In this document: positions 1 to 64,000 of the stretch, one piece after another
How the letters are laid out: each line of letters opens with the position of its first letter
Position numbering within the stretch: position 1 is the stretch's first letter
IMG/VR virus record: IMGVR_UViG_3300021478_000015
Coordinates: 92,984-156,983 of that record
DNA length: 64,000 bases
Strand: one strand, 5' to 3'
Source of the DNA: a virus
The notes under the pieces: generated by a model
Database searches by the model: none
What the model was told of the DNA's origin: nothing
Seen by the model: the letters and a program-made list of their open reading frames with translations, nothing else
Translations under genes and position numbers: made by a program

Positions 1-29
1 TCATGTGATCAAGACCTGGGCGGACAGCC

Positions 30-224
30 ATGACCTCTGAGCAGATCGTTGACGCCATCATCTCCGACCTGGCCGGTCGCAGTGCGATCGGCAAGGCCTG
101 GGAGCAGATCGATGCTGACATCCAGGCTGAGATCCGCGCTATCTGGCTCGGTTATATCGAGGACAAGAGCGAGGTCTTCTTTGGCTCGCAGGGAGATGAC
201 CCCCATGGCATCGACCCGCCATGA
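30..224 (+). CDS. hypothetical phage protein
   Basis: 64-aa ORF; its stop overlaps the next ATG (ATGA), as in a coupled phage operon. Confidence 0.6.
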   Translation: MTSEQIVDAIISDLAGRSAIGKAWEQIDADIQAEIRAIWLGYIEDKSEVFFGSQGDDPHGIDPP

Positions 225-625
225 GTAGCGCCCCCTGCTCGACCTGCCCTTGGCGCAAGTCCTCGACCCTGGGTGGCTACGACATACCGGGCTTCGGCCT
301 GGATCTCATGAGAGGCCTCTCCTGCACCGTCTCCGCCCGTGGGATCCGCACCGATGAGTTCCGGCCCACTATGGCCTGCCACGGCTCCTCAGAGGACCAC
401 AACCAGATCTGCCGGGGCTACGCCTATGTCGAGGGCTGGTCCAACCTCAGCTTCCGGCTGATGGCCATGCGGGGAGAGATCGTCCTGGACGAGCTTGACC
501 GGGCCTGCGGGGGGCTCGACCTGTGGGACAACTTCTGGGAGATGCTAGACGCCTACGAGGAAGTGAGGAGGAATGATAACTCCACAGGATTTTCATCTTC
601 AAGATCTGTTGGTCCTGTCTGTTGA
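221..625 (+). CDS. Cys-rich phage protein, DUF6283-like
   Basis: PCxxCPWR...ACH...CxG...N..R pattern recalled from DUF6283-type proteins. Confidence 0.55.
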   Translation: MSSAPCSTCPWRKSSTLGGYDIPGFGLDLMRGLSCTVSARGIRTDEFRPTMACHGSSEDHNQICRGYAYVEGWSNLSFRLMAMRGEIVLDELDRACGGLDLWDNFWEMLDAYEEVRRNDNSTGFSSSRSVGPVC

Positions 626-899
626 TGATTTTGGTGATTTAGCCATCCATCACCTGGATGCACTTAGAGAGCTTTTCCCATTAGATGTAGATGTGGCAGA
701 GCCTCAGGAGTTCATAATAAAGGCGGAGGACTTTGACATTGATAAGATTGATATCATCTTTCTAAAGTCTTTTCGTGAGTACATGCAATCTGGTTCTGAT
801 CCACAGGCCAAAGCCATTATTGAGCACCTTCTCAAGTGTGTAGCTAATGTTCACGAAACAAGTTCGGGTGGTAGTTTTGATTACAGGCTCAATGACTGA
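573..899 (+). CDS. hypothetical protein (low GC)
   Basis: 108-aa ORF with GAGGAGG RBS just upstream; visibly AT-richer than its neighbours. Confidence 0.55.
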   Translation: MITPQDFHLQDLLVLSVDDFGDLAIHHLDALRELFPLDVDVAEPQEFIIKAEDFDIDKIDIIFLKSFREYMQSGSDPQAKAIIEHLLKCVANVHETSSGGSFDYRLND

Positions 900-1068
900 C
901 GCCACCATCATCGAGCGCATCAAGGAACTGGGCATTGATGCCACCCGGCTGAAGGCTTGTATGGACTCAAAGGATCATTGGGGCGACATGATCCACGCCT
1001 TCGAATACCTCACGGTATGTGGGGTGGTTTGTGATGCCATGCTGGCTGCCGAAGCAGAAAGGAAGTGA
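892..1068 (+). CDS. hypothetical protein
   Basis: ATG at 892 overlaps the end of the previous gene. Confidence 0.5.
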   Translation: MTDATIIERIKELGIDATRLKACMDSKDHWGDMIHAFEYLTVCGVVCDAMLAAEAERK

Positions 1069-1075
1069 ACAGGAC

Positions 1076-1252
1076 ATGAATCTGATCATCGATCATCAAT
1101 GGAAGGTCATTGGTAAGCCATGGCTACATCGTAAGGAGAGGAATGGAGTCATCCATTATTCGGCTCTTGATCTCTTTACTGGACGTAGGACCAGGCGTAT
1201 TCAAAGGCCAGGGTACGAGAACTATGATCGGCTCCTGGAGTTGATGGGATGA
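1076..1252 (+). CDS. hypothetical protein
   Basis: ATG at 1076 after AGGA; stop overlaps the next start. Confidence 0.5.
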   Translation: MNLIIDHQWKVIGKPWLHRKERNGVIHYSALDLFTGRRTRRIQRPGYENYDRLLELMG

Positions 1253-1509
1253 CCTATCAGACGCATCCGGCTGAACGCCGGGATGACAGCGGCAACATCA
1301 TCCCCATGGATCACCGCTATCTCCACCTGGCGGAGGCCCGTGGCAAGGCCCATCGTCTCAGCCCTGAGCAGCTAGCCGTGGAGCTTGACACGATGGGCGA
1401 TGCCATCGAGGCCAACGTCATCCTGACCCGCAAGTGGCACCAGGCCATAGTCGAGGAAGCCGCCCAGCGCCTGCGGGGCGTGGACGGCTCCCTCAAAGGT
1501 CAGGCTTAG
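1249..1509 (+). CDS. hypothetical protein
   Basis: ATGA overlap; GC3-rich codons. Confidence 0.6.
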   Translation: MTYQTHPAERRDDSGNIIPMDHRYLHLAEARGKAHRLSPEQLAVELDTMGDAIEANVILTRKWHQAIVEEAAQRLRGVDGSLKGQA

Positions 1510-1820
1510 GGAGCGGGTGGCGTCTCTGGGGTGGTCAGCCCCTGGACGCTGTCGGTGGCGTTGGTGAGATCAGCGATGGCCTGATCGAGTTCACTCCAGT
1601 CCATGTCGGGGTTTTGGGCCTTGGCCGCGTCCATGGCGGTCTTGACGGCCGCGACGGCTGTGTTCAGGTCCACGATCTCGGCCTGGATCGCGGACACTCG
1701 CCTATCGAGGTTCTCCTGGTTGGACATGAGCCTTGCCACCTGCCTTTCTAGTAAGCGAACTCTCTCCCATATATTCCACCGCTCCCACCGTGTCCACATC
1801 CACGCCCACACCGTGGTCAC
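1506..1820 (-). CDS. small coiled-coil protein
   Basis: heptad-like C-terminal part (LDRRVSAIQAEIVDLNTAVAAVKTAM); start uncertain (1820 or 1727). Confidence 0.6.
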   Translation of the reverse strand: MTTVWAWMWTRWERWNIWERVRLLERQVARLMSNQENLDRRVSAIQAEIVDLNTAVAAVKTAMDAAKAQNPDMDWSELDQAIADLTNATDSVQGLTTPETPPAP

Positions 1821-1951
1821 CTTAGGCGCGGCGGCGAGAAGTTCCCGGCTTCCAGCCTCGGGCGGAGAGATTGAGGACTAGATGGGTGCCGGGTTGCCCC
1901 TCGCCGCCAAATCAATCTTGACACTCCGGACACCAAGCCTCCTTCCTCCGT

Positions 1952-2185
1952 ATGGGAGGAGATGTGAAGGCCAAGTTGGTAACCCGCGCCGAGCTAGCCG
2001 CCCTGGTGGGGCCAGGCCATGCCACCGGGGTGGTCCGCAACGGTTGCTCGCCGGAGGACTGGCGAGTGTGGACCAAGCACGTCGAAGAGCAGGGTCAGCC
2101 CACCCAGCCGAACCGGGCCGGGCGGCGGGCGACCAAGCGCCTCAAGCAGAAGGCCTTGACCAAGAAGCGCATTAGGAGCGCTTGA
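1952..2185 (+). CDS. hypothetical basic protein
   Basis: 77-aa ORF filling the gap; ends in an NRAGRRA..K-rich tail. Confidence 0.45.
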   Translation: MGGDVKAKLVTRAELAALVGPGHATGVVRNGCSPEDWRVWTKHVEEQGQPTQPNRAGRRATKRLKQKALTKKRIRSA

Positions 2186-3278
2186 ACCGGCGGGTCAGCA
2201 GCACGATCACCCCACCGGCCATGACCAGCAGCAGGCCCGAGCCCAGGCCCAGGCGGGTGTTGGAGCCGGTGAACGGCAGGGTGCCAGAAGCTGACGCCGG
2301 GGTGACCAGAGCGGGAACAGCGGTCTCCGGGGTGATGGTCTGGACCGCAGGGGTGCCGGGGCCGCCAGGAGTGGTCTGACCCGGCGGGAGCGTGGTGCCC
2401 GAAGGGGCAACGGTGGTGCCCGTGGGGGCAATCGTGGTCGTTGCACTGGGCAGCGTTGTGCCGGTTGGTGCAGTGGTGGTGGCTCCCGGAGCCGTGGTGG
2501 TGGTCACCGCGAACTGGGTGGTGAAGTTGATCACGCACAGGGCGTCCTCACCCTGATCCAGAGTGGTGGAGGCCGGGGTGAAAGAAGCGCTGCCGACACA
2601 GGACCAGCCCGAGTTGGTGTACCCCTCCGACTGGGCCAGAGGAGACAAGGTGTCGAAGAGCCCATAGGTGCCGGGTGGCACCACCGCGAAGGTCACACCA
2701 GGGCTATCGGTGATGCCCGAGAGGCTGACCGGCCCAGAGGCATCCAGAGTGAAGTCAGCCAGGGTGGCCGTACCGCCGTTCACCGTCGCCGCCAGGGTCA
2801 GGATGGTCAGGTTGGGCTGCTCGGTGGTGGTCGTTTCACCAGGCTGCGTGGTAGTGGTCTCGGCCGGTTGGGTGGTGGTCGTTTGCTCCGGCTGAGTAGT
2901 GGTGGTCTCCATGGGTTGCGTAGTGGTGGTCTGTTCCGGCTGAGTAGTAGTGGTTTGCTCTGGTTGGGTGGTGGTCGTTTCGTGTGGCTGAGTGGTGGTG
3001 GTCATCTCAGGCTTGGTGGTGGTGGTCTGGTGCGGCTGCGTGGTGGTCGTTTCCTGCGGTTTGGTCGTTGTCGTTTGATGCGGGTAGGTGGTGGTCGTTT
3101 CGTGTGGTGGCTTGGTGGTGGTGGTCGGATACGTCACCTTGGTGGTGGTGGTGCCGCAGTTGTAGCCACACCCGCCTGGAGGGGCTTGTCCGGCCGAGGC
3201 CGTGCTCGGCTGGAACAACAGGACCACTCCGAGGAGCCCAGCCAGCACGGTGACGACCTGGACAGCGTATTTCCTCAT
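2172..3278 (-). CDS. sortase-anchored (LPXTG) Thr-rich surface protein
   Basis: N-terminal signal peptide (ASA), Thr-rich repeats, prealbumin/SpaA-like beta domain with WSC...ALC pair, then LPFTG + hydrophobic TM + RRFKRS tail. Confidence 0.85.
   Translation of the reverse strand: MRKYAVQVVTVLAGLLGVVLLFQPSTASAGQAPPGGCGYNCGTTTTKVTYPTTTTKPPHETTTTYPHQTTTTKPQETTTTQPHQTTTTKPEMTTTTQPHETTTTQPEQTTTTQPEQTTTTQPMETTTTQPEQTTTTQPAETTTTQPGETTTTEQPNLTILTLAATVNGGTATLADFTLDASGPVSLSGITDSPGVTFAVVPPGTYGLFDTLSPLAQSEGYTNSGWSCVGSASFTPASTTLDQGEDALCVINFTTQFAVTTTTAPGATTTAPTGTTLPSATTTIAPTGTTVAPSGTTLPPGQTTPGGPGTPAVQTITPETAVPALVTPASASGTLPFTGSNTRLGLGSGLLLVMAGGVIVLLTRRFKRS
2822..3152 (-). repeat. coding tandem repeat, about 24-nt unit (TTTT[QK]P[EH][QE])
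   Basis: about 12 imperfect 8-aa units visible in the translation. Confidence 0.85.
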
Positions 3279-3347
3279 GGTGTTCCTTTCAGCCTCGATG
3301 CCCTTATTGAGGCGCTGTTATCTTGGCTCTGGTGCTGGACATTAGCA

Positions 3348-3542
3348 ATGGTCAATAATCCCGAGAGACTGCCGGACTTCGAGGCTGGTCCCTGCCCAGC
3401 CTTAGAACGCTGCGTCGATCCTGAGACCTGCGTCGAGCCTCTACGCTGCATGATAGATCGGGCCACGGCGGCCATCGGCAACCCCCGCTTCATGATGATC
3501 GACACCAAGTTCTACTATGTTTATCCCGTTCAGGAGAAATAG
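3348..3542 (+). CDS. small Cys-containing hypothetical protein
   Basis: ATG at 3348 in the 3' part of ORF 2868..3542. Confidence 0.35.
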   Translation: MVNNPERLPDFEAGPCPALERCVDPETCVEPLRCMIDRATAAIGNPRFMMIDTKFYYVYPVQEK

Positions 3543-3549
3543 AAACAGG

Positions 3550-3744
3550 ATGACCCGTTGGATCATCGAAGTCTCCCATGATGGGGCCATCGATATCATG
3601 CGGAATGGCAAGGCCTTCGCTTATGACCTCGATGACTACGACGAGGCCTTTGCTCGTATCAAGAAGGACAAGCGCTATCAGAAGGGGGATAGAGTGGAGA
3701 TGGTTGATCCGGATGGATACCGGCGTAAGATCACGTCCCTGTGA
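3550..3744 (+). CDS. hypothetical protein
   Basis: ATG at 3550; stop overlaps the next GTG. Confidence 0.6.
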   Translation: MTRWIIEVSHDGAIDIMRNGKAFAYDLDDYDEAFARIKKDKRYQKGDRVEMVDPDGYRRKITSL

Positions 3745-4589
3745 AGTGGGCCTCGATAAAGCGTCCGATCATTGCCGCCGGGATTGTCGGATGCTTGATC
3801 GGCATCACCTTGCTGAGCCTGGACGTGACCAAGTCCACAGCCGCTCCCCAGTCGCACGCTGACCCGCTGCTGACCCTGGCCAAGGAGGTCATCAACCTGG
3901 AGGGTGGCACCGCCGTGGCCGCCGACTTCACCTTGATGGCCATCGGCCCGGTCACCGTCTCCGGCCCGGCCAACACCGCCGCGGTCCGTAATCAGCCGGT
4001 GCCGATCGGGACCTACCAGCTACGGGAGTCCGGCCCGGCCAACTACGTCCCCTCGATCTGGGAGTGCCTGGGCAGCTTCGTGTCGTCCACCAGCAACTCG
4101 GTGACCCTGGCCGAGGGCGACAACGCCACCTGCCTGATCACCAACACCTTCCGTCCTCCCACCACCACCACGACCACCACCACCGTGCCGGGCACCACCA
4201 CCACCACGGTGCCGGGGGCGACGACGACCACCACACCGGGTGAGACGACCACCACGGTGCCTCGGTCCACCACTACCGCTGTCCCGGCCACCACCGTGCC
4301 TGAGACTACGGTGCCGGGCGCGCCCACCACTACGCTGCCACCCGAGTTCACCGTGCCGACCGTGCCGGGTCAGACCACCACCACCGTGGCCGTCCCTCCT
4401 TTGCTGCCTCCTGCACCGGGGCCAGGCGCGCCTGCGGCCGCCGGGATCCCCCCGGCTACCCTTCCCCTGGCCTCCACCGGCAGCGATACTGGCCAGTACG
4501 CCGGGATCGGGGTCCTGGCCCTGTTGGCCGGACTGGGCTTGGTGGTCCTCGCCCGCGGCAGGAAGAAGAAGGTGGATGACCACGGCTGA
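3741..4589 (+). CDS. sortase-anchored (LAXTG-type) surface protein with prealbumin-like domain
   Basis: N-terminal TM/signal; LTLAKEVIN..DFTL..GTYQLRE..WEC..ATCLITN domain; Thr/Pro stalk; LPLASTG + TM + RGRKKK. Confidence 0.85.
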   Translation: MKWASIKRPIIAAGIVGCLIGITLLSLDVTKSTAAPQSHADPLLTLAKEVINLEGGTAVAADFTLMAIGPVTVSGPANTAAVRNQPVPIGTYQLRESGPANYVPSIWECLGSFVSSTSNSVTLAEGDNATCLITNTFRPPTTTTTTTTVPGTTTTTVPGATTTTTPGETTTTVPRSTTTAVPATTVPETTVPGAPTTTLPPEFTVPTVPGQTTTTVAVPPLLPPAPGPGAPAAAGIPPATLPLASTGSDTGQYAGIGVLALLAGLGLVVLARGRKKKVDDHG

Positions 4590-4785
4590 GATCCCAGACG
4601 GCTTCGAGGAGTGGCTGCACACCGGCATCGAAGCGGGTTACTGCTCCGAGGTGGTGTGCAACACCCATGATGGGCTGCCTTCGTCCGCAGCCGAGGACGC
4701 CGAGTGGGAGGCCGGGGGTGATCCCTGCGTCCCGGCGGTACGGCTGTTCTGGTCCATGGAGACGGGTCAGCGCACCGATGGCTGA
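4576..4785 (+). CDS. small phage protein with C/H motif
   Basis: FEEWL..GIEAGYCSEVVCNTHDGLP...DPCVP pattern. Confidence 0.65.
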   Translation: MTTAEIPDGFEEWLHTGIEAGYCSEVVCNTHDGLPSSAAEDAEWEAGGDPCVPAVRLFWSMETGQRTDG

Positions 4786-5011
4786 CCGGCCCGGCGAGGA
4801 CGAGCTATTGCAGAAGGTGGTGAAGGAGGCCGCCTTGAGGTCCGACACCGACCCCCAGGTCCATGCCGAGATCGAGATGGTCCACCAGATGATGGTCAAG
4901 ATGGTGAACGAGTTCGGGTGGATCGATGACGACGGCCACCCCCTGATCTACACCGCCGCCGCCCTGGCCATCACCCTGCACGATCCTATGGATGGCCACC
5001 CCTTCTTCTGA
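4778..5011 (+). CDS. hypothetical protein
   Basis: ATG at 4778 overlaps the previous gene; GC3-rich. Confidence 0.6.
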   Translation: MADRPGEDELLQKVVKEAALRSDTDPQVHAEIEMVHQMMVKMVNEFGWIDDDGHPLIYTAAALAITLHDPMDGHPFF

Positions 5012-5047
5012 CCTGTCCCTGGTCGAGCCAGACCCCCGAAGGTGTGA
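5012..5047 (+). promoter_or_regulatory. late-promoter-like motif copy 1
   Basis: CCTGTC-N11-CAG-N5-CGAAG-N3-TGA immediately before ATG 5048. Confidence 0.8.
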
Positions 5048-8000
5048 ATGAAGCACTACGCCGCCCTGGAGATCATCAGCGCTGAGTACGGCGATCAGCA
5101 CTCCCTCCGTCACCTGGCCCATCGGGCGGACTTCACCTACGCGCCACGTCCCGGCTACCTGTACGTCCGCTCCAGGGCCATCAGTTCACGCACGAATGAC
5201 AACTTCGATGACTTCCCGGCCGAGGAGATAGAGAAGGGCTACCGGTCGTTCATCGGGAAGCCAGTGTTCGTTAACCATGTCAACGAGGATCACAAGCGTG
5301 CTCGGGGTGTGGTCATCGATGCCGCCCTGCATCATGATGTGAATCCCAATGGTTCGCCGGATACATGGTGTGAAGTATTGATGGAAGTAGACGCACTACG
5401 CTTTCCGAAGTTGGCTCAAGCGATCGTCCAAGGTCATATCGATCGTACTTCCATGGGTGTTGACGTGGAGTACTCGATCTGTAGTGCCTGTGGTAATAAG
5501 GCCACGAACCCGGCGGAGTATTGTCGTCATATTCCGCAGATGAAGGGCTCGAAGATCGTCCGGCGGAATGCCGCCACCAACCGGCCAGAAGAGACTCTCA
5601 TCTTTGAGACCTGCTATGGGCTGAGCTTCTTCGAGAACTCGTTACTGGTCGAGGATCCCGCCGATCCCACGGCCTACTTCCTGGGCGTGGACGATCGTGG
5701 CCTCAGGATGGCCCAGAAGACCGCACATAGGAAGCTATGTCGGCAATGTCTCACTTCGTCATCATGTGCCGCGTACGGATGTGGGCGTAGCTCAGAGGGC
5801 CTGGGAGCTTTCGTGGCCAGCACACCGGGCAACTTCGACAAGATCCCTCAGCACCACTGGGATTACCTGTCCGATCTGGTGGACCGAGTGGGCCAGCGCG
5901 AGAAGACCCCCAAGGTGTGCTGGCAGGTGTTCTCGGCCATCGATCACAAGCTGGGCTACCCCCAGGAGTCCGGCTACTACCGGGGTGAGGGCCACTACTG
6001 GAATCGCCTGCCGGACGGCTCCATCCTCGATGCCAGCCATGATCAGTTCGAGGAGGACGACGACCCGGTGCGGATCTTCGCCCCTGGTGATCCCGAGCAC
6101 GGCCATTTTAAGACGGCTGTGCGCCACCAGGAGGGCCTGGGAGCCTTCGTGGCGGCCCATGACCTGGACGAGGCTGTGACCTCCTTCAAGCCCTATGCCG
6201 AAGAGCAAGGTTGGCATGATCCGACTTGCGTAGGTGGGCAATGCGACGTGGCCTCGACGGAGTTCGCCCAGCACCTCCATGAGCACGGCATCCCCCATGA
6301 GGTGGTGACCCACTATCCCGAGCCGGGTGGCCCCATGAGCCACAGCGTGGTCGAGGTCGGGGACCACACAGTGGACTGGACGGCTCGCCAGTTTGACCCC
6401 AAGGCGGACTTTCCTCACATCGAGCCCCATCACGTCACCCGCAGTCGCTGGCACCGCACCGAGCCCTACTACGGTGAGATCGAGTATGGCAAGGATTACC
6501 GAGAGGCGTCCTTAGCGGGTGATAAGTCCTGGATCAAAGAGGAGCATGACTACGAGGGTCGTCATGGGGAGCGCCGTCACATCACCCGCACCATGACGGG
6601 AGCATTGCCCACCCATCTGGTCCAGCACTTGATGGGTGTCAAGGGCGAGATACCCGGTGAGCATCGTAATAAGCAAGGTCAGCAATGGGAGGACTTCAAG
6701 TCCGACATCGCTCAGAACGGCATCAAGAACCCCATCTTTATCACCCAGGATCCGGGGGAGCGACCCAAGATCTCCGAGGGCAATCACCGCCGGGACGCGG
6801 CGGTGGAGCTTGGCCATCCCTACGTGCCGGTGGAGATGCGCTACTTCGGTCACGCCGAGCAGGATCCCGACAACCTGGAGGACAAGGCCCAGGCCCACTT
6901 CGATCGGGAGAACCAGATCCGCAGCTTGGGTACTCGCAGGCTCGCCCGTTACGAGCCCGAGCCCGACGCTCCCGAGGAGGGTGAGTACGAGAAGGAGCCC
7001 GATCCTTCGGGTTTCTTCCCCAACGGCATCGCCACCCGTTGGCGACAAGCGCATAAGCCGCTGGTGGCGGACGCCTTGCACGCCTGGAAGGGCGACCCCG
7101 TCAACGCTCTGACTCACTGGCACCACGAACTCAACGACGATCCCCAGCCTGACTCGGGCTCGGGCAAGCAGATGCGAGCCCAGTCCGGGGCTCTGCGCTG
7201 GGAACTTCAAAATAACTCCAAGACGTTCGGACGCAAGCTCTATCGAGGAGTGCCCACCGCCCAGGACCGCCTGCCCAAGGTGGGCGACATCATCGACCAT
7301 GACGACCGGCCGCGGGGCTACTCTTCCAACCGGGCCACGGCTTGGGCCTTCGCCCGCAAGTCGGGCTCCGACCACCTGCGCCGTCCCCTGGTCCCGGTCA
7401 CCTACCAGACCGCGCCGGGCACCCAAGGCCTGCGGATCAAGGACTACGGCACCGGCAGCGGTCTTGATCAGTCCGAGCAGGAGTACGTCCTCCATGGCCA
7501 GCATCAGGTCACCCACGTCGAGTCCACCGACAAGGGCCTCCATGTGCGGACCCGACCGTTACAGAGCTACACGGCCGGGCTCAGAGGCTTTGTGGCCGCA
7601 CGGGGCGATGACCCTGGCCTGGATGAGGCCCTGGACCAGTTGGGAGAGATCCTCTCCCGCCCTTCCCATGCTCCTCCCCCGAAGATCCTGCCCGAGGCCC
7701 ATGAGATGTACGGCGGCTACATCCATGAGCACCCTTCCGGTCACCTGCACGTCTCTGAGGCCCCTGGAGCGCTGTCTAAGCCCCTGGAGAAGCTCTACCG
7801 CATCGTTCACCCTAAGGAGTGGGAGGAGGCCCAGCAGAAGGGCTACCTGCAGTCCAACACGGCCTTCTCGCCGGGTTACACCAGGGCCTCGGCCCAGCCG
7901 GACGAACGCTGGCGGCGGCAATCGGCTGATCCCTCCGAGATTGCCCCCAAGGGCCACACCATAGAGATCGACTACCACCCCGATGACAACTGGCATGCCT

Positions 8001-11000
8001 CGGCCGAGGGCTACGCCGCCACCCGCTCGAAGATCCCGCTCAGCCGGGTCCGCAAGATGGCCAAGACCGAGGTCTCGGTGGCCGGGCTAGCAGTACTGGC
8101 CGCCGATACGGGCCGGGTGCTGATGCTGCAGCGCGCCAACCATGATGTCAAGGATCCGGCTGCGGGCACCTGGGAGTTCCCCGGTGGTCATCTCAACCCC
8201 GACGAAGCGCCAGTCGAGGGGGCTATACGGGAGTGGAAGGAAGAGCTTGGCTGCAAGCTGCCTGCCGGGCATGTCCAGGGCCATTGGATCTCGAAGAAGA
8301 TCTATCAAGGCTTCGTCTATGTCATCGAGCATGAGGACGAGGTTGACATAAACCACGATCATGAGAATCGCCAGGTCCTGAACCCCGATGATCCTGATGG
8401 GGATGAGATCGAGGTGGCGGCCTGGTTCGAGCCCAAGGACCTGCCCGACATGCCTGCCCTGCGCGACGAGGTCAAGAGCGGCACCGACTGGTCCAAGCTC
8501 AAGCTCAAGAAGACGGCCGGACTCGAAGCATTCCTGGCCGCCTACTACCATGTCAGCCCGCACTGGTTGCCATCAGGGACCAAGCTCACCCCCGGCGGGG
8601 GCCGTCGCAACTTCGGGGGCCGGGCCGACAGTGACGCCGTGTACATGGCTGGGTCAGAGGGCGAGGCCGAGCAGTGGGGCAACGCCATGGCCCAGGACGA
8701 GCCCACTGGCCATCTGCACATCTACGAGGTCCAGCCTCACGGCCCGGTCACCCACAGTCAGGGTCATGTGACCATGGACGACTTCCACGATGTGATCGGC
8801 CAGCACGCTGCCCCAGCGGCCACCATCGTCCGCCATCACTACTCCTACGATCCCGAGAGCGGGGAGGCCTTCTATCCCCATGAGGCCGGGCTTGGAGCCT
8901 TGGCGGCGGCCGAACCCACCTTCTACCACGGGACCAGCGACGATCTAGAGCCGGGTAGCCAGCTTTCGGTGGAGGAGGCCACTCGGCGGCAACCAGAGGT
9001 GGCCAAGGCCTTAGAGGATCGGGGTGGTCAGCACATCAGCTTCACCACCGACTACCAGCACGCCCAGATGTACGCCGGGGTCCGCGCCCAGACCCGCGGC
9101 GGGACGCCTCGGGTGTATCGGGTGCAACCAACCGGGGGCTACGAGCCCAACCCCGCCGACGAGAAGTGGCGGGAGGGCAAGCCGCCCATGTCCTTCAGGA
9201 CCAAGGAGCCGGTCACCGTCCTGGGGGAGGCCACGCCACCGAAGCGGCGACGGAAGCAGAGCGGACTGATGGCCTTTGTGGCTGTCAATGCTTCGGATGA
9301 GGTCCCGCCTGAGCCTGGTCTCTCGCCTATCCCTGAGGGCCACGTCCGGCTGTTCCACCAGACCGGCCCGAAGCACGTCGAGTCCATCCGTCAGAACGGG
9401 CTGACCATGGAGCATGCTCGGGCCACCGGAGGGCCGGTCGGGGTGTGGGCCAGCCACGGCACCCGCTTCTATCCCGGCCAGGACCACGCCACGGTGGAGT
9501 TCCACGTCCCCTACAAGGAGCTACAGGACACCGCCGGAGGCCAGTCGCCCCACCGCCATCAGCCCCAGGAGGACTGGGAGCAGTCCAACCACCACACCCT
9601 GGTCATCCCCCGCTCGATCAAGCCCCATGAGATCACCGCCATCCATGAGCCCTGGCACGATCGCTATCGGTACTTCCACAACGAGGGCATGACCGACGAG
9701 GTCAAGCAGGGTGGCTTCGACAACCTGAAGGACATCCCTGACTACGGCCGGGCCATCGACAAGATCAAGAGCGAGGCCAGCCTGCACCTGGCCATGAACA
9801 CCGAGGACGAGGTACCCCCTCGACTGGGCACCGCGCCCATCCCGGAGGGCCATGTGCGCCTCTATCACCACACTTGGTCCAAGAACGTGCCCAGCATCCG
9901 CGAGCACGGTCTCCTGGCCGAGATGGGAAAAGGTGACAGTGGCAAGGGCTACGGCAATGAGCTATCGGCCGGGGTATGGGCGGCTAGTCAGCATCCCGAG
10001 CCTGATCCCCAGAGCGACCGGCATGTGATCGAGTTCCACGCCCACCCCTCCGAGATCGATGTCAACGGGCCTTCTCCTGGCCAGGATGTCCATAAGTGGC
10101 AGCAAGGTGATCACAACGTCTTGATGCGGGGCTCGGTCAAGCCCGAGAACATCCTGGCTATCCATGCCCCCTGGCATACCGCTTATCATCAGATCAACGA
10201 TGATCCCCGCGACCGGGAGGATGTCAAGAACGGCAAGCTGGACTGGGTCCATAACGATCCCTCCATGCCGGGCGTGAGCAAGGCCGTTCACAAGATCCAG
10301 GCCGAGGGGGCGGCCCGGCCCAACATCGGCAAGGGCTGGTGGCTCACCCCCGAGGGCAAGAAGATCGGCGTGTACGACCACTATGAGACGACGCCTGGCA
10401 TGGCTCGTCAGATGATCCGCCCGCACATGGCGGAGAGTGGTCAGGTTAGGGTCCGTAGTTTCAACAATCAACTCAACGTGCAAACGGCCCGTCCCTTCAC
10501 CGATAAGCAGCGTCAGAGTTTGCTGATGGATGCGGACCGACATAGCCGCATGTTTGTGGACGTGCTCCACCCCGATACTGAGGAGTCCATCCACTCCGAG
10601 TCCGGGGGTCCCGAAGAAGCCGATCGCATGCTGGCCCGAGCCCATCGCGCTGCCATCCCCCATGAGGCCAAGAGGGCGGTGCAGGGTGCTCGAAAGGTCA
10701 CTCAGGTGCCCCTGCAACACATCCTCACTCACACCGAGCCCACCGACATGGCTAGCTACGGCCACACCTGGCCGGACGCCTTCCGCGACATCGAGGAGAA
10801 CCATGAGGACTTCGCCCCCAAGCATTGGGGCAAGTTCCTCGATCACGTCCAGGCTCACGGCATCCAGACTCCGGTGGTGATCCTGCATGACGGGGAGCGC
10901 CAGAAGCTGTTCTCCGGCCATCACCGGGTGTGGGCCGCCCACCGTTTGGGCCTCAGCCATGTCCCCGCCTATCACACCGACGATCCCTCCGAGGCCTATG

Positions 11001-14000
11001 ACTTGATGGACGAGCAGGCCGCTCATGAAAGCGATTGGCACAAGCAGGCTGGGCTATCGACCTTCATAGCCATCGAGGCTCACCCTGACAGCTACCATAC
11101 GCTGTATCGAGGATTGCACTTCGGTGAGATTGAGCCACACAATATCGATGACTTCCACAAGAATCCCCAGAAGTACATGGGCCATGAGAAGAATGTTGGG
11201 ATCCATTGGACCGACAATCCGGACTCGGCCTACAACTTTGCCACCGATAGAGATCCCGAAGGCTGGGCGCATGAGGGAGATCCCGATGAGGAGCAGGGAC
11301 ATCTCCACGGCGTGATCCTGGAGGGAAGAGTCCATCCTCGCCACATCATCGACCCGGAGTCTGAGGAGGGCCAGGGCTATGCCATGTCCGACGCCATCCT
11401 GGGCCATGAGCATCCCGAGAACGAGGTGACGGTGCGCGGCGATGCCCGTGTGCATGTCCACAAGATCCACGCCATCACCGAGCACCCCGAGACCGGTGAG
11501 AATCGTTGGACCACCCACAACGTCTCAGAGCATCACTTGGCCGTTCAATATGAAGCCCTCGGTCCTTATCGCAAGATCAACGTCGAAGACATCAAGCGCA
11601 ACATGATCATTCGTCCCAGTTGGGGGCAACATGATTGGACCCGTACTACTGGTGATGCTCAGCATGATCCCGATCATCCTGACGACACTTCGCGTGAGTT
11701 TCCCGATGAGGATGATCCCGATCACGTCAAGATGTACGTGATCCCCATTCACCGGACCTTCACGCCCCATCAGCCTGAGGGGACTCCCTATCACGTCCGG
11801 GTTCGCAAGCAGGCCGGATTGGAGGGCTTCATAGCGGCCCAGGGACCTACCTACTACCAGGGGCGGCGCAGCGATGGCAGCCGGGCTCAGATCGGCGGAG
11901 AGCGGGGTCAGGGCTGGGACGAGCATATGTTCGTGTCCCACGATCCCGAGGTGGCCCGCCTGTACGCCGGGCATCAGGGCAGCGTCCACGCCATCCACAT
12001 GGCCCCCGACACCAAGGTGCTCAAGATCGACCGGGCCAATGGCCCCACCTGGAAGCGCTACGCCAAGGGCACCGAGGGCCAGGGCCTGCTGGACGAGGCC
12101 AAGACCATCGTGGCCCGTGCCGGAGGAGAGGGCTACCACGTTGTGGAGTTCCACCGGCCGCACGATTACATCGGCCACGTCATCCTGGACCGATCCAAGG
12201 TTCAGGGCGAGGAGCATATGGCCGCCGGTCACGGTGATCTCATAGGACGAGGATTACACCTCAATCTCTCCGATGAAGACGGCGATCATGAGCTAGCCAA
12301 TAAGATCTGGGATCATCATCCTGATGCGGCTCGACATCTCCTCCACACTATCCATGACATAGGCGGTGGTCACGCCGGGGCTTGGTGGGGAAGACTTAAT
12401 CCTCAACATCGTGAGTTCAGCACCCATGAGGTCAAGGATTACGCCGAAGGAGGCGAAGGCGGCGAGGAGTTGATGAACAAGTGGCATCCTGAGGCCCATG
12501 ATCCCGAGGAAGGCAATCACGGTTTGCACGGTGGTGTGGATGTCGCCTTGATCGCTCACAACACCCATGGCTGGGACCCCGAGAAGAATCCTCTGGTGGC
12601 GGGCGGGCTCATGGGTAGCTCCTACATCCCCGAGGGCCAGGGCAAGGACATGCCCCTGCACTCGATCCATGTCAACGACGGTAGGGGCTGGCGACGGCTG
12701 CCTCACCCTCCTGGGCTGACCGTGACCGCGGCTGACGATGACGAGGATTGGCGGGGCCTGCACCAGCCCTCGATGGGGCCGCCTATCCACAACCTGCTGG
12801 AGAAGGACGAGGACGGCGGCCAGCTAGCCCCTGACGACATCTACACCCACATGCACTACTACACCGATGGCGAGGCCAACTGGGACAACGAGTCCCACGC
12901 CGCTATCCGCAAGGCCCGTGGTGACATGCCGCTACACCAGCGCCCGGCTGCACCGGCCAAGATGTTCTCGGAGCGAGCCGGTGGGGGCGAGATGAGCCCG
13001 GCCCGAGAAGCTGAAAGCGATGAGGCCTTCGCCCAGCGCCAGCAACGGCGCAAAGACGGTGAGCACCACGTCACCATCTACCGGGCTGCCCCCAAGGGGC
13101 TCAAGTCCATCGGGCCAGGGGATTGGGTCACGCCCTCGCCCAGCTACGCCCGCGACCACGCCCGTCAGGCCAGCGACCCCAAGAAGGACTGGCCGGTCTA
13201 CAAGGCCTCGGTCCCGGCCAAGCATGTGCGCTGGGCCGGGGACTCCCTCAACGAGTTCGGATATTCGGGGCCTGCGGTTAAGCCCACTTACCACACCAGG
13301 GGTGGCACCCAGGCCGAGCGTCTGGCCGCATTCGTGGTCGAGGCTGATCAGCCTTACGCCGGGGGCTACCAGTTCAAGTTCCGCAAGGCCCAACCCAACT
13401 CCATGGAGGCTCAGGCCGATAAGACGCTGAACTATCACCGCCTGGATGCCTTCCATGAGAACACCCAGGATCTTACCCAGGGTCGCGGTGGTCATGCAGG
13501 CTTTCTACTCTGGCATCACAAGACCGGTGAGATCGGCAGTATCGAGACCCTGCCCGAGCATCAGCGTCGAGGGCTGGCCACCGAGATGCTGGACCAGGCC
13601 CGCCAGATCTCCGCCACCACCCGAGGGGTCAAGCCCCCGAAGCACTCCAATCAGCGCACCGACGCCGGGGAGGCCTGGGCACGCTCGACTGGCGACCGGC
13701 TGCCTCGCCGGGTGCAATCCCTGGCCGCCTTCGTGGCTGCCCTGGACCCCTCCGAGATCTCTGAGACCTCACCGGAGGAGTTCCACCGCAACTTCTCCCG
13801 GTCCATCGCCGGTAGCCCCTTCGAGCGTCATGTCACCAACCACACCCCGGAGGAGATCCGCTCCGAGGGTATGAAGCCGCTTACTATCAACCATGGTACG
13901 AGTGGTGTCCTGATCCATGATCACGGGGATGGTAGGATAGAGCCGACAGGACTGTACAACGATCGGGAGAAAGGAGTGAAGGGTGCCGGTATAGATCTTC

Positions 14001-14398
14001 TCAAGCATGCCGTTGAGCATCACGGGGCGAACTACTTTGAGTGTTACGGCCCGCAACTGCCGAAGATGTACGAGAAGCTCGGGTTCCATACCACCGAGAA
14101 GTATCCGTTCGATCCCTCCCAGGCCCATCCGGACTGGGATTACGAGCAGCACAACCACCCTGATTACCACATCATGAGACCGAACGATCCCCAGCAGAAG
14201 ACGGCCGCGCTCCCGGCTGACGTGATCAGTCTTTCCGACGTGGACTGGGACGACCCGGCGGCGGTGGCCGCGTTCAAGGCCCAGACCGAAGCTGAGCTTG
14301 ACGCTGAGGGCGGCCAGGACTGGGTCCACATGACGCCCGAGCAGAAGGAAGCCTCCTGGCAGGCAGCCCTGGCTCAACTCGGGGTCCATCTCCCCTAG
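5048..14398 (+). CDS. prohead (capsid maturation) protease fused to a multi-enzyme polyprotein (ART, Nudix, ParB, GNAT, papain-like modules)
   Basis: N-terminal ~220 aa has PVFVNH / TSMG / CSACG..YCRH / FFENS..DPAD of a prohead protease. Downstream motifs: perfect Nudix box (GGHLNPDEAPVEGAIREWKEELG), GNHR and GHHR ParB motifs, LYRG..SS..EQE, FYHGT, HQRRGLAT. Located just upstream of the scaffold and capsid genes. Confidence 0.85.
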   Translation: MKHYAALEIISAEYGDQHSLRHLAHRADFTYAPRPGYLYVRSRAISSRTNDNFDDFPAEEIEKGYRSFIGKPVFVNHVNEDHKRARGVVIDAALHHDVNPNGSPDTWCEVLMEVDALRFPKLAQAIVQGHIDRTSMGVDVEYSICSACGNKATNPAEYCRHIPQMKGSKIVRRNAATNRPEETLIFETCYGLSFFENSLLVEDPADPTAYFLGVDDRGLRMAQKTAHRKLCRQCLTSSSCAAYGCGRSSEGLGAFVASTPGNFDKIPQHHWDYLSDLVDRVGQREKTPKVCWQVFSAIDHKLGYPQESGYYRGEGHYWNRLPDGSILDASHDQFEEDDDPVRIFAPGDPEHGHFKTAVRHQEGLGAFVAAHDLDEAVTSFKPYAEEQGWHDPTCVGGQCDVASTEFAQHLHEHGIPHEVVTHYPEPGGPMSHSVVEVGDHTVDWTARQFDPKADFPHIEPHHVTRSRWHRTEPYYGEIEYGKDYREASLAGDKSWIKEEHDYEGRHGERRHITRTMTGALPTHLVQHLMGVKGEIPGEHRNKQGQQWEDFKSDIAQNGIKNPIFITQDPGERPKISEGNHRRDAAVELGHPYVPVEMRYFGHAEQDPDNLEDKAQAHFDRENQIRSLGTRRLARYEPEPDAPEEGEYEKEPDPSGFFPNGIATRWRQAHKPLVADALHAWKGDPVNALTHWHHELNDDPQPDSGSGKQMRAQSGALRWELQNNSKTFGRKLYRGVPTAQDRLPKVGDIIDHDDRPRGYSSNRATAWAFARKSGSDHLRRPLVPVTYQTAPGTQGLRIKDYGTGSGLDQSEQEYVLHGQHQVTHVESTDKGLHVRTRPLQSYTAGLRGFVAARGDDPGLDEALDQLGEILSRPSHAPPPKILPEAHEMYGGYIHEHPSGHLHVSEAPGALSKPLEKLYRIVHPKEWEEAQQKGYLQSNTAFSPGYTRASAQPDERWRRQSADPSEIAPKGHTIEIDYHPDDNWHASAEGYAATRSKIPLSRVRKMAKTEVSVAGLAVLAADTGRVLMLQRANHDVKDPAAGTWEFPGGHLNPDEAPVEGAIREWKEELGCKLPAGHVQGHWISKKIYQGFVYVIEHEDEVDINHDHENRQVLNPDDPDGDEIEVAAWFEPKDLPDMPALRDEVKSGTDWSKLKLKKTAGLEAFLAAYYHVSPHWLPSGTKLTPGGGRRNFGGRADSDAVYMAGSEGEAEQWGNAMAQDEPTGHLHIYEVQPHGPVTHSQGHVTMDDFHDVIGQHAAPAATIVRHHYSYDPESGEAFYPHEAGLGALAAAEPTFYHGTSDDLEPGSQLSVEEATRRQPEVAKALEDRGGQHISFTTDYQHAQMYAGVRAQTRGGTPRVYRVQPTGGYEPNPADEKWREGKPPMSFRTKEPVTVLGEATPPKRRRKQSGLMAFVAVNASDEVPPEPGLSPIPEGHVRLFHQTGPKHVESIRQNGLTMEHARATGGPVGVWASHGTRFYPGQDHATVEFHVPYKELQDTAGGQSPHRHQPQEDWEQSNHHTLVIPRSIKPHEITAIHEPWHDRYRYFHNEGMTDEVKQGGFDNLKDIPDYGRAIDKIKSEASLHLAMNTEDEVPPRLGTAPIPEGHVRLYHHTWSKNVPSIREHGLLAEMGKGDSGKGYGNELSAGVWAASQHPEPDPQSDRHVIEFHAHPSEIDVNGPSPGQDVHKWQQGDHNVLMRGSVKPENILAIHAPWHTAYHQINDDPRDREDVKNGKLDWVHNDPSMPGVSKAVHKIQAEGAARPNIGKGWWLTPEGKKIGVYDHYETTPGMARQMIRPHMAESGQVRVRSFNNQLNVQTARPFTDKQRQSLLMDADRHSRMFVDVLHPDTEESIHSESGGPEEADRMLARAHRAAIPHEAKRAVQGARKVTQVPLQHILTHTEPTDMASYGHTWPDAFRDIEENHEDFAPKHWGKFLDHVQAHGIQTPVVILHDGERQKLFSGHHRVWAAHRLGLSHVPAYHTDDPSEAYDLMDEQAAHESDWHKQAGLSTFIAIEAHPDSYHTLYRGLHFGEIEPHNIDDFHKNPQKYMGHEKNVGIHWTDNPDSAYNFATDRDPEGWAHEGDPDEEQGHLHGVILEGRVHPRHIIDPESEEGQGYAMSDAILGHEHPENEVTVRGDARVHVHKIHAITEHPETGENRWTTHNVSEHHLAVQYEALGPYRKINVEDIKRNMIIRPSWGQHDWTRTTGDAQHDPDHPDDTSREFPDEDDPDHVKMYVIPIHRTFTPHQPEGTPYHVRVRKQAGLEGFIAAQGPTYYQGRRSDGSRAQIGGERGQGWDEHMFVSHDPEVARLYAGHQGSVHAIHMAPDTKVLKIDRANGPTWKRYAKGTEGQGLLDEAKTIVARAGGEGYHVVEFHRPHDYIGHVILDRSKVQGEEHMAAGHGDLIGRGLHLNLSDEDGDHELANKIWDHHPDAARHLLHTIHDIGGGHAGAWWGRLNPQHREFSTHEVKDYAEGGEGGEELMNKWHPEAHDPEEGNHGLHGGVDVALIAHNTHGWDPEKNPLVAGGLMGSSYIPEGQGKDMPLHSIHVNDGRGWRRLPHPPGLTVTAADDDEDWRGLHQPSMGPPIHNLLEKDEDGGQLAPDDIYTHMHYYTDGEANWDNESHAAIRKARGDMPLHQRPAAPAKMFSERAGGGEMSPAREAESDEAFAQRQQRRKDGEHHVTIYRAAPKGLKSIGPGDWVTPSPSYARDHARQASDPKKDWPVYKASVPAKHVRWAGDSLNEFGYSGPAVKPTYHTRGGTQAERLAAFVVEADQPYAGGYQFKFRKAQPNSMEAQADKTLNYHRLDAFHENTQDLTQGRGGHAGFLLWHHKTGEIGSIETLPEHQRRGLATEMLDQARQISATTRGVKPPKHSNQRTDAGEAWARSTGDRLPRRVQSLAAFVAALDPSEISETSPEEFHRNFSRSIAGSPFERHVTNHTPEEIRSEGMKPLTINHGTSGVLIHDHGDGRIEPTGLYNDREKGVKGAGIDLLKHAVEHHGANYFECYGPQLPKMYEKLGFHTTEKYPFDPSQAHPDWDYEQHNHPDYHIMRPNDPQQKTAALPADVISLSDVDWDDPAAVAAFKAQTEAELDAEGGQDWVHMTPEQKEASWQAALAQLGVHLP

Positions 14399-14551
14399 TG
14401 GTTAGAACAACCCTACTGGGAAGGGTTGTGCCATATTGCGGTGCCCCAGGGAGGAGGGACCCCGAAGGGTGTCAGTCCCCATTGGACGGTGCTCAGGCCA
14501 AATGCATTCCCCGGAGCCTCTAGGAGGTCGTTGACGGGTTGCTCTAACCAC
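14398..14551 (+). ncRNA. candidate rod-like structured RNA or inverted-repeat element
   Basis: 14398-14413 GTGGTTAGAACAACCC pairs 15/16 with 14536-14551 GGGTTGCTCTAACCAC; nested inner stems. Confidence 0.45.
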
Positions 14552-14592
14552 AACTGACAATAGCATCTCGGGCCGGGGGATGTGGGCGCGGG

Positions 14593-14628
14593 CCTGTCGG
14601 TGACCGGGTCAGGGCGACGAAGGGATGA
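14593..14628 (+). promoter_or_regulatory. late-promoter-like motif copy 2
   Basis: CCTGTC-N11-CAG-N5-CGAAG-N3-TGA, 1 nt before ATG 14630. Confidence 0.8.
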
Positions 14629-14629
14629 G

Positions 14630-16813
14630 ATGTCGGTCTTCACCGCCAAGGAGCAGATCTCGGTCCCGCCCGAGGTGGACACCATGCGGGAGGAGATCTG
14701 CCCGGTCTGCGGGTCGGATGACTCCTACGTGGGCGACAAGTGCTCGGTGTGCGGCTTCGAGAAGCCCCCGTCGATCTTCATGGACCCCGACACCTCTCTG
14801 GCTCAGAACGTCAACCTGCGCCAGGAGGACCAGGAGGACCAGAACGACGATGGGGCCGGAGAGCTTCAGTGCCCCAACTGCGGTGAGACCTTCCCCTCCG
14901 CCGAGGCCCTGAACGCGGCCGGGGATCCCCATCTGGCCCCCGCCGCCCAGACCATCCCGGCCGAGCAGGACCTGGAGGTCCCAGAAGGGGCGGAGGAGGA
15001 GCCTGAGCCCCTCCAGAGCCCGGACGACAACCAGATGGCCCCGCCGCCCCCAGCGGGCCAGGAGGGGCCTCCTGAGCCCCCTGAGAACGAAGATGAGCAA
15101 GTCCCGCCCGGCCAAGAGGAGGATGAGGATGAGCAGCCTCCGCCTGAGGGCGCAGTCCCGCCGGAGGAGGAGCCCGAGGAGGAGGGTGGCCCACCTGCTG
15201 AGCTAGCCGGACCCCCTGAGCCCGGTGGAGCCCCCGAGGAGGAGTCTCCCGAGCAGGGCCAGGTCGAGCAGGTCGATCCCGAGGCCATGGCCGAGCAGCA
15301 GTACGCCGCCGACCAGGAGGGCATGCAGCAGACCGGCTACGAGGAGGGCGACATCTGCCCCAACTGTGGCCAGGGCCTGCTCCAGCCCCTCGGCACCGAG
15401 AACGCCGTGCCGGAGCCGGGTCAACCGCCCGAGGTCGAGGGCTCTGACGAGATGCCCCAGGGCGGTCCTCGACCCTTCCCGCCCGGCGTGCCCGGCGATG
15501 ACGAGCCCGAGCCCGAGGACGAAGAGGAGGAGGGTCCTCCCTCAGCGGCTGCTCCGGACCAGGAGGGCGGCGAAGCCGAAGACGAGCAGGAAGACGACGA
15601 AGACGAAGAGGACGAAGACGGGGACCAGCCTCCCTGGCTGAACAAGAAGAAATCAGCAGTTCTTTTTAACTACCAAACCAGCAGCATCGAAAGGAGCCTC
15701 AGTACGATGCCTACCCGCCCCCGCCGCCCAGTGCAGCGCCAAGCTACCACTCAGACCCAGCCCGAGCCGACGCCGCGTAGCTCGGTCCGTACCGCCCTGC
15801 ACGCCTCGCTCAACGCCCAGGCCAACGTCCTGCGCCGTATGACCGCCGCCTGCCAGCAGGAGCGTCTCCTGCGCCTGGCCGCCGAGGCCCGCATCTTTAC
15901 CCTGGAGCGGCAGATGTTCCGCTTCGCCACCTTGGCCGGAGCCGACGCTGACCCCGAGCTTCGAGGCATCAACGAGGAGGGCTATCGGGTCCATGCCTCC
16001 TTGATGGCTCGCGCCGCCTCCTTGCACACCGCCGACCAGAGGGATCCAGCCCAGCCGGTGCCCGAGGGCGCACCCGAGGCCCCCATCGTCACCGAGCAGC
16101 AGGCGGCCGAGCCCGCGGCGCGCACCGACGTGACCCAGCTTGGAGCCACCCCGGTGACCGATGTGTCGGCCGACGCCACCATCGCCGTGGACCAGCCCTA
16201 CGGCACCGAGGCCTTCGAGCCCATGAACCTCAACGAGGTGGACGTGACCGCACCCGTACAGAACACCCAGGGGCACCTGCCGCCTGAGCAAACCATCATC
16301 CCCGTCGAGGTGCGTGTCGGTGACCCCGACGATCCCCAGCCCTCCTACGGCTGGACCCTTGATGGTGGCAATCCGTCCGGCCAGACCGGAGGGTCGGTGG
16401 GATCCGGGCAGCCCACTGCAGGCGCGCCGGGCTCGCCTCCGGGGGTCATGCCGGGCACCAGGGCATCCCGTAACGACGGCCAGGTGTCCCTGGGTGCGCT
16501 GCGCCTGGCTCGTCTTCGCATCCAGGCTGGTATTGCCCCGGCCAACCAGGACGACCTGTCCATCGCCGCGAGCATCCAGGACAACCCGGATATGACCGTC
16601 GAGGCCGTCAACACCGAGATCAAGACCCTGACCCAGGTGCTCTCGGTCCAGGTCCCCAACGGCCGGGTGGCCTCGGCCAACCGTCGCCTGGTCCCTCGCT
16701 CGGCTACCACCCAGAGCCCGGCTCCATCCCTGGCTCCCACCGAGATGGAAGGCCCCATCCGCGCCCATGCCTCCACCGGGCAAGTAACCGCGGATGAGAT
16801 GCTCTTCGAGTAG
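14630..16813 (+). CDS. capsid scaffolding-like protein (acidic, Zn-ribbon motifs)
   Basis: CPVCG..CSVCG and CPNCG x2; long E/P/D-rich region; helical C-terminus; lies between protease and capsid genes; start moved to ATG 14630 after the promoter motif. Confidence 0.7.
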   Translation: MSVFTAKEQISVPPEVDTMREEICPVCGSDDSYVGDKCSVCGFEKPPSIFMDPDTSLAQNVNLRQEDQEDQNDDGAGELQCPNCGETFPSAEALNAAGDPHLAPAAQTIPAEQDLEVPEGAEEEPEPLQSPDDNQMAPPPPAGQEGPPEPPENEDEQVPPGQEEDEDEQPPPEGAVPPEEEPEEEGGPPAELAGPPEPGGAPEEESPEQGQVEQVDPEAMAEQQYAADQEGMQQTGYEEGDICPNCGQGLLQPLGTENAVPEPGQPPEVEGSDEMPQGGPRPFPPGVPGDDEPEPEDEEEEGPPSAAAPDQEGGEAEDEQEDDEDEEDEDGDQPPWLNKKKSAVLFNYQTSSIERSLSTMPTRPRRPVQRQATTQTQPEPTPRSSVRTALHASLNAQANVLRRMTAACQQERLLRLAAEARIFTLERQMFRFATLAGADADPELRGINEEGYRVHASLMARAASLHTADQRDPAQPVPEGAPEAPIVTEQQAAEPAARTDVTQLGATPVTDVSADATIAVDQPYGTEAFEPMNLNEVDVTAPVQNTQGHLPPEQTIIPVEVRVGDPDDPQPSYGWTLDGGNPSGQTGGSVGSGQPTAGAPGSPPGVMPGTRASRNDGQVSLGALRLARLRIQAGIAPANQDDLSIAASIQDNPDMTVEAVNTEIKTLTQVLSVQVPNGRVASANRRLVPRSATTQSPAPSLAPTEMEGPIRAHASTGQVTADEMLFE

Positions 16814-16981
16814 CTATTGATCTCCACTCAGGAACTGGACTTCGAGATAGTCCACCGTCTCCGGGAGCATCAACAGGAACATTCGTAGTTCGCTTCGACG
16901 CATACGCACGGTAATACGAGCCTGTTGATCTGGATTCGGTAGCTCAGGATCCGGGCCGGTAATAGGTGGCAGTGAAGTCAT
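16814..16981 (-). CDS. small antisense-strand protein, probably leaderless
   Basis: 55-aa ORF confined to the intergenic gap; TACAAT (minus strand, 16988-16993) 6 nt before its ATG. Confidence 0.45.
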   Translation of the reverse strand: MTSLPPITGPDPELPNPDQQARITVRMRRSELRMFLLMLPETVDYLEVQFLSGDQ

Positions 16982-17000
16982 GTCGAGATTGTAGATACCC

Positions 17001-17030
17001 ACGAACTCCGGTCTTCGGGCCGGGGTTCGT
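17001..17030 (+). terminator. stem-loop with cUUCGg tetraloop
   Basis: ACGAACTCCGGTC-TTCG-GGCCGGGGTTCGT downstream of the scaffold gene. Confidence 0.6.
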
Positions 17031-17050
17031 TCACGCTCGGCAGAGAAAAG

Positions 17051-17086
17051 CCTGTCCTCCCGACCACCAGAGCGACGAAGTGGTGA
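17051..17086 (+). promoter_or_regulatory. late-promoter-like motif copy 3
   Basis: same fixed-spacing motif upstream of the decoration/capsid operon. Confidence 0.8.
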
Positions 17087-17113
17087 AAGCCACTCATAGG
17101 AGGCTGAGCGCCC

Positions 17114-17749
17114 GTGATTCGTGTTCCCATCTCCAGGTCGTACATCAAGCGGACGATCCGGCCCAACTATGGGTGGACGCAAGCCACGCCCAAGTCCGGG
17201 TATCTGGATCCGGCTTGGAACCGCTCCGTTCCCATCTGGCCCGGCATGGCCTTCATGCGGACCACGGGCGCGTCCGGTTACACCGGCCCGTATCAGACCT
17301 TCGGAGCCACTTCAGGTGGTCCCAACTACAGCCTTCTCAACGCCACTGGCGTCCCGGCTGGTCTGGTCGGTAACTACATCGGCGGCGAGGGCATCGATGA
17401 GCTTCTCGATACCGGTGTGTCGGCCTTGGCCGTGTGGGTCCTCGACCCTGACGCCGAGTTCGAGATCCTGGCCCCGGCCTTCGACGCCAACCTGACCTGG
17501 ACCGACCCTGGCAACGGCACTGACGCCCTGGTCTACGCCCGCACCGCCAACCTGGGTGGAGCGGTAGGTCTCAACGGTCTCGGTGGAGCCATCGCAGGAG
17601 GCAGCTACACCGGCACCTACGGCCTGCAGGGTCAGCTTGTGACCGCCGCGGACGCCAACAAGTCCACCCAGCCGGTGGCCCGGCTCATCGCCGTGAACTC
17701 GAACATCTCCATCACTGTCGGCGGCCTGATGGTCCGCTCCGGCTTCTGA
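17114..17749 (+). CDS. capsid decoration/cement protein
   Basis: AGGAGG RBS; directly upstream of the major capsid gene; Gly-rich beta protein (IWPGM..., VWVL..DAEFEILAPAF). Confidence 0.65.
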   Translation: MIRVPISRSYIKRTIRPNYGWTQATPKSGYLDPAWNRSVPIWPGMAFMRTTGASGYTGPYQTFGATSGGPNYSLLNATGVPAGLVGNYIGGEGIDELLDTGVSALAVWVLDPDAEFEILAPAFDANLTWTDPGNGTDALVYARTANLGGAVGLNGLGGAIAGGSYTGTYGLQGQLVTAADANKSTQPVARLIAVNSNISITVGGLMVRSGF

Positions 17750-17789
17750 TCGTCCTAGCCCTACCTCGTCACACAAGGAGTCCATCAAC

Positions 17790-18782
17790 ATGAGCATGGT
17801 TGCCACCGCAGCGGGGCTAGCGCCGAAGCGAGCCAAGAAGTCGGACGATTACGTCCAGGAGATCCTCAAGCGCCGCGGTGGGGACGGCAACGTTCCCTCC
17901 CTGACCCATGAGGCCAAGGTCCGCAAGCTCTCGTTGATCCTCCAGGACGAGGTCAACGGCATCCGCCGCCTGGGCGTGGGCATGGTCGGCCCTATCCAGC
18001 TAAAGCTGCGCTACCAGGGCATCGTCCGCAACGTGCTGATCGAGGACCCGGTCACGCCGGGCACCCCGGTGGAGTACGACGTGTGGGACGACCTCGGCCA
18101 GGCCTACCTCATGAGTGGCACCGAAGGCGAGGTCCGGGTCACTCCCTTCGAAGGCAAGCGCCTGCCCATCCGGTTCTGGCGTATCGCCTCCCGTCCGGCC
18201 ATCCGCAAGGAGGACCTGTTCTACCTCCGCATCAATGCAGTCGAGCAGGCCCAGGACGAGACCAAGCAGGCCATCATGAAGCAAGAGGACAGCCGGATGA
18301 TGGTGATCATCCAGGCCGCCCTCACCGACTACGCCTCCCGGCCGGACCATGTGGTCACCCCCAACCACACCGTGTACGAGGCTTCGGGGTACTTCACCCC
18401 GCAGTCCATGTACACCGCGGTGGCCCAGTCCGACATGCACGAACTGCCTGCCGGGCGCATGTTGGTCAACCCCTTTGACTACCGGGACTTCTTCCGCTGG
18501 GACATCAACACCACCGGCTGGGCCTTCAAGGACCGTATCGTGGCCGGGGAGCAGATCCAGAGCTTCGGTGAGTTCCAGTTCCAGCGTTCCATCATGGTCC
18601 CCTCGGGCCAGATGTTCCTGCTTCCCAACCCTGACTTCCTGGGTGTGTTCCCGGTCCTGTACTCGCTCGATGTGGAGGAGAACCACAACGTCGAGGCCTT
18701 CTGGAAGGGCTGGGTGTTCGATGAGATGGTGTCGATGGCCATCCTCAACCCTCGGGGTATCACCACCGTTCTCAAGGGCTAA
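17790..18782 (+). CDS. major capsid protein (HK97 fold)
   Basis: AAGGAG RBS; 330 aa; strongly biased codons; GPIQLKLRYQGIVRNVL..YDVWDDLGQAY and GWVFDE..ILNPRG recalled from Bxz1-type capsid proteins. Confidence 0.85.
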   Translation: MSMVATAAGLAPKRAKKSDDYVQEILKRRGGDGNVPSLTHEAKVRKLSLILQDEVNGIRRLGVGMVGPIQLKLRYQGIVRNVLIEDPVTPGTPVEYDVWDDLGQAYLMSGTEGEVRVTPFEGKRLPIRFWRIASRPAIRKEDLFYLRINAVEQAQDETKQAIMKQEDSRMMVIIQAALTDYASRPDHVVTPNHTVYEASGYFTPQSMYTAVAQSDMHELPAGRMLVNPFDYRDFFRWDINTTGWAFKDRIVAGEQIQSFGEFQFQRSIMVPSGQMFLLPNPDFLGVFPVLYSLDVEENHNVEAFWKGWVFDEMVSMAILNPRGITTVLKG

Positions 18783-18811
18783 TACTTCGGCCCCCGATGG
18801 GGTAGTGGTGC

Positions 18812-19069
18812 ATGGTGACTGAACCTGAGGACTATCAGTACCAGAATCCACTACCTGTCGAAGAACCCGTCACTCCGGCCAATAAGCTCTCGTCCAGGGC
18901 GCATTTCGCGGCCACCAGACGGGCGGTGGTCTTCCTCTTGGGCGTGCTGGTAATCATCGATGCCTTTTTTCAAAGTCACCATGTCGTTGCCCAGTTAATC
19001 ATCGGAACATTTCTGGTCGGGGTGCTTCCCATTGACGATTTTCTGGTTGCGATCAGACGACGGCGATGA
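18812..19069 (+). CDS. small two-TM membrane protein
   Basis: two hydrophobic stretches, RRRR C-terminus. Confidence 0.55.
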   Translation: MVTEPEDYQYQNPLPVEEPVTPANKLSSRAHFAATRRAVVFLLGVLVIIDAFFQSHHVVAQLIIGTFLVGVLPIDDFLVAIRRRR

Positions 19070-19072
19070 GGA

Positions 19073-19336
19073 ATGCGGAAGCCATCTGTCGATCTGATCG
19101 CCTTCATACTGGCGCTGACATTGGGTCTTTCTGTGATATTGATCATCGCTGCCGTCATTATCCAGATCTTCGTAGCCTCCAACAACCCGGTGCTGAGTGC
19201 GGCTCCCAGCCAGGTGATCGACTCAGCCGTGACTGGCATTATTGGCGTGTTGGGCAGCTACGTGGGCTACAGCATGAAACGTAAACACGACGATGACGCA
19301 ACGGGTGACAATGACCGTGAGGATCGGGAGACGTGA
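19073..19336 (+). CDS. small two-TM membrane protein (holin-like topology)
   Basis: two TM segments and a charged C-terminal tail. Confidence 0.6.
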   Translation: MRKPSVDLIAFILALTLGLSVILIIAAVIIQIFVASNNPVLSAAPSQVIDSAVTGIIGVLGSYVGYSMKRKHDDDATGDNDREDRET

Positions 19337-19343
19337 TACGTCA

Positions 19344-19383
19344 TTGCTTGCGCCGGTTAGAGATTTGCTTGCGCCGGTTAGAG
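19344..19383. repeat. 19-bp direct repeat x2
   Basis: TTGCTTGCGCCGGTTAGAG at 19344-19362 and 19365-19383. Confidence 0.9.
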
Positions 19384-19531
19384 GGTGGCGGGGGAACCAC
19401 TTGATGTGTCAGAGAAATCTAAAAAAGTTTCTTAGGGGGCTTTCAGGTTGCTCTTAGCTGAGCTATGGTTCGAATCTGCTGCCCTCATTTGAGGGTGGGG
19501 CATCATCACTCAGACAGAAGGAGCAAGCTGA

Positions 19532-20002
19532 ATGAACATCTTCAAACGGGGGGCTATCGCGCTCGCCGCTCTCGCCATGGCCGGAACTACCGCCGGTTTG
19601 GTCACGGCTCAGGCGGCTTCGGCTGCCCCTCCCACCGTCATCACCGCCACCAGCGTGGAGACCTCGGCCACCTTCCTGGCCCCTGGTCTTGAGGCCCTGA
19701 CCTTCAACCTGTATCAGCCCAGCGTGGTCCCGCCTGGCTTCCGTCTCTTTGCCAGCGTCAGCGAACTCTGCTTGGTCGGTCCTCTCGGCAACGCCCGGTG
19801 CAACTGGCGTCTGACCACCAACGCCCCGCCGCTGCTTCAGCAGCAACTGCGCGGCAACGCTGTCATCCCCCGTATCGGTTTCGGTCAGGCCGGTGCCATC
19901 ACCGGAGGTACCAGGGGTTGGACCGGTGCCCGTGGCGTCTTCCGGTCTCTCAACATCGCTCCCAACGTGGCCAGCAACACCTACGTGTTCTCGACCCCGT
20001 AA
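19532..20002 (+). CDS. secreted protein, dirigent/allene-oxide-cyclase-like beta barrel
   Basis: AAGGAG RBS; signal peptide ending AASA; GAITGGTRGWTGARG motif. Confidence 0.65.
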   Translation: MNIFKRGAIALAALAMAGTTAGLVTAQAASAAPPTVITATSVETSATFLAPGLEALTFNLYQPSVVPPGFRLFASVSELCLVGPLGNARCNWRLTTNAPPLLQQQLRGNAVIPRIGFGQAGAITGGTRGWTGARGVFRSLNIAPNVASNTYVFSTP

Positions 20003-20015
20003 TCAGCCATTCACT

Positions 20016-20049
20016 GACGATGCCCACCTCTTCCGGGGTGGGCATCGTC
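20016..20049 (+). terminator. intrinsic terminator-like hairpin
   Basis: GACGATGCCCACCTC-TTCC-GGGGTGGGCATCGTC just after stop 20002. Confidence 0.7.
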
Positions 20050-20065
20050 GCGTCTACACTCGGTC

Positions 20066-20323
20066 ATGGCCACTGGAGCAACCTTCGCTGTCATCAACGG
20101 GCAGATGGTTCAGGTCGGTCTCGACGGGTCGATAGCCCACAAGGCGGTGGTCGGCACCTGCATCAACTGCGGGCAGGCCAACGTGCAACTGGACACCCAC
20201 TACGGCCGTCATGAGAACGTGCGCTATGTTTGCCTGTCCGCCACCCAGCTTCCCTTCATCGACGCCAACCAGAGCGCTCTGCCCGCCAACCAGAAGGGAG
20301 CGGCTCCAAGCAAGCACCGATGA
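20066..20323 (+). CDS. small Zn-binding protein
   Basis: GTCINCGQ...HY...YVC. Confidence 0.6.
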   Translation: MATGATFAVINGQMVQVGLDGSIAHKAVVGTCINCGQANVQLDTHYGRHENVRYVCLSATQLPFIDANQSALPANQKGAAPSKHR

Positions 20324-21165
20324 CCAATCTCAAGATCAGTACGCTGGTCGATGACTTCAACAGCGGTACATGGAATCCAGCCTTATGGCAAGTCGTCCCC
20401 GCCGATGGTGGAGACATGGTGAACGGTGGTTTTGTCGGTAACGGTGGGTCTGTAGCCGTGGTCGGTGGACAACTGTGCATCACCACTGCCATTAGTGCCG
20501 GTTCTAACTGGCGGTCATTGGAGACTATCGGCCTTTACGATCTGACGAACTCGCAGATCACTATCCAGATGGTTAGTTACGGCGATGATGTCGCGGTGCC
20601 ACAGTTGGATGCCTATCCGATGATCATATTTGATCCATCAGGGGCTTACGATTTTATCTGGACAGAGATCTACGATGGAACCTTGGTGATATGGGATGGG
20701 CAGGGTATTGGTGCATCACTTGCCTACGATCCCGCCGTTCACAAATGGTTTCGGGTGTGGGAGTCCAGTGGTACTTACGGCTTCGACCACTCGATAGATG
20801 GCCTGACCTGGACGAACATCTACACCAGCGGCAGTGATCCCTTCGATCTAAGTGCTGTGAAGTTTGCTATCTGTTCCGGCAACGGTCAAGGAGTAGCGAC
20901 AGCAGCCACAACTTCCATCTTCGACAACGTCAATGTTCTGCCCCCACAGAAGCTCCACTACACCGAGCGCAACGGTGTCCTGGTCCAGGATGGGCTCAAC
21001 CCCCTCCAGGGTATCCAGGACCCCGGCCCCGGCACCTGCATCAACTGCGGCCAGTACATCCCCAAGCTGAACCATCATTACTCGCAGTACTTCGGCTACA
21101 TCTGCTTGCCGCCCTGGCAGCCCAACGGCACCGACCCCAGGCCCATCACCGTTCCCACTTCCTGA
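20320..21165 (+). CDS. ConA/LamG-like lectin-domain protein with C-terminal Zn motif
   Basis: DDFNSG..YDLTNS..HKWFRVWE..DGLTWTN domain paralogous to those in 30467..36118; ATGA overlap at 20320. Confidence 0.7.
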   Translation: MTNLKISTLVDDFNSGTWNPALWQVVPADGGDMVNGGFVGNGGSVAVVGGQLCITTAISAGSNWRSLETIGLYDLTNSQITIQMVSYGDDVAVPQLDAYPMIIFDPSGAYDFIWTEIYDGTLVIWDGQGIGASLAYDPAVHKWFRVWESSGTYGFDHSIDGLTWTNIYTSGSDPFDLSAVKFAICSGNGQGVATAATTSIFDNVNVLPPQKLHYTERNGVLVQDGLNPLQGIQDPGPGTCINCGQYIPKLNHHYSQYFGYICLPPWQPNGTDPRPITVPTS

Positions 21166-21200
21166 CTGTCCCTGGCCGCCCCAGAGCGCCGAAGGGGTGA
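21165..21200 (+). promoter_or_regulatory. late-promoter-like motif copy 4
   Basis: same motif, 1 nt before ATG 21202. Confidence 0.8.
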
Positions 21201-21201
21201 G

Positions 21202-21519
21202 ATGGCTACCGTCAACAAGAACCGGGCCTATCACGGCACCTTGACCGCGGCCACGGTGGACACCGTCAACTTGAGCCGGGTCTACGGCCGGGTCCAGGTC
21301 CTCAACCGGGGCGGGGCCAACGAGATCTACTGGACCACCGATGGCACCGCTCCCACCGTGGGCGGGGACAACTGCTGGGTGGTCCCTTCCCAGGTCGGGG
21401 CCTCCGACATCAGGGCCAACAGCCAGGCCCAGTCCAACACCTGCGTGGTCAAGCTGATCTCCACCGGGACCCCGACCTACTCGGTGCTGGGCGTGGACGA
21501 GACCGACATCGACCTCTAG
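21202..21519 (+). CDS. small beta-rich virion protein
   Basis: own promoter motif; beta-strand pattern. Confidence 0.65.
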   Translation: MATVNKNRAYHGTLTAATVDTVNLSRVYGRVQVLNRGGANEIYWTTDGTAPTVGGDNCWVVPSQVGASDIRANSQAQSNTCVVKLISTGTPTYSVLGVDETDIDL

Positions 21520-21521
21520 AG

Positions 21522-21557
21522 CCTGTCCCTGGGCCATCCAGAGCCACGAAGTGGTGA
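21522..21557 (+). promoter_or_regulatory. late-promoter-like motif copy 5
   Basis: same motif. Confidence 0.8.
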
Positions 21558-21584
21558 AGCCCCATCATCGAGGGAGATCTCCAA

Positions 21585-21899
21585 ATGGCGCGTGGTGTCA
21601 GAGTCAACAAAGCCAATACCAACTTGCCGAACGGGTTCTACTACCCGGTCAACGCCAACGTGGTGCTCAGCGACGATGAGTTTGCCCGGCTGGCCTTCGA
21701 CGTGTTCTCCTCGGGCACCCTCACCGACTTGGGCCAGCAAGGTGTCGCCGGGCAGCAGGTTACCACCCAGGGCGCGCACGTCGCCCTGACCTCTTCGCAG
21801 ATCGCCGCTGCTCCCACCCAGGCCAACTACAACGCCCTCCAGGCCGATGTGGCGGCCATCGTGGCCTCCCTCTCGGGGGCCGGAAAGGCCATGGCCTGA
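21585..21899 (+). CDS. small virion protein (head fibre-like)
   Basis: GAGGGAG RBS; C-terminal APTQANYNALQADVAAIVASL helix. Confidence 0.65.
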   Translation: MARGVRVNKANTNLPNGFYYPVNANVVLSDDEFARLAFDVFSSGTLTDLGQQGVAGQQVTTQGAHVALTSSQIAAAPTQANYNALQADVAAIVASLSGAGKAMA

Positions 21900-21929
21900 C
21901 CTGACGCCCGTCGCCTGATCTTCGGCGCG

Positions 21930-21966
21930 AGGCCACACCCCCTTCGTCCTGTTCGGGGTGTGGCCT
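21930..21966 (+). terminator. terminator-like hairpin
   Basis: AGGCCACACCCC ... GGGGTGTGGCCT, perfect 12-bp stem. Confidence 0.7.
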
Positions 21967-21975
21967 TCGTCGCGT

Positions 21976-22011
21976 CCTGTCACCGGTTCGACCAGGCCTA
22001 CGAAGGGATGA
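21976..22011 (+). promoter_or_regulatory. late-promoter-like motif copy 6
   Basis: same motif. Confidence 0.8.
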
Positions 22012-22046
22012 AGACCATTCAAGTTCATCTCATGGAGGTAATCATC

Positions 22047-22592
22047 ATGTCTGGTTCCGGTGTTCTCATCGTTCGTAACATGCATGGGGGTCCAACCACT
22101 TTCCTTCATGAACATGATGGGATGAAGACTCCCTACGAATGGTTCGGAGCCGGAGACATAGACGAGCGCGACATCCTCGAAGTGCCTGAGTCCATGGCCA
22201 TGAGCCCCCACTTTCGCAAGGCGGTGGCGCGGGGCATCCTCAAGGTCGAGGAGGGTGACGAGGACGTGATCGCCTCGGTGAATCGGGCTGGGATGAGGTG
22301 GCAGGAGCGCCAGCTACAAAGGCGCAACGAGATCGAGGCCCAGATGGACCGCCAGGAGGATCGCTCCATGGTGGTCATCCCTTGCCAGGCTCCTGGCCCC
22401 AGAGGATCCCTCTGTGGGGCCAGCGTGTTCGAGCGCGAGGCCACCAAGGGGGCCAAGCCCCCACTGTGCTCAGCCCACCAGCATCTCTCGACCAACTTCG
22501 TCCAGGTGGAGACGGATGAGATCCGCAATGGCAAGGCCGTGATGATCTGGGTCGAAGCCTCCAAGACGGCCCGCAACGAAATCCCCGGATAG
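22047..22592 (+). CDS. morphogenesis-region protein with C-terminal Cys/His motif
   Basis: GGAGGT RBS before ATG 22047; C..C..C..H motif. Confidence 0.7.
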   Translation: MSGSGVLIVRNMHGGPTTFLHEHDGMKTPYEWFGAGDIDERDILEVPESMAMSPHFRKAVARGILKVEEGDEDVIASVNRAGMRWQERQLQRRNEIEAQMDRQEDRSMVVIPCQAPGPRGSLCGASVFEREATKGAKPPLCSAHQHLSTNFVQVETDEIRNGKAVMIWVEASKTARNEIPG

Positions 22593-22601
22593 GAGATCCC
22601 C

Positions 22602-23432
22602 ATGCCTGACAAGACCGAAGAGAAGGCCCCTGCTGAAGAGGAAACCTCTGACGAGCCGGTGGTAGACGAGCGAAAGTCGGATGATGAGCCTCGGGTGGAA
22701 GGCCGCGCCGCCGAGGAGGAAGAGGAGGATCTGCGGCCCATCGCAGACCCGGAGGTGGCGGCTCAGATGGCCAAGGCCCGCGACATGGGCATCACCGGGG
22801 ACCCCGATGCTCCGCCCGGCTACTTCGTGGACGAGAACCACCGGCCCAACCCCCTGGACGTGGGCACCGTCATCACCACCGAGTACCACGGGGTGTCCAG
22901 CTACGACGTGGCCTCCTACTCCGGGGCCATCGCCAACGCCGGAGCCGATCCCTTCGAAGGGGTCGAGGTGCCCGAGAGCCCCGAGCCGCCCCCACAAATG
23001 GGAGCCACCGACTACGACCCCACCCTGGCTCCTGGTGTCCCCACCGAGGAGGCGGTCAAGGCCCACAACGAGTCCATGGTGGCCATGCAGGAGGCGGCCA
23101 TTCGGACCGCCCCTTCTGGAGCCAGCGAGTACGACCCCTCTACGCCCGGTGGCATCGCGCCCAGCGGTACCCATGTGGAGGAGTCCGCCCGGTCTGAGGC
23201 CGACAAGTCAGCCACGCCTGAGGGGACCTCGGGTGATCAGGACCCCAAGCTGGCCGAGGCCAGGGCCAAGGCGGAGGAGACCGTAGAGGCCGCCGAGGGG
23301 ACCGTGGCCGCCGTTGATGAGGCTCAGGGGGCTGACAAGGCTCAGGGGGCCAGGAAGGCCGCCAAGGCGGCCGCTCCGGCCTCTCCAGCGGGGACCAAGG
23401 ACACCGCCCTGGAGGCGGACCCCAAGAAGTAA
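22602..23432 (+). CDS. acidic low-complexity protein
   Basis: AGGAG RBS; E/A/P-rich, 276 aa. Confidence 0.7.
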   Translation: MPDKTEEKAPAEEETSDEPVVDERKSDDEPRVEGRAAEEEEEDLRPIADPEVAAQMAKARDMGITGDPDAPPGYFVDENHRPNPLDVGTVITTEYHGVSSYDVASYSGAIANAGADPFEGVEVPESPEPPPQMGATDYDPTLAPGVPTEEAVKAHNESMVAMQEAAIRTAPSGASEYDPSTPGGIAPSGTHVEESARSEADKSATPEGTSGDQDPKLAEARAKAEETVEAAEGTVAAVDEAQGADKAQGARKAAKAAAPASPAGTKDTALEADPKK

Positions 23433-23435
23433 CCG

Positions 23436-24113
23436 ATGCCCACCCCGTCCACCAAGCTGGGGATCAACATCTTCAGCACCGCCGATCAGTTCTCCACGGC
23501 TGCCTACAACAACAACTGGCAGATCCTGGACGGCTTTCCGGGGTTCTACATCTGCACGTCCACCACCCGCCCGGTGTGGGGAGCCAACCAGTACGGCATG
23601 CGGATCACCGAAACCGACACCGGGCTGACCTGGATGTGGACGGGGACGGGTTGGGTCCGCAACATCGCCGCGGGCTCGGCGCTGGGAGCTTCGGGGGCGC
23701 AGGCTCGGGTGACCAGGACCTCGAACATCGGCACCACCACCACCTGGACCCCGCCCGGCACCGGCACCTTGACCACGGCGGTGACCCAGACCGTGCATCC
23801 CCCCAACGGGGGACGACTGCTCATGATCGTGGCCGAGGTCCCCGAGGTCGGCAATCCCAGTGGGCTGTCCTACATCGTGATCCAGCGCGACGCCACCATC
23901 TTGAACTCCTACCCGGTGTGGACCGCCCAGCAGACCGGCTCGGGCAACTCCGGTAAGGCCGGGTCGCCGGGGAACTTCGTCACCTTCGACGTGCCTGGCG
24001 AGGCCTCGGCCGTCTACACCCTGGCCTTCGCCGCGGCCACCGTCTCGGGTGGGACCACCACCCTGGTCGCCGCCCCCACCCGGCCCATCAGTTTGACGGT
24101 GATCGAGACATGA
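23436..24113 (+). CDS. minor tail/fibre protein
   Basis: N-terminal NNNWQILD..CTSTTRP..ETDTG..WTGTGW fibre motif; C-terminal beta-sandwich. Confidence 0.7.
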   Translation: MPTPSTKLGINIFSTADQFSTAAYNNNWQILDGFPGFYICTSTTRPVWGANQYGMRITETDTGLTWMWTGTGWVRNIAAGSALGASGAQARVTRTSNIGTTTTWTPPGTGTLTTAVTQTVHPPNGGRLLMIVAEVPEVGNPSGLSYIVIQRDATILNSYPVWTAQQTGSGNSGKAGSPGNFVTFDVPGEASAVYTLAFAAATVSGGTTTLVAAPTRPISLTVIET

Positions 24114-24307
24114 TCGAGACGGTCCGTCCGGGAGCCCCTTTCTATCCCTATCCCGAAGTGGGAGCACCGGTCGTAGACACCACCATCGATCCTGATCTCA
24201 TACGGCAAGGGAGTGTCTTATACGCCCTTCCTACCGCCGATAGTCCAGTGGTGGAGAACACGGTAGGAAGCATCATCATAACCGGACAACCAGGCCGAGA
24301 GTATTGA
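24110..24307 (+). CDS. hypothetical protein
   Basis: ATGA overlap with the previous gene. Confidence 0.5.
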   Translation: MIETVRPGAPFYPYPEVGAPVVDTTIDPDLIRQGSVLYALPTADSPVVENTVGSIIITGQPGREY

Positions 24308-24326
24308 CCAGAACAGGATTGAGATC

Positions 24327-24650
24327 ATGACTGATACCCCTCCAGATCCAGAAACCAGAACGTGTGATATTTGTGGTCAGACGGACTCTGATCCACATCA
24401 TGTTCAGTACGTCGCTTTCAACCATCCGGTGACCGGGGAGCCGACTGATCTCTCGATTAGCCGACACCTTGATTGCTGCTCCACTGATGGTTGCGAGATT
24501 TGCGCTACTGACGTGGCTGCGGCCACCCAGGCCGGGCTCTCCATCCCGGAGTTCGTCCAGAACCGGCCCGAGGCCAACCTGCAGGCCCTGTTCGAGCAGC
24601 ACAGCATCGAGACGCCGGAGTTTTCCATCCCAGGGACCCAGGAGGCATAA
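24327..24650 (+). CDS. small Cys/His-rich protein
   Basis: CDICGQTD.DPHH...RHLDCC..GCEIC. Confidence 0.65.
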   Translation: MTDTPPDPETRTCDICGQTDSDPHHVQYVAFNHPVTGEPTDLSISRHLDCCSTDGCEICATDVAAATQAGLSIPEFVQNRPEANLQALFEQHSIETPEFSIPGTQEA

Positions 24651-25034
24651 ATGGCCAACCTCGTTACCGTCGAAGCCAATGCCCTGCTGGCGGCCTCCTC
24701 GGGGCAAGCGGCATACCCGGCGGTCACCGCCCCGGTCAAGGTCGCCCTGGTGACCGCCACCGGCACCGCGGCTGCTCCCGGTACCGAGGTGACCGGCGGC
24801 TCCTACGCCCGGCAGACCATCACCTTCGCGGCTCCCTCGGGTGGCTCGATCGCCTCCAACGTGGCCCTCACCTACACCAACATGCCCGCCTGCACCGTCA
24901 CCGGAGTGGATGAGTACGATAGTACAGCCACACCCGTGAGACGCTGGTTTGGCGCTCTAAGTGCATCAAAAACGGTGAATGCAGGTGATACGTTCTCGAT
25001 TGCGTCGGGTAGCTATACAAAGACCCTGAGCTAG
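24651..25034 (+). CDS. small fibre/collar-type structural protein
   Basis: GTEVTGGSYARQTITF..NAGDTF motif common in phage tail/collar proteins; AGGAGG RBS. Confidence 0.7.
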   Translation: MANLVTVEANALLAASSGQAAYPAVTAPVKVALVTATGTAAAPGTEVTGGSYARQTITFAAPSGGSIASNVALTYTNMPACTVTGVDEYDSTATPVRRWFGALSASKTVNAGDTFSIASGSYTKTLS

Positions 25035-25037
25035 CCC

Positions 25038-26651
25038 ATGGCGCTGTATCCGCCGCTGTGGATGCAGGAGGGCACCTATCCGGCCAACCTGGACCGGTTC
25101 TTCATCCAGGACGCCCTGGGACCCGGCCCAGCCCTTCTGAGTGGCTCTGGAGCCCTCCAGGTGACCCAACGGGCCGCCGGGACCAATATGTCGGTGGACG
25201 TGGCTGCAGGGCGAGCTTTGATCCCCGGCACCGACATCGCCAACCAGGGGGCCTACACCATCTGGTCCGACACCGTGGTCAACGTGCCCATCGCCGTCGC
25301 GCCGGGGGTGGGCACCGCCCGTATCGATCTGATCGTGGCTCAGGTTCGCGACGACTTCGTCATCGGTGGAGGCCGCAGCGACTTCGTCATCGTCCCCATC
25401 CAGGGCACCGCCGCTGTCACTGGTTCGCAGGTAGCTCCGGCCGTTCCATCTAGCACCTTGGTCTTGGCCCAGATCCTGGTCGGATCCAATGTTCCGGCCA
25501 TCCTCAACTCCTTCATCACCGACGTGCGGCCTTATGCCCGTGCCGCGAACACCCAGCTACTGGTCAGCCGTCCCCTGGCCTCTCTGATCACGGCGGGGTC
25601 GCCTTACACGGTCAACCACAACCTGAACACCACCAGCCTGATCGTGGATATCTGGGACACGGTGACCAATCAGCGCATCATGGCCAACGTGGCCATCGTG
25701 GACGCCAACAACATCTCGGTGTCGGTGACCCAGAACGCCCCCAACCCGGTCAACGTGGTCATCATGGGCACCTCGGTGGCCCCCACCATGGTGTTGCCCT
25801 CGAACCTGGCCACCGTCCAGTACGTCCAGCAGCAACTGACCCAGGCGTACAACTTCGCCTTCATGCAGACCATTGCTTCGCCCACGGCCGCGGGCTCGCC
25901 TTACAGCATCGCCCACAACCTCAATACCACCAACGTCTTTGTCGAGATCTGGGACGCCGTCACCAACCAGCTTGTGATGACTCAGATCAACATCGTGGAT
26001 GTCAATCACATCTCGATCACAGTGGCTCAGAACATGCCCAACTCCATCAACGTGGTGGTCATGGGCGTGGGTAATGCCCCTCTGCCACTCAACCCCTCTA
26101 ACACCGCCACCAAGCAGTATGTCGATTCTAAGACGCCCACTCTTCCGGCTGCGGTTACCACTGGTGCCACCATTCAGAGCTTCACCGATTCGTTGGGCGA
26201 TGTGTGGGTGGCTCTCAACGGTGTTAACGGTGGGAACTGGAGGCGAGCCCGTGATGTCTTGCACTCCGCCGTTTATCGCAATGCTGCCTGGACTACTTCC
26301 AATGCTAATACTCCAATAGCCTTTGACACTGTTATTAAGGACGACTACGGCCTCTGGGTTTCTCCTAGCTGGACTGCGCCTGTAGCGGGGTGGTACGACA
26401 TTTATGGTCAGTATGAGGCCACGCCTGCGGCTGCTGGTAACTTGTTTAACATCTTCATTGGTGCGGGCGTATCCGCATATCAGTCTACGTTTGCGAGGGC
26501 AGTCGAGACCACGGCGGCTCGAACTCATGCCTCTCTCTACTTGGCCGCGGGTGGACAGGGTCAAGTTGTCCTTCAAACCACGGCGGCCTACACAGGAAGC
26601 ACTGGTAACCAGTCTACTTGTGGCCGCTTTCACTATATGGGATCGGGCTGA
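25038..26651 (+). CDS. tail fibre-like protein with C-terminal C1q-like module (array member 1)
   Basis: MSVDVAAGRA..RIDLIVA N-terminal domain; two HNLNTT repeats; C-terminal IQSFTD..GDVWVA..GGNWRRARD module plus jelly-roll. Confidence 0.8.
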   Translation: MALYPPLWMQEGTYPANLDRFFIQDALGPGPALLSGSGALQVTQRAAGTNMSVDVAAGRALIPGTDIANQGAYTIWSDTVVNVPIAVAPGVGTARIDLIVAQVRDDFVIGGGRSDFVIVPIQGTAAVTGSQVAPAVPSSTLVLAQILVGSNVPAILNSFITDVRPYARAANTQLLVSRPLASLITAGSPYTVNHNLNTTSLIVDIWDTVTNQRIMANVAIVDANNISVSVTQNAPNPVNVVIMGTSVAPTMVLPSNLATVQYVQQQLTQAYNFAFMQTIASPTAAGSPYSIAHNLNTTNVFVEIWDAVTNQLVMTQINIVDVNHISITVAQNMPNSINVVVMGVGNAPLPLNPSNTATKQYVDSKTPTLPAAVTTGATIQSFTDSLGDVWVALNGVNGGNWRRARDVLHSAVYRNAAWTTSNANTPIAFDTVIKDDYGLWVSPSWTAPVAGWYDIYGQYEATPAAAGNLFNIFIGAGVSAYQSTFARAVETTAARTHASLYLAAGGQGQVVLQTTAAYTGSTGNQSTCGRFHYMGSG

Positions 26652-27244
26652 TGTCGCTCATTCCCACCTACGCCCCTCCGGACAACCTTCCGGCTCCGCT
26701 CACATACGGCGGCATCCAGTCGTACACCGACATCTACGGCGACGTGTGGGTGGCCCTGGTCGGGGTCAATGGAGGAGCCTGGAGACGAGCCAAGGATGTC
26801 CTCTTCAGCCACGTCTATCGCGTCGCTGCTCTGAACTTGACGGCTGGCGGTGCCACCACGCTTATGGATGGCACGATCTCGGACAACTATAGTCTGTACA
26901 ATCCCGGCTTCCAAAGCGGAGTGGGTGCCTACATCATCCCGGTAGCAGGCTGGTACGAAGCTGTCCATCAAGTGGGAGGCACTGCCACTGCGGTCGGTCA
27001 GCAGATGGATGCTCGCATCTATAACAACGGTGTTTTGATGAGCGTGGCCAGGGTGCATACCACGCTGGCCACCAGTTTCTCAGCCATAACAACGTACTTG
27101 GGCCTCTGCAATGTCAATGACTACGTGCAGCCTTGGGACTACTGCAGCGCCACCATAGCGGCCATTGTGGGCTCGGGTACCCCGCCGAGCTTCGGTCCAG
27201 GGTACTGGACCTATTCCATCCTTCGATACCGGGGGACGGGCTGA
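26651..27244 (+). CDS. C1q-like module protein (array member 2)
   Basis: TGATG coupling; shared N-terminal motif; ends YRGTG. Confidence 0.8.
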   Translation: MSLIPTYAPPDNLPAPLTYGGIQSYTDIYGDVWVALVGVNGGAWRRAKDVLFSHVYRVAALNLTAGGATTLMDGTISDNYSLYNPGFQSGVGAYIIPVAGWYEAVHQVGGTATAVGQQMDARIYNNGVLMSVARVHTTLATSFSAITTYLGLCNVNDYVQPWDYCSATIAAIVGSGTPPSFGPGYWTYSILRYRGTG

Positions 27245-27810
27245 TGAGCCTAATCCCCACTTACGCTATCCCCGACAGTCTTCCGCCTCCGGTTATCTCT
27301 GGTACCACCGTGCAGTCATTCACCGACGTGTGGGGCGATGTGTGGATAGCCAAGAACGGGGTCTATGGAGGAGCTTGGAAACGGGCGCGGGACACCCTCT
27401 ACGGCAAGTGGTATCGCAATGCTGCCTTCACGTTGCCAGCGGGGCAGGCCGCGGTCCCACTTGATAGCACTACCCGAGATCCCTACAGCATGTACACCAA
27501 TCCTGCCGGTAGTGCTGCGTATCCGCCTATTTCAGGTCTGTATGACATTCTCTGGCAGGTTACGGCTAATGCTACTGCTAGCGGTCAGTGGGTACAACCT
27601 CGGTTTTTCATCAATGGTATGCTGATGGGTGTTTCTCAGTCTTATGCCTCTTCGGTTAACGCCTTTAGCAGTGTCATAAGCCAGCAGTTTGTTCTCCATG
27701 TGGGAGATTACATACAGTTCTACGACAACGCTAGTACTGCGTTGGCAGCAGGAGTAGGCGCTCCGGGTTACTGGACTTACGCCACCGTCGAGTACTACGG
27801 AACGGGGTGA
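27244..27810 (+). CDS. C1q-like module protein (array member 3)
   Basis: TGATG coupling; shared motif; ends YYGTG. Confidence 0.8.
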   Translation: MSLIPTYAIPDSLPPPVISGTTVQSFTDVWGDVWIAKNGVYGGAWKRARDTLYGKWYRNAAFTLPAGQAAVPLDSTTRDPYSMYTNPAGSAAYPPISGLYDILWQVTANATASGQWVQPRFFINGMLMGVSQSYASSVNAFSSVISQQFVLHVGDYIQFYDNASTALAAGVGAPGYWTYATVEYYGTG

Positions 27811-27814
27811 TGTC

Positions 27815-28363
27815 ATGAGCCTTGTTCCTGCCTATGCCATTCCTGATAATCTTCCGGCTCCCGTTACCTCGGGTGCCACCATCCAATCGTTCACCGATGT
27901 TTGGGGTGACGTATGGGTGGCCAAGAACGGTGTCAATGGTGGGAGATGGAAACGGGCACGCGACGCCATCTACGCCAAGTGGTTTCGTAATGCGGCCATT
28001 TCCATTGCTGGTGCCGCTGTTCTTACGCTGGATACTATGACCAAGGACGACTATGGCCTCTACTCTGCGGCGGCGTTCACCGTACCGGTAGCAGGCTGGT
28101 ACGATGTCGTCTTTCAGCTAGCCGTCACGGCCACCGCTACGGGACAATGGTGTTCGGCTCGCATCAACGTCAACGCGGCCTTGCAAGGGATTATGCGAGC
28201 GCATTCTGGTGCGGCGGCCGCCATCTCGGCCACCTGCATCCAGCAGCTTGCTTTCAACGCTGGAGACACCGTGAACGCGGTGGCTGAGGCCAGCGTTTCA
28301 TTGGCTTGTACGCCGTTGGTTTACTGGACCTACGCCACCTTGCAGTATCGGGGGACGGGCTGA
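27815..28363 (+). CDS. C1q-like module protein (array member 4)
   Basis: shared motif; FTVPVAGWY; ends YRGTG. Confidence 0.8.
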   Translation: MSLVPAYAIPDNLPAPVTSGATIQSFTDVWGDVWVAKNGVNGGRWKRARDAIYAKWFRNAAISIAGAAVLTLDTMTKDDYGLYSAAAFTVPVAGWYDVVFQLAVTATATGQWCSARINVNAALQGIMRAHSGAAAAISATCIQQLAFNAGDTVNAVAEASVSLACTPLVYWTYATLQYRGTG

Positions 28364-28932
28364 TGACCATCCAGACCTACGCCCTCATCGATAACCTGCC
28401 GCCGCCGGTCACCTCGGGATCGGGCATCCAGAGCTTTACCGACGCCATGACCGGCGAGGTTTGGATCGCCAAGAACGGTGTCTACGGTGGAGCTTGGCGC
28501 AAGGCCCGAGATGTGGTGCATTTCCATACCTACCGTGCTGCTGCCTACAACTTGCCCACCGCGTCGGCTGTTATCGTTTTCGATACCCCTTGGCATGACA
28601 CCTGGGGATTTTCTGCTGGATCTAACTACCAGTTTACGGCCTGGATCCCAGGCTTTTATCGTGTCTTTTCCTACCTGGAAGTCTCGGTAGCGGCAGCGGG
28701 TACTTATATCCAGATGAACCTCATGCAGAACAACGCCACCAACTGGTCCAGCGACAACTATTTCACCAGCCGTGCCTCCGGTGGTCTGTGTGCCCGGACT
28801 CAAGCGCTTATGTATTTAAGCATAGGAGATCTTGTCAACCTCCATGCTTACCAGCCACAGGGTTACCCATGCATCGTCAGTGGGAGTCCTCCTCCCTGTC
28901 ATCTTGAAGTCAGTTATCTGGGTACCGGATGA
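28363..28932 (+). CDS. C1q-like module protein (array member 5)
   Basis: TGATG coupling; shared motif; ends YLGTG. Confidence 0.8.
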   Translation: MTIQTYALIDNLPPPVTSGSGIQSFTDAMTGEVWIAKNGVYGGAWRKARDVVHFHTYRAAAYNLPTASAVIVFDTPWHDTWGFSAGSNYQFTAWIPGFYRVFSYLEVSVAAAGTYIQMNLMQNNATNWSSDNYFTSRASGGLCARTQALMYLSIGDLVNLHAYQPQGYPCIVSGSPPPCHLEVSYLGTG

Positions 28933-29534
28933 CCATCCAGGCTTATACCGGCGCTGAACTCAACATCCTGCCACCCCCGGTGACCACGGGTGGCATCCAG
29001 AGCTTCCTGGACCTCTACAGAGAGCTTTGGATAGCAAAACCTGGCGTTAACGGAGGCAACTGGAGGAAGGCTCGCGATGTCCTCCACGCCTCGGTGTACC
29101 GTAATGCGGCTCTTGTTGCTCCCACGGCTAACTCCGTTTTTCCGGCTGACACCGTTATTCGTGACCCGTATGGCATCTGGGTTGGCAGCCCCACCTACGC
29201 GTTTGTGTTGCCAGTGGCGGGCAGTGTTTCAGGTGCGGTATACCCGGCCAGTTGGTGGCGCTTCGCCTTCCACTGGGTCTTGCAATCAGCGACCAGCCCC
29301 AACTATGTCGGCTGCCAGATCTTCCAGAACGGTTCGGGCGTCACCCAGGACAACATGATCATGAATCAAACCTCAGCCGGTAACTGTTCGGCCCGGACGC
29401 AGTACATGGGTCTTGGCTCGGCTAATGACACGTTTCAAGCGTATTATTCGTCCAGTGTTGCCAGCTTGAATGTCTATACTGGTCCGTCTATAAATACCTT
29501 CTCCTGCGCCTTCATGGGATTGTTCTTCGGATGA
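28929..29534 (+). CDS. C1q-like module protein (array member 6)
   Basis: ATGA coupling; shared motif. Confidence 0.8.
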   Translation: MTIQAYTGAELNILPPPVTTGGIQSFLDLYRELWIAKPGVNGGNWRKARDVLHASVYRNAALVAPTANSVFPADTVIRDPYGIWVGSPTYAFVLPVAGSVSGAVYPASWWRFAFHWVLQSATSPNYVGCQIFQNGSGVTQDNMIMNQTSAGNCSARTQYMGLGSANDTFQAYYSSSVASLNVYTGPSINTFSCAFMGLFFG

Positions 29535-30091
29535 GCATTAACACGGGTGTTCCCGTCAATGGTTTCCCTCCTCCTTGGACGGCCTCGAACGTTGTTCAGT
29601 CTTACGTCGATCCATGGGGCGAAGTATGGGTGGCTAGAAGCAGTGTGGCCGGTGGCCAGTGGGGCAGAGCGCGTGATTGGCTACACGCTGTCATATATCG
29701 CAACGCCGCTTACACCATGCCCACGTCACAGACCGTTATTCCCTATGACACTCAACTGGCTGACAACTTTGGTCTGTACACTGTCTCTCCCACTTACGGT
29801 TTCACCGTTCCGATAGCAGGCTGGTATTGGGTCCAGGCCACCTGTAATGGCAACTGCAATGCCACCGGGCAGTACATCCAGGGCAGTATCTTTCAAAACA
29901 GCACCGGTATCACCAATGAGAACAGCATCACTTCTCTTACTGGCGGCGGGTTGTCCTGGCGCACCTGGAATGATGTGTTTTGTGCAGCCGGGGACAAGAT
30001 CAACGCGCAGGCTTACAACCCCACTGGATTGGCGGCCCAGGTGGGTCAGTCGAATACTCGACTAGAGATCTCATACATCGGTACTGGCTAG
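29531..30091 (+). CDS. C1q-like module protein (array member 7)
   Basis: ATGA coupling; FTVPIAGWY; ends YIGTG. Confidence 0.8.
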   Translation: MSINTGVPVNGFPPPWTASNVVQSYVDPWGEVWVARSSVAGGQWGRARDWLHAVIYRNAAYTMPTSQTVIPYDTQLADNFGLYTVSPTYGFTVPIAGWYWVQATCNGNCNATGQYIQGSIFQNSTGITNENSITSLTGGGLSWRTWNDVFCAAGDKINAQAYNPTGLAAQVGQSNTRLEISYIGTG

Positions 30092-30099
30092 GAGAGCCC

Positions 30100-30441
30100 A
30101 TGAGCTACCAGACCCAAGCCCTGCTCAACGAGGACTCGGATTTCACCGGGCGGCGTTGTCGCTCCTGCCTGTTTCAGAAGGCGTCGGAGGTCTATCAGGA
30201 GGCCGGATCGGCCTCCGATGTCCAGGCCCTGTCCAGCGCCTTGCTGAAGGACGACCCGGCTCCTCTGAGCGCCTTCCTGCGGGCCATTTGTGCCGCTCCG
30301 GGATTTGCCGACATGGTGGACAACGGGGATGGCACCATCGACCAGTCCAAGATCTCCGACGAGGATCTCCTGGCCGCGGTGACCGAGCTTTATCCCGTCA
30401 TCGCCACGTTGTTCTTCACCAGCGATGGCACTCCGGTCTGA
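30100..30441 (+). CDS. small helical protein following the fibre array (chaperone-like)
   Basis: AGGAG RBS before ATG 30100; ISDEDLLAAV motif. Confidence 0.6.
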   Translation: MSYQTQALLNEDSDFTGRRCRSCLFQKASEVYQEAGSASDVQALSSALLKDDPAPLSAFLRAICAAPGFADMVDNGDGTIDQSKISDEDLLAAVTELYPVIATLFFTSDGTPV

Positions 30442-30466
30442 TCGAATGTAGGTGGTGATTTAGCTC

Positions 30467-33400
30467 ATGCCTGGCGGCCGTGTTTACAGCCTCACCTTCA
30501 ATCGTAACTACGGCCCGCCGGTAGACGTTGGGATAGCCCCTTTAGCGGCCTCGGCCGGGATGACCATCGGGGCCACCGTCACCGAGATCGCAGCGGTGGC
30601 CATGGCGGGTTCGGCGGCCCTGCAGGTGGCCAGTACCACGCTGGTCGCAGGCAGCAAGATGGCCACGCTCACCGACGCCTTCACCACGGCCGGAGCCCCC
30701 GATTCCACCAAGTGGTTGCCCTACGCCAGTGCCGGGGTCACGGTGGCCAACTCGGGCGGAGCGTTGAGCGTCAGCCTGCCCGCCAATGCCGCCATAGGCG
30801 TCGGCGGGGGGATCTACTCCGGCACCGCGGCCCAGCCCAACGGGAGCTACTACGACCTGACCGAGAGCTACGCCCTGTTCCAGATGACCAGCGCCGGGAA
30901 CCAGGCTGACACCACCCATCAGGCCCTGGTCACCTTCATGCTCTACGACCAGGACGGCAACGACTTTGGCTGGGCCGTCCAGGGCAACCAGATCTTCTGG
31001 CTGGACCAGGACGGCGTCCATCAGAATCCCCAGCCCTACAACGCCGCCACCTATCAGTGGTTGCGGATCCGCGAGCACGCCGGGACCACCTATTTCGACT
31101 ACAGCGCGAACGGCAACATCTGGTCGAACTTCGCCGCCGTCCCGGACAGCACCTGGATCTATCCACCCCGGTACCTGCAGCCCACCTTTCAGTTCGACTC
31201 GCAGGCGGGCTCGGGGCTGGTGGCCCAGAGCGCCACCTTCGACAACTTCAACCTGCCTCCGGCCGCGGCCGTGCCTATGTCAGGGACCGCCGGGATGACC
31301 ATCGGTGGGGCCGTCACCAAGGTGGCGGCGACCTCCTTGGCCGCTACTGCCGGGATGACCGTAACCCCGGCGACGGCGACCGTAACGGCCTCCGTCTTTG
31401 CTCCCACCCATCTGCTGACCGCCGCCGATGCGGACTTCGAGACCGGCGTGGGCTCCTGGGCTCCCCTCCAATACTGCAATGTGGCCCAGACCACGGCCGT
31501 GGCCCATACCGGCTCGGGAGCGCTGGCCATCACCTCGACAACGGCCACCTCGGGGCTCACCGCTTGGCCGACGCGCTACGCCGTTACCCCCGGCCAGATC
31601 TACAAGGCCAGCTTCTGGGCCATGGCCGCCACCAACGCCCGCAACGTGCAATGCCAACTGGTCTTCTACGACGCCAGTCTGGCGGTGATCGCAGGCTCGG
31701 GCGGCACCGCCACCATGGGCGATCAGGTGGGCTCCTGGAATCAGTTCGGGGCTCCACCGATAGCGGTCGCTCCACCCAACGCGGTCTATGCCGCGGTGCT
31801 GTTTGTTGGCTTCGGGGCGATTCCCGTCAACGAAGTCCACTACATCGACACCGTCACCCTTGATCAGCAACCGGGGGGTGTGGCCGCTCTGACGGTCGGG
31901 GCCATCGACATCACGGGTTCTCCCGATCTGCTATCGGCGGAGTCGTCTGGGTTCGAGGGCGGCACCACCGGTAACTGGAGTGGCACCGGGGGGCTGACGC
32001 TCACCAACATCACCTCGCAGGCCCATTCGGGCACTCACGCCCTGCAGATCTCCGCCACTCAGCCTGTCGGGACGGTCCAGGCCAAGCAGTCCACAACCAT
32101 CCCGGTGACCCCTGGCTCGGCCTATGTCTTCAGCGGCTGGGCCATGGCCGGTTCGGCTTCGCTCACATCCGCCTTTTTACAGATCTCTTGGCTGACGGCG
32201 GCTCAGGCTCCGATCAGTACGACCAACGGAGTATCCACGCCGATCTCGACCTCGGCATGGGCATATCTGACCGTTAGTGATGTCGCTCCACCTACCGCGG
32301 CCTATGCTCAAATACAGATCAACTGGCCGGTCACATCCGCCAATCTACCGATTTACTGGGATGACTTTAGCTTCGCCTCGGTACTGGTCAGCATGGGCGC
32401 AGTCAATGTGCTGGCCACCGACGACTCGACCTTCGAGGGCGGCACCGCTGGATCCTGGATCAATGTGTCCGGTACCACCGTGGCTAATACTACCGCGGTG
32501 GCCTCAAGTGGTACTCATGCTCTTGCTATCACCGCCACCGGTACCGGGGGTGGCCAGATTTCGACATCACATACGCTTTATCCAGCCATTGCTGGGGTTA
32601 GTTACACGGCCAGTTTGGATTCTCAGGCGGCGACGATTCCTCGGGTTGTTTCTTGTATATTGAACTTCTACAACAATGCGGGAGGTTTTCTAGGTTCTTA
32701 TACCAGTCCGCAACTCCCAGATAATACCTGGGTCAGGGTAACCGTATCGGGTGTTGCTCTGGCGAATACTGCCTATGTGGGAGTAGGTTGGAATAATAAC
32801 AACAATGTCAGTGTCAATGGCGAAGTCCATTACATCGACAATGTCAGCCTTTATCAGACGGCTGGTGCGCTAGCCAAACTGAGCATAACGCCAACGGTCA
32901 AAGAGGTCGCCACTGTTGCTCAGTCGGGCACGGCGGGGTTGAGCATCGATACCTCGGTCACCGAAGTGGCTACGGCTCCTCTGAGCGCCAATGCCAGTCT
33001 GGCGGTGAGTGGTGCTCAGGTCACCGAAGTGGCCGCGGCTCCATTGGCCGCTTCGGCAGGCATGTTCGTGGCCACCACCGGCCTGCAGGTGGCCAGCATC
33101 ACCCTGGCCGGAGGCGCAACGCTCAACATCAGTGGCCTCTTGACCGAGACCGCCAGCGTGGCCGAGGCGGCCAACGCCAGCATGGTCGTCACCGTCGCCT
33201 CCAAGACCATCACCGGCACCCCCATCCTGGGCTTGGCCCTCAACGTGCTGGTGGGCGACGACTCCTCCTTCGAGAGCGGCAGCACCGGCACCTGGCAAGG
33301 CCAGAACACCACCGTGGCCAACACCACTGCCGTGGCCCAGAGCGGCACCCACTCCCTGGCCATCACCGCCACCACCACCTCGGGGGGCTCGGCCTCCACG

Positions 33401-36118
33401 GCCTGGAACCTCTACCCGGCTATCGCGGGCAATACCTACGCCGCCAACCTGGGCTCGCTGGCGGCCACCACGCCCCGCAGCTTCATGGTCCAGATCGTTT
33501 TCTTCGACGCTGGATCGAACGTGGTGGGCTCACTCAACGGGGTACCCGCCACCAATCAGACCGGCTCTACCTGGACCATCGCCTCCGCCCAGGGAGTGGC
33601 TCCAGCGGGCTCGGTCTGGATGGCGGTCTACTGGCGCAACAACACGGGCGTGAGCGCCATAGGCGAGGTTCACTACATCGACCTCGTCGTCCTGAAGCAG
33701 AACTTCGGGGCGGTGGCCGGACTCAGCATCGGCACCCCGGTCATCTCCAGGACCGCCTCCGTCCCTCTGGCCGCCACCACGGGCATGGCCATTGGAGGCA
33801 AGGTCTCCGAGGTTGCATCCGTCCCTCTGGTCGGGAGCGCAGCCCTCACGGTCATACCCGTATGGCCGAAGGTGGAGGTGCTGAGGGATGCCTTCAATGT
33901 GAATGGCCCACCAGATCCGACCAAGTGGGTCATGTATGCCCCGTCTGGTCCGGATCCCGCGGCTGGTGGCGCTGATATTCCCACCGTGGTCAACCAGCAA
34001 GTGCAGTGGACGACCGGTGGTTATTACACGGGATTAGCTTCGGCCCAACCATACACCTTGATCGAGAGTCACATACTCTTCAATCTGGTCAACGCTGGAG
34101 ACCAAAGTGTTAGCAGTGACTTGGAACTCTATTTGATGATGACCAACCGGGTACACAATCCGACCCTCTACAACGAGATTAACTGGTACATCAACGAAGG
34201 GAAGATCTACTCCAGCGTCTATGTCAACAACAACCAAGTACCCTGCGGTCCACCAGGAGGCGTCACCTTCGATCCGGTGGCGCATGCCTGGTTACGGTTT
34301 CGGGAGACGGGCGGCACGATCTACTTTGACACCTCGGCGGATGGGCTTGTCTGGACCAACTTCGCCAGCACTCCTGACATACCTGAGGTAGCCCAACTCA
34401 ACCTACTTCTCCAAGCCGGTACCTGGAGCTATCCCTCAACCCATAACGCGGTTGTCGCCTTTGACAACGTCAATAATCCACCTCCAGTTCTCGGTGGAGT
34501 ACAGCAGTCGGCTACCTCGGGCCTGAGCATGACCGTTCAGAGCACCTTCTTGGCCTCGATGGATCTGGAGGCCGATGCCTACCTGAACGTCAAGTTCAAG
34601 GCCAATACTCTCCAGGACAACTTCAACAGCGGAGTGCTTGATCCAAACAAGTGGTGGTTTGATGACGTAAGCGACGGCTATGGCGGCAAGGTCCAGATCG
34701 TCAATGGACAGGTCAACATCTCCACTGATCTCACCGCCTCGTATCCTGACCTGGAGGCCATGGGTGGTTACGATCTCACCGAGTCGAATATCACGCTTGA
34801 ACTGGCCAGCGCCGGTAATCAGAACCTGGCCTCATTGCAAGTGTGGATCATCGATGCCGGAGCAGGATGGTTCCTGCAGAACAATACTCTTACGGCTTAT
34901 CTGGGCAATGTAACCGAAGTTGGTAATCCGCCTTACGGTCCTCGTTGGACTGGTGCTTACAATCCGGCTGTCCATAAGTGGTTTCGGGTGCGAGAAACGA
35001 GTGGCACGCTCTATTGGGACTACTCACCGGACGGCTTGGCCTGGACGAACGCCTGGAGTCAGGCCACTCCTGCTCCCACCGACCTGGATATGACCAATGT
35101 CTATCCCTCCATGCTGGTGAACACCGGGGCCGAGGCCTCGACCACCACGGTCATCTGGGACAACTACAACACCCTCCCGGTGGTCAGCGCGGCCGCCGTG
35201 GTGATGTCCGCCAGCGCGGCCATGACCACGGGGACCGCCACCATCTCCAGGACGGCCTCGGTCCCCCTGGCGGCCAGCGCTGGGATGACCATCGGGGCCT
35301 CGATCACCCAGCTTGCCAACGTGGTTTTGGCCGGTGGGGCCACCCTCAATGTCTCGGCCCTGGTCACCGAGGTGGCTGCGGTGCCCATGGCGGCCACGGG
35401 CAGCCTGAGCGCGGCTGGGATCATCACCAAGCTGGGCACAGTCTCCTTGACGGCCACCGCCGGATTGACGGTGGCGGCTGCGGTCACCGAGCAGGCCACT
35501 GTGGCCATGGCGGCCACCACCGGGATGGTGACCTCCACCGCCATCATCGGGTTTGTCATCTGGTCAGGCTCCACCACCCTAACGGTGGGGGCGCAGGTCA
35601 CCGAGCTAGCTGCGGTGCCCCTGGTGGCCTCTGCCGCCCTGAACGTGACGGTGGTGGTCCAACAGGTCGGTCTGGTCTCCATGACCGCCAGCGCCGCTCT
35701 CAGCGTGACCGGGATATTCCTGGTCCAGTTTGGGACCATTTCTCTGTCGGCCACGGCCGGTCTCATCGTGGGTCCCACCGTCAAAGAGATCGCCTCGGTC
35801 ATCCTGTCGGCTCAGGCCGGTCTCACCACCACTGGCATCGCGGTAGAGATCGCCTTTGTCTCCATGACCGCTCAGGCCGGTCTGGTCTTGACTGGCGTGA
35901 CCACCGAGATCGCGGCCATCGCCTTCTTGACGGCCACCGCCACCCTCTTCAGTGGCACCGTCGAGGAGTTCGCCTCAGTACGCCTGTCGGCCACCACCGG
36001 CATGACCGTCGTCGGTAGCGCCATCGCCATAGTCTTCGTTTTCAGGGATCTGGTTCGAGCCCAGGCGCAGCTTTATCCTTATCCTGCAGTAGGTGCCACG
36101 CCCGAGACCTCGGGCTGA
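30467..36118 (+). CDS. long fibre/adhesin protein with 3 ConA-like and 4 CBM4/9-like domains on an Ala/Thr/Val repeat shaft
   Basis: repeated (A/S)xAG(M/L)TxxxxVTExA shaft; FExGxxGxW..AHSG.HALAIT..YID domains x4; Y(D/T)L(T/I)ES..W(L/F)RxRE..GT.Y domains x3. Confidence 0.8.
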   Translation: MPGGRVYSLTFNRNYGPPVDVGIAPLAASAGMTIGATVTEIAAVAMAGSAALQVASTTLVAGSKMATLTDAFTTAGAPDSTKWLPYASAGVTVANSGGALSVSLPANAAIGVGGGIYSGTAAQPNGSYYDLTESYALFQMTSAGNQADTTHQALVTFMLYDQDGNDFGWAVQGNQIFWLDQDGVHQNPQPYNAATYQWLRIREHAGTTYFDYSANGNIWSNFAAVPDSTWIYPPRYLQPTFQFDSQAGSGLVAQSATFDNFNLPPAAAVPMSGTAGMTIGGAVTKVAATSLAATAGMTVTPATATVTASVFAPTHLLTAADADFETGVGSWAPLQYCNVAQTTAVAHTGSGALAITSTTATSGLTAWPTRYAVTPGQIYKASFWAMAATNARNVQCQLVFYDASLAVIAGSGGTATMGDQVGSWNQFGAPPIAVAPPNAVYAAVLFVGFGAIPVNEVHYIDTVTLDQQPGGVAALTVGAIDITGSPDLLSAESSGFEGGTTGNWSGTGGLTLTNITSQAHSGTHALQISATQPVGTVQAKQSTTIPVTPGSAYVFSGWAMAGSASLTSAFLQISWLTAAQAPISTTNGVSTPISTSAWAYLTVSDVAPPTAAYAQIQINWPVTSANLPIYWDDFSFASVLVSMGAVNVLATDDSTFEGGTAGSWINVSGTTVANTTAVASSGTHALAITATGTGGGQISTSHTLYPAIAGVSYTASLDSQAATIPRVVSCILNFYNNAGGFLGSYTSPQLPDNTWVRVTVSGVALANTAYVGVGWNNNNNVSVNGEVHYIDNVSLYQTAGALAKLSITPTVKEVATVAQSGTAGLSIDTSVTEVATAPLSANASLAVSGAQVTEVAAAPLAASAGMFVATTGLQVASITLAGGATLNISGLLTETASVAEAANASMVVTVASKTITGTPILGLALNVLVGDDSSFESGSTGTWQGQNTTVANTTAVAQSGTHSLAITATTTSGGSASTAWNLYPAIAGNTYAANLGSLAATTPRSFMVQIVFFDAGSNVVGSLNGVPATNQTGSTWTIASAQGVAPAGSVWMAVYWRNNTGVSAIGEVHYIDLVVLKQNFGAVAGLSIGTPVISRTASVPLAATTGMAIGGKVSEVASVPLVGSAALTVIPVWPKVEVLRDAFNVNGPPDPTKWVMYAPSGPDPAAGGADIPTVVNQQVQWTTGGYYTGLASAQPYTLIESHILFNLVNAGDQSVSSDLELYLMMTNRVHNPTLYNEINWYINEGKIYSSVYVNNNQVPCGPPGGVTFDPVAHAWLRFRETGGTIYFDTSADGLVWTNFASTPDIPEVAQLNLLLQAGTWSYPSTHNAVVAFDNVNNPPPVLGGVQQSATSGLSMTVQSTFLASMDLEADAYLNVKFKANTLQDNFNSGVLDPNKWWFDDVSDGYGGKVQIVNGQVNISTDLTASYPDLEAMGGYDLTESNITLELASAGNQNLASLQVWIIDAGAGWFLQNNTLTAYLGNVTEVGNPPYGPRWTGAYNPAVHKWFRVRETSGTLYWDYSPDGLAWTNAWSQATPAPTDLDMTNVYPSMLVNTGAEASTTTVIWDNYNTLPVVSAAAVVMSASAAMTTGTATISRTASVPLAASAGMTIGASITQLANVVLAGGATLNVSALVTEVAAVPMAATGSLSAAGIITKLGTVSLTATAGLTVAAAVTEQATVAMAATTGMVTSTAIIGFVIWSGSTTLTVGAQVTELAAVPLVASAALNVTVVVQQVGLVSMTASAALSVTGIFLVQFGTISLSATAGLIVGPTVKEIASVILSAQAGLTTTGIAVEIAFVSMTAQAGLVLTGVTTEIAAIAFLTATATLFSGTVEEFASVRLSATTGMTVVGSAIAIVFVFRDLVRAQAQLYPYPAVGATPETSG

Positions 36119-36132
36119 GTCTGGAGGCCCCC

Positions 36133-37065
36133 ATGTCCGTCCTGCCCAACCCTGCACCGGGTCCTCCTCCGGCCAACCTGGAGGACTACGTCTACGTCTC
36201 CCAGGGCGGCAACGATCAGGTGGGCATCATCATCAACATCGGCGGAGTCCCCACCGACCCCGATGGCGGCCTGGTCCTGGTGGCCATGACCCCGGACACG
36301 GCCGGGGCCGGGCCGGTCTTCTCCGGCAACGAAGCTGTGCGCCAGTACACCGGGGCTTACACCTACACCTTCCTGTCCACCGACACCGCCACCGCGGGCC
36401 ATTACCACCTGGCCTGGACCTACCAGATCCAGGGCGTCCCCGACACCTTCATGACCCCCATCGAGGTCGGCCCGTACAACCCGGCCTACGACGTGCTGCC
36501 GCCCGAGGCCAAGGCCATTGTGAATCTGGTCTGGGCCAAGTTCGAGGACATCTACGACTCCCAGTTCGGCGGCCCTCACCTGCAGAGCTACTTCCAGAGT
36601 CACTTCTCCCGCGGTCGCATGGCCCAGCTACTGCAGATCACCATCCTGCAGATCAACACCACCATGCAGCCGGTTAACAGCTACTCCATCGCCGGGCCTC
36701 TCTCCGATCCCAACGCCCCGCCCATGGGGCCAGAGTTCCCCTACCAGCAATGGTCCGGGCTGCTGGTGGCCGGGCTGTCCATCGAGACCATCAAGCACCT
36801 GATGCGCTCCTACGTGGAGGAGCCCCTGGGCGAGAACGTGACCGCGGCCCGCATGACCCGGCGGGACTACCTCGATCGCTGGGGCACCATCCTGGGCACC
36901 GAGCAGGAGGCCTACAACCAGATGCTGGAGGTGTTCAAGATTCGCCAGATGTTCACCTTGCAGCCACGGGTGCTGGTCTCGGGTGGGGTGTTCGGCAACT
37001 TTGGCCCCACTCGATTGATGGGCAACGCCGCGGCCCGGCCCCGCTACTGGACGAGGTGGTACTGA
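36133..37065 (+). CDS. head-tail adaptor (neck) protein with N-terminal Ig-like domain
   Basis: position; GHYHLAWTY Ig-like part; IKHLMRSYVE..RRDYLDRW recalled from Bxz1-type neck proteins. Confidence 0.65.
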   Translation: MSVLPNPAPGPPPANLEDYVYVSQGGNDQVGIIINIGGVPTDPDGGLVLVAMTPDTAGAGPVFSGNEAVRQYTGAYTYTFLSTDTATAGHYHLAWTYQIQGVPDTFMTPIEVGPYNPAYDVLPPEAKAIVNLVWAKFEDIYDSQFGGPHLQSYFQSHFSRGRMAQLLQITILQINTTMQPVNSYSIAGPLSDPNAPPMGPEFPYQQWSGLLVAGLSIETIKHLMRSYVEEPLGENVTAARMTRRDYLDRWGTILGTEQEAYNQMLEVFKIRQMFTLQPRVLVSGGVFGNFGPTRLMGNAAARPRYWTRWY

Positions 37066-37226
37066 TGCAATGCATCGGTTACGACGAGGATGGAAAGGGC
37101 TTCGATTGTCCCAACGAAGCCGGTACGCCCTGGACACCGATCTGGTGCTTGCCCTGCGATGAGCGCCGTCGAGCCCGTATCACCCGGCAGTTCGCGGACT
37201 TGCAGAGGTCGCTAGATGGAACCTGA
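37065..37226 (+). CDS. small Cys-rich protein
   Basis: TGATG coupling; C..C..CxxC. Confidence 0.55.
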   Translation: MQCIGYDEDGKGFDCPNEAGTPWTPIWCLPCDERRRARITRQFADLQRSLDGT

Positions 37227-37440
37227 GAACGACGACTGGATCACCTACACCACCAACTCCTCGAATCTGCCGATCAGCTTCACCGGCAGCAACGCCCAGG
37301 TCACTACGGTGTCCTGGACCTACTACCAGCCTCCCACAGACCCCTCAGCGCCCCCTGCAGGCGTCCGGGAGCCCCGCAGGCCCCTACCGTCCTCCTGGTC
37401 CGGCTCGAACGCTCTGGAGCCCCCGGAGGGCTGTCCCTAG
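37216..37440 (+). CDS. hypothetical protein
   Basis: GAGG RBS; fills the gap up to the promoter motif. Confidence 0.5.
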   Translation: MEPENDDWITYTTNSSNLPISFTGSNAQVTTVSWTYYQPPTDPSAPPAGVREPRRPLPSSWSGSNALEPPEGCP

Positions 37441-37465
37441 CTGGGCCAGAGCAACGAAGGGGTGA
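37430..37465 (+). promoter_or_regulatory. late-promoter-like motif copy 7
   Basis: same motif; its TGA overlaps ATG 37465. Confidence 0.8.
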
Positions 37466-37722
37466 TGAGCACCTCCGAGTCCGGCAGCTTCCGCCACGTC
37501 ACCCAGGTGAACAAATGGTCGGAGGCTCAGACCCAGGCCGCGGCCGAGCACTTCGGGCTCACCCCCGACGAGCTTACCCATGATCAGTTTGTCGAGCTTG
37601 GCTGGATCCCGGAGGAGACGATCGAGGTCGATCACGATCAAGGCATCGTGACCCACACCGATGAACAGGGCCAGAAGCGGATCCTGCACATCGATGAGTG
37701 GAACGCCGAGAAGGGATCCTGA
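37465..37722 (+). CDS. hypothetical late protein
   Basis: starts at the promoter motif. Confidence 0.6.
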   Translation: MSTSESGSFRHVTQVNKWSEAQTQAAAEHFGLTPDELTHDQFVELGWIPEETIEVDHDQGIVTHTDEQGQKRILHIDEWNAEKGS

Positions 37723-37724
37723 GG

Positions 37725-38120
37725 ATGGAGACCACCGTGGGCATCTCCATCATGGAGCAGCTTCTGACCGGTACCGGCTCCCCGGTCCCCTTCGACAATG
37801 TCCATGCTCGCATCGGCCTCGGGGACGGCAACGGCTCGGTGCCGACCGTCTCGGCTGCTGACACCGCCCTCAAGGCCACCACCAACACCGTCTTCCTGCC
37901 CATGAACCCCGGCTACCCCCAGGTGGCCAACGGGGTCATGGTCTGGCAGGGCACAGCCGGGGCCTCCCAGGGCAACTTCGCCTGGAACGAGTGGTGCATC
38001 GACAACGGCAACACCGGGGTCCAGGTGCCGCCGCAACTGTTCAATCACAAGGGAGTGGCCATGGGGACCAAGACCACCGGGACCACCTGGACCTTCCAAG
38101 CCTCGATCACCCAGACGTAG
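37725..38120 (+). CDS. small fibre/collar-type structural protein
   Basis: IGLGDG..DTAL..GNFAWNEW..LFNHK..GTKT motif seen in phage fibre-attachment proteins. Confidence 0.7.
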   Translation: METTVGISIMEQLLTGTGSPVPFDNVHARIGLGDGNGSVPTVSAADTALKATTNTVFLPMNPGYPQVANGVMVWQGTAGASQGNFAWNEWCIDNGNTGVQVPPQLFNHKGVAMGTKTTGTTWTFQASITQT

Positions 38121-38564
38121 ATGCCGTTCACCACCTACTTCGATCAGAAGCTCATCCTGTGGGCCATCGGCCAGATGGCCTACACCCTTCCGGCTACCTT
38201 CTACGTGGGTCTGTCCTCCACCCCGCCATCCCAGATCCGGCAGGGCACCCCGGCCTGGGATTTCAGCGAACCGGCCGGGAACAACTACGCCCGCGTGGCC
38301 GTCCCTAACGACCAGGCTCACTGGGTGCCGCTCGGAGCCCAGCCGCCCACCGGCTACAGCATGACCAACAAGCTGGCCATCACCTACCAGCAGTCCTCCG
38401 GAGCCTGGATCGGCGGAGCCAACCTGCCCTTCTTCGGGCTGTGGGATGCCCTGCTCGGCGGGAATCTCCTGGTCTTCGGGAACTGTCAACCGGCACAGGC
38501 GGTGGGGGCTGGCAATATCACGCTTTCCATCGCCGTGAACGCCTTGACGGCCACCATCAACTAG
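38121..38564 (+). CDS. small fibre/collar-type structural protein
   Basis: YVGL..EP.GNNYARVAV..GLWDA..GGNLL; paralogous to 24651..25034. Confidence 0.7.
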   Translation: MPFTTYFDQKLILWAIGQMAYTLPATFYVGLSSTPPSQIRQGTPAWDFSEPAGNNYARVAVPNDQAHWVPLGAQPPTGYSMTNKLAITYQQSSGAWIGGANLPFFGLWDALLGGNLLVFGNCQPAQAVGAGNITLSIAVNALTATIN

Positions 38565-38575
38565 AAGGAGTCGGT

Positions 38576-38974
38576 ATGCCCACAGGTGTTTCTGCACCGA
38601 TCGCCAACAGCATGTTGGCCCTGATGTTGAACGGAACAGTGTGGGCCGGATACAACATCATCTTCGCCCAGTTGCATACCGGTCCCCCTGGGCCTAATGG
38701 CACGCTTAGCGTGGCGGCGGAGAGCACACGGGTGTCCTGTGGGGCGGCTCCGGCCTTCGCGGTCCCGGCCAACGGACAAAGCCTGAACAACAACCTGATT
38801 CTTTGGAGCAATGTTATAGCGGCGGAGACCTTCTCCTTTGTCAGCCTGTGGAATGCGGCCACGGCGGGTGTGTTCATAGTCTCTGGCTCCATCACGGCTC
38901 AAGCTATCAATCCCGGCAACAACTTCTCTATTCCTACAGGAGGGCTGGCGATTTCCATACCGCTCGCCAGTTAA
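38576..38974 (+). CDS. small fibre/collar-type structural protein
   Basis: AAGGAG RBS; QLHTG.PG..SLWNAATAG.F; same family. Confidence 0.7.
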   Translation: MPTGVSAPIANSMLALMLNGTVWAGYNIIFAQLHTGPPGPNGTLSVAAESTRVSCGAAPAFAVPANGQSLNNNLILWSNVIAAETFSFVSLWNAATAGVFIVSGSITAQAINPGNNFSIPTGGLAISIPLAS

Positions 38975-38977
38975 TCC

Positions 38978-40072
38978 ATGGCTACTTTCACCGGTACTGC
39001 TCATGTCTCCATCGGTAATGTCAATGTTGTTGTAACCGGAGAAGTCATATCTGATATCATGGGGACAAGTCACATTGTCCTCGGTGGCATCGACGTTGCT
39101 GCTATTGGGCATATCACCATCCGTTCCGCTGTCAATGTTCATCTTGGTGGAGTCCGGGTAGTAGCCACCGGCATCGTGACGGTGATGGGCAGCGGCCAGG
39201 TGGTCATCGGCCCGGTGGAGATGGCAGCCCTTCACACTCCCCTGGACATCACCTACGCCCCGTCCTTGTCCACCACCGAGGCTGAGGCCCGCTTGACCAG
39301 GACGATGGCTATCACCGCCGCGACCTCCACCTCGGTCACCGATGCCCAGGCCGTACTGACCTTGGACCTGGAGATCCCGCCTGACAGGGATGTTGGCACC
39401 AGCGTCGAAGCTCAGTCCATCCCCGACATCAAGGCCGCTCTGCTCAGCCACTACCTGGACCACTACGTGGTGCCCGATGCCAAGCACTGGGAACTGGAGA
39501 ACGAGCGCTTCCGCCATGATCAGGCCCTGTACCGCTACGGCGAGTACGCCATCTTCGTGACCATGTGGACCATGCAGGACTTCACCGCTGGGTTAGTGGC
39601 CCGCTGTCCCACCTGCTACGTGCCCCAGGGAGGCCTGGAGAACACCTGGAAGCAACCGGCTTACTTCAAGTGCCCGGATTGCCTGGGCACCAGCTTTCAG
39701 GGCGGCTACAAGGCCATCCTGGTCCGGCCCAGCCTGTGGTCCTGGGATGAGCCCACCCTGCAACAGCAGCAGCGTGGTGTCATCAACACCAACGTGGCCA
39801 CCGTCCAGACCACCTCGGACTTCCGGCTTCAGCCCAAGGACTACATCATCCGGGGTGACGGGTCGCGCTGGCAGTCCCAGGCCGTGACCGGTGACCATCT
39901 CGACACCGGCTTCGGTACCCAGTCCGGCATCTGGAACGCTACCGCCTTCATCTACACCAACGTCACCCGAGAGGACGAGTCCTCGCCCATCTACCTTTTG
40001 CCCATCACCGAGAGCTACATCCAGGAGACCATCCCGCAGTACTATTCCCGTGAGCCGGTGGCGGACTTCTGA
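38978..40072 (+). CDS. head closure/neck protein with Zn finger
   Basis: RCPTC...KCPDCLGT.F.GGY; located between adaptor and tail terminator. Confidence 0.65.
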   Translation: MATFTGTAHVSIGNVNVVVTGEVISDIMGTSHIVLGGIDVAAIGHITIRSAVNVHLGGVRVVATGIVTVMGSGQVVIGPVEMAALHTPLDITYAPSLSTTEAEARLTRTMAITAATSTSVTDAQAVLTLDLEIPPDRDVGTSVEAQSIPDIKAALLSHYLDHYVVPDAKHWELENERFRHDQALYRYGEYAIFVTMWTMQDFTAGLVARCPTCYVPQGGLENTWKQPAYFKCPDCLGTSFQGGYKAILVRPSLWSWDEPTLQQQQRGVINTNVATVQTTSDFRLQPKDYIIRGDGSRWQSQAVTGDHLDTGFGTQSGIWNATAFIYTNVTREDESSPIYLLPITESYIQETIPQYYSREPVADF

Positions 40073-40881
40073 TGCCTTCAGGGACCAAAGCGCCAGACCG
40101 AGTGATCATGGTCATTCCAGGGCTCCGTCGCCGCGACGCCAAGGTGATGGCTTTGCTGGCGGTGTCCTACGCCCGTACTCACGCTCCTAAGTTGACCGGA
40201 GTCTCATCCGCTTGGATCAGGCCGTTGTATGGCAACGGTAACTTCGGGATGCAATGGTTTCATGAACAAATCTGGTTTCAGAACACCGGAGTAAGACCAT
40301 TCTTGATGAGTAAACTGGCAGGTAAGACTGTTCCTATGTGGATCGATGATCCTAATGGTGATGTAGAGCGTCAAGAGCAAGAAAGTCTCGGTCGCGGTAA
40401 GACACTTCCTGCTAACAGGAAGCGTGTTTTCCCTGAGACTGGTCGTAAGCAGGTACTCATCTTTCGTAAGGCGGCCAAACCTACTAGACCAGTTTTTAAG
40501 GATGGCAAACTGGTAATGGTTAAGAATACCAAACAGGTCATACGTGGTAACAGGACGGTCACAGTACCTAGAAGCTATCCTGGCGCACCAGGCCGCATTG
40601 ATGAGAGACTTCGTACTGCTACTGGTAAGATCGGTAGGGGTAATATAGGTGTACGTTGGTATTTTCCTGGATTAACTCCTCGTAACTTCCTTCAAATGGG
40701 ATTAGTGGAGGCTTGTGATAGGTTTGGTGTTACTCCAGGGGCAATCCATACTGGATATGGATATATTCCAACTCTTGCTTCAGTTGGTGACAAGATCCCT
40801 GACTATACCGGTCAACCGATGGCTGAAAGGATGAACGCGATGGCCAGGAAGAGAGGTGCGTCACGTATCTCGTCCAACTGA
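40072..40881 (+). CDS. basic neck/tail-completion protein
   Basis: position; K/R-rich; W.FPG..PRNFL motif. Confidence 0.6.
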   Translation: MPSGTKAPDRVIMVIPGLRRRDAKVMALLAVSYARTHAPKLTGVSSAWIRPLYGNGNFGMQWFHEQIWFQNTGVRPFLMSKLAGKTVPMWIDDPNGDVERQEQESLGRGKTLPANRKRVFPETGRKQVLIFRKAAKPTRPVFKDGKLVMVKNTKQVIRGNRTVTVPRSYPGAPGRIDERLRTATGKIGRGNIGVRWYFPGLTPRNFLQMGLVEACDRFGVTPGAIHTGYGYIPTLASVGDKIPDYTGQPMAERMNAMARKRGASRISSN

Positions 40882-41543
40882 TGCACGTCATCACCACCGG
40901 TCTCAAGAGCGTCTTCACCCCCGAGTACGTCTCCATGGACGGCCAGCCAGACTTCGCCGGGCTGCATTGCTCCATCGAGTACCCCATCGACCCCCAGGAC
41001 TACCCCGGTGTGTGGGTGGACTTCGAGCCCGAGGGCGAACTCTCCAGGGGCGGCATCGATGACATCAACAGCTACCTCACCAACGGCAACAACACCCTGA
41101 CCCCGTTGTACCTGTGGCGAGCCCAGGGCTGGGCCACCTATACCCTGGCCGCCCTGTCCTCCCTGCAGCGCGCCCGCCTGCACGATGAGATCGTGCGGGT
41201 ATTCGCCTTCGGCTCCGATCCGACCGTGGCTGCTTTCCGGGACACCATCGAGAACAACAACTACCTGGCTATGAACATGGACTTCGATCGCATCGCGGAG
41301 CGAGGATCGGCGGCTACTCCCGGCACGCCCTGGGGATCGGAAGAGATCATCTACGAGGTGACATTGGCCATGCAATGCGTGATCGAGTTCTACTCGACTG
41401 CTAACAAGGACCAACTCTTTCCCCTTGATGCCATCCAGATTTACGGTAGTGCTGAGAATACGAATACCTGGACTGAGATGACTCTGGATAAGAACGGGGT
41501 CGTAATCGGCCCCGGCACACCCCCGTCAGATGGGTGGCAGTAG
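40881..41543 (+). CDS. tail terminator-like protein
   Basis: immediately upstream of the sheath; IEYP..YP motif. Confidence 0.6.
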   Translation: MHVITTGLKSVFTPEYVSMDGQPDFAGLHCSIEYPIDPQDYPGVWVDFEPEGELSRGGIDDINSYLTNGNNTLTPLYLWRAQGWATYTLAALSSLQRARLHDEIVRVFAFGSDPTVAAFRDTIENNNYLAMNMDFDRIAERGSAATPGTPWGSEEIIYEVTLAMQCVIEFYSTANKDQLFPLDAIQIYGSAENTNTWTEMTLDKNGVVIGPGTPPSDGWQ

Positions 41544-41550
41544 TGCTGGG

Positions 41551-41586
41551 CCTGTCTCTAGACCGATCAGAGCGACGAAGGAGTGA
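41551..41586 (+). promoter_or_regulatory. late-promoter-like motif copy 8
   Basis: same motif upstream of the sheath gene. Confidence 0.8.
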
Positions 41587-41673
41587 GAAGGCCGACGAGG
41601 GAGACGCTGTCCTGTGTCATCTGCCCTAATGCATGACGCAATCGAGACCCATAACAAGGGGGCGTGATACATC

Positions 41674-43149
41674 GTGTCCATCATTGACTTCACTCAGTAT
41701 CAGCCTCCAGGTGTCTATATCGAGCAGTTGGCCGTACCCCTTGTCGGGGTCACTGGCATCGCCCCTGACATCGTTGGCATCGTGGGGCCGTCGCAGGGGT
41801 ACCGCACCGTAACCGAGAGCTATGTGCTCAACGCTGAGACTCCGACAACGCTCAACCAGTACGGGGCTAATCCCGCCTCGGTAAGCGTCACCAATCAATC
41901 CGGAGTCCCGTACCTTCTCACCGACTACATCGTCACGGTGATCGAGGGTCCCACGGTGTCACAGAATCAGGTCCAACTGATGATGGCCACGCCGTCGAAC
42001 ATCAACCCTGGCTCGGCGGTCTACGTCACCTACCAGTACACCGATCAGAACTACTTTCTGCCGGTCACCTACACCGACTACACCTCGGTGAAGAGCGACT
42101 GGGGAGCCCCGCTCGACCTGTCCACCAACCAGATCCTCTCCCCGCTGTCCCTGGCCGCTCAGTTGGCCTTCACCAACGGAGCCAACACCATCCTCATCTG
42201 CCCCACCCAGGACACCGGGGGCGTGGCCAGCAGGTCCGGGCTGGCCGACGCCTACCAAAACCTGGCCGCGGTGGAGGCCCTGGACATCATCGTCCCTCTC
42301 CCGGTGGGCATCACCGGCACCCCGGCGCTGCCCGGCGATGTCATCAACATCGGCCTCGACCTGGCCACCTTCCTGAACAGCCAGGCTCAGGTGGGCATCT
42401 TCGGCGTGGGCCTGGTGGGCTACGACGCCGCCAATCAGGTGGCCCCCGATGTCATCGCCAATGGCATCTCCAACTACCGCATCCAGGAACACTGGCCCAA
42501 TCAGATGAACTACTTCAACGGCAGCAACAACGCCTCGTTCATCATCTCCGGCTACTACCTGGCGGCGGCCTGGGCCGGGGTCTTGGCCTCTCTGCAGCGC
42601 CAGATCCCCCTGACCAAGAAGAACGTGTCCGGGCTCAGTGGCATCCCCAACAGCGTCTTCACCACCATGTCGGTGGCCTACAAGAACCAGCTTTCCTCCT
42701 CGGGAGTGGCGGTGACCGAGCAGGTGACCGGCGGGGGCCTGCAGATGCGCCACTCGGTCACCACCCAGACCACCGCGGTGACCACTCGGGAGCTATCGAT
42801 CATCCGGGCCGGTGACGGCATGATCGAGATGATCCAGAACACCCTGGAGAACTCCGGGCTCATCGGGAGCGCCTTCACCCCCAATACCGTGGCCACGGTC
42901 AAGAGCCTGGTCCAGGGGGCGCTGGAGGCCCTGGTGGCCCAGAACACCATCGTGGGCTACGTCAACCTGGGGGTCCAGCAGCAGAACACCAACCCTCTCG
43001 TCGTCCTGGTGCAGTTCCAATACCAGCCTGCCTACCCCCTCAACTACATCGTGGTCCAGTACGCCATCGATGTCACCACCGGCTCGGTCTCGACGGTCAC
43101 CACCGCCCCCGATCCCACGGGCGGCTCGACCGGCAACACCGGCACCTAG
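41674..43149 (+). CDS. tail sheath protein
   Basis: YQPPGVYIE N-terminus; C-terminal YQPAYPLNYI; 491 aa. Confidence 0.9.
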   Translation: MSIIDFTQYQPPGVYIEQLAVPLVGVTGIAPDIVGIVGPSQGYRTVTESYVLNAETPTTLNQYGANPASVSVTNQSGVPYLLTDYIVTVIEGPTVSQNQVQLMMATPSNINPGSAVYVTYQYTDQNYFLPVTYTDYTSVKSDWGAPLDLSTNQILSPLSLAAQLAFTNGANTILICPTQDTGGVASRSGLADAYQNLAAVEALDIIVPLPVGITGTPALPGDVINIGLDLATFLNSQAQVGIFGVGLVGYDAANQVAPDVIANGISNYRIQEHWPNQMNYFNGSNNASFIISGYYLAAAWAGVLASLQRQIPLTKKNVSGLSGIPNSVFTTMSVAYKNQLSSSGVAVTEQVTGGGLQMRHSVTTQTTAVTTRELSIIRAGDGMIEMIQNTLENSGLIGSAFTPNTVATVKSLVQGALEALVAQNTIVGYVNLGVQQQNTNPLVVLVQFQYQPAYPLNYIVVQYAIDVTTGSVSTVTTAPDPTGGSTGNTGT

Positions 43150-43164
43150 TGAAGGACGCCTGAC

Positions 43165-43656
43165 ATGCAGACACAAACCAGACTGGTCGGCTCGGGGTTC
43201 ACCAGCTTCACCTTCAACGGCAAGGCCATCGCCTTCCTGGACGAGGTCCATGACTCCGGCCAGCAGCCCATCCGCCAGTACGAGGCGGTCACCCCGCTCG
43301 ACGCGCCCTACCCGGTGGAGTTCGCCCTGCCCCGTGTGCGGGCCGAGGGCACCTTGCAGCTAGTGGTGAGGGAACTGTGGAACCAGCCCGTCTGGTGGGC
43401 GCTGAACGGCCTCACCGGGTCCTGGAACATCGTGGACGTGTACAACATGATGGCCAACACCAAGACCCCTATCCTGGCCACCACGGTCATTCGCTCGCCC
43501 ACCGCCAACGCCAACGTGTGGCGGGGCTGGACCTACCACAACTGCGTGGTCACGGCCATCGATGATCGGGAGGCGGTGCAAATCGGCACCTTGACCTTCC
43601 CGCGCAATCTGAGCCTCATCTACGCCTACAAGACCGGGCTTCAAGGACAACTGTAG
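43165..43656 (+). CDS. tail tube protein
   Basis: 163 aa directly after the sheath; W.YHNC motif. Confidence 0.85.
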   Translation: MQTQTRLVGSGFTSFTFNGKAIAFLDEVHDSGQQPIRQYEAVTPLDAPYPVEFALPRVRAEGTLQLVVRELWNQPVWWALNGLTGSWNIVDVYNMMANTKTPILATTVIRSPTANANVWRGWTYHNCVVTAIDDREAVQIGTLTFPRNLSLIYAYKTGLQGQL

Positions 43657-43665
43657 GGAGGGACT

Positions 43666-43860
43666 GTGCTCGCCGTCACCCACTACCTGGCCACCAAGCC
43701 GACCGGTGGAGTCCTTATCTGCCTGGTCGTCGCCATCGTGTGCTTTGTTTTCGCGGCCATCCTGAGCTTCCCCCTCAGAGCATGGCCCTATGTCATGCAC
43801 TTGATCCTCGGTCTACTGGCGGTCGGGCTGGCTTTCTTTATGCTCGCTTTCCTCGTTTGA
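43666..43860 (+). CDS. small two-TM membrane protein
   Basis: GGGAGG RBS; two hydrophobic helices. Confidence 0.55.
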   Translation: MLAVTHYLATKPTGGVLICLVVAIVCFVFAAILSFPLRAWPYVMHLILGLLAVGLAFFMLAFLV

Positions 43861-43885
43861 TCATTCGTCCTAGTTAGGAGAAAAT

Positions 43886-44497
43886 ATGCAGGGTGAAGGA
43901 GAGTCATTCGACCCTCCTGTTTCGGACAACTTCATGGACTTTGGCACCACATCTCCCGAGTCAGGCGCGTTCTGGTCTAGCGAATCAGATCAAGAGAGCA
44001 ACTCCGAGCCATCCCACGACTCACATCCGGTGACTGAAGGAACGGTGAGTGGAGTACCGGAACCAGAGGAAGAGGAACTCCCCGCTTTCGATGAGCAGTA
44101 CAGACAGGATTTCATTGGGCTCACCTTCGTCGGCAAGCTCAGTTGGGACTTTGAATGGATGGGACATCGCTTCAAGATCAAAACGTTGATGACAGACGAG
44201 TTGATCCAGATCGGTTTAGTCCATGCGAAGTTCCAGAATACCCTGTCTGATGTCAAGGCTTATCAGACTCTGGTTGTAGCCGCTTGCTTAGAGGCCGTCG
44301 ACGGTAAACAACTACCGGTGCCCATCACCAATGATGTGGATCTGGTGGAAGCAAGGTTCGAGTACATCAAGAACCACTGGTATCCCTGGACCATCGATGC
44401 GGTGTACGAGCAATACCTCCTCCTTGAAGTCCGGGTACAGAAGGTCATTGCAGCAATGGGAAAAGCGTCGGGATCAGTGGAGTTGATCCCTGGCTAG
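43886..44497 (+). CDS. tail assembly chaperone (short form)
   Basis: between tube and tape measure genes; GGGAAAA slippery site near the 3' end. Confidence 0.8.
   Translation: MQGEGESFDPPVSDNFMDFGTTSPESGAFWSSESDQESNSEPSHDSHPVTEGTVSGVPEPEEEELPAFDEQYRQDFIGLTFVGKLSWDFEWMGHRFKIKTLMTDELIQIGLVHAKFQNTLSDVKAYQTLVVAACLEAVDGKQLPVPITNDVDLVEARFEYIKNHWYPWTIDAVYEQYLLLEVRVQKVIAAMGKASGSVELIPG
44458..44464 (+). other. programmed -1 ribosomal frameshift site
   Basis: G GGA AAA; the -1 frame is open from here through ORF 44557..44856. Confidence 0.85.
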
Positions 44498-44856
44498 CCT
44501 CTCAGTGTCGCCTGGCTGAACGACAGGGCCTCTTACGAGGCAAGCACCTCTCGCAGGTGCAGAGCGCAGCGCTCGAAGTCGTCATGGCCATGGAGGACAA
44601 CGAGAAGGTGCGCCAGGAGATCCAGTCGCTGAAACTGGCTCTGATCTCTGCTGATCCCGCTTATTACATTCCTCAGTTCTATCCCGAGATCGCACCCCCT
44701 CCAATGATGAGTAGCAACGTGGATGAGATAGCCGACACCATTGACGACGAGGAGACTCCCATCATCGACTTCCAACTCACGCCACCATCGGGCGATGAAG
44801 CCGCTGACATCATCTCCCGACTGTTGAACAACAAGACTGTGACGGTAGAGCCATGA
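44464..44856 (+). CDS. tail assembly chaperone, frameshifted C-terminal extension
   Basis: -1 frame reads SVGISGVDPWLASQCRLAERQGLLRGKHLSQVQSAALE... to stop 44856. Confidence 0.75.
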   Translation, partial: SVGISGVDPWLASQCRLAERQGLLRGKHLSQVQSAALEVVMAMEDNEKVRQEIQSLKLALISADPAYYIPQFYPEIAPPPMMSSNVDEIADTIDDEETPIIDFQLTPPSGDEAADIISRLLNNKTVTVEP

Positions 44857-47321
44857 GCGATCCCGGTCCCCGAGGATGGGAATGGGGCGGCCAAGGTGGC
44901 TATGAGGATGTCAGGGGCACCCGTGGCACCACCAATGCTCCGCCCGGTGGAGGCCCCGGAGCCGCCTCGGACCTGCCTGACTCCATCAAGACCCTGGTCT
45001 CGGCTATCGACTCCCTGAAGGGGGTCATCAACACCAGTGCCGGTCAGAACCAGCAGATGAGCCAGTTCATGGCCATGATGATGGGCAAGAGCATGCAGGG
45101 CCAAGCCATGTTCGGCGGAGCGATGTTCCCCGGCGGATTCCCCGGCTTCGGCTCTCCCCATCAGCAGGGCAACGCCACTGTGCCCAACGTGCGGGCCTAC
45201 TTCCCGGACCCCGGCAACCTGGGCTCCTACCGGTCTATGGACAACCCCATGAGCATGCGGGGCACCGGTCGGCCGGGCTCGATGCCGATGCGGGGATCGG
45301 TGACCGGGATCCGGGCGCGAGCGGCCCGAGCCATCTCCACCAACACTTCGGTCTTCGGCACCCGCTTGGAGAGCTTCGCCAATCCCGACACCGGGGAGAT
45401 CGAGACCTACCGTCACACCGGGGAAGACACCGATGGGACCCCCAAGTACGAGAAGGTGAACCCTGCCGATGTGCCCCGATTGCAGAAGCGGGAGCGGGTG
45501 GAGTCAGCGGTGCAGACCGCCATGGGTAGGGCTATCACCGGAGAAGGGCTCAAGGGGGTCACCGACATCGCCGGAGCCCTCATCCCCGACGCCGCCGCCG
45601 GTCCAGTCGGATGGGCCATAGGAGGGGCCACGGTGGCCGGAGAGGTCGGTCTGCAGGCCGCCCATCTAGTGGCCAACCAGCGAGCCAAGAATGCTCAATA
45701 CCAGTCGATCATGGGTGGCTCCAACTTCGCCGGGTTCGGACAACGCATCCAGAGCACCATGTTCGGGATTCGCAATGCCTTCACCCTGGGCAGCGGTCAA
45801 GCCCAGGAGGCCTTTATGGGGGCCACCCAGATGGGTATGCGCGGCAACGAGCGCAACAACGCCCTGAACATGGCGGTCTCGGCCTTCAACAGCATGGGCA
45901 TGAGCGTGTCCCAGTCCCTGGCCGCCATGAACATCCAGGCTCAGTCCGGCTACGAGAACTTCACCGCCCTGGAGCAGTCGCTCAAGGGAGTGACCGCGGC
46001 GGCCAAGGAGACCTCTCAGAACGCCGACGCCGTGCGGCAGAGCTTTATCAACACCCTGGGGGCGGTCACCCAGAATGTCGGTGGGGGAGCCGGAACCAAT
46101 ACCGCGGCGGCGGCCATCTCCACCATGCAAGCTGGTCTCGGTCGTCAGTTCGCCAACGTGAACTTCAGTGGTCTAACCGATCAAAACCGGCTGTACATGA
46201 TGGCTTCGAACGCCGGTCAGGGTATCAACCAGTTTTTGGCGAATGCCACTACCAATCCAAATGTTTTGACCAGTGGCATCAACCGACTACAGAATCAGTT
46301 CCTCGGTAACTTGGGTGGTCAGCAAGCGGTAGCAAATGCTTTGAAGACTGGATATAAGCCGGGCGCTAACGGCAAGTTGGGACCGGCTCAGATCGCCTCC
46401 TTGACCGAGCGGGTGCAGAGCCAGTACGCCCCCGAGCCTGAGATCGCCGCTATCCTGCAGCAAGCCTTGGGCGTGGACACCTCCAGCATGAGCCCCGAGG
46501 CCGTGCTGCAGATGTACACCAACTATCTGGTCGGTAACACGCAACTTCAAGGCCAGAACCCGGCTGGTCCTCAAGCGGTCACCGGAGCCGGACGAGCAGC
46601 CCTGCAGCAGGCCTTCAGCCCGGCTCAGGCGGCTCAGTCGGCGGCCACCTCGGCCGCAGGGGGAGGAGCCCTCACGGCGGCGACATACACCACCCAGGCC
46701 ATCGGAGCAGCGGCCAAGAAGGCCGGGATCAGCGTGGGCAGCCTGAGCGGCAGCCAGGGCAAGCTGCGCGAGGCCTACCTCAAGCAGGTGGGTCAGACCG
46801 GCTCGAACTCCACCATCATCGATCAGTTGCTGCGCGACAAGTCCAACTGGGGCAAGCTCTACACCGTCCAGACGGCCAACGGCGGCCAGGCCACGGTCAG
46901 CTTCCAGGACCTGATCACCAACTACTCCGATCAGGCCGCTTCCGGTGGGGTGACCTTCGCCACCGGCAAAGACGCCTCTGGACAGAGCCTGGCCGGGACC
47001 TCGGTGGCCTCCAAGTACGGCGGTCCCAGTGACGATGCGGCCTACGCCCAGGCGGGCAAGGCGGCCTCGGCTCAGCAGGCCCTCAAGGGCAAGGACCTCT
47101 CGAAGCAGGCCCAGGACTGGGAGACCAAGCAGCAGGGCAAGTCCACCAAGGGCAACAACATCACCATCTCGGCCACCCCGCAGCTACAGCAACTCTTCGG
47201 CTTCGCCCTGAACGGCCAGAGCATCACCGCCTCCACGTCCACCTCCCTGACCCCGGTCACCGGCAACGTCAACAGCGAGAACCTGGCCGGTAGCTCCCCG
47301 GCCACCTACGGGTCCTCCTGA
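44853..47321 (+). CDS. tape measure protein
   Basis: follows the chaperone; A/G/Q-rich helical, 822 aa (implies a short tail). Confidence 0.8.
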   Translation: MSDPGPRGWEWGGQGGYEDVRGTRGTTNAPPGGGPGAASDLPDSIKTLVSAIDSLKGVINTSAGQNQQMSQFMAMMMGKSMQGQAMFGGAMFPGGFPGFGSPHQQGNATVPNVRAYFPDPGNLGSYRSMDNPMSMRGTGRPGSMPMRGSVTGIRARAARAISTNTSVFGTRLESFANPDTGEIETYRHTGEDTDGTPKYEKVNPADVPRLQKRERVESAVQTAMGRAITGEGLKGVTDIAGALIPDAAAGPVGWAIGGATVAGEVGLQAAHLVANQRAKNAQYQSIMGGSNFAGFGQRIQSTMFGIRNAFTLGSGQAQEAFMGATQMGMRGNERNNALNMAVSAFNSMGMSVSQSLAAMNIQAQSGYENFTALEQSLKGVTAAAKETSQNADAVRQSFINTLGAVTQNVGGGAGTNTAAAAISTMQAGLGRQFANVNFSGLTDQNRLYMMASNAGQGINQFLANATTNPNVLTSGINRLQNQFLGNLGGQQAVANALKTGYKPGANGKLGPAQIASLTERVQSQYAPEPEIAAILQQALGVDTSSMSPEAVLQMYTNYLVGNTQLQGQNPAGPQAVTGAGRAALQQAFSPAQAAQSAATSAAGGGALTAATYTTQAIGAAAKKAGISVGSLSGSQGKLREAYLKQVGQTGSNSTIIDQLLRDKSNWGKLYTVQTANGGQATVSFQDLITNYSDQAASGGVTFATGKDASGQSLAGTSVASKYGGPSDDAAYAQAGKAASAQQALKGKDLSKQAQDWETKQQGKSTKGNNITISATPQLQQLFGFALNGQSITASTSTSLTPVTGNVNSENLAGSSPATYGSS

Positions 47322-48517
47322 TGTCGAGTTACGCCCGCGAGAGCTTCCTGAACCGGCAACTGCCGGGGACCATGAACGCCAGCCTCAACGGCATCCCCAT
47401 GCGCCTGAACCCCACCGAGGTGGACATCTCCTACACGGTCAAGACCTCGGAGACGCCCACCCTCGGGGGCATGGTGGTCCAGGTGTACGGCATGGAGATG
47501 GCTGATCTCACCGTCACCGGGACCTTCGGTCGAGGCGGTTACGCCGAGCAACTTGAGTTCCTGCAGAGGATGCTCAACATCGCCGGGTACCAGGCCAACC
47601 AATCCTTTGCCACAGCCGGTGGACCGGTCAGCTTTATCTATCCCAACCGAGGCTACAACTTCCAGGTTTATCTCAAGAGTTACACCTCGCTTGGGGGCAT
47701 GGCTATCGACTACGAGAACACCAACATCGCCCCGGATTGGGAGTTGACACTCTTTGTGGACAACGACAACACAGGCGGTGGGTTCTCCAAGGTGGCCGCC
47801 GATGCCTACATCTCACGCCTCTCCGATGGGCTCGGCTACAAGATCTCCGCCTTCAACGGGCAGATCTCCTCCCAGGACATCGCCGGGTTCCTGGCCGACC
47901 AGGGCTTCGCCAACAACCCGCAGGGGTACCTGAACGCGGCCTTCGGCTCTCCTCGCCAGCAGACCACCACGCAGACCACAGCGGCCTCTGGGACCTCCTC
48001 AGACGGCTCCGCGGCCGCCACCGGGGGCACAGGGGCCGGAAGGTACTCCGGGGCCTCCTGGATGCCGGTAGGGGCCGCTAACCACGGTGGGACCATGACC
48101 GGCCACCTGGGCCTGGTCCTGCACGTCTGCCAGGGCGACGGCAGTCAGTATGGCTGGTTCAACAACCCGGCTAGTGGGGTTTCGGCTCACTTCTGGGTGG
48201 GCAAGGACGGCCACGTCGAGCAGTACGTGGACGGCAACACCGCCGCCAACCACGCCATGGCCGCCAATGGCACCTACAACGGGGTGGAGACCGAGGGCTT
48301 CAACACCGACCCGCTCACCCCCCAGCAGATCACCGCCCTGGCCGGGATCTACAAGTGGGGCATGGCCTCCTATGGCTGGCCCAAGCAACTCTGTGACACC
48401 GTGGGCGGCTCCGGGTTCGCCTGGCACGGCCTCGGCGGCCAGGCCTGGGGCGGGCATATCTACTGCCCCGGTGATCCGCGCAAAGCTCAGCGCGCCGACA
48501 TCTTGAAGCTGGTGTGA
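47321..48517 (+). CDS. tail/baseplate protein with C-terminal N-acetylmuramoyl-L-alanine amidase (Amidase_2) domain
   Basis: LVLH..SAHFWV..DG..EQYV..HA..GVETEG..H..CPG. Confidence 0.8.
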   Translation: MSSYARESFLNRQLPGTMNASLNGIPMRLNPTEVDISYTVKTSETPTLGGMVVQVYGMEMADLTVTGTFGRGGYAEQLEFLQRMLNIAGYQANQSFATAGGPVSFIYPNRGYNFQVYLKSYTSLGGMAIDYENTNIAPDWELTLFVDNDNTGGGFSKVAADAYISRLSDGLGYKISAFNGQISSQDIAGFLADQGFANNPQGYLNAAFGSPRQQTTTQTTAASGTSSDGSAAATGGTGAGRYSGASWMPVGAANHGGTMTGHLGLVLHVCQGDGSQYGWFNNPASGVSAHFWVGKDGHVEQYVDGNTAANHAMAANGTYNGVETEGFNTDPLTPQQITALAGIYKWGMASYGWPKQLCDTVGGSGFAWHGLGGQAWGGHIYCPGDPRKAQRADILKLV

Positions 48518-48518
48518 G

Positions 48519-49736
48519 ATGACCTTCGTCCCCTACGCCAAGCAGAGCTTCTTGAATCGGAAGCTGGCCGGGACCATGAACGCCTCGCTCAATGGGGTGC
48601 CCATGCGGCTCAACCCCATGAGCGTGCAGCTTGACTACACGGTCAAGACCTCCGAGACCCCGACATTGGGCGGCATGGTGGTGCAGATCTTCGGGATCGA
48701 GATGAGCGACCTCACCGTGACCGGCACCTTCGGGACAGGTGGCTATCAGGAGCAACTGGCCTTCCTCAACCGCATGCTGGCCATCGCCAGCATGCAATCC
48801 AACCAGACCATCCAGACGCCATCACCATCGCAGCCGGTGCGCTTCGTCTATCCCAACCGGGGGTTCGACTTCCAGGTCTATCTCAAGGATTACACCTCGG
48901 CCAGCGGCATGGCCATCGACTACGAAAACACCAACATCGCTCCGGACTGGCAACTCACCTTGTTCGTGGACAACGACAACCTGGGTGGAGGATTGGCCAA
49001 GGTAGCGGCCGATGCTTACATCCAGCGTCTCTCCAATGGCCTGGGCTATGCCATCTCCGTTTACAACGGCCAGATCTCGGCCAACGACATCGCTGGCTTC
49101 CTGGCCGATCAAGGCTTCGCTAACAATCCTCAGGGCTATCTGAACGCGGCCTTCGGAGGAGCCCAACAGCAGACCACCACCACCACCCCCGATGCTGGGA
49201 GTGGGGCTGCTCCGGCGGGCGGTGGCAGCCCGGCCACCTCGGCCGATCCGAACATGACCATCCTCGGCCCCAGCACCGCCACCGCCAACCAGATGAACCA
49301 GTTCTGGGGTGGTCGAGGCCAGCCCGGCAACCTGCAGGCCCCCATCCTCGATGTCATGGGCTGGTACCTCTCCGAGGGCACGGCCCAGAACGTGCGAGGC
49401 GACGTGGCCTTCGCCCAGGCCTGCTGGGAGACCGGCTACTTCACCAACAACGACACCAAGCTCAACAACTACGCCGGGATCGGCCACCCCGTCTCGGCTC
49501 CATCGGGGCTGGACTTCTCCAGCCCCCAGATGGGCGTGCGCGCCCAGATCCAGCTTCTGTACCGGGTGGTCAAGGGCAACTCCGCTCCCCTGGCCAACCC
49601 GGTGGTCGCCCCCACCTGGGGCGGCAAGAACGTCTCCACCTGGGAGGGCCTGGGCGGCAACTGGGCTGCCGACACCACTTATCCGGCTGACATCATGAGC
49701 ATCTATTCCAAAATACTGTCTGCGAGTAAGTCATGA
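48519..49736 (+). CDS. paralogous tail/baseplate protein with C-terminal glucosaminidase (GH73-like) domain
   Basis: AFAQACWETG.F..NNYAGIG..F.S...GVRAQIQ..WAAD..Y. Confidence 0.8.
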   Translation: MTFVPYAKQSFLNRKLAGTMNASLNGVPMRLNPMSVQLDYTVKTSETPTLGGMVVQIFGIEMSDLTVTGTFGTGGYQEQLAFLNRMLAIASMQSNQTIQTPSPSQPVRFVYPNRGFDFQVYLKDYTSASGMAIDYENTNIAPDWQLTLFVDNDNLGGGLAKVAADAYIQRLSNGLGYAISVYNGQISANDIAGFLADQGFANNPQGYLNAAFGGAQQQTTTTTPDAGSGAAPAGGGSPATSADPNMTILGPSTATANQMNQFWGGRGQPGNLQAPILDVMGWYLSEGTAQNVRGDVAFAQACWETGYFTNNDTKLNNYAGIGHPVSAPSGLDFSSPQMGVRAQIQLLYRVVKGNSAPLANPVVAPTWGGKNVSTWEGLGGNWAADTTYPADIMSIYSKILSASKS

Positions 49737-49966
49737 CTGCAAGCAAATACTGGATCGCTGATACCCCCATTTCCATGCCTCGTCCACCGACCGTGCAACG
49801 ACCGGTGGTGCATGTCTTTGAGGGCACCGGCTTCGGGCTTACCACCTACGGTCTCACCGTGGCTCTCTCCGACGCCGATCGGGACGAGATGCTGTCGGGC
49901 TTCTTCGGGCCTCCTGGCACGGCTATCACGGGGACCGGTGATGTCCCGGTGCAAGGACCGACCTGA
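49733..49966 (+). CDS. hypothetical protein
   Basis: overlaps both neighbours by ATGA/TGATG. Confidence 0.55.
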   Translation: MTASKYWIADTPISMPRPPTVQRPVVHVFEGTGFGLTTYGLTVALSDADRDEMLSGFFGPPGTAITGTGDVPVQGPT

Positions 49967-50643
49967 TGGCGGGTGAGAACCTCATCCTGTCCTGGGGCAG
50001 GAATACCTGGAGGCTCAAATGCACCCGCATCCTCTACGGCCCCAACATCATCTCCACCCAGGACTCTGGTCAGGGTGGCATCCACTACGGCGGCTACGCG
50101 GCCAAGGCCATCTACGTCCGTCAGTACTTCATGTCAACGGTGGGCGTCACCGTGATCCACTCCACCTGGGAGGACCGGGAAGCCTTCGTCAACTGGTGCA
50201 TCTCCTACGGCAAATACATCTCCTCTCAGACCGGTATTCCCATTCCTATGCGGATTCAGGGACCCAGAAAGTTCGACTATTACGGGGTCTTAACTGAGGG
50301 ATTTGGTCGCTCTAATGCGGTCACAGATCTAGCTTATACGATGAATCTCACCTTCCGGGGCAGCCAACCCACGGTAGGAGGGAAGCCGATCTTCGGCGGC
50401 GGATCTGCGGTCCCTAATCCTCCGGCCAGTCTGGGCGGAGCCAATAGCAAGTTTTATCCCTTTGAGATCCTGCCCGCCGGTCCGCCTACCGCTGAAGCGG
50501 CGCTCTACAACGCTCCTCTCAACGACAGCGGGGGCTTCTCCGCCACCCTGCCTCCCAATGTGAACAACCCGTCCAGCCAAAACAACTCCGTCCTGAACAC
50601 CTCGATACCGGGTCATCCCGGCAAGGGGGCGGTGAACGACTAA
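49966..50643 (+). CDS. baseplate-region protein
   Basis: translationally coupled, between the lysin paralogs and the hub. Confidence 0.65.
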   Translation: MAGENLILSWGRNTWRLKCTRILYGPNIISTQDSGQGGIHYGGYAAKAIYVRQYFMSTVGVTVIHSTWEDREAFVNWCISYGKYISSQTGIPIPMRIQGPRKFDYYGVLTEGFGRSNAVTDLAYTMNLTFRGSQPTVGGKPIFGGGSAVPNPPASLGGANSKFYPFEILPAGPPTAEAALYNAPLNDSGGFSATLPPNVNNPSSQNNSVLNTSIPGHPGKGAVND

Positions 50644-53111
50644 TGGGTATCTTCGTCTATTCACCAAGCATCCGCATGCTGATCGAGGCCTCTTCCACCA
50701 ACACCACCATCGATGTCTCCGAGGACATCACGGCCGGACAGGTGCAGCTTCGCGAGAACGGGCTGCACACCATGAGCATTGGCTTGCTCAACAAACGGCG
50801 TAAGTACGACCGGGCCTTCTCACCCAACGATCGCTTCGTGATCTACATGAAGCGCATCCAGGAGATGCTGGTCATGACTGGCTATCTCAACGTGGTGCCT
50901 TACGTCACCGCCTGGCAGCGGACCATCACCCTGACTGGGTCCTGCGCCAACAAGAAGCTCCTGTACCACTACTGGGATCCTGGCACCCAGGCCGCCTTGA
51001 ATCTGTTGTCGGCCAACGGCAATCTGGGGGATCAGGTCACCGCCGCCGATGGTGGGATCTCGGAGAAGCTCAATCAAGTCCTCATCCAGGTGGCCGGGAT
51101 GAATCCTGCCGAGATCCACATCGGTCAGATCCCCACCAACTGGGTGCGGAAGATCACCACTCTCTACAACGCCGTCGAGAGCCAGGTGGGCAACCTATGG
51201 GCCACCCTGGGTGGCTCCAATACCAACGGCAGCACCAAGACCACGCCCTCGACCAATGCGGGCGGGGTCCTGGGCGTGACCACCCTCCCTGACACCCCTC
51301 CAGGAGCCGAGCTTCCTACCACCATGGGGGGAGTGACCTCCAAGCCGCCGCTCACCACCGGGGTCCAGCCTGAGCGCGATGACAACTGGATCGCCATGCA
51401 ATGGGGCTTCCGTATGCCTCCTGATGGCAACTACAACACCCCTGGCATCGACAAGGTCAAAGCCGGGAACTGGCTAGCCAAGCAGAAGCTCATTGTCACC
51501 AATGGCGACAACAACGTCTCAGCCGTGGTCTATGTCACCGGCTGGGGACCCTCCTATCCGGCCGCTAATCCGGTCTCCACCTCCATCCCTGGTCATCCTG
51601 GCAAAGGTGAATCACCGGACCCGGTGGCGGCGGTACCCAACCCGGCCAGTATGTGCCTCAGCAAGAACCTGATGAAGAAGCTGGGGCTGAGTGAAGGTGC
51701 CGACGCCGAGGTGGCTTGGGTCGCGCCCGCCCATCTGGCCACTACTCCGTTTGGCATCATCACCGCGGCGCAGGCTAAGACGGAGACGACCTACTCGGCC
51801 GACAACACCTACTCCTCGGCGGCCAACGCCCAGGTGCAGACGGTTTCAGTGGCTGGAGTGAACGCCGCCAACTGGGCTTATGCCAAGTGTACGGCTCAGC
51901 CTCCTGTTCCCTATGTCTACGGTGGTACTGGGCCTAATGGCTACGATTGTTCTGGGCTTACCGGTCAGGCTTGGCTCAATGGTGGCAAGGTCACCATCCC
52001 TCGTACTTCTCAAGATCAATACGCGGCTTTGCATGTGCCGAATCTCACCGAAGCCCAACTGGAGCCCGGCGATCTGATCTTCTACGAGGGAGTGCCGCCG
52101 GGGCACGTCACCATGTGGCTGGGCGGGGGTCAGATGGCCGAGGCCCCTCACACCGGCACCAACCTGCATGTGACCACCTACCGGACCGACTCGGTGGGCT
52201 TCGGGCGGCCCTCCAACGCCGACGTGGTGGCCGGGACCACCACCATCCCGGCCGGGAGCACGGCCGGATCCGCCACCGCCGGTCAGACCACCACCGGCAG
52301 CACCCTGCTCACCGAGTGGGACTGGTTCGGCCAGGGACCTGATCCGCTGACCATGATCCTGTCCGGGGTCCGCTCCCTGATGAACGACACGCCCCTGCTG
52401 CCCTTCATTAGCATGCTGGTGAACACCTCGTTGCGATCGTGGTGCTCGGCCCCCAACGGCGACTTCATCGCCTGGTTCCCGGACTACTTCGGGGCCTATG
52501 GCACCGCCGCGGTCATGGAGGTGCAGCCGATAGAGCTACAGGACTTCACCGTGGTCTGGAGCGATGAGAATCTGGTCACCCACCAGTTCACGGCCGGAAC
52601 CTACGTGCCCTCCTTGTTCGGCTCTCAGCCCGGTGGTCCGACCGCCATGGGCAACATGGCTCAGACCATGGGCATCGCCACCGTGGAGTCGCCTGCCATC
52701 CTTCAGGCCCTTCTCCAACTCAGCCCCAAGGACATGGGGCCGGACGGCAAGGGCACCAAGATCACCAAGGTCCTCCTGAACCGTTTCGGGGTGCGACCCA
52801 ACTTCACGCCCATGTCCACGCTGGTGGGGCACATGGCTGAGTTCTGGTACGCCCTCTTCCTCTTCCAGTTGAACTGGGCGCAGCAGTTCAACACGGTGAT
52901 CCCCATCACCTTCATGCCCGAGCTTTACCCCGGCATGCTCATCAAGCTGCCCCAGTTCGGCTTCCAGTGTTACGTCACCGGAGTGACCCACAACTTCAAC
53001 CTGACCCAGGGCGGAGGGTTCACCACCCAGGTGTACGTGATGGCTCCCTCCTCGACCTCAGGAGGCGGGCTCCTGGGTCTGGCCAAGGGCGGATTCGAGG
53101 CCTTGGTATGA
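50643..53111 (+). CDS. baseplate hub protein with NlpC/P60 peptidase domain
   Basis: YVYGG.GP.GYDCSGL..PRTS..PGDLIF..GHV; hub-like N- and C-termini (FMPELYPGM..YVTGVTH). Confidence 0.8.
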   Translation: MGIFVYSPSIRMLIEASSTNTTIDVSEDITAGQVQLRENGLHTMSIGLLNKRRKYDRAFSPNDRFVIYMKRIQEMLVMTGYLNVVPYVTAWQRTITLTGSCANKKLLYHYWDPGTQAALNLLSANGNLGDQVTAADGGISEKLNQVLIQVAGMNPAEIHIGQIPTNWVRKITTLYNAVESQVGNLWATLGGSNTNGSTKTTPSTNAGGVLGVTTLPDTPPGAELPTTMGGVTSKPPLTTGVQPERDDNWIAMQWGFRMPPDGNYNTPGIDKVKAGNWLAKQKLIVTNGDNNVSAVVYVTGWGPSYPAANPVSTSIPGHPGKGESPDPVAAVPNPASMCLSKNLMKKLGLSEGADAEVAWVAPAHLATTPFGIITAAQAKTETTYSADNTYSSAANAQVQTVSVAGVNAANWAYAKCTAQPPVPYVYGGTGPNGYDCSGLTGQAWLNGGKVTIPRTSQDQYAALHVPNLTEAQLEPGDLIFYEGVPPGHVTMWLGGGQMAEAPHTGTNLHVTTYRTDSVGFGRPSNADVVAGTTTIPAGSTAGSATAGQTTTGSTLLTEWDWFGQGPDPLTMILSGVRSLMNDTPLLPFISMLVNTSLRSWCSAPNGDFIAWFPDYFGAYGTAAVMEVQPIELQDFTVVWSDENLVTHQFTAGTYVPSLFGSQPGGPTAMGNMAQTMGIATVESPAILQALLQLSPKDMGPDGKGTKITKVLLNRFGVRPNFTPMSTLVGHMAEFWYALFLFQLNWAQQFNTVIPITFMPELYPGMLIKLPQFGFQCYVTGVTHNFNLTQGGGFTTQVYVMAPSSTSGGGLLGLAKGGFEALV

Positions 53112-53899
53112 GCCCGATCCAGGAGCGCAACCCTCAGGCCGCGGTGGCCAACCGCTCGGGCCAGCTAGGGGTCTACCGGGTCATCGTCACCGGCATCGAC
53201 ATGACCAAGGTGGGGCAGCCCAACAATGATCCGAAGGGCATGGCCAATACCGTGGACACCTTCGGCCACTTGCGTCAGATCGGGATGTCCATGGTCGTCG
53301 GCTCGGGGGCCATCCCGCAGGTGGGTGAGACCTGGATCATCAACCAGGCGCTCGGCTCCTGGACCTTCCTGTCGCGCCAGGTCCCCGACACCCCGATCGT
53401 GTACTCCTTCTACTCCCTGGCCGAGGGCCTGGAGGACCTGGGGCTGATCGACTATCAGGGTCCGGCTGCGCCGCCGGTTCCGTTCAAGAACGTGAATACC
53501 GTCGCTCAGAACCTGGCGGCGACGGCCAATATCACCACCTACGCTCCGCTTCCAACGCCCATGGTCAGCAATGTTGTTGTGACAGCAGGCAACTGGCTGT
53601 GCTTGTTTGTGATCACCGTTTACATCAACACCACCTCCAACAATACCGAAGTGGCTCTAGCTATGAACGTGAGCGGTGGCACTAACATTCCGGCGGGTAG
53701 TCGCACCGAGGATCGTCTTCATGTGTTGGCCAAATCACCTATCGGCTCCAGTATCAATCAGGTGGTATGGGCCGTAGTCAACCCTGGATCGAATCGATTT
53801 GAAGTGCAACATTCCGGTCAGGCTTGCACCATCAGTGATCTGGCCTTCAGCTTCATCCCGCTTTTGCTGTTGCCAGTTGGGTTCACTCTCAATGTCTAG
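53108..53899 (+). CDS. baseplate spike/gpV-like protein with C-terminal beta domain
   Basis: ATGA overlap at 53108; IPQVGETW OB-fold-like motif; position before the gp25-like gene. Confidence 0.55.
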   Translation: MSPIQERNPQAAVANRSGQLGVYRVIVTGIDMTKVGQPNNDPKGMANTVDTFGHLRQIGMSMVVGSGAIPQVGETWIINQALGSWTFLSRQVPDTPIVYSFYSLAEGLEDLGLIDYQGPAAPPVPFKNVNTVAQNLAATANITTYAPLPTPMVSNVVVTAGNWLCLFVITVYINTTSNNTEVALAMNVSGGTNIPAGSRTEDRLHVLAKSPIGSSINQVVWAVVNPGSNRFEVQHSGQACTISDLAFSFIPLLLLPVGFTLNV

Positions 53900-53917
53900 A
53901 TAAGAGAAAGCATTCGA

Positions 53918-54349
53918 ATGTTCACTCTGCTGATCCAGAACGGAGACCTTCAGATCGGGGCCAATGGCTTCGCCGCCCTCAACGGCTCCCAGAAGGTCTA
54001 TCAGGATCTCACCATCGCCAGCCTGGAACCGCTCGGATGTGATCGCTTCCACCCCCGGTGGGGATCCATGCTCTACACCTACATCGGTGACGCCATCACC
54101 GCGGTGGAAGAGTCGATGATCGAGGCGGAGATCTCCCGGTTGGTGAACAACTACATCCTGGTGCAGCAGGACAACATCGCCAGTGAGGCCTCTCTCGGCT
54201 TGCAGAGCCAGTATTCCAGCAATGAAGTGGTGGGCTCGGTTGAGAGTATCGACGTTATCCAAAACCAGGACTATCTCAGTGTGAACGTCTTGGTCCAGAC
54301 CATCTCAGGAGAACAGGTGACCCTCCAGAGCACCGTGAGCAACGCCTGA
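53918..54349 (+). CDS. baseplate wedge/sheath initiator (gp25-like)
   Basis: GDL..DRFHP.WGS.L..IG motif; 143 aa. Confidence 0.8.
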   Translation: MFTLLIQNGDLQIGANGFAALNGSQKVYQDLTIASLEPLGCDRFHPRWGSMLYTYIGDAITAVEESMIEAEISRLVNNYILVQQDNIASEASLGLQSQYSSNEVVGSVESIDVIQNQDYLSVNVLVQTISGEQVTLQSTVSNA

Positions 54350-56574
54350 TGCCGAGTCAGCCAGAAATCGCCAGCCAGATGGTCTCGGCCCTGGGAGTGA
54401 CCATCCCCGACCTGGACACCTCCATCGGCACGCCCACCCGCAAGATCCTCGACGCCGTGGCCGAGGTGGTGGCCGAGGCCTACGTGGACCAGTTCTTCCT
54501 CGGTTACAACTACGACATCACCAGCCTGTCAGGCTCGTCGCTGGACGACTTCGTCAACCTGTTCGGCATGACCCGCCTGACGGCGCGCCGGGCCACGGGA
54601 GTGGTCACCTTCGCCGCTCCTGCCGCGGCCACCCAGGCCACCTCGGTACCGGCCGGGACGGCGGTGTCCACCTACGACAGTCCGCCCGTCACCTTCGTCA
54701 CCCTCATCACCGGGGTCATGCCCATCGGGGCCATCTCCATCGACATCCCCATCATTGCCCAGGTGGGCGGCTCGAACGGCAACGTGCCGCCCAACTCCAT
54801 CGCCGGGTTCTCCACCCCGTTGTCAGGATTCTCCACCCTGGCCAACACCACGGCCACCACCGGAGGAGCAGACGCCGAGTCCGACGATGCTTTGCGGAAC
54901 CGCTTCGAGAACACCGTCTTTCGCAACATGGCGGGGACCGAGCAGATGTTCCTGGGCACAGCCCAGGAGAACCCGGCCACGGTTATGGCCAATGTCATCG
55001 GGGCGGCCAAGACCCATCTGGAGCAGATTCAGATCACGGGTGGCACCGGTCAGTCCACCATTCAGGCGGCCAAGTACATCTACCCCATGAACTACGTCTT
55101 TGGACCGAGTATCGCGGACCAGAGCCTCCTCAATCCCAACATCCATTACACCTTCAATGCGAACACCTATGCATTAGCGGCTCCGGGGACGGCCCCTCAG
55201 ACCGCCTTGACCGCGGCCACTCTGACCACAGGCGGGACCATTCCCAGCGGTCGGACCCGTTTCTATCGCATTGCTTATGCCACCGCGGCTGGCACCACCC
55301 CGGCCGGGGCCGAAGTAGCTGCCGCGGCCACCACCACGGCCGCTTCCAGCGTCCGGTTGACCTTCCCCACCCCGGTGCCCATCCAGGCCCAGTGGATCTA
55401 TGTCTACGGATCGAACACCACCAACACCGAGACCCTCCTGGCCATCGTGGCTGCCTCGATCACCACCTGGACCGACACCACCGGGGCCACCGGTACCCAG
55501 GCCTACCCCACCACCAACACGGCCGGGTACTCGCCCACCATCACCTCCATCGACGCCGTCAACTGCCCGGACGGGGTCTACGACTTCCAGTTCCAGTACG
55601 TGCCGATGGCCAGCCGCAACGATCCGGTCAACGGGGTCACCAACAAGATCGACATCTACGTCCAGGGGGCCGACGACCAGAGCGCCACCGACACCGTCAT
55701 CTGGTCCACCGGCCAGGTGTTCAACTCCAACGCCGGGGATCCGCTCAACTACACCAGCTACGCCCATCCGGACCTGACCCGGCCCACGCCCGGCAACTAC
55801 TTCCTGCCCCTGACCTTCCAGCCCGTGGTGGGGCTGCCGTCCACCATCACCGTCTCGGCCCTGGGTGGGGTGGCGGTGTCGGGCTCGACCAACACGGTGG
55901 GCTCGGTCATCTACGCCGCTGACGCCGGGACCGGCACCGACGTGGGAGCCATCACCTACTACTACGGGATCGACTACTTCCTGGTCAACAACATCACCTC
56001 GATCGGCGGCAGTCCACACTCCAACTCGGGCATCGAGTGGCGCTCGGTGGCCAACGGCGGCAATCCCCTGCCCCCGGCTAACGCTCAGCTACCGGTCACT
56101 TACAGCTACAACGCCGTGCCCCGCGAGATCGAGACCGCCATCCAGCGTTGGCGGCTGGTGACCACCGACGTGTGGGTCCACCAGTCCAAGCAGATGTTCC
56201 TCAACACCACCTTCGTGGTGGTCCTGGCCTCGGGCTACACCGCCTCCTCGGTGCTCGGGGATGTCCAGAGCGCCATGCAGACGGCCTTCTCCGGGGTGGG
56301 CTTCGACGGCATCTTGTCCACCTCTGAGCTTCTCACCGCGGTAGGCCAGGTGGCCGGGATCCTGGCGGTGCGCTTCGCCACCCAAGCCGACGCCACCGCG
56401 GCGGGCTCGACCAACTGGGCCATCCAGCAGATTAACTCGGCGGCTGGGCTGATCCAGACCTTCTCCTACGGGGGCCGGGCTACCGACGTGTACTTCCCCG
56501 ATGACACGGTGCCGGTCTTCAACAACGCCAACCTCTACGTGAGGGCCTTCAACACTTACATGACGGGGGCCTGA
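54349..56574 (+). CDS. baseplate J-like protein
   Basis: LDDFV.LFG..R..A.G.VTF; GSNGNV; GGADAESDDALR.R. Confidence 0.9.
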   Translation: MPSQPEIASQMVSALGVTIPDLDTSIGTPTRKILDAVAEVVAEAYVDQFFLGYNYDITSLSGSSLDDFVNLFGMTRLTARRATGVVTFAAPAAATQATSVPAGTAVSTYDSPPVTFVTLITGVMPIGAISIDIPIIAQVGGSNGNVPPNSIAGFSTPLSGFSTLANTTATTGGADAESDDALRNRFENTVFRNMAGTEQMFLGTAQENPATVMANVIGAAKTHLEQIQITGGTGQSTIQAAKYIYPMNYVFGPSIADQSLLNPNIHYTFNANTYALAAPGTAPQTALTAATLTTGGTIPSGRTRFYRIAYATAAGTTPAGAEVAAAATTTAASSVRLTFPTPVPIQAQWIYVYGSNTTNTETLLAIVAASITTWTDTTGATGTQAYPTTNTAGYSPTITSIDAVNCPDGVYDFQFQYVPMASRNDPVNGVTNKIDIYVQGADDQSATDTVIWSTGQVFNSNAGDPLNYTSYAHPDLTRPTPGNYFLPLTFQPVVGLPSTITVSALGGVAVSGSTNTVGSVIYAADAGTGTDVGAITYYYGIDYFLVNNITSIGGSPHSNSGIEWRSVANGGNPLPPANAQLPVTYSYNAVPREIETAIQRWRLVTTDVWVHQSKQMFLNTTFVVVLASGYTASSVLGDVQSAMQTAFSGVGFDGILSTSELLTAVGQVAGILAVRFATQADATAAGSTNWAIQQINSAAGLIQTFSYGGRATDVYFPDDTVPVFNNANLYVRAFNTYMTGA

Positions 56575-59500
56575 TGAGCGATCTGACGCCCCCTGGGGCT
56601 CTGCAGCTAGTTCCGGGCACTCCAGGGCCTGCCAGCCTGGACACGGTCACCCAGGGCCTCCTGGTGCCGGTCCAGACCGACCAGCGCTTCCGGCACTTTC
56701 CGAGCGAGATCTACACCCTCACCCCGCACTCCAATCTGGTCCGCTTCCTGCGGGTGCTCCTGGGTGACGCCGGAGCCGGGCAACTACGCAAGCGGCTGGT
56801 GCTCTCTCGCCTGGGCCAGATCATGTCCTCGTCGTACTTTTATGACCTGGACAGCTTCTACGGGGCGCTCTTCGGCATGCAGCGTGCTCCGGCCGAGGCC
56901 CTGTCCATGGACCCCTACAGCGACACCGCCTCGCCCGACGATTGGACCAGCGCGGCCACCGCCGATGCCAGCTATCGCAACCGGCTGTTCCAGTTCGGCC
57001 GAGCCCTGGAGTACGGGCCGTCCCCGGTGGGCATGAAGCTGGTGGCCGAGGCCATCCTGTCGGTCACCTGCGACATCTACGAGAGCTACATTTACGCCGA
57101 TCAGTTGGCCTTGACCTACGGCGGGTTGCAGGCCTACACCTATGCCGGGTTGCAGCAGTTCACCTACGCCCAGCTTGAGGGGGTCACCGGCACCGTCCCC
57201 AACTCCTTGCAGCGCAAGCAGTTCGTCATCGCCCCGCACCGGCCCATCACTCAGGTCGAGGCCAACGACGTGCTGCAGGTCATCGAACAACTCAAGCCCG
57301 CCGACGCGGTGGCCACCATCGCGGCCCAGGGACCGGACGTGTACCAGCCGGTGAAGGCCATCGCGGTGTGGGCCGACTCGGTCTACTGGGAGATCCGTCC
57401 GGCGGTCACCGTCACCACCACGGGGGCCACCGTCCCTTACGGCCAGGCCCAGCCCGGCACCACCATCAGCCCGGCGGTGCCGCCGTTCAACAGCTACCAG
57501 GGCGAGCAGTGGTTCTACAACAAGGACATCGTGGGGGCCATCAGCTACCTGCAGGACCCCATGCAGAACGTGCTGTCCTCCACCGACACCCAGCGCATCT
57601 TCTGGTCAGACGGGACCTACACCGACTTCCTGCCCACCAACGCCCCGCTGCCCTGGTGGATGGCCCTGCTCGGGCGCTACGCCCAGGACGGGGTCATGGC
57701 CATCAACCCGCTCAGCGGGCGGGGCTCCCTGGCCAACAATGCCTCAGCCTCGTTGTCGGACATCACCTTCGACGGGGTGGACATGGACACCCTGTTGCAG
57801 ACCATCAGCCAACAGAACACCACCAACAACAACTTCCAGTTGTCATCGGATTCGACCAGCTTCTGGTGTACCGATAATCGGGCTCAAACCGATCCGTCGC
57901 GTGACATTCTTGAAGTGCGCTTCGGATCAGAGCATACGGTCAATGCGGTGTCGCTGGATGTGGCTCATTTTCCGTCTCATATCTCAGTGGAGTACTACGA
58001 TGATGCGGCTGGTACTTGGTACTCGATGCTGCAGCATGACATCGTGGATTCAGTGCCGGGAGTGCTGGTCAACAACGACGACTATCTCCTGACCAAGATT
58101 CACCCTCAGCATTACGGTGAGGATCACTGGTACTCGCTCTCCACTCGGATCCTGCCCACCAACACCCAGCGGGTCCGGGTGGTCTTGACCAGGCGCACCG
58201 GCAAGGCCCCGGCTTACAACCGGATCACCACCCAGCCCGGACCGTCAGGCGGCTTCGCCACCATCCAGGTGGCGGCGGCCTACTCCCTGGCAGTGCGACG
58301 ACTGAAGATCGGCTACTCCGTCGAGGGCACCGCCGACCTGCCGATCCCGTACCTGCCCAACGGTGGGGTCATCGACGCGGCCACCGACATCATGGGCAGC
58401 CCGGTGCAGTACTCGATGTACCGGGAGGGAGCCTCAGGCCTGCTGGGGGTCATGGGGACGGCCCAGCCGGTGCAGTGGCGCTGCTCGCCGCAGCCTCTGG
58501 CCTCCTCGGTGGTCAGCTTCTACATGGACGTGCGGACCCCGGCCGGGACCGCCCAGGTGGTGGACCGGTTTTTGATCGATCCCACCCACCTGGGCGTTCA
58601 CGCCACCCTGTACTGGTCGAACTCCACGCCCAGCCCGGCCAACACTCACACCGCTCGGGACATCCCGCTGATCTACCCGGCCTCGATCATCAACGGCAAC
58701 ATTGTTCCGGCTGCCAACGGAGTGCAGTTCCCCAACGCCGGGGGCACCACCGGGGACATTGACGTGTCCAATACCGGGCTGCAGTTCGATCCCACCCAGG
58801 ACTGGTGGGTGGGGCTCAGCTTCTTCGCCGCCATGGCCCCAACCCATGGATCTCTGCCGTTCATCGATGTGCGCGGCGTCAAGATCGGCTATGCCGCCGG
58901 AGCCTTCTACATCAACCCCACCACGTTGCTATCGACGGTGGACGCTGGTTTCGAGGACGGCACCATAGGCGACTGGGGTGGGGCCTACGCCTGCACCTTG
59001 AGCAACACCACCGCCCATGCCGTCACCGGTACGCATTCTTTGCGAGCCACCACCACGGCGGTTGGTGAGCCTTATTTCACCAATAACGTGTTCCTTCCGG
59101 TCACCCCCGGTGTCTCTTACGCCGCGACTGGATGGGTCACCGGCTCGAATGCCGCTGATTATGCCATCTTGGGTTATGCCTGGTACGACCGTAACCATAC
59201 CTATATGAGTCAGGTGAGTGGTCCGGCCGTTTCTATTACGCCCTCCATCTGGACGCAGGTAAACGTGACGGCTACTGCGCCCACCGGGGCCGCCTTTGTA
59301 CAGCTTTTCCCCAACATGCTCAACCAGTCCGTAGGTGACACTTTCGATTGGGATGCCTTTTCGATTATTGGATCGTCACTCAGGACCGTGGTTCCCATTC
59401 CCTTGAACAGCCTCATCTATCTGGTAGTGGGCTTCACGCATGCCACCAATACCTGGAGCTTCTCTTATCAGATCAATGCTGCTGGTGATCCCGAACTCAA

Positions 59501-61799
59501 CGTGCCGGTCACCGTCACTGGTCTCCAACCGGCCGGGATGATCGTCACCAGTTATCCCAATGTGCGCGTCGGTGGCTATAACGACAACTCCATACCGGCC
59601 ACCTCGGGGATGTTGCTGCAGAATCTGGTCCTCAAAGGTGAGACCTTGACCAGTGCCACCATCGCCAGTTACCTGACCGATCCGGAGTCATACTCGGTGA
59701 AAGGGTCATTCAACTCACAGGACCAAGGGTTCACCCGTAACGCCTATCTCCGCTTTGATGACACCTTCATCTCCGAGGCCAATCCCTCGGGAATGGTCGG
59801 CGGAGCCCCCACCTTCTACCCGGACTTGTTCTGGACCCCCATCGCCGGGGACTACCTGCTCACCACCGGGTATATCTCCTTACCACCCACCTTGGCCAAG
59901 TTCTGGAAGATCGAGCTAACCAACCTGGCCCCCGAGCCCTACGAGGGCTTCCTGCCGGTGCAGAGCACGGTCAAGACCTTCCCGGCCACGGTCATGAACG
60001 CCTCGATGCCGGGCACGGCCACCCCCGGCTACGAGGGGCCGATGGACGTGGGTCTGCCCACCTTGATCGCCCTGGGCCAGGGTGAGAACACCTACCCCTA
60101 CACCGGGACCATCGGCACCCCGACGCCCACCGGGGCCTCCAACCTGCTGATGAGCCCCACTCAGGTCATGATCTCCAAGGACCCCGGCACGGCCCAGCAG
60201 ATCGGGGCGGCCTCCTGGCTGTACAACTTCACCAACTTCCACCAGGGCATGCAAGCGCCGCGTTTCGCAACTCCGGGCTTTCATAACTACCAGACCTCCG
60301 ACGTGCCCTTCACCTCGAAGCTGGCCTTCTTCTGCGGGTTCAAGACCATCCAGGCCGTCCGCACCTCCCCCTTGGCCCAGAACGACGCCCCGGTGTACTA
60401 CGAGGCCTTCCTGGATGAGGTATTCATCGAGTCCAACACCTTCAACCAGAACCCCGGCGACCTGGCCACCCCCACCAACCCGGCCGATAGCGGTTTGCTG
60501 CCCTGCACCGCTCAGTCGGTGAGCTTCATCTCCACCCATGACGTGACCAGCCTGCAGTTCGCCACCAGCCAGTCCGATGCCGTTCAGGTGGTCTACGACG
60601 ACGACATGCGGAACACCGCCCTGGCCTCGACCACCTGGAATGACACCGGCACCTGGCATGTGGTAGGCGACGTGGCCCCCATCCAGGTCACCTACCTGGC
60701 CGGGTCCAACGCCATCGTCTTCTCCCGCCAGTCGAATCCTCCGCCTCCGGCCCAGAACGTGACCGGCGCGGTCCACGGCATGATGAACCCACCCATCGAG
60801 CCCCCGCTCAAGACCGAGAACCTGGCCCAATCACATGCGGCCACGGCCAACATCCCCTTCGGCGGCATCTGCTCCGCGCCGCTGTTGCTGTCGGCTCGGG
60901 GCCGGGCCTGGGTGGCGGTGCGCTACACCCCCATCACCCCGTTGACCAATCCGTTGTGGGTGCAACTGGTGGACGTGGCCACCGGGCGACTGGTGTGGCA
61001 GGCCGAGACCTCCGGCTCAGCCGGAGCAGTCACCGAGTTCACCGCCCCTTACGACATCGGCTCGGTACCAGGGGTGAACGTGGCCGACTCGTTGTACGTG
61101 CAACTGGTCCAGCAGGGCAAGTCCAACGACGCCATCTCCATCGACACCTTGTCGGTCTTCGATGAGTCCATCGTGTGGGAGTTCTCGGTGGACGGCGGCA
61201 CCACCTTCTGGCAGGCCATCGACAGCCGCAACAACCCCAACGGGGTGCTGCGCTTTCCGGTCGCCTCTCAGCAACTGGTATGGCGGACCACCTGCTACCG
61301 GGAGTCCATGCACATCTCCTCGCTGCAGATCCGGCCCATCTACGAGGGTCAGTTGAACGTGGATACCCAACCTTTTATGCGAGGGCCGAATCTCTCCACT
61401 TTCGACACCACTCCTGATGTCTATAACGATCCGATGTTCACGCAGTGGAACAACCCAGTGCCACGATGGTGGTATCTAGCCTTCAAGCAGTATCCGAATC
61501 TGTTCCCTGACGGCGTGCCTATCATCAACGTCTTCTCGAACTTCTACAACCGTACTACGACGGATGATCTCTCCACCACATTGGTGGATACGGCTACTCG
61601 TATCGTCACTGCGGAGCCCAGTGCATTCGAGTTCTTCGGCCCGGTAACAGATGCCGGGACATGGGTGAGTGGTCTGTTCCACCGGCCCGCGATCGAGGAT
61701 GTCTCGGGCACCTTCGGGGATTCGGCCTCCTTCTTCGTGGTGACTCCGGCCGAGTACGACAACATCATCTCCCCGACCATTACCAAGCTCATCACCTAA
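56574..61799 (+). CDS. large baseplate wedge/tail protein with internal CBM-like domain
   Basis: follows baseplate J; DLDSFYG.LFG..R and TY..LQ..TY repeats; CBM4/9-like domain at about 58925-59370. Confidence 0.75.
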   Translation: MSDLTPPGALQLVPGTPGPASLDTVTQGLLVPVQTDQRFRHFPSEIYTLTPHSNLVRFLRVLLGDAGAGQLRKRLVLSRLGQIMSSSYFYDLDSFYGALFGMQRAPAEALSMDPYSDTASPDDWTSAATADASYRNRLFQFGRALEYGPSPVGMKLVAEAILSVTCDIYESYIYADQLALTYGGLQAYTYAGLQQFTYAQLEGVTGTVPNSLQRKQFVIAPHRPITQVEANDVLQVIEQLKPADAVATIAAQGPDVYQPVKAIAVWADSVYWEIRPAVTVTTTGATVPYGQAQPGTTISPAVPPFNSYQGEQWFYNKDIVGAISYLQDPMQNVLSSTDTQRIFWSDGTYTDFLPTNAPLPWWMALLGRYAQDGVMAINPLSGRGSLANNASASLSDITFDGVDMDTLLQTISQQNTTNNNFQLSSDSTSFWCTDNRAQTDPSRDILEVRFGSEHTVNAVSLDVAHFPSHISVEYYDDAAGTWYSMLQHDIVDSVPGVLVNNDDYLLTKIHPQHYGEDHWYSLSTRILPTNTQRVRVVLTRRTGKAPAYNRITTQPGPSGGFATIQVAAAYSLAVRRLKIGYSVEGTADLPIPYLPNGGVIDAATDIMGSPVQYSMYREGASGLLGVMGTAQPVQWRCSPQPLASSVVSFYMDVRTPAGTAQVVDRFLIDPTHLGVHATLYWSNSTPSPANTHTARDIPLIYPASIINGNIVPAANGVQFPNAGGTTGDIDVSNTGLQFDPTQDWWVGLSFFAAMAPTHGSLPFIDVRGVKIGYAAGAFYINPTTLLSTVDAGFEDGTIGDWGGAYACTLSNTTAHAVTGTHSLRATTTAVGEPYFTNNVFLPVTPGVSYAATGWVTGSNAADYAILGYAWYDRNHTYMSQVSGPAVSITPSIWTQVNVTATAPTGAAFVQLFPNMLNQSVGDTFDWDAFSIIGSSLRTVVPIPLNSLIYLVVGFTHATNTWSFSYQINAAGDPELNVPVTVTGLQPAGMIVTSYPNVRVGGYNDNSIPATSGMLLQNLVLKGETLTSATIASYLTDPESYSVKGSFNSQDQGFTRNAYLRFDDTFISEANPSGMVGGAPTFYPDLFWTPIAGDYLLTTGYISLPPTLAKFWKIELTNLAPEPYEGFLPVQSTVKTFPATVMNASMPGTATPGYEGPMDVGLPTLIALGQGENTYPYTGTIGTPTPTGASNLLMSPTQVMISKDPGTAQQIGAASWLYNFTNFHQGMQAPRFATPGFHNYQTSDVPFTSKLAFFCGFKTIQAVRTSPLAQNDAPVYYEAFLDEVFIESNTFNQNPGDLATPTNPADSGLLPCTAQSVSFISTHDVTSLQFATSQSDAVQVVYDDDMRNTALASTTWNDTGTWHVVGDVAPIQVTYLAGSNAIVFSRQSNPPPPAQNVTGAVHGMMNPPIEPPLKTENLAQSHAATANIPFGGICSAPLLLSARGRAWVAVRYTPITPLTNPLWVQLVDVATGRLVWQAETSGSAGAVTEFTAPYDIGSVPGVNVADSLYVQLVQQGKSNDAISIDTLSVFDESIVWEFSVDGGTTFWQAIDSRNNPNGVLRFPVASQQLVWRTTCYRESMHISSLQIRPIYEGQLNVDTQPFMRGPNLSTFDTTPDVYNDPMFTQWNNPVPRWWYLAFKQYPNLFPDGVPIINVFSNFYNRTTTDDLSTTLVDTATRIVTAEPSAFEFFGPVTDAGTWVSGLFHRPAIEDVSGTFGDSASFFVVTPAEYDNIISPTITKLIT

Positions 61800-61854
61800 C
61801 TCGATAGCCGGATCCTTCGTCCTGGTGTAGTATCCGTATCAGCAGGGTAGGTCA

Positions 61855-62184
61855 GTGAAGGAGGTGATCCGGATGTCGGTGCTGGAGAGTCGGTTGAACA
61901 TGAGCCTGGCTCGGCTCCGAGTCATTGAGGAGGCTCTGCACGGGCAGCACTTCTGGTGCCTGCGCTTCGTGGGCACCGGTCATGGTTTGACTATCCCCGT
62001 CGATGTGCGAATCCTGGAGGACGGGGTACAGTTCGTGGCCATGGTCCCGGCCCGCGTTCCCCATGTCATGATCGAGCTACTGATGGATGGCGAATCGGTT
62101 CAGATGCTCGATGCTTGTAATCGTGATCATGCCTACGTGTTCATCTGGGATTTGAAGGTGGAGAGCCCGCTGGCGGTGGGATGA
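61855..62184 (+). CDS. hypothetical protein
   Basis: GGAGGTG RBS suggests a start at ATG 61873; stop overlaps the helicase start. Confidence 0.6.
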   Translation: MKEVIRMSVLESRLNMSLARLRVIEEALHGQHFWCLRFVGTGHGLTIPVDVRILEDGVQFVAMVPARVPHVMIELLMDGESVQMLDACNRDHAYVFIWDLKVESPLAVG

Positions 62185-63770
62185 CCTACGTTGCTCCCTT
62201 CGATCTGAAGCCCTTTCAGGTCGATCTGGTGGCCCAGGGGTTAGCCCAGGATTCGCTGTGCATCGGAGCCGATTGCGGGGCTGGGAAGACCGTCATCGCC
62301 CTGTGCGTGGCCAGCATGCTCTTAGACGACCACCAGATCGACCACGTCCTGCTCGAATGCGAGAAAGGCAAGCTGTCTGAGTGGGAATACGACCTGCGGA
62401 CCTTCACCCGAGCAACAGTCGGGGTGCTGAGTGGGGGTCCGCAGCAACGTAAGCGGATCATCGCCAACCCACCCCAGATCATCCTGGGGGTCTACGAGTC
62501 GGTCCGGGGAGAGATCGCCCATCCTGAGAAGTTCTGGACCGGTGGGCGCGAGCGCACCCGGCTGGCACCGGGTCCGCTGACCCAGGCCCTGGCCGGTAAG
62601 CGGGTCCTGCTCATCTGGGACGAGGCCTCGGCCAAGCTCGGGGCCAACCGGGGCTCGGCCATGTACAAGCACCATGAGCTAATGCTCAAGAACCTGCGGA
62701 AGACGGGCTCGGTGCGGATCCTGCCCACCACCGCCACGGTGGTCGATCGAGACCCTGAGGGCTGGTTCAACCTGGCCCGGCTCATGGACCCCACCGCTGC
62801 CGGGCGCGTCGAGGACTTCGAGAGCTACCACGTTGGCCGGGACCGTTACGGCAAGGCCATCGTGTTCAAATGCCTGACCCCGGAGGACTGCCCGCCGGGG
62901 ATCGTGAGCTTGCAGGAGAAGATCGGGCACCTGGCCGTCTTCAAGTCCAAGATGGACCCCGACATCGCCGGGCTGTTCCCCACCGTCAAGGTGCAATCGG
63001 ACTACGTGGACCTGGGCGAGCGCCATCAGGAGTTCTACGAGGTCATCGCCCAGACCGACGACGACCACAAAGGCGACTGGCAGTGGAACCGCCAGCTATT
63101 CGGGGTGCTGCGTCAGATCGCCGGGCATCCCTTGTCCCTGGTCCGCAGCGTGGAGATGGCCAAGGCGGAGAAGCGCGACATCCCCCAGGTGGCCTCGGTG
63201 ATCGTCCGAGAGGTGGGTGTGGCGGGCCTGGAGGCCCTGGGGGCGGCCAAGCTGGACCATCTGGTCACCCGGCTGCGCCAGGCTACCCAAGGCGGTCAGG
63301 GGCTCGTCTTCACCTTCTACGGGCAATCGATGTTGCCGCTGATCGAGGAGCGCCTGATCAAGGAGGGCTTCGAGGTGGTGGTCAACCACGGCGCTCTCTC
63401 CTATGCACAAAGACGCCGGGCCATGTCTGACTTTAGGGACGGGGCTCAGGTCTTCCTCTCCAGTGACGCCGGGTGTCGGGGCATCAACCTGCCCGAGGCC
63501 CTGTGGGTGGTCAACTACGAGATGCCGTTGACCCATTCGAAGTGGTGGCAACGCATCAATCGAGCGAATAGGCTCGACTCCAAGTGGCCGGTGACCATGG
63601 TGAATGATCTCGTCGTGCGGAACACCATCGAGGACGGCATCGTGGGGCTCGGGCTCAAACGACACGGCTGGTCCGATGAACTCACCGATGACTCAGAGGA
63701 TGGCTCGAACTATCTCTCTGCCGATGTTCGACGGCGGCTGATGAGGGTCAGCCGCAAGCAAACCGTCTGA
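62181..63770 (+). CDS. SNF2-family (SF2) helicase-like protein
   Basis: GAGKT, DEAS, TAT, SDAGCRGINL, QRINRANR motifs. Confidence 0.8.
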   Translation: MTYVAPFDLKPFQVDLVAQGLAQDSLCIGADCGAGKTVIALCVASMLLDDHQIDHVLLECEKGKLSEWEYDLRTFTRATVGVLSGGPQQRKRIIANPPQIILGVYESVRGEIAHPEKFWTGGRERTRLAPGPLTQALAGKRVLLIWDEASAKLGANRGSAMYKHHELMLKNLRKTGSVRILPTTATVVDRDPEGWFNLARLMDPTAAGRVEDFESYHVGRDRYGKAIVFKCLTPEDCPPGIVSLQEKIGHLAVFKSKMDPDIAGLFPTVKVQSDYVDLGERHQEFYEVIAQTDDDHKGDWQWNRQLFGVLRQIAGHPLSLVRSVEMAKAEKRDIPQVASVIVREVGVAGLEALGAAKLDHLVTRLRQATQGGQGLVFTFYGQSMLPLIEERLIKEGFEVVVNHGALSYAQRRRAMSDFRDGAQVFLSSDAGCRGINLPEALWVVNYEMPLTHSKWWQRINRANRLDSKWPVTMVNDLVVRNTIEDGIVGLGLKRHGWSDELTDDSEDGSNYLSADVRRRLMRVSRKQTV

Positions 63771-63779
63771 GGAGCACCG

Positions 63780-64000
63780 ATGATCACCTCTCTGTCCGAT
63801 CCCATCAAGGAGCGCATCCCCCGGCTGCTGGAGAGCGTGACCTTCGGGGAGGACGTGCAGTGGGAATGCAACGTGCAGCTACAGCCCACCCCGCAGGGCA
63901 TGGTGCCCACGGTGGGGGTGATCCTGATCATCCCCTCCGGCCTGTTGGGCCAGGAGATCGTGGGGGCGGCCGTGATGCCGCTGGGCATGGCCCAACAGGA
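63780..64000 (+). CDS. partial hypothetical protein (runs off the window)
   Basis: GAGGAG RBS and ATG at 63780; no stop before the end. Confidence 0.55.
   Translation, partial: MITSLSDPIKERIPRLLESVTFGEDVQWECNVQLQPTPQGMVPTVGVILIIPSGLLGQEIVGAAVMPLGMAQQ

Follow-up and report, generated by a model that had tools for sequence, protein, structure and literature searches.

The 64,000-nucleotide stretch of viral DNA analysed here (the window; positions 92,984 to 156,983 of IMG/VR record IMGVR_UViG_3300021478_000015) contains a single open reading frame of 3116 amino acids (P0001, 5048-14398) in which a prohead protease is followed by about 19 further modules, with ten copies of a conserved linker peptide at module boundaries. 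Our preferred reading, which the sequence makes somewhat probable, is that this polyprotein combines the protease with an array of host-directed enzymes that would be loaded into the phage head, cut at the linkers and delivered with the DNA. Unless stated otherwise, coordinates refer to the window, and all features described lie on the + strand.

Reading frame and protease domain

A single 3116-residue ORF in the head operon had been proposed in the first-pass annotation, and the proposal holds. The frame is uninterrupted, has a GC3 of 0.77 over 9.3 kb and is preceded by a GAAGG Shine-Dalgarno sequence 5-6 nt ahead of its ATG. Downstream lie the genes for a scaffold-like protein of 743 amino acids (14582-16813), with zinc ribbons, an acidic low-complexity tract and a conserved C-terminus, for the phage cement (decoration) protein (17114-17749; PF23968, 9.8e-25; phrog_2783) and for the major capsid protein (17790-18782; phrog_2522, 9.5e-93; 55% identical to Catera gp96). 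The true start of the scaffold-like ORF may be the ATG at 14630. This order of protease-polyprotein, scaffold-like, cement and capsid genes is present in the phage and two relatives, and the portal gene lies 30 kb upstream of the polyprotein ORF. The phage genome measures 157 kb, with a CheckV completeness of 100%. Stop-codon read-through as a link between the giant and the scaffold-like ORF was ruled out: the two share a frame, and three stop codons lie between them.

Contigs from four soil-metagenome studies tile the ORF at at least 99% identity without a joint, which excludes the assembly chimera that had been named as a way in which the annotation could fail. Contigs from two studies carry a one-base insertion after 13993 that would truncate the last module, and no DNA repeat longer than 29 nt occurs inside the ORF.

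The protease domain comprises amino acids 1-226 (core 31-217; 5048-5725) and ends at K-T-A. The N-terminal region of about 220 residues has the assemblin/gp21 fold, and its gene is located in the head-morphogenesis module, adjoining the scaffold and capsid genes. His77 and Ser135 are invariant in an alignment of 43 sequences and, judging from their order and spacing, probably form the catalytic pair; a zinc-ribbon insert is built from Cys145/148/159-His161. A Pfam search with residues 1-250 returned zero matches at E<=1, Peptidase_S77 included, so that membership is assigned at the level of fold and PHROG only. A PF03420 profile search of the genome gave no match, and its control matched nowhere either. 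Distant homologues in jumbo phages are annotated as prohead proteases, and no other prohead-protease family (S78, S77 or ClpP) was found in the complete 157-kb genome. A possible second protease at the C-terminus of a 1045-aa protein (genome positions 58610-61747) was rejected, the BLAST match being a zinc-ribbon segment. The earlier identification of the N-terminus as a prohead protease is thus borne out, as the phage's sole candidate for that role, and more than 200 cluster C mycobacteriophage genomes encode a protein, such as Catera gp94, that has been listed as hypothetical and to which the analysis gives a function.

Behind the protease core, 54 of 153 family members have a K-[TVQ]-A motif, where 4.9 would be expected; the motif is also the repeated linker of P0078. 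More broadly, K-x-A marks both the C-terminal boundary of the protease and the N-terminal side of several linkers of the polyprotein. A complex prediction of the protease with a 35-residue linker alignment scored 0.01, which speaks neither for nor against binding.

Effector modules

Several unrelated effector domains are joined in this one phage polypeptide, as in the polyvalent proteins considered below. Independent support was obtained for ten of the ~19 downstream modules, from 5 superfamilies: one ADPrib_exo_Tox-like ADP-ribosyltransferase (ART), two Arr-like ARTs, two KptA/DarT-like ART folds, one Nudix, two ParB-like domains and one GNAT. The Nudix, Arr, GNAT, ParB-like and R-S-ExE modules retain their catalytic motifs, and there are only two paralogue pairs. 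NAD+/ADP-ribose is the common theme of most identified modules, with several ARTs of three subfamilies and the Nudix domain.

Modules 1 (aa 258-362, 5819-6133; containing Cys, His and Asp) and 2 (aa 370-488, 6155-6511; with a homologue in P0004) had been labelled papain-like, for which no profile support was found; both match YunG weakly, module 1 below the cut-off at E 6e-4 and with no PHROG, module 2 at E 0.023. Module 3 (aa 489-632, 6512-6943) and module 12 (aa 1877-2001, 10676-11050) are ParB/Srx-like paralogues (hhalign 96.9%) with the motifs G-N-H-R and G-H-H-R, respectively. Their Pfam ParB_N matches (0.005 and 0.003) reach 17-18 bits, under the 26.3 cut-off; module 3 also matches PHROG ParB families at 1e-7 to 1e-5, and module 12 matches TIGR00180 at 1e-6 as well as PHROG ParB families. 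Module 4 (aa 633-843, 6944-7576) is a probable R-S-ExE ART of the ADPrib_exo_Tox-like type that shows the R, S-x-S and E-x-E motifs; its look-alikes by Atlas features are 82-97% PF03496 (score 0.96, 176-183 shared features), and hmmscan returned no Pfam match. Module 5 (aa 851-1004, 7598-8059) has no Pfam or PHROG match and no homologue among 238 collected proteins.

Module 6 (aa 1005-1157, 8060-8518) is a Nudix hydrolase (Pfam NUDIX 8.6e-20, 71.5 bits against a cut-off of 21.1; PDB MutT-like 5e-6) with an intact box G-x5-E-x7-R-E-x-x-E-E-x-G. Module 7 (aa 1165-1280, 8540-8887) is an Arr-like ART (Pfam Arr-ms 4.5e-5, 24.0 bits against the 25-bit cut-off), and module 8 (aa 1288-1405, 8909-9262) belongs to the Arr family at 1.9e-13 and 50.9 bits against the same cut-off (PDB 2hw2, 4e-4); since it scores 43 against an equivalog cut-off of 130 for NCBIfam rifampin_ARR (3.4e-11), it is placed in the family but not among the rifampin-resistance equivalogs. 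Modules 9 and 10 (aa 1413-1580 and 1587-1755; 9284-10312), with a degenerate linker between them, are paralogous minimal ART-fold domains with a conserved N-terminal His-x-Thr strand, and their top matches by Foldseek and VIA are KptA, Tpt1 and DarT; neither a PF01885 match nor the N-terminal winged-helix lobe of Tpt1/KptA was found in them. Module 18 (aa 2765-2890, 13340-13717) is a GNAT acetyltransferase (Pfam Acetyltransf_1 4e-6, 27.5 bits against 20.7).

Module 11 (aa 1756-1876, 10313-10675) is conserved in 8 of the giant relatives described below. Module 13 (aa 2009-2165, 11072-11542) is an R-[S/T]-ExE ART by motif only, with an invariant R in L-Y-R-G, H-W-T and E-x-E, and had no Pfam, PHROG or PDB match. 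It is followed by module 14 (aa 2166-2256, 11543-11815) and by modules 15 and 16 (aa 2264-2392 and 2393-2560; 11837-12727), the last two without matches and with few homologues; a search over aa 2009-2560 found 8 proteins only, none with a Pfam family attributable to those modules. Module 17 (aa 2567-2757, 12746-13318), preceded by a degenerate linker, is a widespread viral domain (phrog_2579, 6.7e-24; Atlas viral hypothetical clusters, 0.92). Module 19 (aa 2898-3050, 13739-14197; phrog_2563) is possibly a second GNAT, its top profile-versus-PDB match being a GNAT at E 0.24. A C-terminal tail that begins K-T-A (aa 3051-3116 with the stop codon, 14198-14398) closes the chain. The PHROG search gave no match for ten modules, Pfam none for the homologues of modules 13, 15, 16, 17 and 19, PDB profile searches no significant match for modules 13, 17 and 19, and an NCBIfam search of the modules added nothing; altogether, nine modules are without a match to a known family.

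The first-pass module labels accordingly divide. Those of the Nudix, both Arr domains, the GNAT at aa 2765-2890, both ParB-like domains and the ART at aa 633-843 are supported by profiles or look-alikes, and for the two Tpt1/KptA-like modules the ART fold stands. The ART label of module 13 is backed by its catalytic motifs and by none of the three databases. The labels DUF952-like, ART-PolyVal-like, 'degenerate ART', ART-like (aa 2567-2757) and second GNAT found no profile support, as was the case for the papain-like pair.

Linkers and the probable cargo slot

The linker G-L-x-[AG]-F-[VIL]-A occurs in 10 copies at module boundaries, against 0.018 expected from 2000 shuffles, and its strict form is nearly missing elsewhere in the genome in a six-frame scan. 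Linker 1 (aa 251-257, 5798-5818) reads G-L-G-A-F-V-A and is followed by linkers 2 (aa 363-369, 6134-6154), 3 (aa 844-850, 7577-7597), 4 (aa 1158-1164, 8519-8539; K-K-T-A directly before), 5 (aa 1281-1287, 8888-8908; variant G-L-G-A-L-A-A), 6 (aa 1406-1412, 9263-9283), 7 and 8 (aa 2002-2008, 11051-11071 and aa 2257-2263, 11816-11836; both with K-Q-A directly before), 9 (aa 2758-2764, 13319-13339; variant R-L-A-A-F-V-V) and 10 (aa 2891-2897, 13718-13738; S-L-A-A-F-V-A). In 39 aligned sites from seven giant relatives, L and F are invariant and A is found in 90%. The residue preceding G-L varies among A, E, S and Q. The peptide is hydrophobic and abuts the next domain, ending 1-6 residues before its first strand. 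A broad [KRH]-x-A-x motif is weakly enriched in the polyprotein (10 against 5.7; 13 of 300 shuffles reach it). Synonymous codon sites differ among the copies, which indicates that selection acts on the peptide and not on the DNA. A role as a DNA recombination repeat was ruled out on the same ground, the longest shared stretches being 23-29 nt at 69-96% identity.

The full motif is absent from the capsid, the portal and the other large head or head-region proteins of the phage, the capsid N-terminus having only G-L in common with it. It is also missing from the protease extensions of 130 of 150 related proteases and hence is not a family-wide recognition site; it is specific to the polyprotein's clade, related clades using other motifs, and no register suits the linkers of all three clades. 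In five of nine giant relatives, the chain stops 1-13 residues after a linker copy. A peptide that did no more than separate modules would hardly be placed at the end of a protein, and the motif may therefore act in docking or targeting, either in addition to marking a cut site or in its place. The linker-like peptide H-L-R-Q-A-W opens two stand-alone enzyme genes of the phage; a scan with a loose N-terminal-tag motif over the loci of two relatives returned noise only.

Comparison of relatives shows how the array varies. Nine giant relatives on independent contigs of ~155 kb have the same modules and linkers in a different module order, and similarity breakpoints are enriched four-fold at the linkers, 24.5% of them lying no more than 12 aa away compared with 6.0% at random. 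The same flank-plus-linker is attached to different modules in different genomes; the left flank of linker 9, for example, precedes another module in P0003, P0005 and P0006. The reordering and the enriched breakpoints make 'expandable cassette array', the description given in the first-pass annotation, a fair one.

The wider protease family (2340 representatives) nearly always has the protease at the N-terminus, followed by extensions of variable length. Among 150 representatives, 118 are fusions of protease, variable insert (0-1277 aa) and scaffold-like part, which points to the interval after the protease as a general cargo slot. The junction before the scaffold part contains a conserved motif, R-K-[LV]-A-[YF]-G-E, with E at 89%; it resembles the hydrophobic-x-Glu sites of gp21-type proteases. 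In the polyprotein's own clade the scaffold-like protein is a separate ORF. The fused layout of the family suggests more concretely than 'fusion to the protease' how loading would work. New in this analysis are the protease-insert-scaffold fusions, the general cargo slot and the K-x-A boundary motif.

Proposed cleavage, packaging and delivery

In the mechanism we propose, the polyprotein, made late, would be built into the procapsid core by way of its protease domain and the neighbouring scaffold-like protein. Once the shell is assembled, the protease would cut at or next to the ten linkers and at the K-T-A site closing its own domain, freeing itself along with some ten cargo proteins, each with one to four domains. 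These would be kept in the head, enter the host with the DNA and there modify host macromolecules or disarm NAD+-based defences. The likeliest scissile bond may lie just before the linker G-L, after [KR]-[KQ]-x-[A/E/S], so that each product would start with the hydrophobic G-L-x-x-F-x-A as a tag; alternatively, cleavage could occur after F-[VI]-A. The interval between protease and scaffold would serve as the slot in which modules are gained, lost and reordered at linkers. The idea of a self-processing cargo thus survives in part: the sole candidate protease, the family layout and the shuffled modules agree with it, but with only ten strong linkers the predicted products number ~11, several of them multi-domain, and not 20 single enzymes. 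A 345-kDa chain on every protease copy would fill much of the head volume, which makes stoichiometry a problem for packaging. A search of the literature for virion proteomics or N-terminal sequencing of cluster C phages found nothing usable.

The terminal linker copies in five of the nine giants could also be explained if the giant protein were cut minimally or not at all, the linkers being hydrophobic peptides that dock or target the chain, or each module, to the capsid interior, scaffold or portal and hold it in the head. Such a device would resemble encapsulin cargo-loading peptides or the T4 capsid-targeting sequence. The linker-like opening of the stand-alone enzymes would suit this role, as would the hydrophobic character of the motif and its position flush with the following domain, and full-length transfer is described for some polyvalent proteins (PMC5512222). 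We nevertheless regard this explanation as unlikely, given that the K-x-A on the N-terminal side of the linkers is common to a protease boundary conserved across the family, that ejecting 345 kDa as one chain through the tail would be difficult, and that the scaffold part of the fused relatives must leave the head before DNA packaging, implying cleavage somewhere in the chain.

If cleavage does occur, it might take place in the cytoplasm, with the enzymes freed late in the producing cell to modify phage or host components and only the protease entering the procapsid. Protecting progeny DNA or shutting down abortive-infection signals would be examples of such roles. The gene lies in the late head operon, linker 1 comes directly after the protease domain, so that cargo could be shed before assembly, and with its scaffold-like protein as a separate ORF this clade no longer ties cargo physically to scaffold. 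This course seems quite improbable to us, however, as the insert between protease and scaffold in the 118 fused relatives must enter the procapsid too, and prohead proteases, as in T4 and HK97, ordinarily become active only within the completed procapsid. Late-made takeover enzymes would also be most useful when carried into the next cell (PMC5512222, PMC9503650). That the gene is an artefact or decaying, a chimera or a string of dead domains open by chance, might be suspected from the insertion variant after 13993 and the nine unmatched modules; it is essentially refuted by the joint-free contigs of four studies, the sustained GC3, the nine giants on independent contigs, the intact catalytic motifs and the lack of longer internal repeats.

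The reading we prefer, a head-loaded and processed cargo, has counterparts in known systems. T4 packages Alt and the internal proteins IPI-III in its head, where gp21 processes them; a short N-terminal peptide directs cargo to the core and is processed by the protease, and the cargo, which includes an ART, is injected. T4 cargo is encoded by separate genes, however, whereas the polyprotein is one protease-led chain; Peptidase_S77, the Pfam family of gp21, does not match its protease domain; and T4 cuts after Glu in [L/I]-x-E, whereas the candidate P1 residues of the polyprotein are mostly Ala or Glu. Herpesvirus pUL26 (assemblin-linker-scaffold) and phage P2 gpO likewise have an N-terminal maturation protease fused to scaffold and self-cleaved at defined sites, with Ala at P1 in herpesviruses, a layout shared by the 118 family members. 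They differ in that the family has, between protease and scaffold part, a cargo insert that varies and can reach about 2900 residues, and in that the polyprotein's clade encodes the scaffold part separately. In phiKZ (gp175) and SPN3US (gp245), many proteins inside the head are processed by a gp21-like protease and subsequently ejected (PMC5694885), but these are separate genes, mostly non-enzymatic paralogues, with a simple x-x-Glu cut motif.

The polyprotein extends the known polyvalent proteins and founds no new class. Those proteins have been predicted to be packaged in the head and to be processed by a peptidase of their own chain (Iyer, Burroughs, Anand, de Souza, Aravind 2017, PMC5512222), and the polyprotein shares with them the large size, the ART, GNAT, ParB-like and Nudix-type domains, the in-chain peptidase, a location among virion or late genes and the predicted head-packaging and injection. 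It differs in having about 20 domains rather than 2-15. The usual peptidase of polyvalent proteins is a zincin-like MPTase, and assemblin-like peptidases are rare and 'always at the C termini' (PMC5512222), whereas here an assemblin/gp21 fold, the phage's own maturation protease, stands at the N-terminus. A repeated conserved peptide between modules, and shuffling at such a peptide, are not described in that work. The fusion of a Nudix domain to a capsid-processing serine peptidase has been interpreted as indicating packaging (Iyer et al. 2022, PMC9503650, section 3.5.2); there, too, an effector sits directly on the head-maturation serine protease, but the case is a single effector treated in one sentence, with no array, linker motif or protease-insert-scaffold architecture.

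In summary, should the proposed mechanism be correct, one gene would deliver roughly ten pre-made enzymes to the host at DNA entry, including no fewer than five or six ADP-ribosyltransferases of three subfamilies and a Nudix hydrolase, and would rank among the densest known arsenals for taking over the host or countering NAD+/ADP-ribose-based immunity. Its modules would form a catalogue of uncharacterised effector folds, nine of them matching nothing known. The conserved linker would supply a concrete rule for defining and releasing cargo, the protease-insert-scaffold layout would explain its entry into the procapsid, and together they suggest a way of loading chosen proteins into phage heads. 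More tentatively, it is possible that a large actinophage-like myovirus group possesses a general, evolvable cargo-loading platform, in which peptide-flanked inserts are co-assembled, cut free by the protease and injected, and the same tag on stand-alone genes recruits further cargo. The flanking peptides would be K-x-A and then G-L-x-x-F-x-A in the polyprotein's clade, with other motifs in sister clades. With such a platform, DNA phages would have their own equivalent of RNA-virus polyproteins, and nature would provide a programmable means of filling capsids with proteins.

The polyprotein and its place among the head genes

The phage genome is a single contig of 156,983 bp (100% complete by CheckV), of which the window forms the final 64 kb. 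The giant protein P0001 is encoded, as the first-pass annotation had claimed, by one ORF of 3116 aa (5048-14398, plus strand). The ORF has a GC3 of 0.77 and a GAAGG Shine-Dalgarno sequence immediately 5' of its ATG. Its sequence is present in soil metagenomes of four studies. The best run covers 4500-15000 with three contigs, and contigs of a different study span the two breaks between them, with no joints reported. Since the longest internal DNA repeat of the ORF is also only 29 nt, an assembly chimera is excluded. Contigs from two soil-metagenome studies (X1 and X2) have one additional G following 13993, which those of a third study (X3) lack; it would shift the frame, bring a stop about seven codons on (~2990 aa) and halve module 19. 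Across 13993-13994 the window's own frame gains support from an internal module of P0008 (another member of the protease family), 67% identical over the site; the extra-G form may be a variant in the population that is on the way to losing its last module.

Residues 31-209 of P0001 match phrog_2774 (4e-61) and phrog_18299, "head maturation protease" (2e-22); Pfam gave no match to this domain. The family alignment shows no variation at His77 or at Ser135, which is the serine in T-S-M-G, and a zinc-ribbon insert (Cys/His) comes after Ser135. Distant tblastn matches come from jumbo phages, where the annotation reads head maturation or prohead core protease. Among named phages, the nearest carriers of this protease are cluster C mycobacteriophages, over 200 of them, including Catera (NC_008207; gp94 at L001 7932-12041, 1369 aa, 46% identity). 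In these records gp94 and its homologues are annotated as hypothetical; they begin with the same prohead-protease domain and sit two genes 5' of the capsid gene, gp95 alone intervening. A search of the complete phage genome for Peptidase_S78, S77 and ClpP found no match, and the P0001 protease is therefore the only candidate maturation protease. Downstream of P0001 come the genes for a scaffold-like protein (743 aa, with zinc ribbons and an acidic tract), for a Phage_cement_3 protein and for the major capsid protein; the portal gene lies 30 kb upstream. The PHROG matches, invariant residues, head-gene neighbors and lack of another protease match thus support the earlier identification of a prohead protease, and the downstream genes bear out its assignment to the head operon.

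The gene directly behind that for the portal (G000:C1:65534-69964 of the phage's own genome; L005:13534-17964) encodes another multidomain protein, 1476 aa long. It carries 2H/LigT phosphoesterase and DUF7178 domains, resembles Catera gp93 in part and looks like a further candidate for a polyvalent protein packaged in the head of this phage. Between P0001 and the scaffold-like gene is an untranslated gap of 230 nt (14399-14629), in which an inverted repeat of 8 bp (ACAACCCT ... AGGGTTGT) adjoins the stop; the equivalent gap in a relative (L004) is only 31 nt. At 3741-4589 (plus strand), a 282-aa protein has an N-terminal membrane/signal segment, long Thr/Pro-rich repeats and, at the C-terminus, L-A-S-T-G ahead of a hydrophobic segment and a basic tail. 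By its sequence this combination has the hallmarks of a cell-wall sorting signal for an actinobacterial sortase (LAxTG), phage-encoded just 5' of the head genes.

Effector modules and the linker peptide

Ten of the ~19 modules have independent support. The supported assignments are Nudix (aa 1005-1157; Pfam 8.6e-20, Nudix box intact), Arr (1288-1405; 1.9e-13), a second Arr-like module (1165-1280; 4.5e-5), the first GNAT (2765-2890; Pfam match over cut-off), two ParB/Srx-like modules (489-632 and 1877-2001; weak Pfam, PHROG and TIGRFAM matches, mutual hhalign 96.9%), the R-S-ExE ART (633-843; Atlas look-alikes are PF03496 clusters, 0.96) and a pair of ART folds (1413-1580 and 1587-1755). In the module at 2009-2165 the R, H-W-T and E-x-E positions do not vary, and profile searches gave no match. 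The searches yielded no assignment for nine others (both "papain-like" modules, "DUF952-like", 1756-1876, 2166-2256, 2264-2392, 2393-2560, 2567-2757 and the second "GNAT"), leaving the papain-like, DUF952-like and second GNAT labels, and three ART labels within 2264-2757, without profile support. Detectable paralogues amount to two pairs only; judged from its sequence, the array grew through accretion of unrelated domains rather than tandem duplication.

The seven-residue motif [GSR]-L-x-[AGT]-[FL]-[VILA]-[AV] occurs ten times in P0001 against 0.018 expected (maximum of 1 in 2000 shuffles), and its strict form eight times, against four across every other open frame of the genome with 100 codons or more. 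Synonymous codons differ among the copies, and the peptide is therefore the conserved entity. Across 39 aligned sites from seven giants (large relatives of P0001), L and F never vary and the last A is 90% conserved; upstream of the motif the sequence is basic, with A, E or S at its end, K-T-A or K-Q-A stands before several P0001 copies, and the next domain begins 1-6 residues past the motif. About four degenerate copies occur at further boundaries, near aa 487, 1581, 2560 and 3053. With ten strong linkers, 11 products are predicted: the protease plus ten cargo proteins, each with one to four domains.

Module shuffling and the family-wide layout

Nine giants (1917-3310 aa; several from metagenomic contigs of ~155 kb) have the protease, linker and many modules in common with P0001 in a different order. 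Shuffling of modules at linker boundaries is supported: 24.5% of BLAST breakpoints fell within 12 aa of a linker versus 6.0% at random (random maximum 8.3%), and one and the same left flank with its linker is followed by differing modules in different genomes. The linker is clade-specific, being G-L-Q-A-F-A in P0008 and P0009, S-L-L-Q-H-F-A in family members P0128 and P0050, and H-T-A-S-K-[VT]-A in P0078; no motif of this kind was found in 130 of 150 family representatives.

The protease family comprises 2340 representatives at 50% identity, with the protease almost always N-terminal and total lengths from 250 to >2400 aa. A homologue of the 743-aa downstream protein lies within the same polypeptide in 118 of 150 representatives, separated from the protease by an insert of 0-1277 aa (median 376). 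It is preceded by [AS]-[AG]-[SL]-R-K-[LV]-A-[YF]-G-E-x-x-A-P (84 sequences; E 89%, P 100%), which resembles the hydrophobic-x-Glu sites of gp21-type proteases and in two proteins directly follows a linker copy. K-[TVQ]-A, often A-S-K-x-A, stands immediately behind the protease core in 54 of 153 members (4.9 expected). Together, the fusion and these two motifs suggest that the family as a whole shares one layout, similar to herpesvirus pUL26 or P2 gpO, in which cargo is inserted between the protease and the scaffold. The scaffold-like ORF shares its frame with P0001, three stops lying between them, and in this clade the scaffold part has become a separate ORF.

A candidate route for capsid cargo

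From its architecture, the comparisons and the precedents of T4 Alt and internal proteins with gp21, the phiKZ-type inner body and polyvalent proteins (PMC5512222; PMC9503650), P0001 is best read as a cargo polyprotein that would be loaded into the procapsid and self-processed inside, its cargo products then being ejected. The main candidate scissile bonds are before G-L after K-x-[A/E/S], or after F-[VI]-A. The linker may also be a targeting or docking tag, as suggested by the capsid proteins, stand-alone gene starts and giant C-termini. A linker copy ends five of the nine giants. Major capsid proteins of four related phages have a small residue plus G-L at residues 8-11 (within the first 12; window 17790-17850, L003:21278, L004:22954, Catera L001:12618), then K-K-S-D-D-Y or a close variant; the Catera stretch, G-L-G-R-F-A, is a full linker-like motif. 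In these capsid proteins the N-terminal stretch may serve as a short propeptide that the same protease cleaves. Outside the window, two adjoining stand-alone genes of this phage (G000:C1:52626-54289; L005:626-2289), encoding a 136-aa Arr-family ART (Pfam 1.4e-5) and an unassigned 418-aa protein, both start M-[TN]-H-L-R-Q-A-W, with the same L-x-x-x-aromatic-A spacing as the sister-clade S-L-L-Q-H-F-A linkers; this peptide may be a portable capsid-targeting tag.

Polyvalent proteins with 2-15 domains and an in-chain peptidase are known, their assemblin-like peptidases being reported as rare and C-terminal (PMC5512222), whereas the P0001 maturation protease is N-terminal; Nudix fused to a capsid-processing peptidase has a one-line mention (PMC9503650). 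New here are an N-terminal maturation protease heading an array of ~19 modules, a conserved, clade-specific linker peptide, the shuffling of modules at linkers, and the protease-cargo-scaffold layout to which the evidence points across the family.

Follow-up and report, generated by a model that had tools for sequence, protein, structure and literature searches.

In the locus described here, one gene of an uncultured 157-kb phage combines a capsid-maturation protease with about twenty enzyme modules, and the question is how many of these modules are ADP-ribosyltransferases (ARTs). The gene (P0001; 5048..14398, plus strand, as are all features below) lies in the window, the 64-kb stretch of DNA that was analyzed, and encodes a 3116-aa protein with domain matches over its whole length. 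The original prediction had placed up to nine or ten ART-fold domains at 6947-13318, which corresponds to aa 634-2757. All of the motifs that it quoted were located there in a single open frame, namely, KLYRG (aa 730), GYSSN (757), SEQEY (809), KLYRIV (915), YYHVS (1166), FYHGT (1292), RLFHQT (1434), RLYHHT (1604), TLYRGL (2018), GIHWT (2051), PENEV (2123), TYYQG (2268), FVSHD (2295), LIGRGL (2398), TIYRA (2676), GDWVT (2691), and LNEFG (2734). Most of them exceed chance, the R, S/T, and E(xE) or H positions being invariant or close to it among homologues that are 30-50% identical. The reading that we favor, and hold to be probable, is that the product of 5048-14398 is a "polyvalent" effector polyprotein of a phage, in which a prohead protease is followed by linker-bounded segments with many ARTs that would be processed in the capsid and injected.

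Protease, linkers, and head-gene setting

The N-terminal domain (aa 31-209; 5138..5674) is a head maturation (prohead, assemblin-like) protease that matches phrog_18299, "head maturation protease" (E 2e-22), and phrog_2774 (E 4e-61) and shares 46% identity with the N-terminal end of gp86 of Mycobacterium phage Cane17, a protein of 1240 aa. The Cane17 gene also lies just upstream of the major head protein gene, in synteny with the 3116-aa ORF, which is followed after 3.4 kb by the major head protein gene (17790-18782; phrog_2522, E 1e-92).

Ten copies of a short linker, G/S/R-L-x-x-F/L-[VLIA]-A/V-x (GLxAFVAA type), are present at module borders between 5798 and 13741. They lie at aa 251, 363, 844, 1158, 1281, 1406, 2002, 2257, 2758, and 2891, bound about eleven segments after the protease, and are putative processing sites. 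The same motif separates the shuffled modules of the relatives P0002 to P0007. Outside the 3116-aa ORF, no copy was found in any frame of >150 aa in the 64-kb window, including those of the major head protein and of the gene downstream of the polyprotein. Since the linker separates modules and is confined to this ORF, the polyprotein is likely to process itself at these sites; its absence from the other long frames of the window also means that there is no independent substrate to show that the protease cuts it.

Long mosaic relatives (P0002 to P0016) are encoded on phage contigs of ~150 kb. Relatives draw on the same module toolbox in differing orders, with one to six ART-like modules apiece, and the nine in the 3116-aa protein are the highest number in this sample. 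Standalone homologues of the Arr-like and d modules described below were found among small non-structural genes (locus L002), and at another locus (L003), a d homologue adjoins a gene for a type IV secretion system (T4SS) coupling protein.

ADP-ribosyltransferase-like modules

Modules a, e, and h belong to three different R-S-E families. Module e (aa 2010-2160; 11075..11527; R2021, T2055, and E2124/E2126) and module h, taken together with the helical part at its N-terminus (aa 2564-2757; 12737..13318; R2679, T2695/S2697, and E2736), gave confident AlphaFold models (pLDDT of about 90-98), the fold neighbors of which belong almost exclusively to the ART superfamily (ART toxins and PARPs). As anticipated for such a fold, the triad falls on the expected strands, with the invariant R on strand 1, the S/T where strand 2 ends ahead of a helix, and the E(xE) immediately preceding a later strand, and the models firmly place both modules in the ART fold. 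Module a (aa 690-843; 7115..7576; R733, S760, and E810/E812) had no match in Pfam, PHROG, or PDB sequences. Its LYRG, [YL][ST]SN, and EQE motifs are invariant in all four members of its family, and its S/T and ExE motifs align with those of e in HHalign (50%, E 1.7e-4); it is probably an R-S-ExE ART.

A second group is Arr-like. The domain arr2 (aa 1289-1405; 8912..9262), with H1295 in FYHGT, matches PF12120 with 64.5 bits, or 50.5 bits when searched genome-wide (cut-off, 25 bits), as well as NF033144 (E 3e-11) and the Arr-ms structures 2hw2 and 9iaf (E 1e-5), in which its histidine aligns with H19. The neighboring domain arr1 (aa 1166-1280; 8543..8887), with a divergent YYHVS motif, reaches 24.5 bits against PF12120 (E 3e-5), is recovered by a jackhmmer profile of arr2 (E 2e-17), and aligns with arr2 at 98.8% in HHalign. 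The Pfam matches and profile links firmly support an ART fold for both domains. Module f (aa 2265-2400; 11840..12247) is a probable third member: HHalign aligns it with arr2 at 90.8% (E 1.2e-6), superposing the YHG and [ST]xDxxxAxxYA motifs, although the NAD-site histidine, seen as YYHG in its relatives in the family alignment, is replaced by glutamine (YYQG). The part that contains f was modeled by AF2 without an alignment, with low confidence.

Modules d1 (aa 1414-1589) and d2 (aa 1590-1765) are tandem paralogues (9287..10342; HHalign, 100%) of an unannotated H..W..E family, in which the E, H, and W of a HEPWH motif are invariant and the R, H, and T of an RLxHxT motif nearly so. DUF7002 weakly matches d2 at aa 1604-1624 (15.7 bits, E 1e-3); such a weak match is seen in 21 of 44 relatives, and one to DarT is seen in 4 of 44. 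A PDB profile search ranked DarT1 first (E 0.18), with PARP15 next in the first search (E of about 1), and by ESM features, the nearest families were Tox-ART-HYD1 and PARP (0.92). The likeness to DarT and DUF7002 is confined to about 21 to 26 N-terminal residues, and we regard d1 and d2 as probable ARTs. Module b (aa 852-1000; 7601..8047; "LYR..EW..A..GY"), from a 16-member family with no conserved acidic residue, may be an ART-like domain: HHalign aligns its strand-1 motif with that of d2 (58%), and its Pfam-named neighbors by ESM features are all ART families (0.86-0.89).

These assignments bear on a stricter count, in which only arr1, arr2, e, and h have ART folds. The short motifs of a, b, d1, d2, and f would then be chance look-alikes of ART signatures in folds of other kinds, and the protein would be an ordinary polyvalent one with a few ARTs. 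We consider this unlikely. It gains from the lack of significant matches for a, b, d, and f in Pfam, PHROG, PADLOC, and PDB sequences, from the weakness of the a-e and b-d2 alignments, and from the shortness of the stretch over which d resembles DarT and DUF7002. Against this, each family keeps its motifs invariant and in the order that R-S-ExE or H..E ARTs would show, the catalytic motifs superpose in the HHalign alignments, the arr2-f score is high, and the named weak neighbors of d and of b are all ART families.

Module g (aa 2400-2560; 12245..12727) had been proposed as a divergent version of the LYRGLH module, an idea for which we found no support. Its LIGRGLH motif occurs in one of seven family members, outside the conserved core; HHalign gave 1.2% for e versus g; the e profile run over the genome did not recover g; g had no match in Pfam, PDB, or PHROG; and a single-sequence AF2 model of this part had a pLDDT below 60. 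The predicted nine or ten ART folds thus become four firm (arr1, arr2, e, and h), four probable (a, f, d1, and d2), and one possible (b), with g unsupported. What held up is that many domains of the ART superfamily, from several unrelated families (R-S-E, Arr-like, and d1/d2), are joined in one protein. The specific subfamily labels did not survive direct HMM tests: at E<=10, the genome contained no match to Tpt1 (PF01885; proposed for d1/d2), DUF952 (PF06108; for b), ART-PolyVal (PF18760; for f, which appears Arr-like instead), or ADPrib_exo_Tox (PF03496; for an ARTC/Alt/VIP2-like module). A search with the DarT HMM (PF14487) at the same threshold was also negative.

Accompanying domains and catalytic capacity

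Several other enzymes and domains accompany the ARTs. A NUDIX hydrolase domain (aa 1014-1135; 8087..8452) matches PF00293 (65.5 bits, E 6e-18) and MutT-like proteins in PDB, and two GNAT acetyltransferase domains (aa about 2782-2888 and about 2948-3019; 13391..14104) match PF00583, PF13508, phrog_2563, and GNAT profiles. Two domains are of the ParB/Srx N-terminal type, one inside aa 634-2757 (aa 1906-1987; 10763..11008; PF02195, E 6e-5; TIGR00180, E 1e-6) and one just upstream of that interval (aa 526-608; 6623..6871), which matches PHROG ParB-like families at aa 540-606 and is recovered by a profile built on the other copy. Besides g, aa 1766-1890 and aa 2160-2256 are segments without an assigned fold.

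It is conceivable that the ART folds are real and mostly non-catalytic, serving as head or scaffold filler, as NAD+ or ADP-ribose binders, or as decoys against ART-based host defenses. The gene occupies the position of protease and scaffold genes, f has glutamine in place of its histidine, two of the three key residues of Arr-ms are missing from arr2, arr1 is divergent and truncated, and the top structural neighbors of e include IcmQ, which binds NAD and is not an enzyme. We nevertheless judge this reading very unlikely, as modules a, e, and h keep R, S/T, and E(xE) without exception, and d keeps H..E at least nearly so, among homologues only 30-50% identical, a pattern of purifying selection on catalysis, and the NUDIX and GNAT enzymes alongside have intact motifs.

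Relation to known systems and proposed role at infection

The closest class is that of the polyvalent proteins of phages and conjugative elements (Iyer, Burroughs, Anand, de Souza, and Aravind 2017, PMC5512222), in which the ART is the commonest modifying domain and which are predicted to be packaged in heads and injected. The 3116-aa protein shares with them the joining of many unrelated effector domains (ART, ParB, GNAT, NUDIX-type, and peptidase) in one giant polypeptide and the location of its gene among virion genes. Multiple ART copies have a precedent in Pseudomonas aeruginosa WP_023121221.1, which has 12, and a peptidase has been proposed to cut such chains into units (PMC5512222). However, the ARTs of that study form one H-Y-D family (ART-PolyVal), the HMM of which has no match here, and in the present protein, every module border carries a short conserved linker. 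Distinctive within the class (Iyer 2017, 2022) are also the N-terminal prohead protease, the presence of R-S-E ARTs, and three ART families that have no Pfam model, one being that of e. The polyprotein is an extreme case of known polyvalent proteins.

In the course of events that we infer for cleavage, packaging, injection, catalysis, and the targets of the modules, the protease end would carry the polyprotein into the procapsid and cut at the linkers during head maturation, so that in the producing cell, the ARTs would remain joined in one chain and might be inactive. The fragments would be ejected together with the DNA, and in the new host, the ART fragments would spend NAD+ on ADP-ribosylating different targets: proteins in the case of the R-S-E modules, like T4 Alt, perhaps nucleic acid for the DarT-like pair d1/d2, and perhaps a small molecule or another hydroxyl acceptor for the Arr-like modules. 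The NUDIX, ParB/Srx, and GNAT domains would work alongside them. The role suggested in the original prediction, in which the set could modify proteins, nucleic acids, and small molecules or deplete NAD+ at infection, is likewise drawn from context.

Alternatively, the enzymes might be active and yet never enter the next host, working instead at a late stage of the cell that makes the phage, on components of phage or host while particles are assembled. The location in the late head-gene block, the inferential nature of packaging and ejection, and the standalone d and Arr homologues among small non-structural genes (L002) speak for this; we give it little credence, since the prohead protease fusion and the ORF-specific linker argue for capsid targeting and processing, the precedents of T4 Alt and the Dar-operon protein DdrB of phage P1, like comparative analyses, suggest that such proteins are packaged in heads (PMC5512222, PMC9503650), and the d homologue next to the T4SS coupling protein fits effectors that travel with incoming DNA. 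For an injected polyvalent polyprotein, a known parallel is T4 Alt, which is packaged in the head, processed by the prohead protease, and injected: both tie an R-S-E ART to the head and to a prohead protease, with action proposed at the moment of infection. However, Alt has a single domain and is cut once, by a protease that is not part of it, whereas here a single chain comprises the protease and about 20 modules, none matching the ADPrib_exo_Tox HMM. Head proteins, including a capsid-processing serine peptidase, often carry fused ARTs and Nudix domains, especially in myoviruses (PMC9503650).

The individual modules also differ from their counterparts. The rifampin ADP-ribosyltransferase Arr is known in Microbacterium and Gordonia phages (PMC9503650). 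The copies here, with arr1 and f tied to arr2 by profiles, are instead embedded in a head polyprotein, and arr2 has Ser/Phe at Y49 and Asn at D84 of Arr-ms, in addition to the Gln of f; they may well act on something other than a rifamycin. The arrangement of R, S/T, and ExE is shared with pertussis toxin S1, Rhs TreX-TreTu, and PltA-type toxins, with an identity of only 10-17% and no sequence-profile match; those toxins are secreted and carry S-T-S, whereas H-W-T is found in this phage head protein. The strand-1/helix-1 motif of d1/d2, RLxHxT..N..SI...GL, corresponds to the start of DarT (PF14487) and DUF7002 (PF22531) and of Escherichia coli DarT1 (PDB 8baq), with matches under every cut-off; unlike DarT, the d modules have no DarG-like partner present, and the C-terminal HEPWH motif is specific to their family. 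Lastly, h is the same domain as phrog_2579, "ParB C-terminal domain" (E 7e-24), and is 40-48% identical in tblastn to proteins of the Mycobacterium phage genus Kostyavirus, such as Toto gp127. The database naming, which for the phage proteins is "ParB-like nuclease domain protein", implies a ParB part, whereas the h model, with its predicted R-S-E triad, and the fold search point to the ART superfamily; Toto gp127, at 129 aa, is about the size of the h domain alone.

The polyprotein gene and its setting

The interval for which the original prediction proposed nine or ten domains of the ADP-ribosyltransferase (ART) fold, 6947-13318, lies wholly within one open frame (window 5048-14398, plus strand) that encodes a polyprotein of 3116 residues. 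The source virus record, from an uncultured virus, comprises 156,983 bases with a GC content of ~62% and is judged complete in IMG/VR. The first 210 residues of the polyprotein match head-maturation protease families (phrog_18299, E 2e-22; phrog_2774, E 4e-61), and the major head protein (17790-18782; phrog_2522, E 1e-92) is encoded 3.4 kb downstream of the polyprotein ORF. Mycobacterium phage Cane17 and other Bixzunavirus relatives encode a 1240-residue gp86 whose N-terminus shares 46% identity with the protease domain and which likewise lies immediately upstream of the major head protein. In view of the protease domain, the Cane17-like placement and the nearby head gene, the polyprotein gene therefore occupies the prohead-protease position of a ~150-kb actinobacterial myophage. 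The likeness to Cane17 gp86 is confined to the protease domain, and a megablast search with the polyprotein gene gave no match. The stretch from the polyprotein to the head protein holds an ORF of 743 residues (14582-16813, plus strand) with no PHROG match, followed by an ORF (17114-17749) that matches phrog_2783, a family of unknown function, and is the positional counterpart of Cane17 gp87.

Firm and proposed ART modules of the polyprotein

Pfam HMMs were searched against a six-frame translation of the whole genome, with positive controls, and homologues of the modules were gathered by word-index and exhaustive searches and placed in one alignment per module. At the level of the superfamily the ART reading holds, as indicated by a positive Arr-ms HMM in the genome search, by the models of modules e and h and by conserved motifs. 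None of the family names originally given to modules a (Alt/VIP2-like), b (DUF952-like), d1/d2 (Tpt1-like) and f (ART-PolyVal-like) was borne out: PF03496 (ADPrib_exo_Tox), PF06108, PF01885 (Tpt1/KptA) and PF18760, respectively, had no match at E<=10, b gave none when scanned alone, and the only trace of Tpt1 was a 22-residue match to NF002014 (E 0.12). As for the proposed number of nine or ten, the ART fold is firm for modules arr1, arr2, e and h, quite probable for each of a, f, d1 and d2, possible for b, where the balance tips slightly against it, and unsupported for g.

The Arr pair, arr1 (aa 1166-1280) and arr2 (aa 1289-1405), are the sole modules among the claimed ARTs that sequence libraries alone recognised. 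Against PF12120 (cut-off, 25 bits), arr2 scored 64.5 bits in the protein scan and 50.5 in the genome-wide one, while arr1 scored 24.5 bits, slightly under the cut-off, and is tied to arr2 by jackhmmer (E 2e-17) and HHalign (98.8%). The NCBIfam model NF033144 reached 43 bits and not its equivalog cut-off of 130, and these are therefore Arr-family domains rather than Arr equivalogs. When arr2 was aligned to the Arr-ms structure 2hw2, the His of its YHGT motif fell on H19, but Y49 was matched by Ser/Phe and D84 by Asn; of these three, which we take to be the key residues of Arr-ms, arr2 has only H19. Module f (aa 2265-2400) has Gln at the His position, reading YYQG in this copy versus YYHG in all four relatives. 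It nevertheless aligns to the Arr profile (HHalign 90.8%, E 1.2e-6) instead of to the family first named for it, and in this alignment both YHG and the [ST]-x-D..A..YA that comes after it are in register. An additional stand-alone Arr-ms-type ORF of 148 aa lies outside the window (G000:C1:52758-52991 in our genome coordinates, plus strand; PF12120, 25.4 bits, E 1.7e-6), which brings the Arr-like domains of this phage to at least three or four.

Modules e (aa 2010-2160) and h (aa 2564-2757, with its N-terminal helical part) were assigned from AlphaFold models. Residues 2003-2400 were folded with the alignment of e only and residues 2400-2757 with that of u2560+h only, because in joint alignments meant for folding 755 or 398 residues MAFFT piled fragments of different modules onto one region, and anchor rows merely shifted the pile. 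Over most of their length, the models of e and h superpose on solved catalytic domains of ARTs, with middling scores; the weight of the predicted ART fold thus lies in the composition of the structural-neighbour lists and not in the scores. For e (pLDDT mostly 86-96), Foldseek returned ART-superfamily neighbours at E 0.02-0.1 with a probability of up to 0.96, and the ESM Atlas returned clusters of hypothetical viral proteins (TM 0.82 by target), together with one ADPrib_exo_Tox/ART cluster and FRG clusters whose TM was low. For h (pLDDT 94-98), the Foldseek matches were weaker than those for e and again enriched for PARPs, Vis and ExoS. Neither model had a Foldseek match in the PDB at E<=0.001, and profile searches of PDB sequences with e and h gave none.

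In 24 homologues of e (32-88% identity), R, G-x-H-W-T, A..F and E-x-E are invariant, and these homologues match no ART family in Pfam, their sole match being a weak one to an unrelated family. The motifs of h are YR, GDWV.S, YA..H and E.GY; across 50 homologues their R, GDW and E are invariant, and their Y, S and H are nearly invariant. As modelled, both modules have the arrangement that defines the R-S-E clade, with a conserved Arg on strand 1, a Ser/Thr at the end of strand 2 ahead of a helix and a Glu, often as ExE, where the catalytic strand begins. In e, R2021 is in strand 15-26, the first strand of the model, T2055 ends strand 51-53 ahead of helix 56-63, and E2124/E2126 precede strand 125-127; in h, R2679 is in strand 275-281, T2695/S2697 are in strand 294-296 ahead of helix 299-306, and E2736 precedes strand 338-340. 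Module h corresponds to phrog_2579, which is named "ParB C-terminal domain". By tblastn, its homologues account for 166 matches in phage records, 157 of them from Mycobacterium phages and others from Gordonia and Rhodococcus phages; their annotations include "ParB C-terminal domain" and "ParB-like nuclease domain protein" for some and hypothetical for many. In BFVD, h matches phage proteins, one of them a "Large polyvalent protein associated domain" protein.

Module a (aa 690-843) has four known members, in all of which LYRG, [YL][ST]SN and EQE are invariant. Its residues R733, S760 and E810/E812 fit the R-S-E clade at the sequence level, and this clade-level R-S-ExE signature is all that it shares with the Alt/VIP2 group. 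HHalign paired a with e at 50%, with S-S-N on W-T-D and EQE on ExE. A search of viral contigs yielded one extra relative of a, and a word-index search of longer proteins for a plus b returned relatives of b only. No Pfam, PHROG or PDB match was found for a.

Modules d1 (aa 1414-1589) and d2 (aa 1590-1765) are paralogues (HHalign 100%) from a family with many stand-alone members of ~180 residues, in which a nearly invariant RLxHxT is followed by SI..GL, an invariant Glu (VEFH) and HEPWH, with its first H and its W invariant. Among 44 relatives, 21 match DUF7002 and 4 match DarT, all weakly. In the whole genome, DarT (PF14487) had no match at E<=10, and DUF7002 (PF22531) reached 15.7 bits versus a cut-off of 27, over profile positions 2-22 only (21 positions). 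In profile searches of PDB sequences, DarT1 was the top ART match of d at E 0.36 and the top match overall in a second search, at E 0.18, with PARP15 at E ~1; by ESM features, d resembles Tox-ART-HYD1 and PARP. None of these matches of d is significant. As judged from these alignments, the resemblance of d to DarT and DUF7002 is limited to a putative N-terminal NAD-site motif. One stand-alone d homologue and a solo Arr gene are found together in a cluster of small phage genes. Another d homologue, of 308 aa, adjoins a T4SS coupling protein of the TraG/TrwB type and GNAT genes at locus L003 (ENA contig_21447, 170078-183004); conjugative elements are thus a further vehicle of the d family.

For b (aa 852-1000), the strand-1 region aligned with that of d2 (HHalign 58%), and its named ESM neighbours are ART families only; no conserved acidic residue was found. 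Module g (aa 2400-2560) had been described as a divergent module that resembles e, with LIGRGLH in place of LYRGLH. This LIGRGLH motif is common to its closest relative only and lies outside the family core, HHalign of g with e gave 1.2%, and the e profile search did not match g, so that a degenerate copy of e is rejected. The models of f and g, made without alignments, had pLDDT mostly below 50. Profile searches of PDB sequences with a, f and g returned noise only, PADLOC and PHROG searches of single modules found nothing for a, b, d, e, f and g, and tblastn searches with a, b, d and e had no match in 50,697 phage records.

Linkers, possible delivery and relation to polyvalent proteins

The polyprotein contains 10 copies of a linker, G/S/R-L-x-x-F/L-[VLIA]-A/V-x, every one at a module border, and the linker is also kept between modules of six long relatives. 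It is absent from Cane17 gp86, and none was found in other frames of >150 aa in the 64-kb window. It is a reasonable inference from this distribution that the protease domain cuts at the linkers. That the linker is a general prohead-protease site common to the head protein or scaffold is unsupported, as the motif is confined to the polyprotein ORF among these frames of the window. The same modules recur in a different order in the long mosaic relatives (P0002-P0016) and in many of the proteins that the exhaustive search returned. In profile scans of all long relatives, these had 1-6 ART-like modules per protein versus 9 here, the maximum of the sample.

By analogy with Alt of phage T4 and the Dar-operon protein DdrB of phage P1, and following Iyer et al. 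(PMC5512222, PMC9503650), the protease end probably carries the chain into the procapsid, and the linkers are probably cut during head maturation. The fragments would then exit together with the DNA and be at work ahead of all phage gene expression, and the producing cell would be protected since the ARTs would stay fused until inside the capsid. We suggest that the R-S-E modules may target proteins, that the DarT-like pair may target nucleic acid and that the Arr-like modules may act on a small molecule or some other hydroxyl. We tentatively propose, as a reading that is somewhat less probable than its negation, a ~150-kb actinobacterial myophage lineage in which the prohead protease carries effector cassettes that are flanked by a fixed GLxAFVAA signal for cleavage and shuffling and are swapped between phages. 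The present phage would then carry at least eight active ARTs from at least five families, three of which (e, h and d) are not in Pfam and one of which (h) is the "ParB C-terminal domain" of Mycobacterium, Gordonia and Rhodococcus phages, and one infection would bring protein-, nucleic-acid- and small-molecule-directed ADP-ribosylation together.

Polyvalent proteins have 2-15 domains, with ARTs as the commonest modifying domain, and one such protein from a Pseudomonas prophage has 12 ART copies (PMC5512222). Also on record are Arr-family ARTs in phages of Microbacterium and Gordonia and fusions of Nudix to the serine peptidase that processes the capsid (PMC9503650). Similar to polyvalent proteins, the polyprotein combines ART, NUDIX, ParB and GNAT domains with a protease in one polypeptide near a head gene (PMC5512222). 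However, its assemblin-like peptidase is N-terminal, whereas that of polyvalent proteins is reported always to be C-terminal (PMC5512222), and it has R-S-E ARTs, which are stated not to occur in genuine ones. It also differs in having several ART families, three without a Pfam model, rather than repeats of one, and a sequence-conserved linker at every border. Since head-packaged ARTs, polyvalent proteins and Nudix-peptidase fusions are already in the literature, we regard the polyprotein as an extreme variant and not as a new kind of system.

If its modules are active and injected, no other known viral protein would carry an ART payload as dense or as diverse, and the polyprotein would be a test system for the computational proposal of in-head processing and action in the first minutes of infection. 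The assignment of h as an ART would re-annotate genes in >150 mycobacteriophage records that now bear one of the two ParB names or are listed as hypothetical, and the repeated linker provides a concrete candidate for a cleavage and packaging signal of the assemblin-like protease.

Other modules of the polyprotein

Linker-bounded segments pair ParB/Srx-type domains with ARTs, namely ParB with a (6623-7576) and d1 and d2 with ParB (9287-11008), and locus L005 (2324-2713) is a further example. ParB domains adjoin h, e or d in many relatives, and this recurrent pairing may be the source of the name "ParB C-terminal domain" for h. Two modules have no family match: that at aa 2160-2256 (11525-11815) has 0 homologues among the 197 collected proteins, and that at aa 1766-1890 (10343-10717) is kept at 75-87% identity in six relatives. 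The two modules right after the protease, at 5822-6133 (aa 259-362) and 6158-6560 (aa ~371-505), match YunG (PF24585) weakly, the first at aa 312-337 (E 5.5e-5) and the second when aa 371-540 were used (E 0.038), and the second has a Cys...His...Asp-like pattern.
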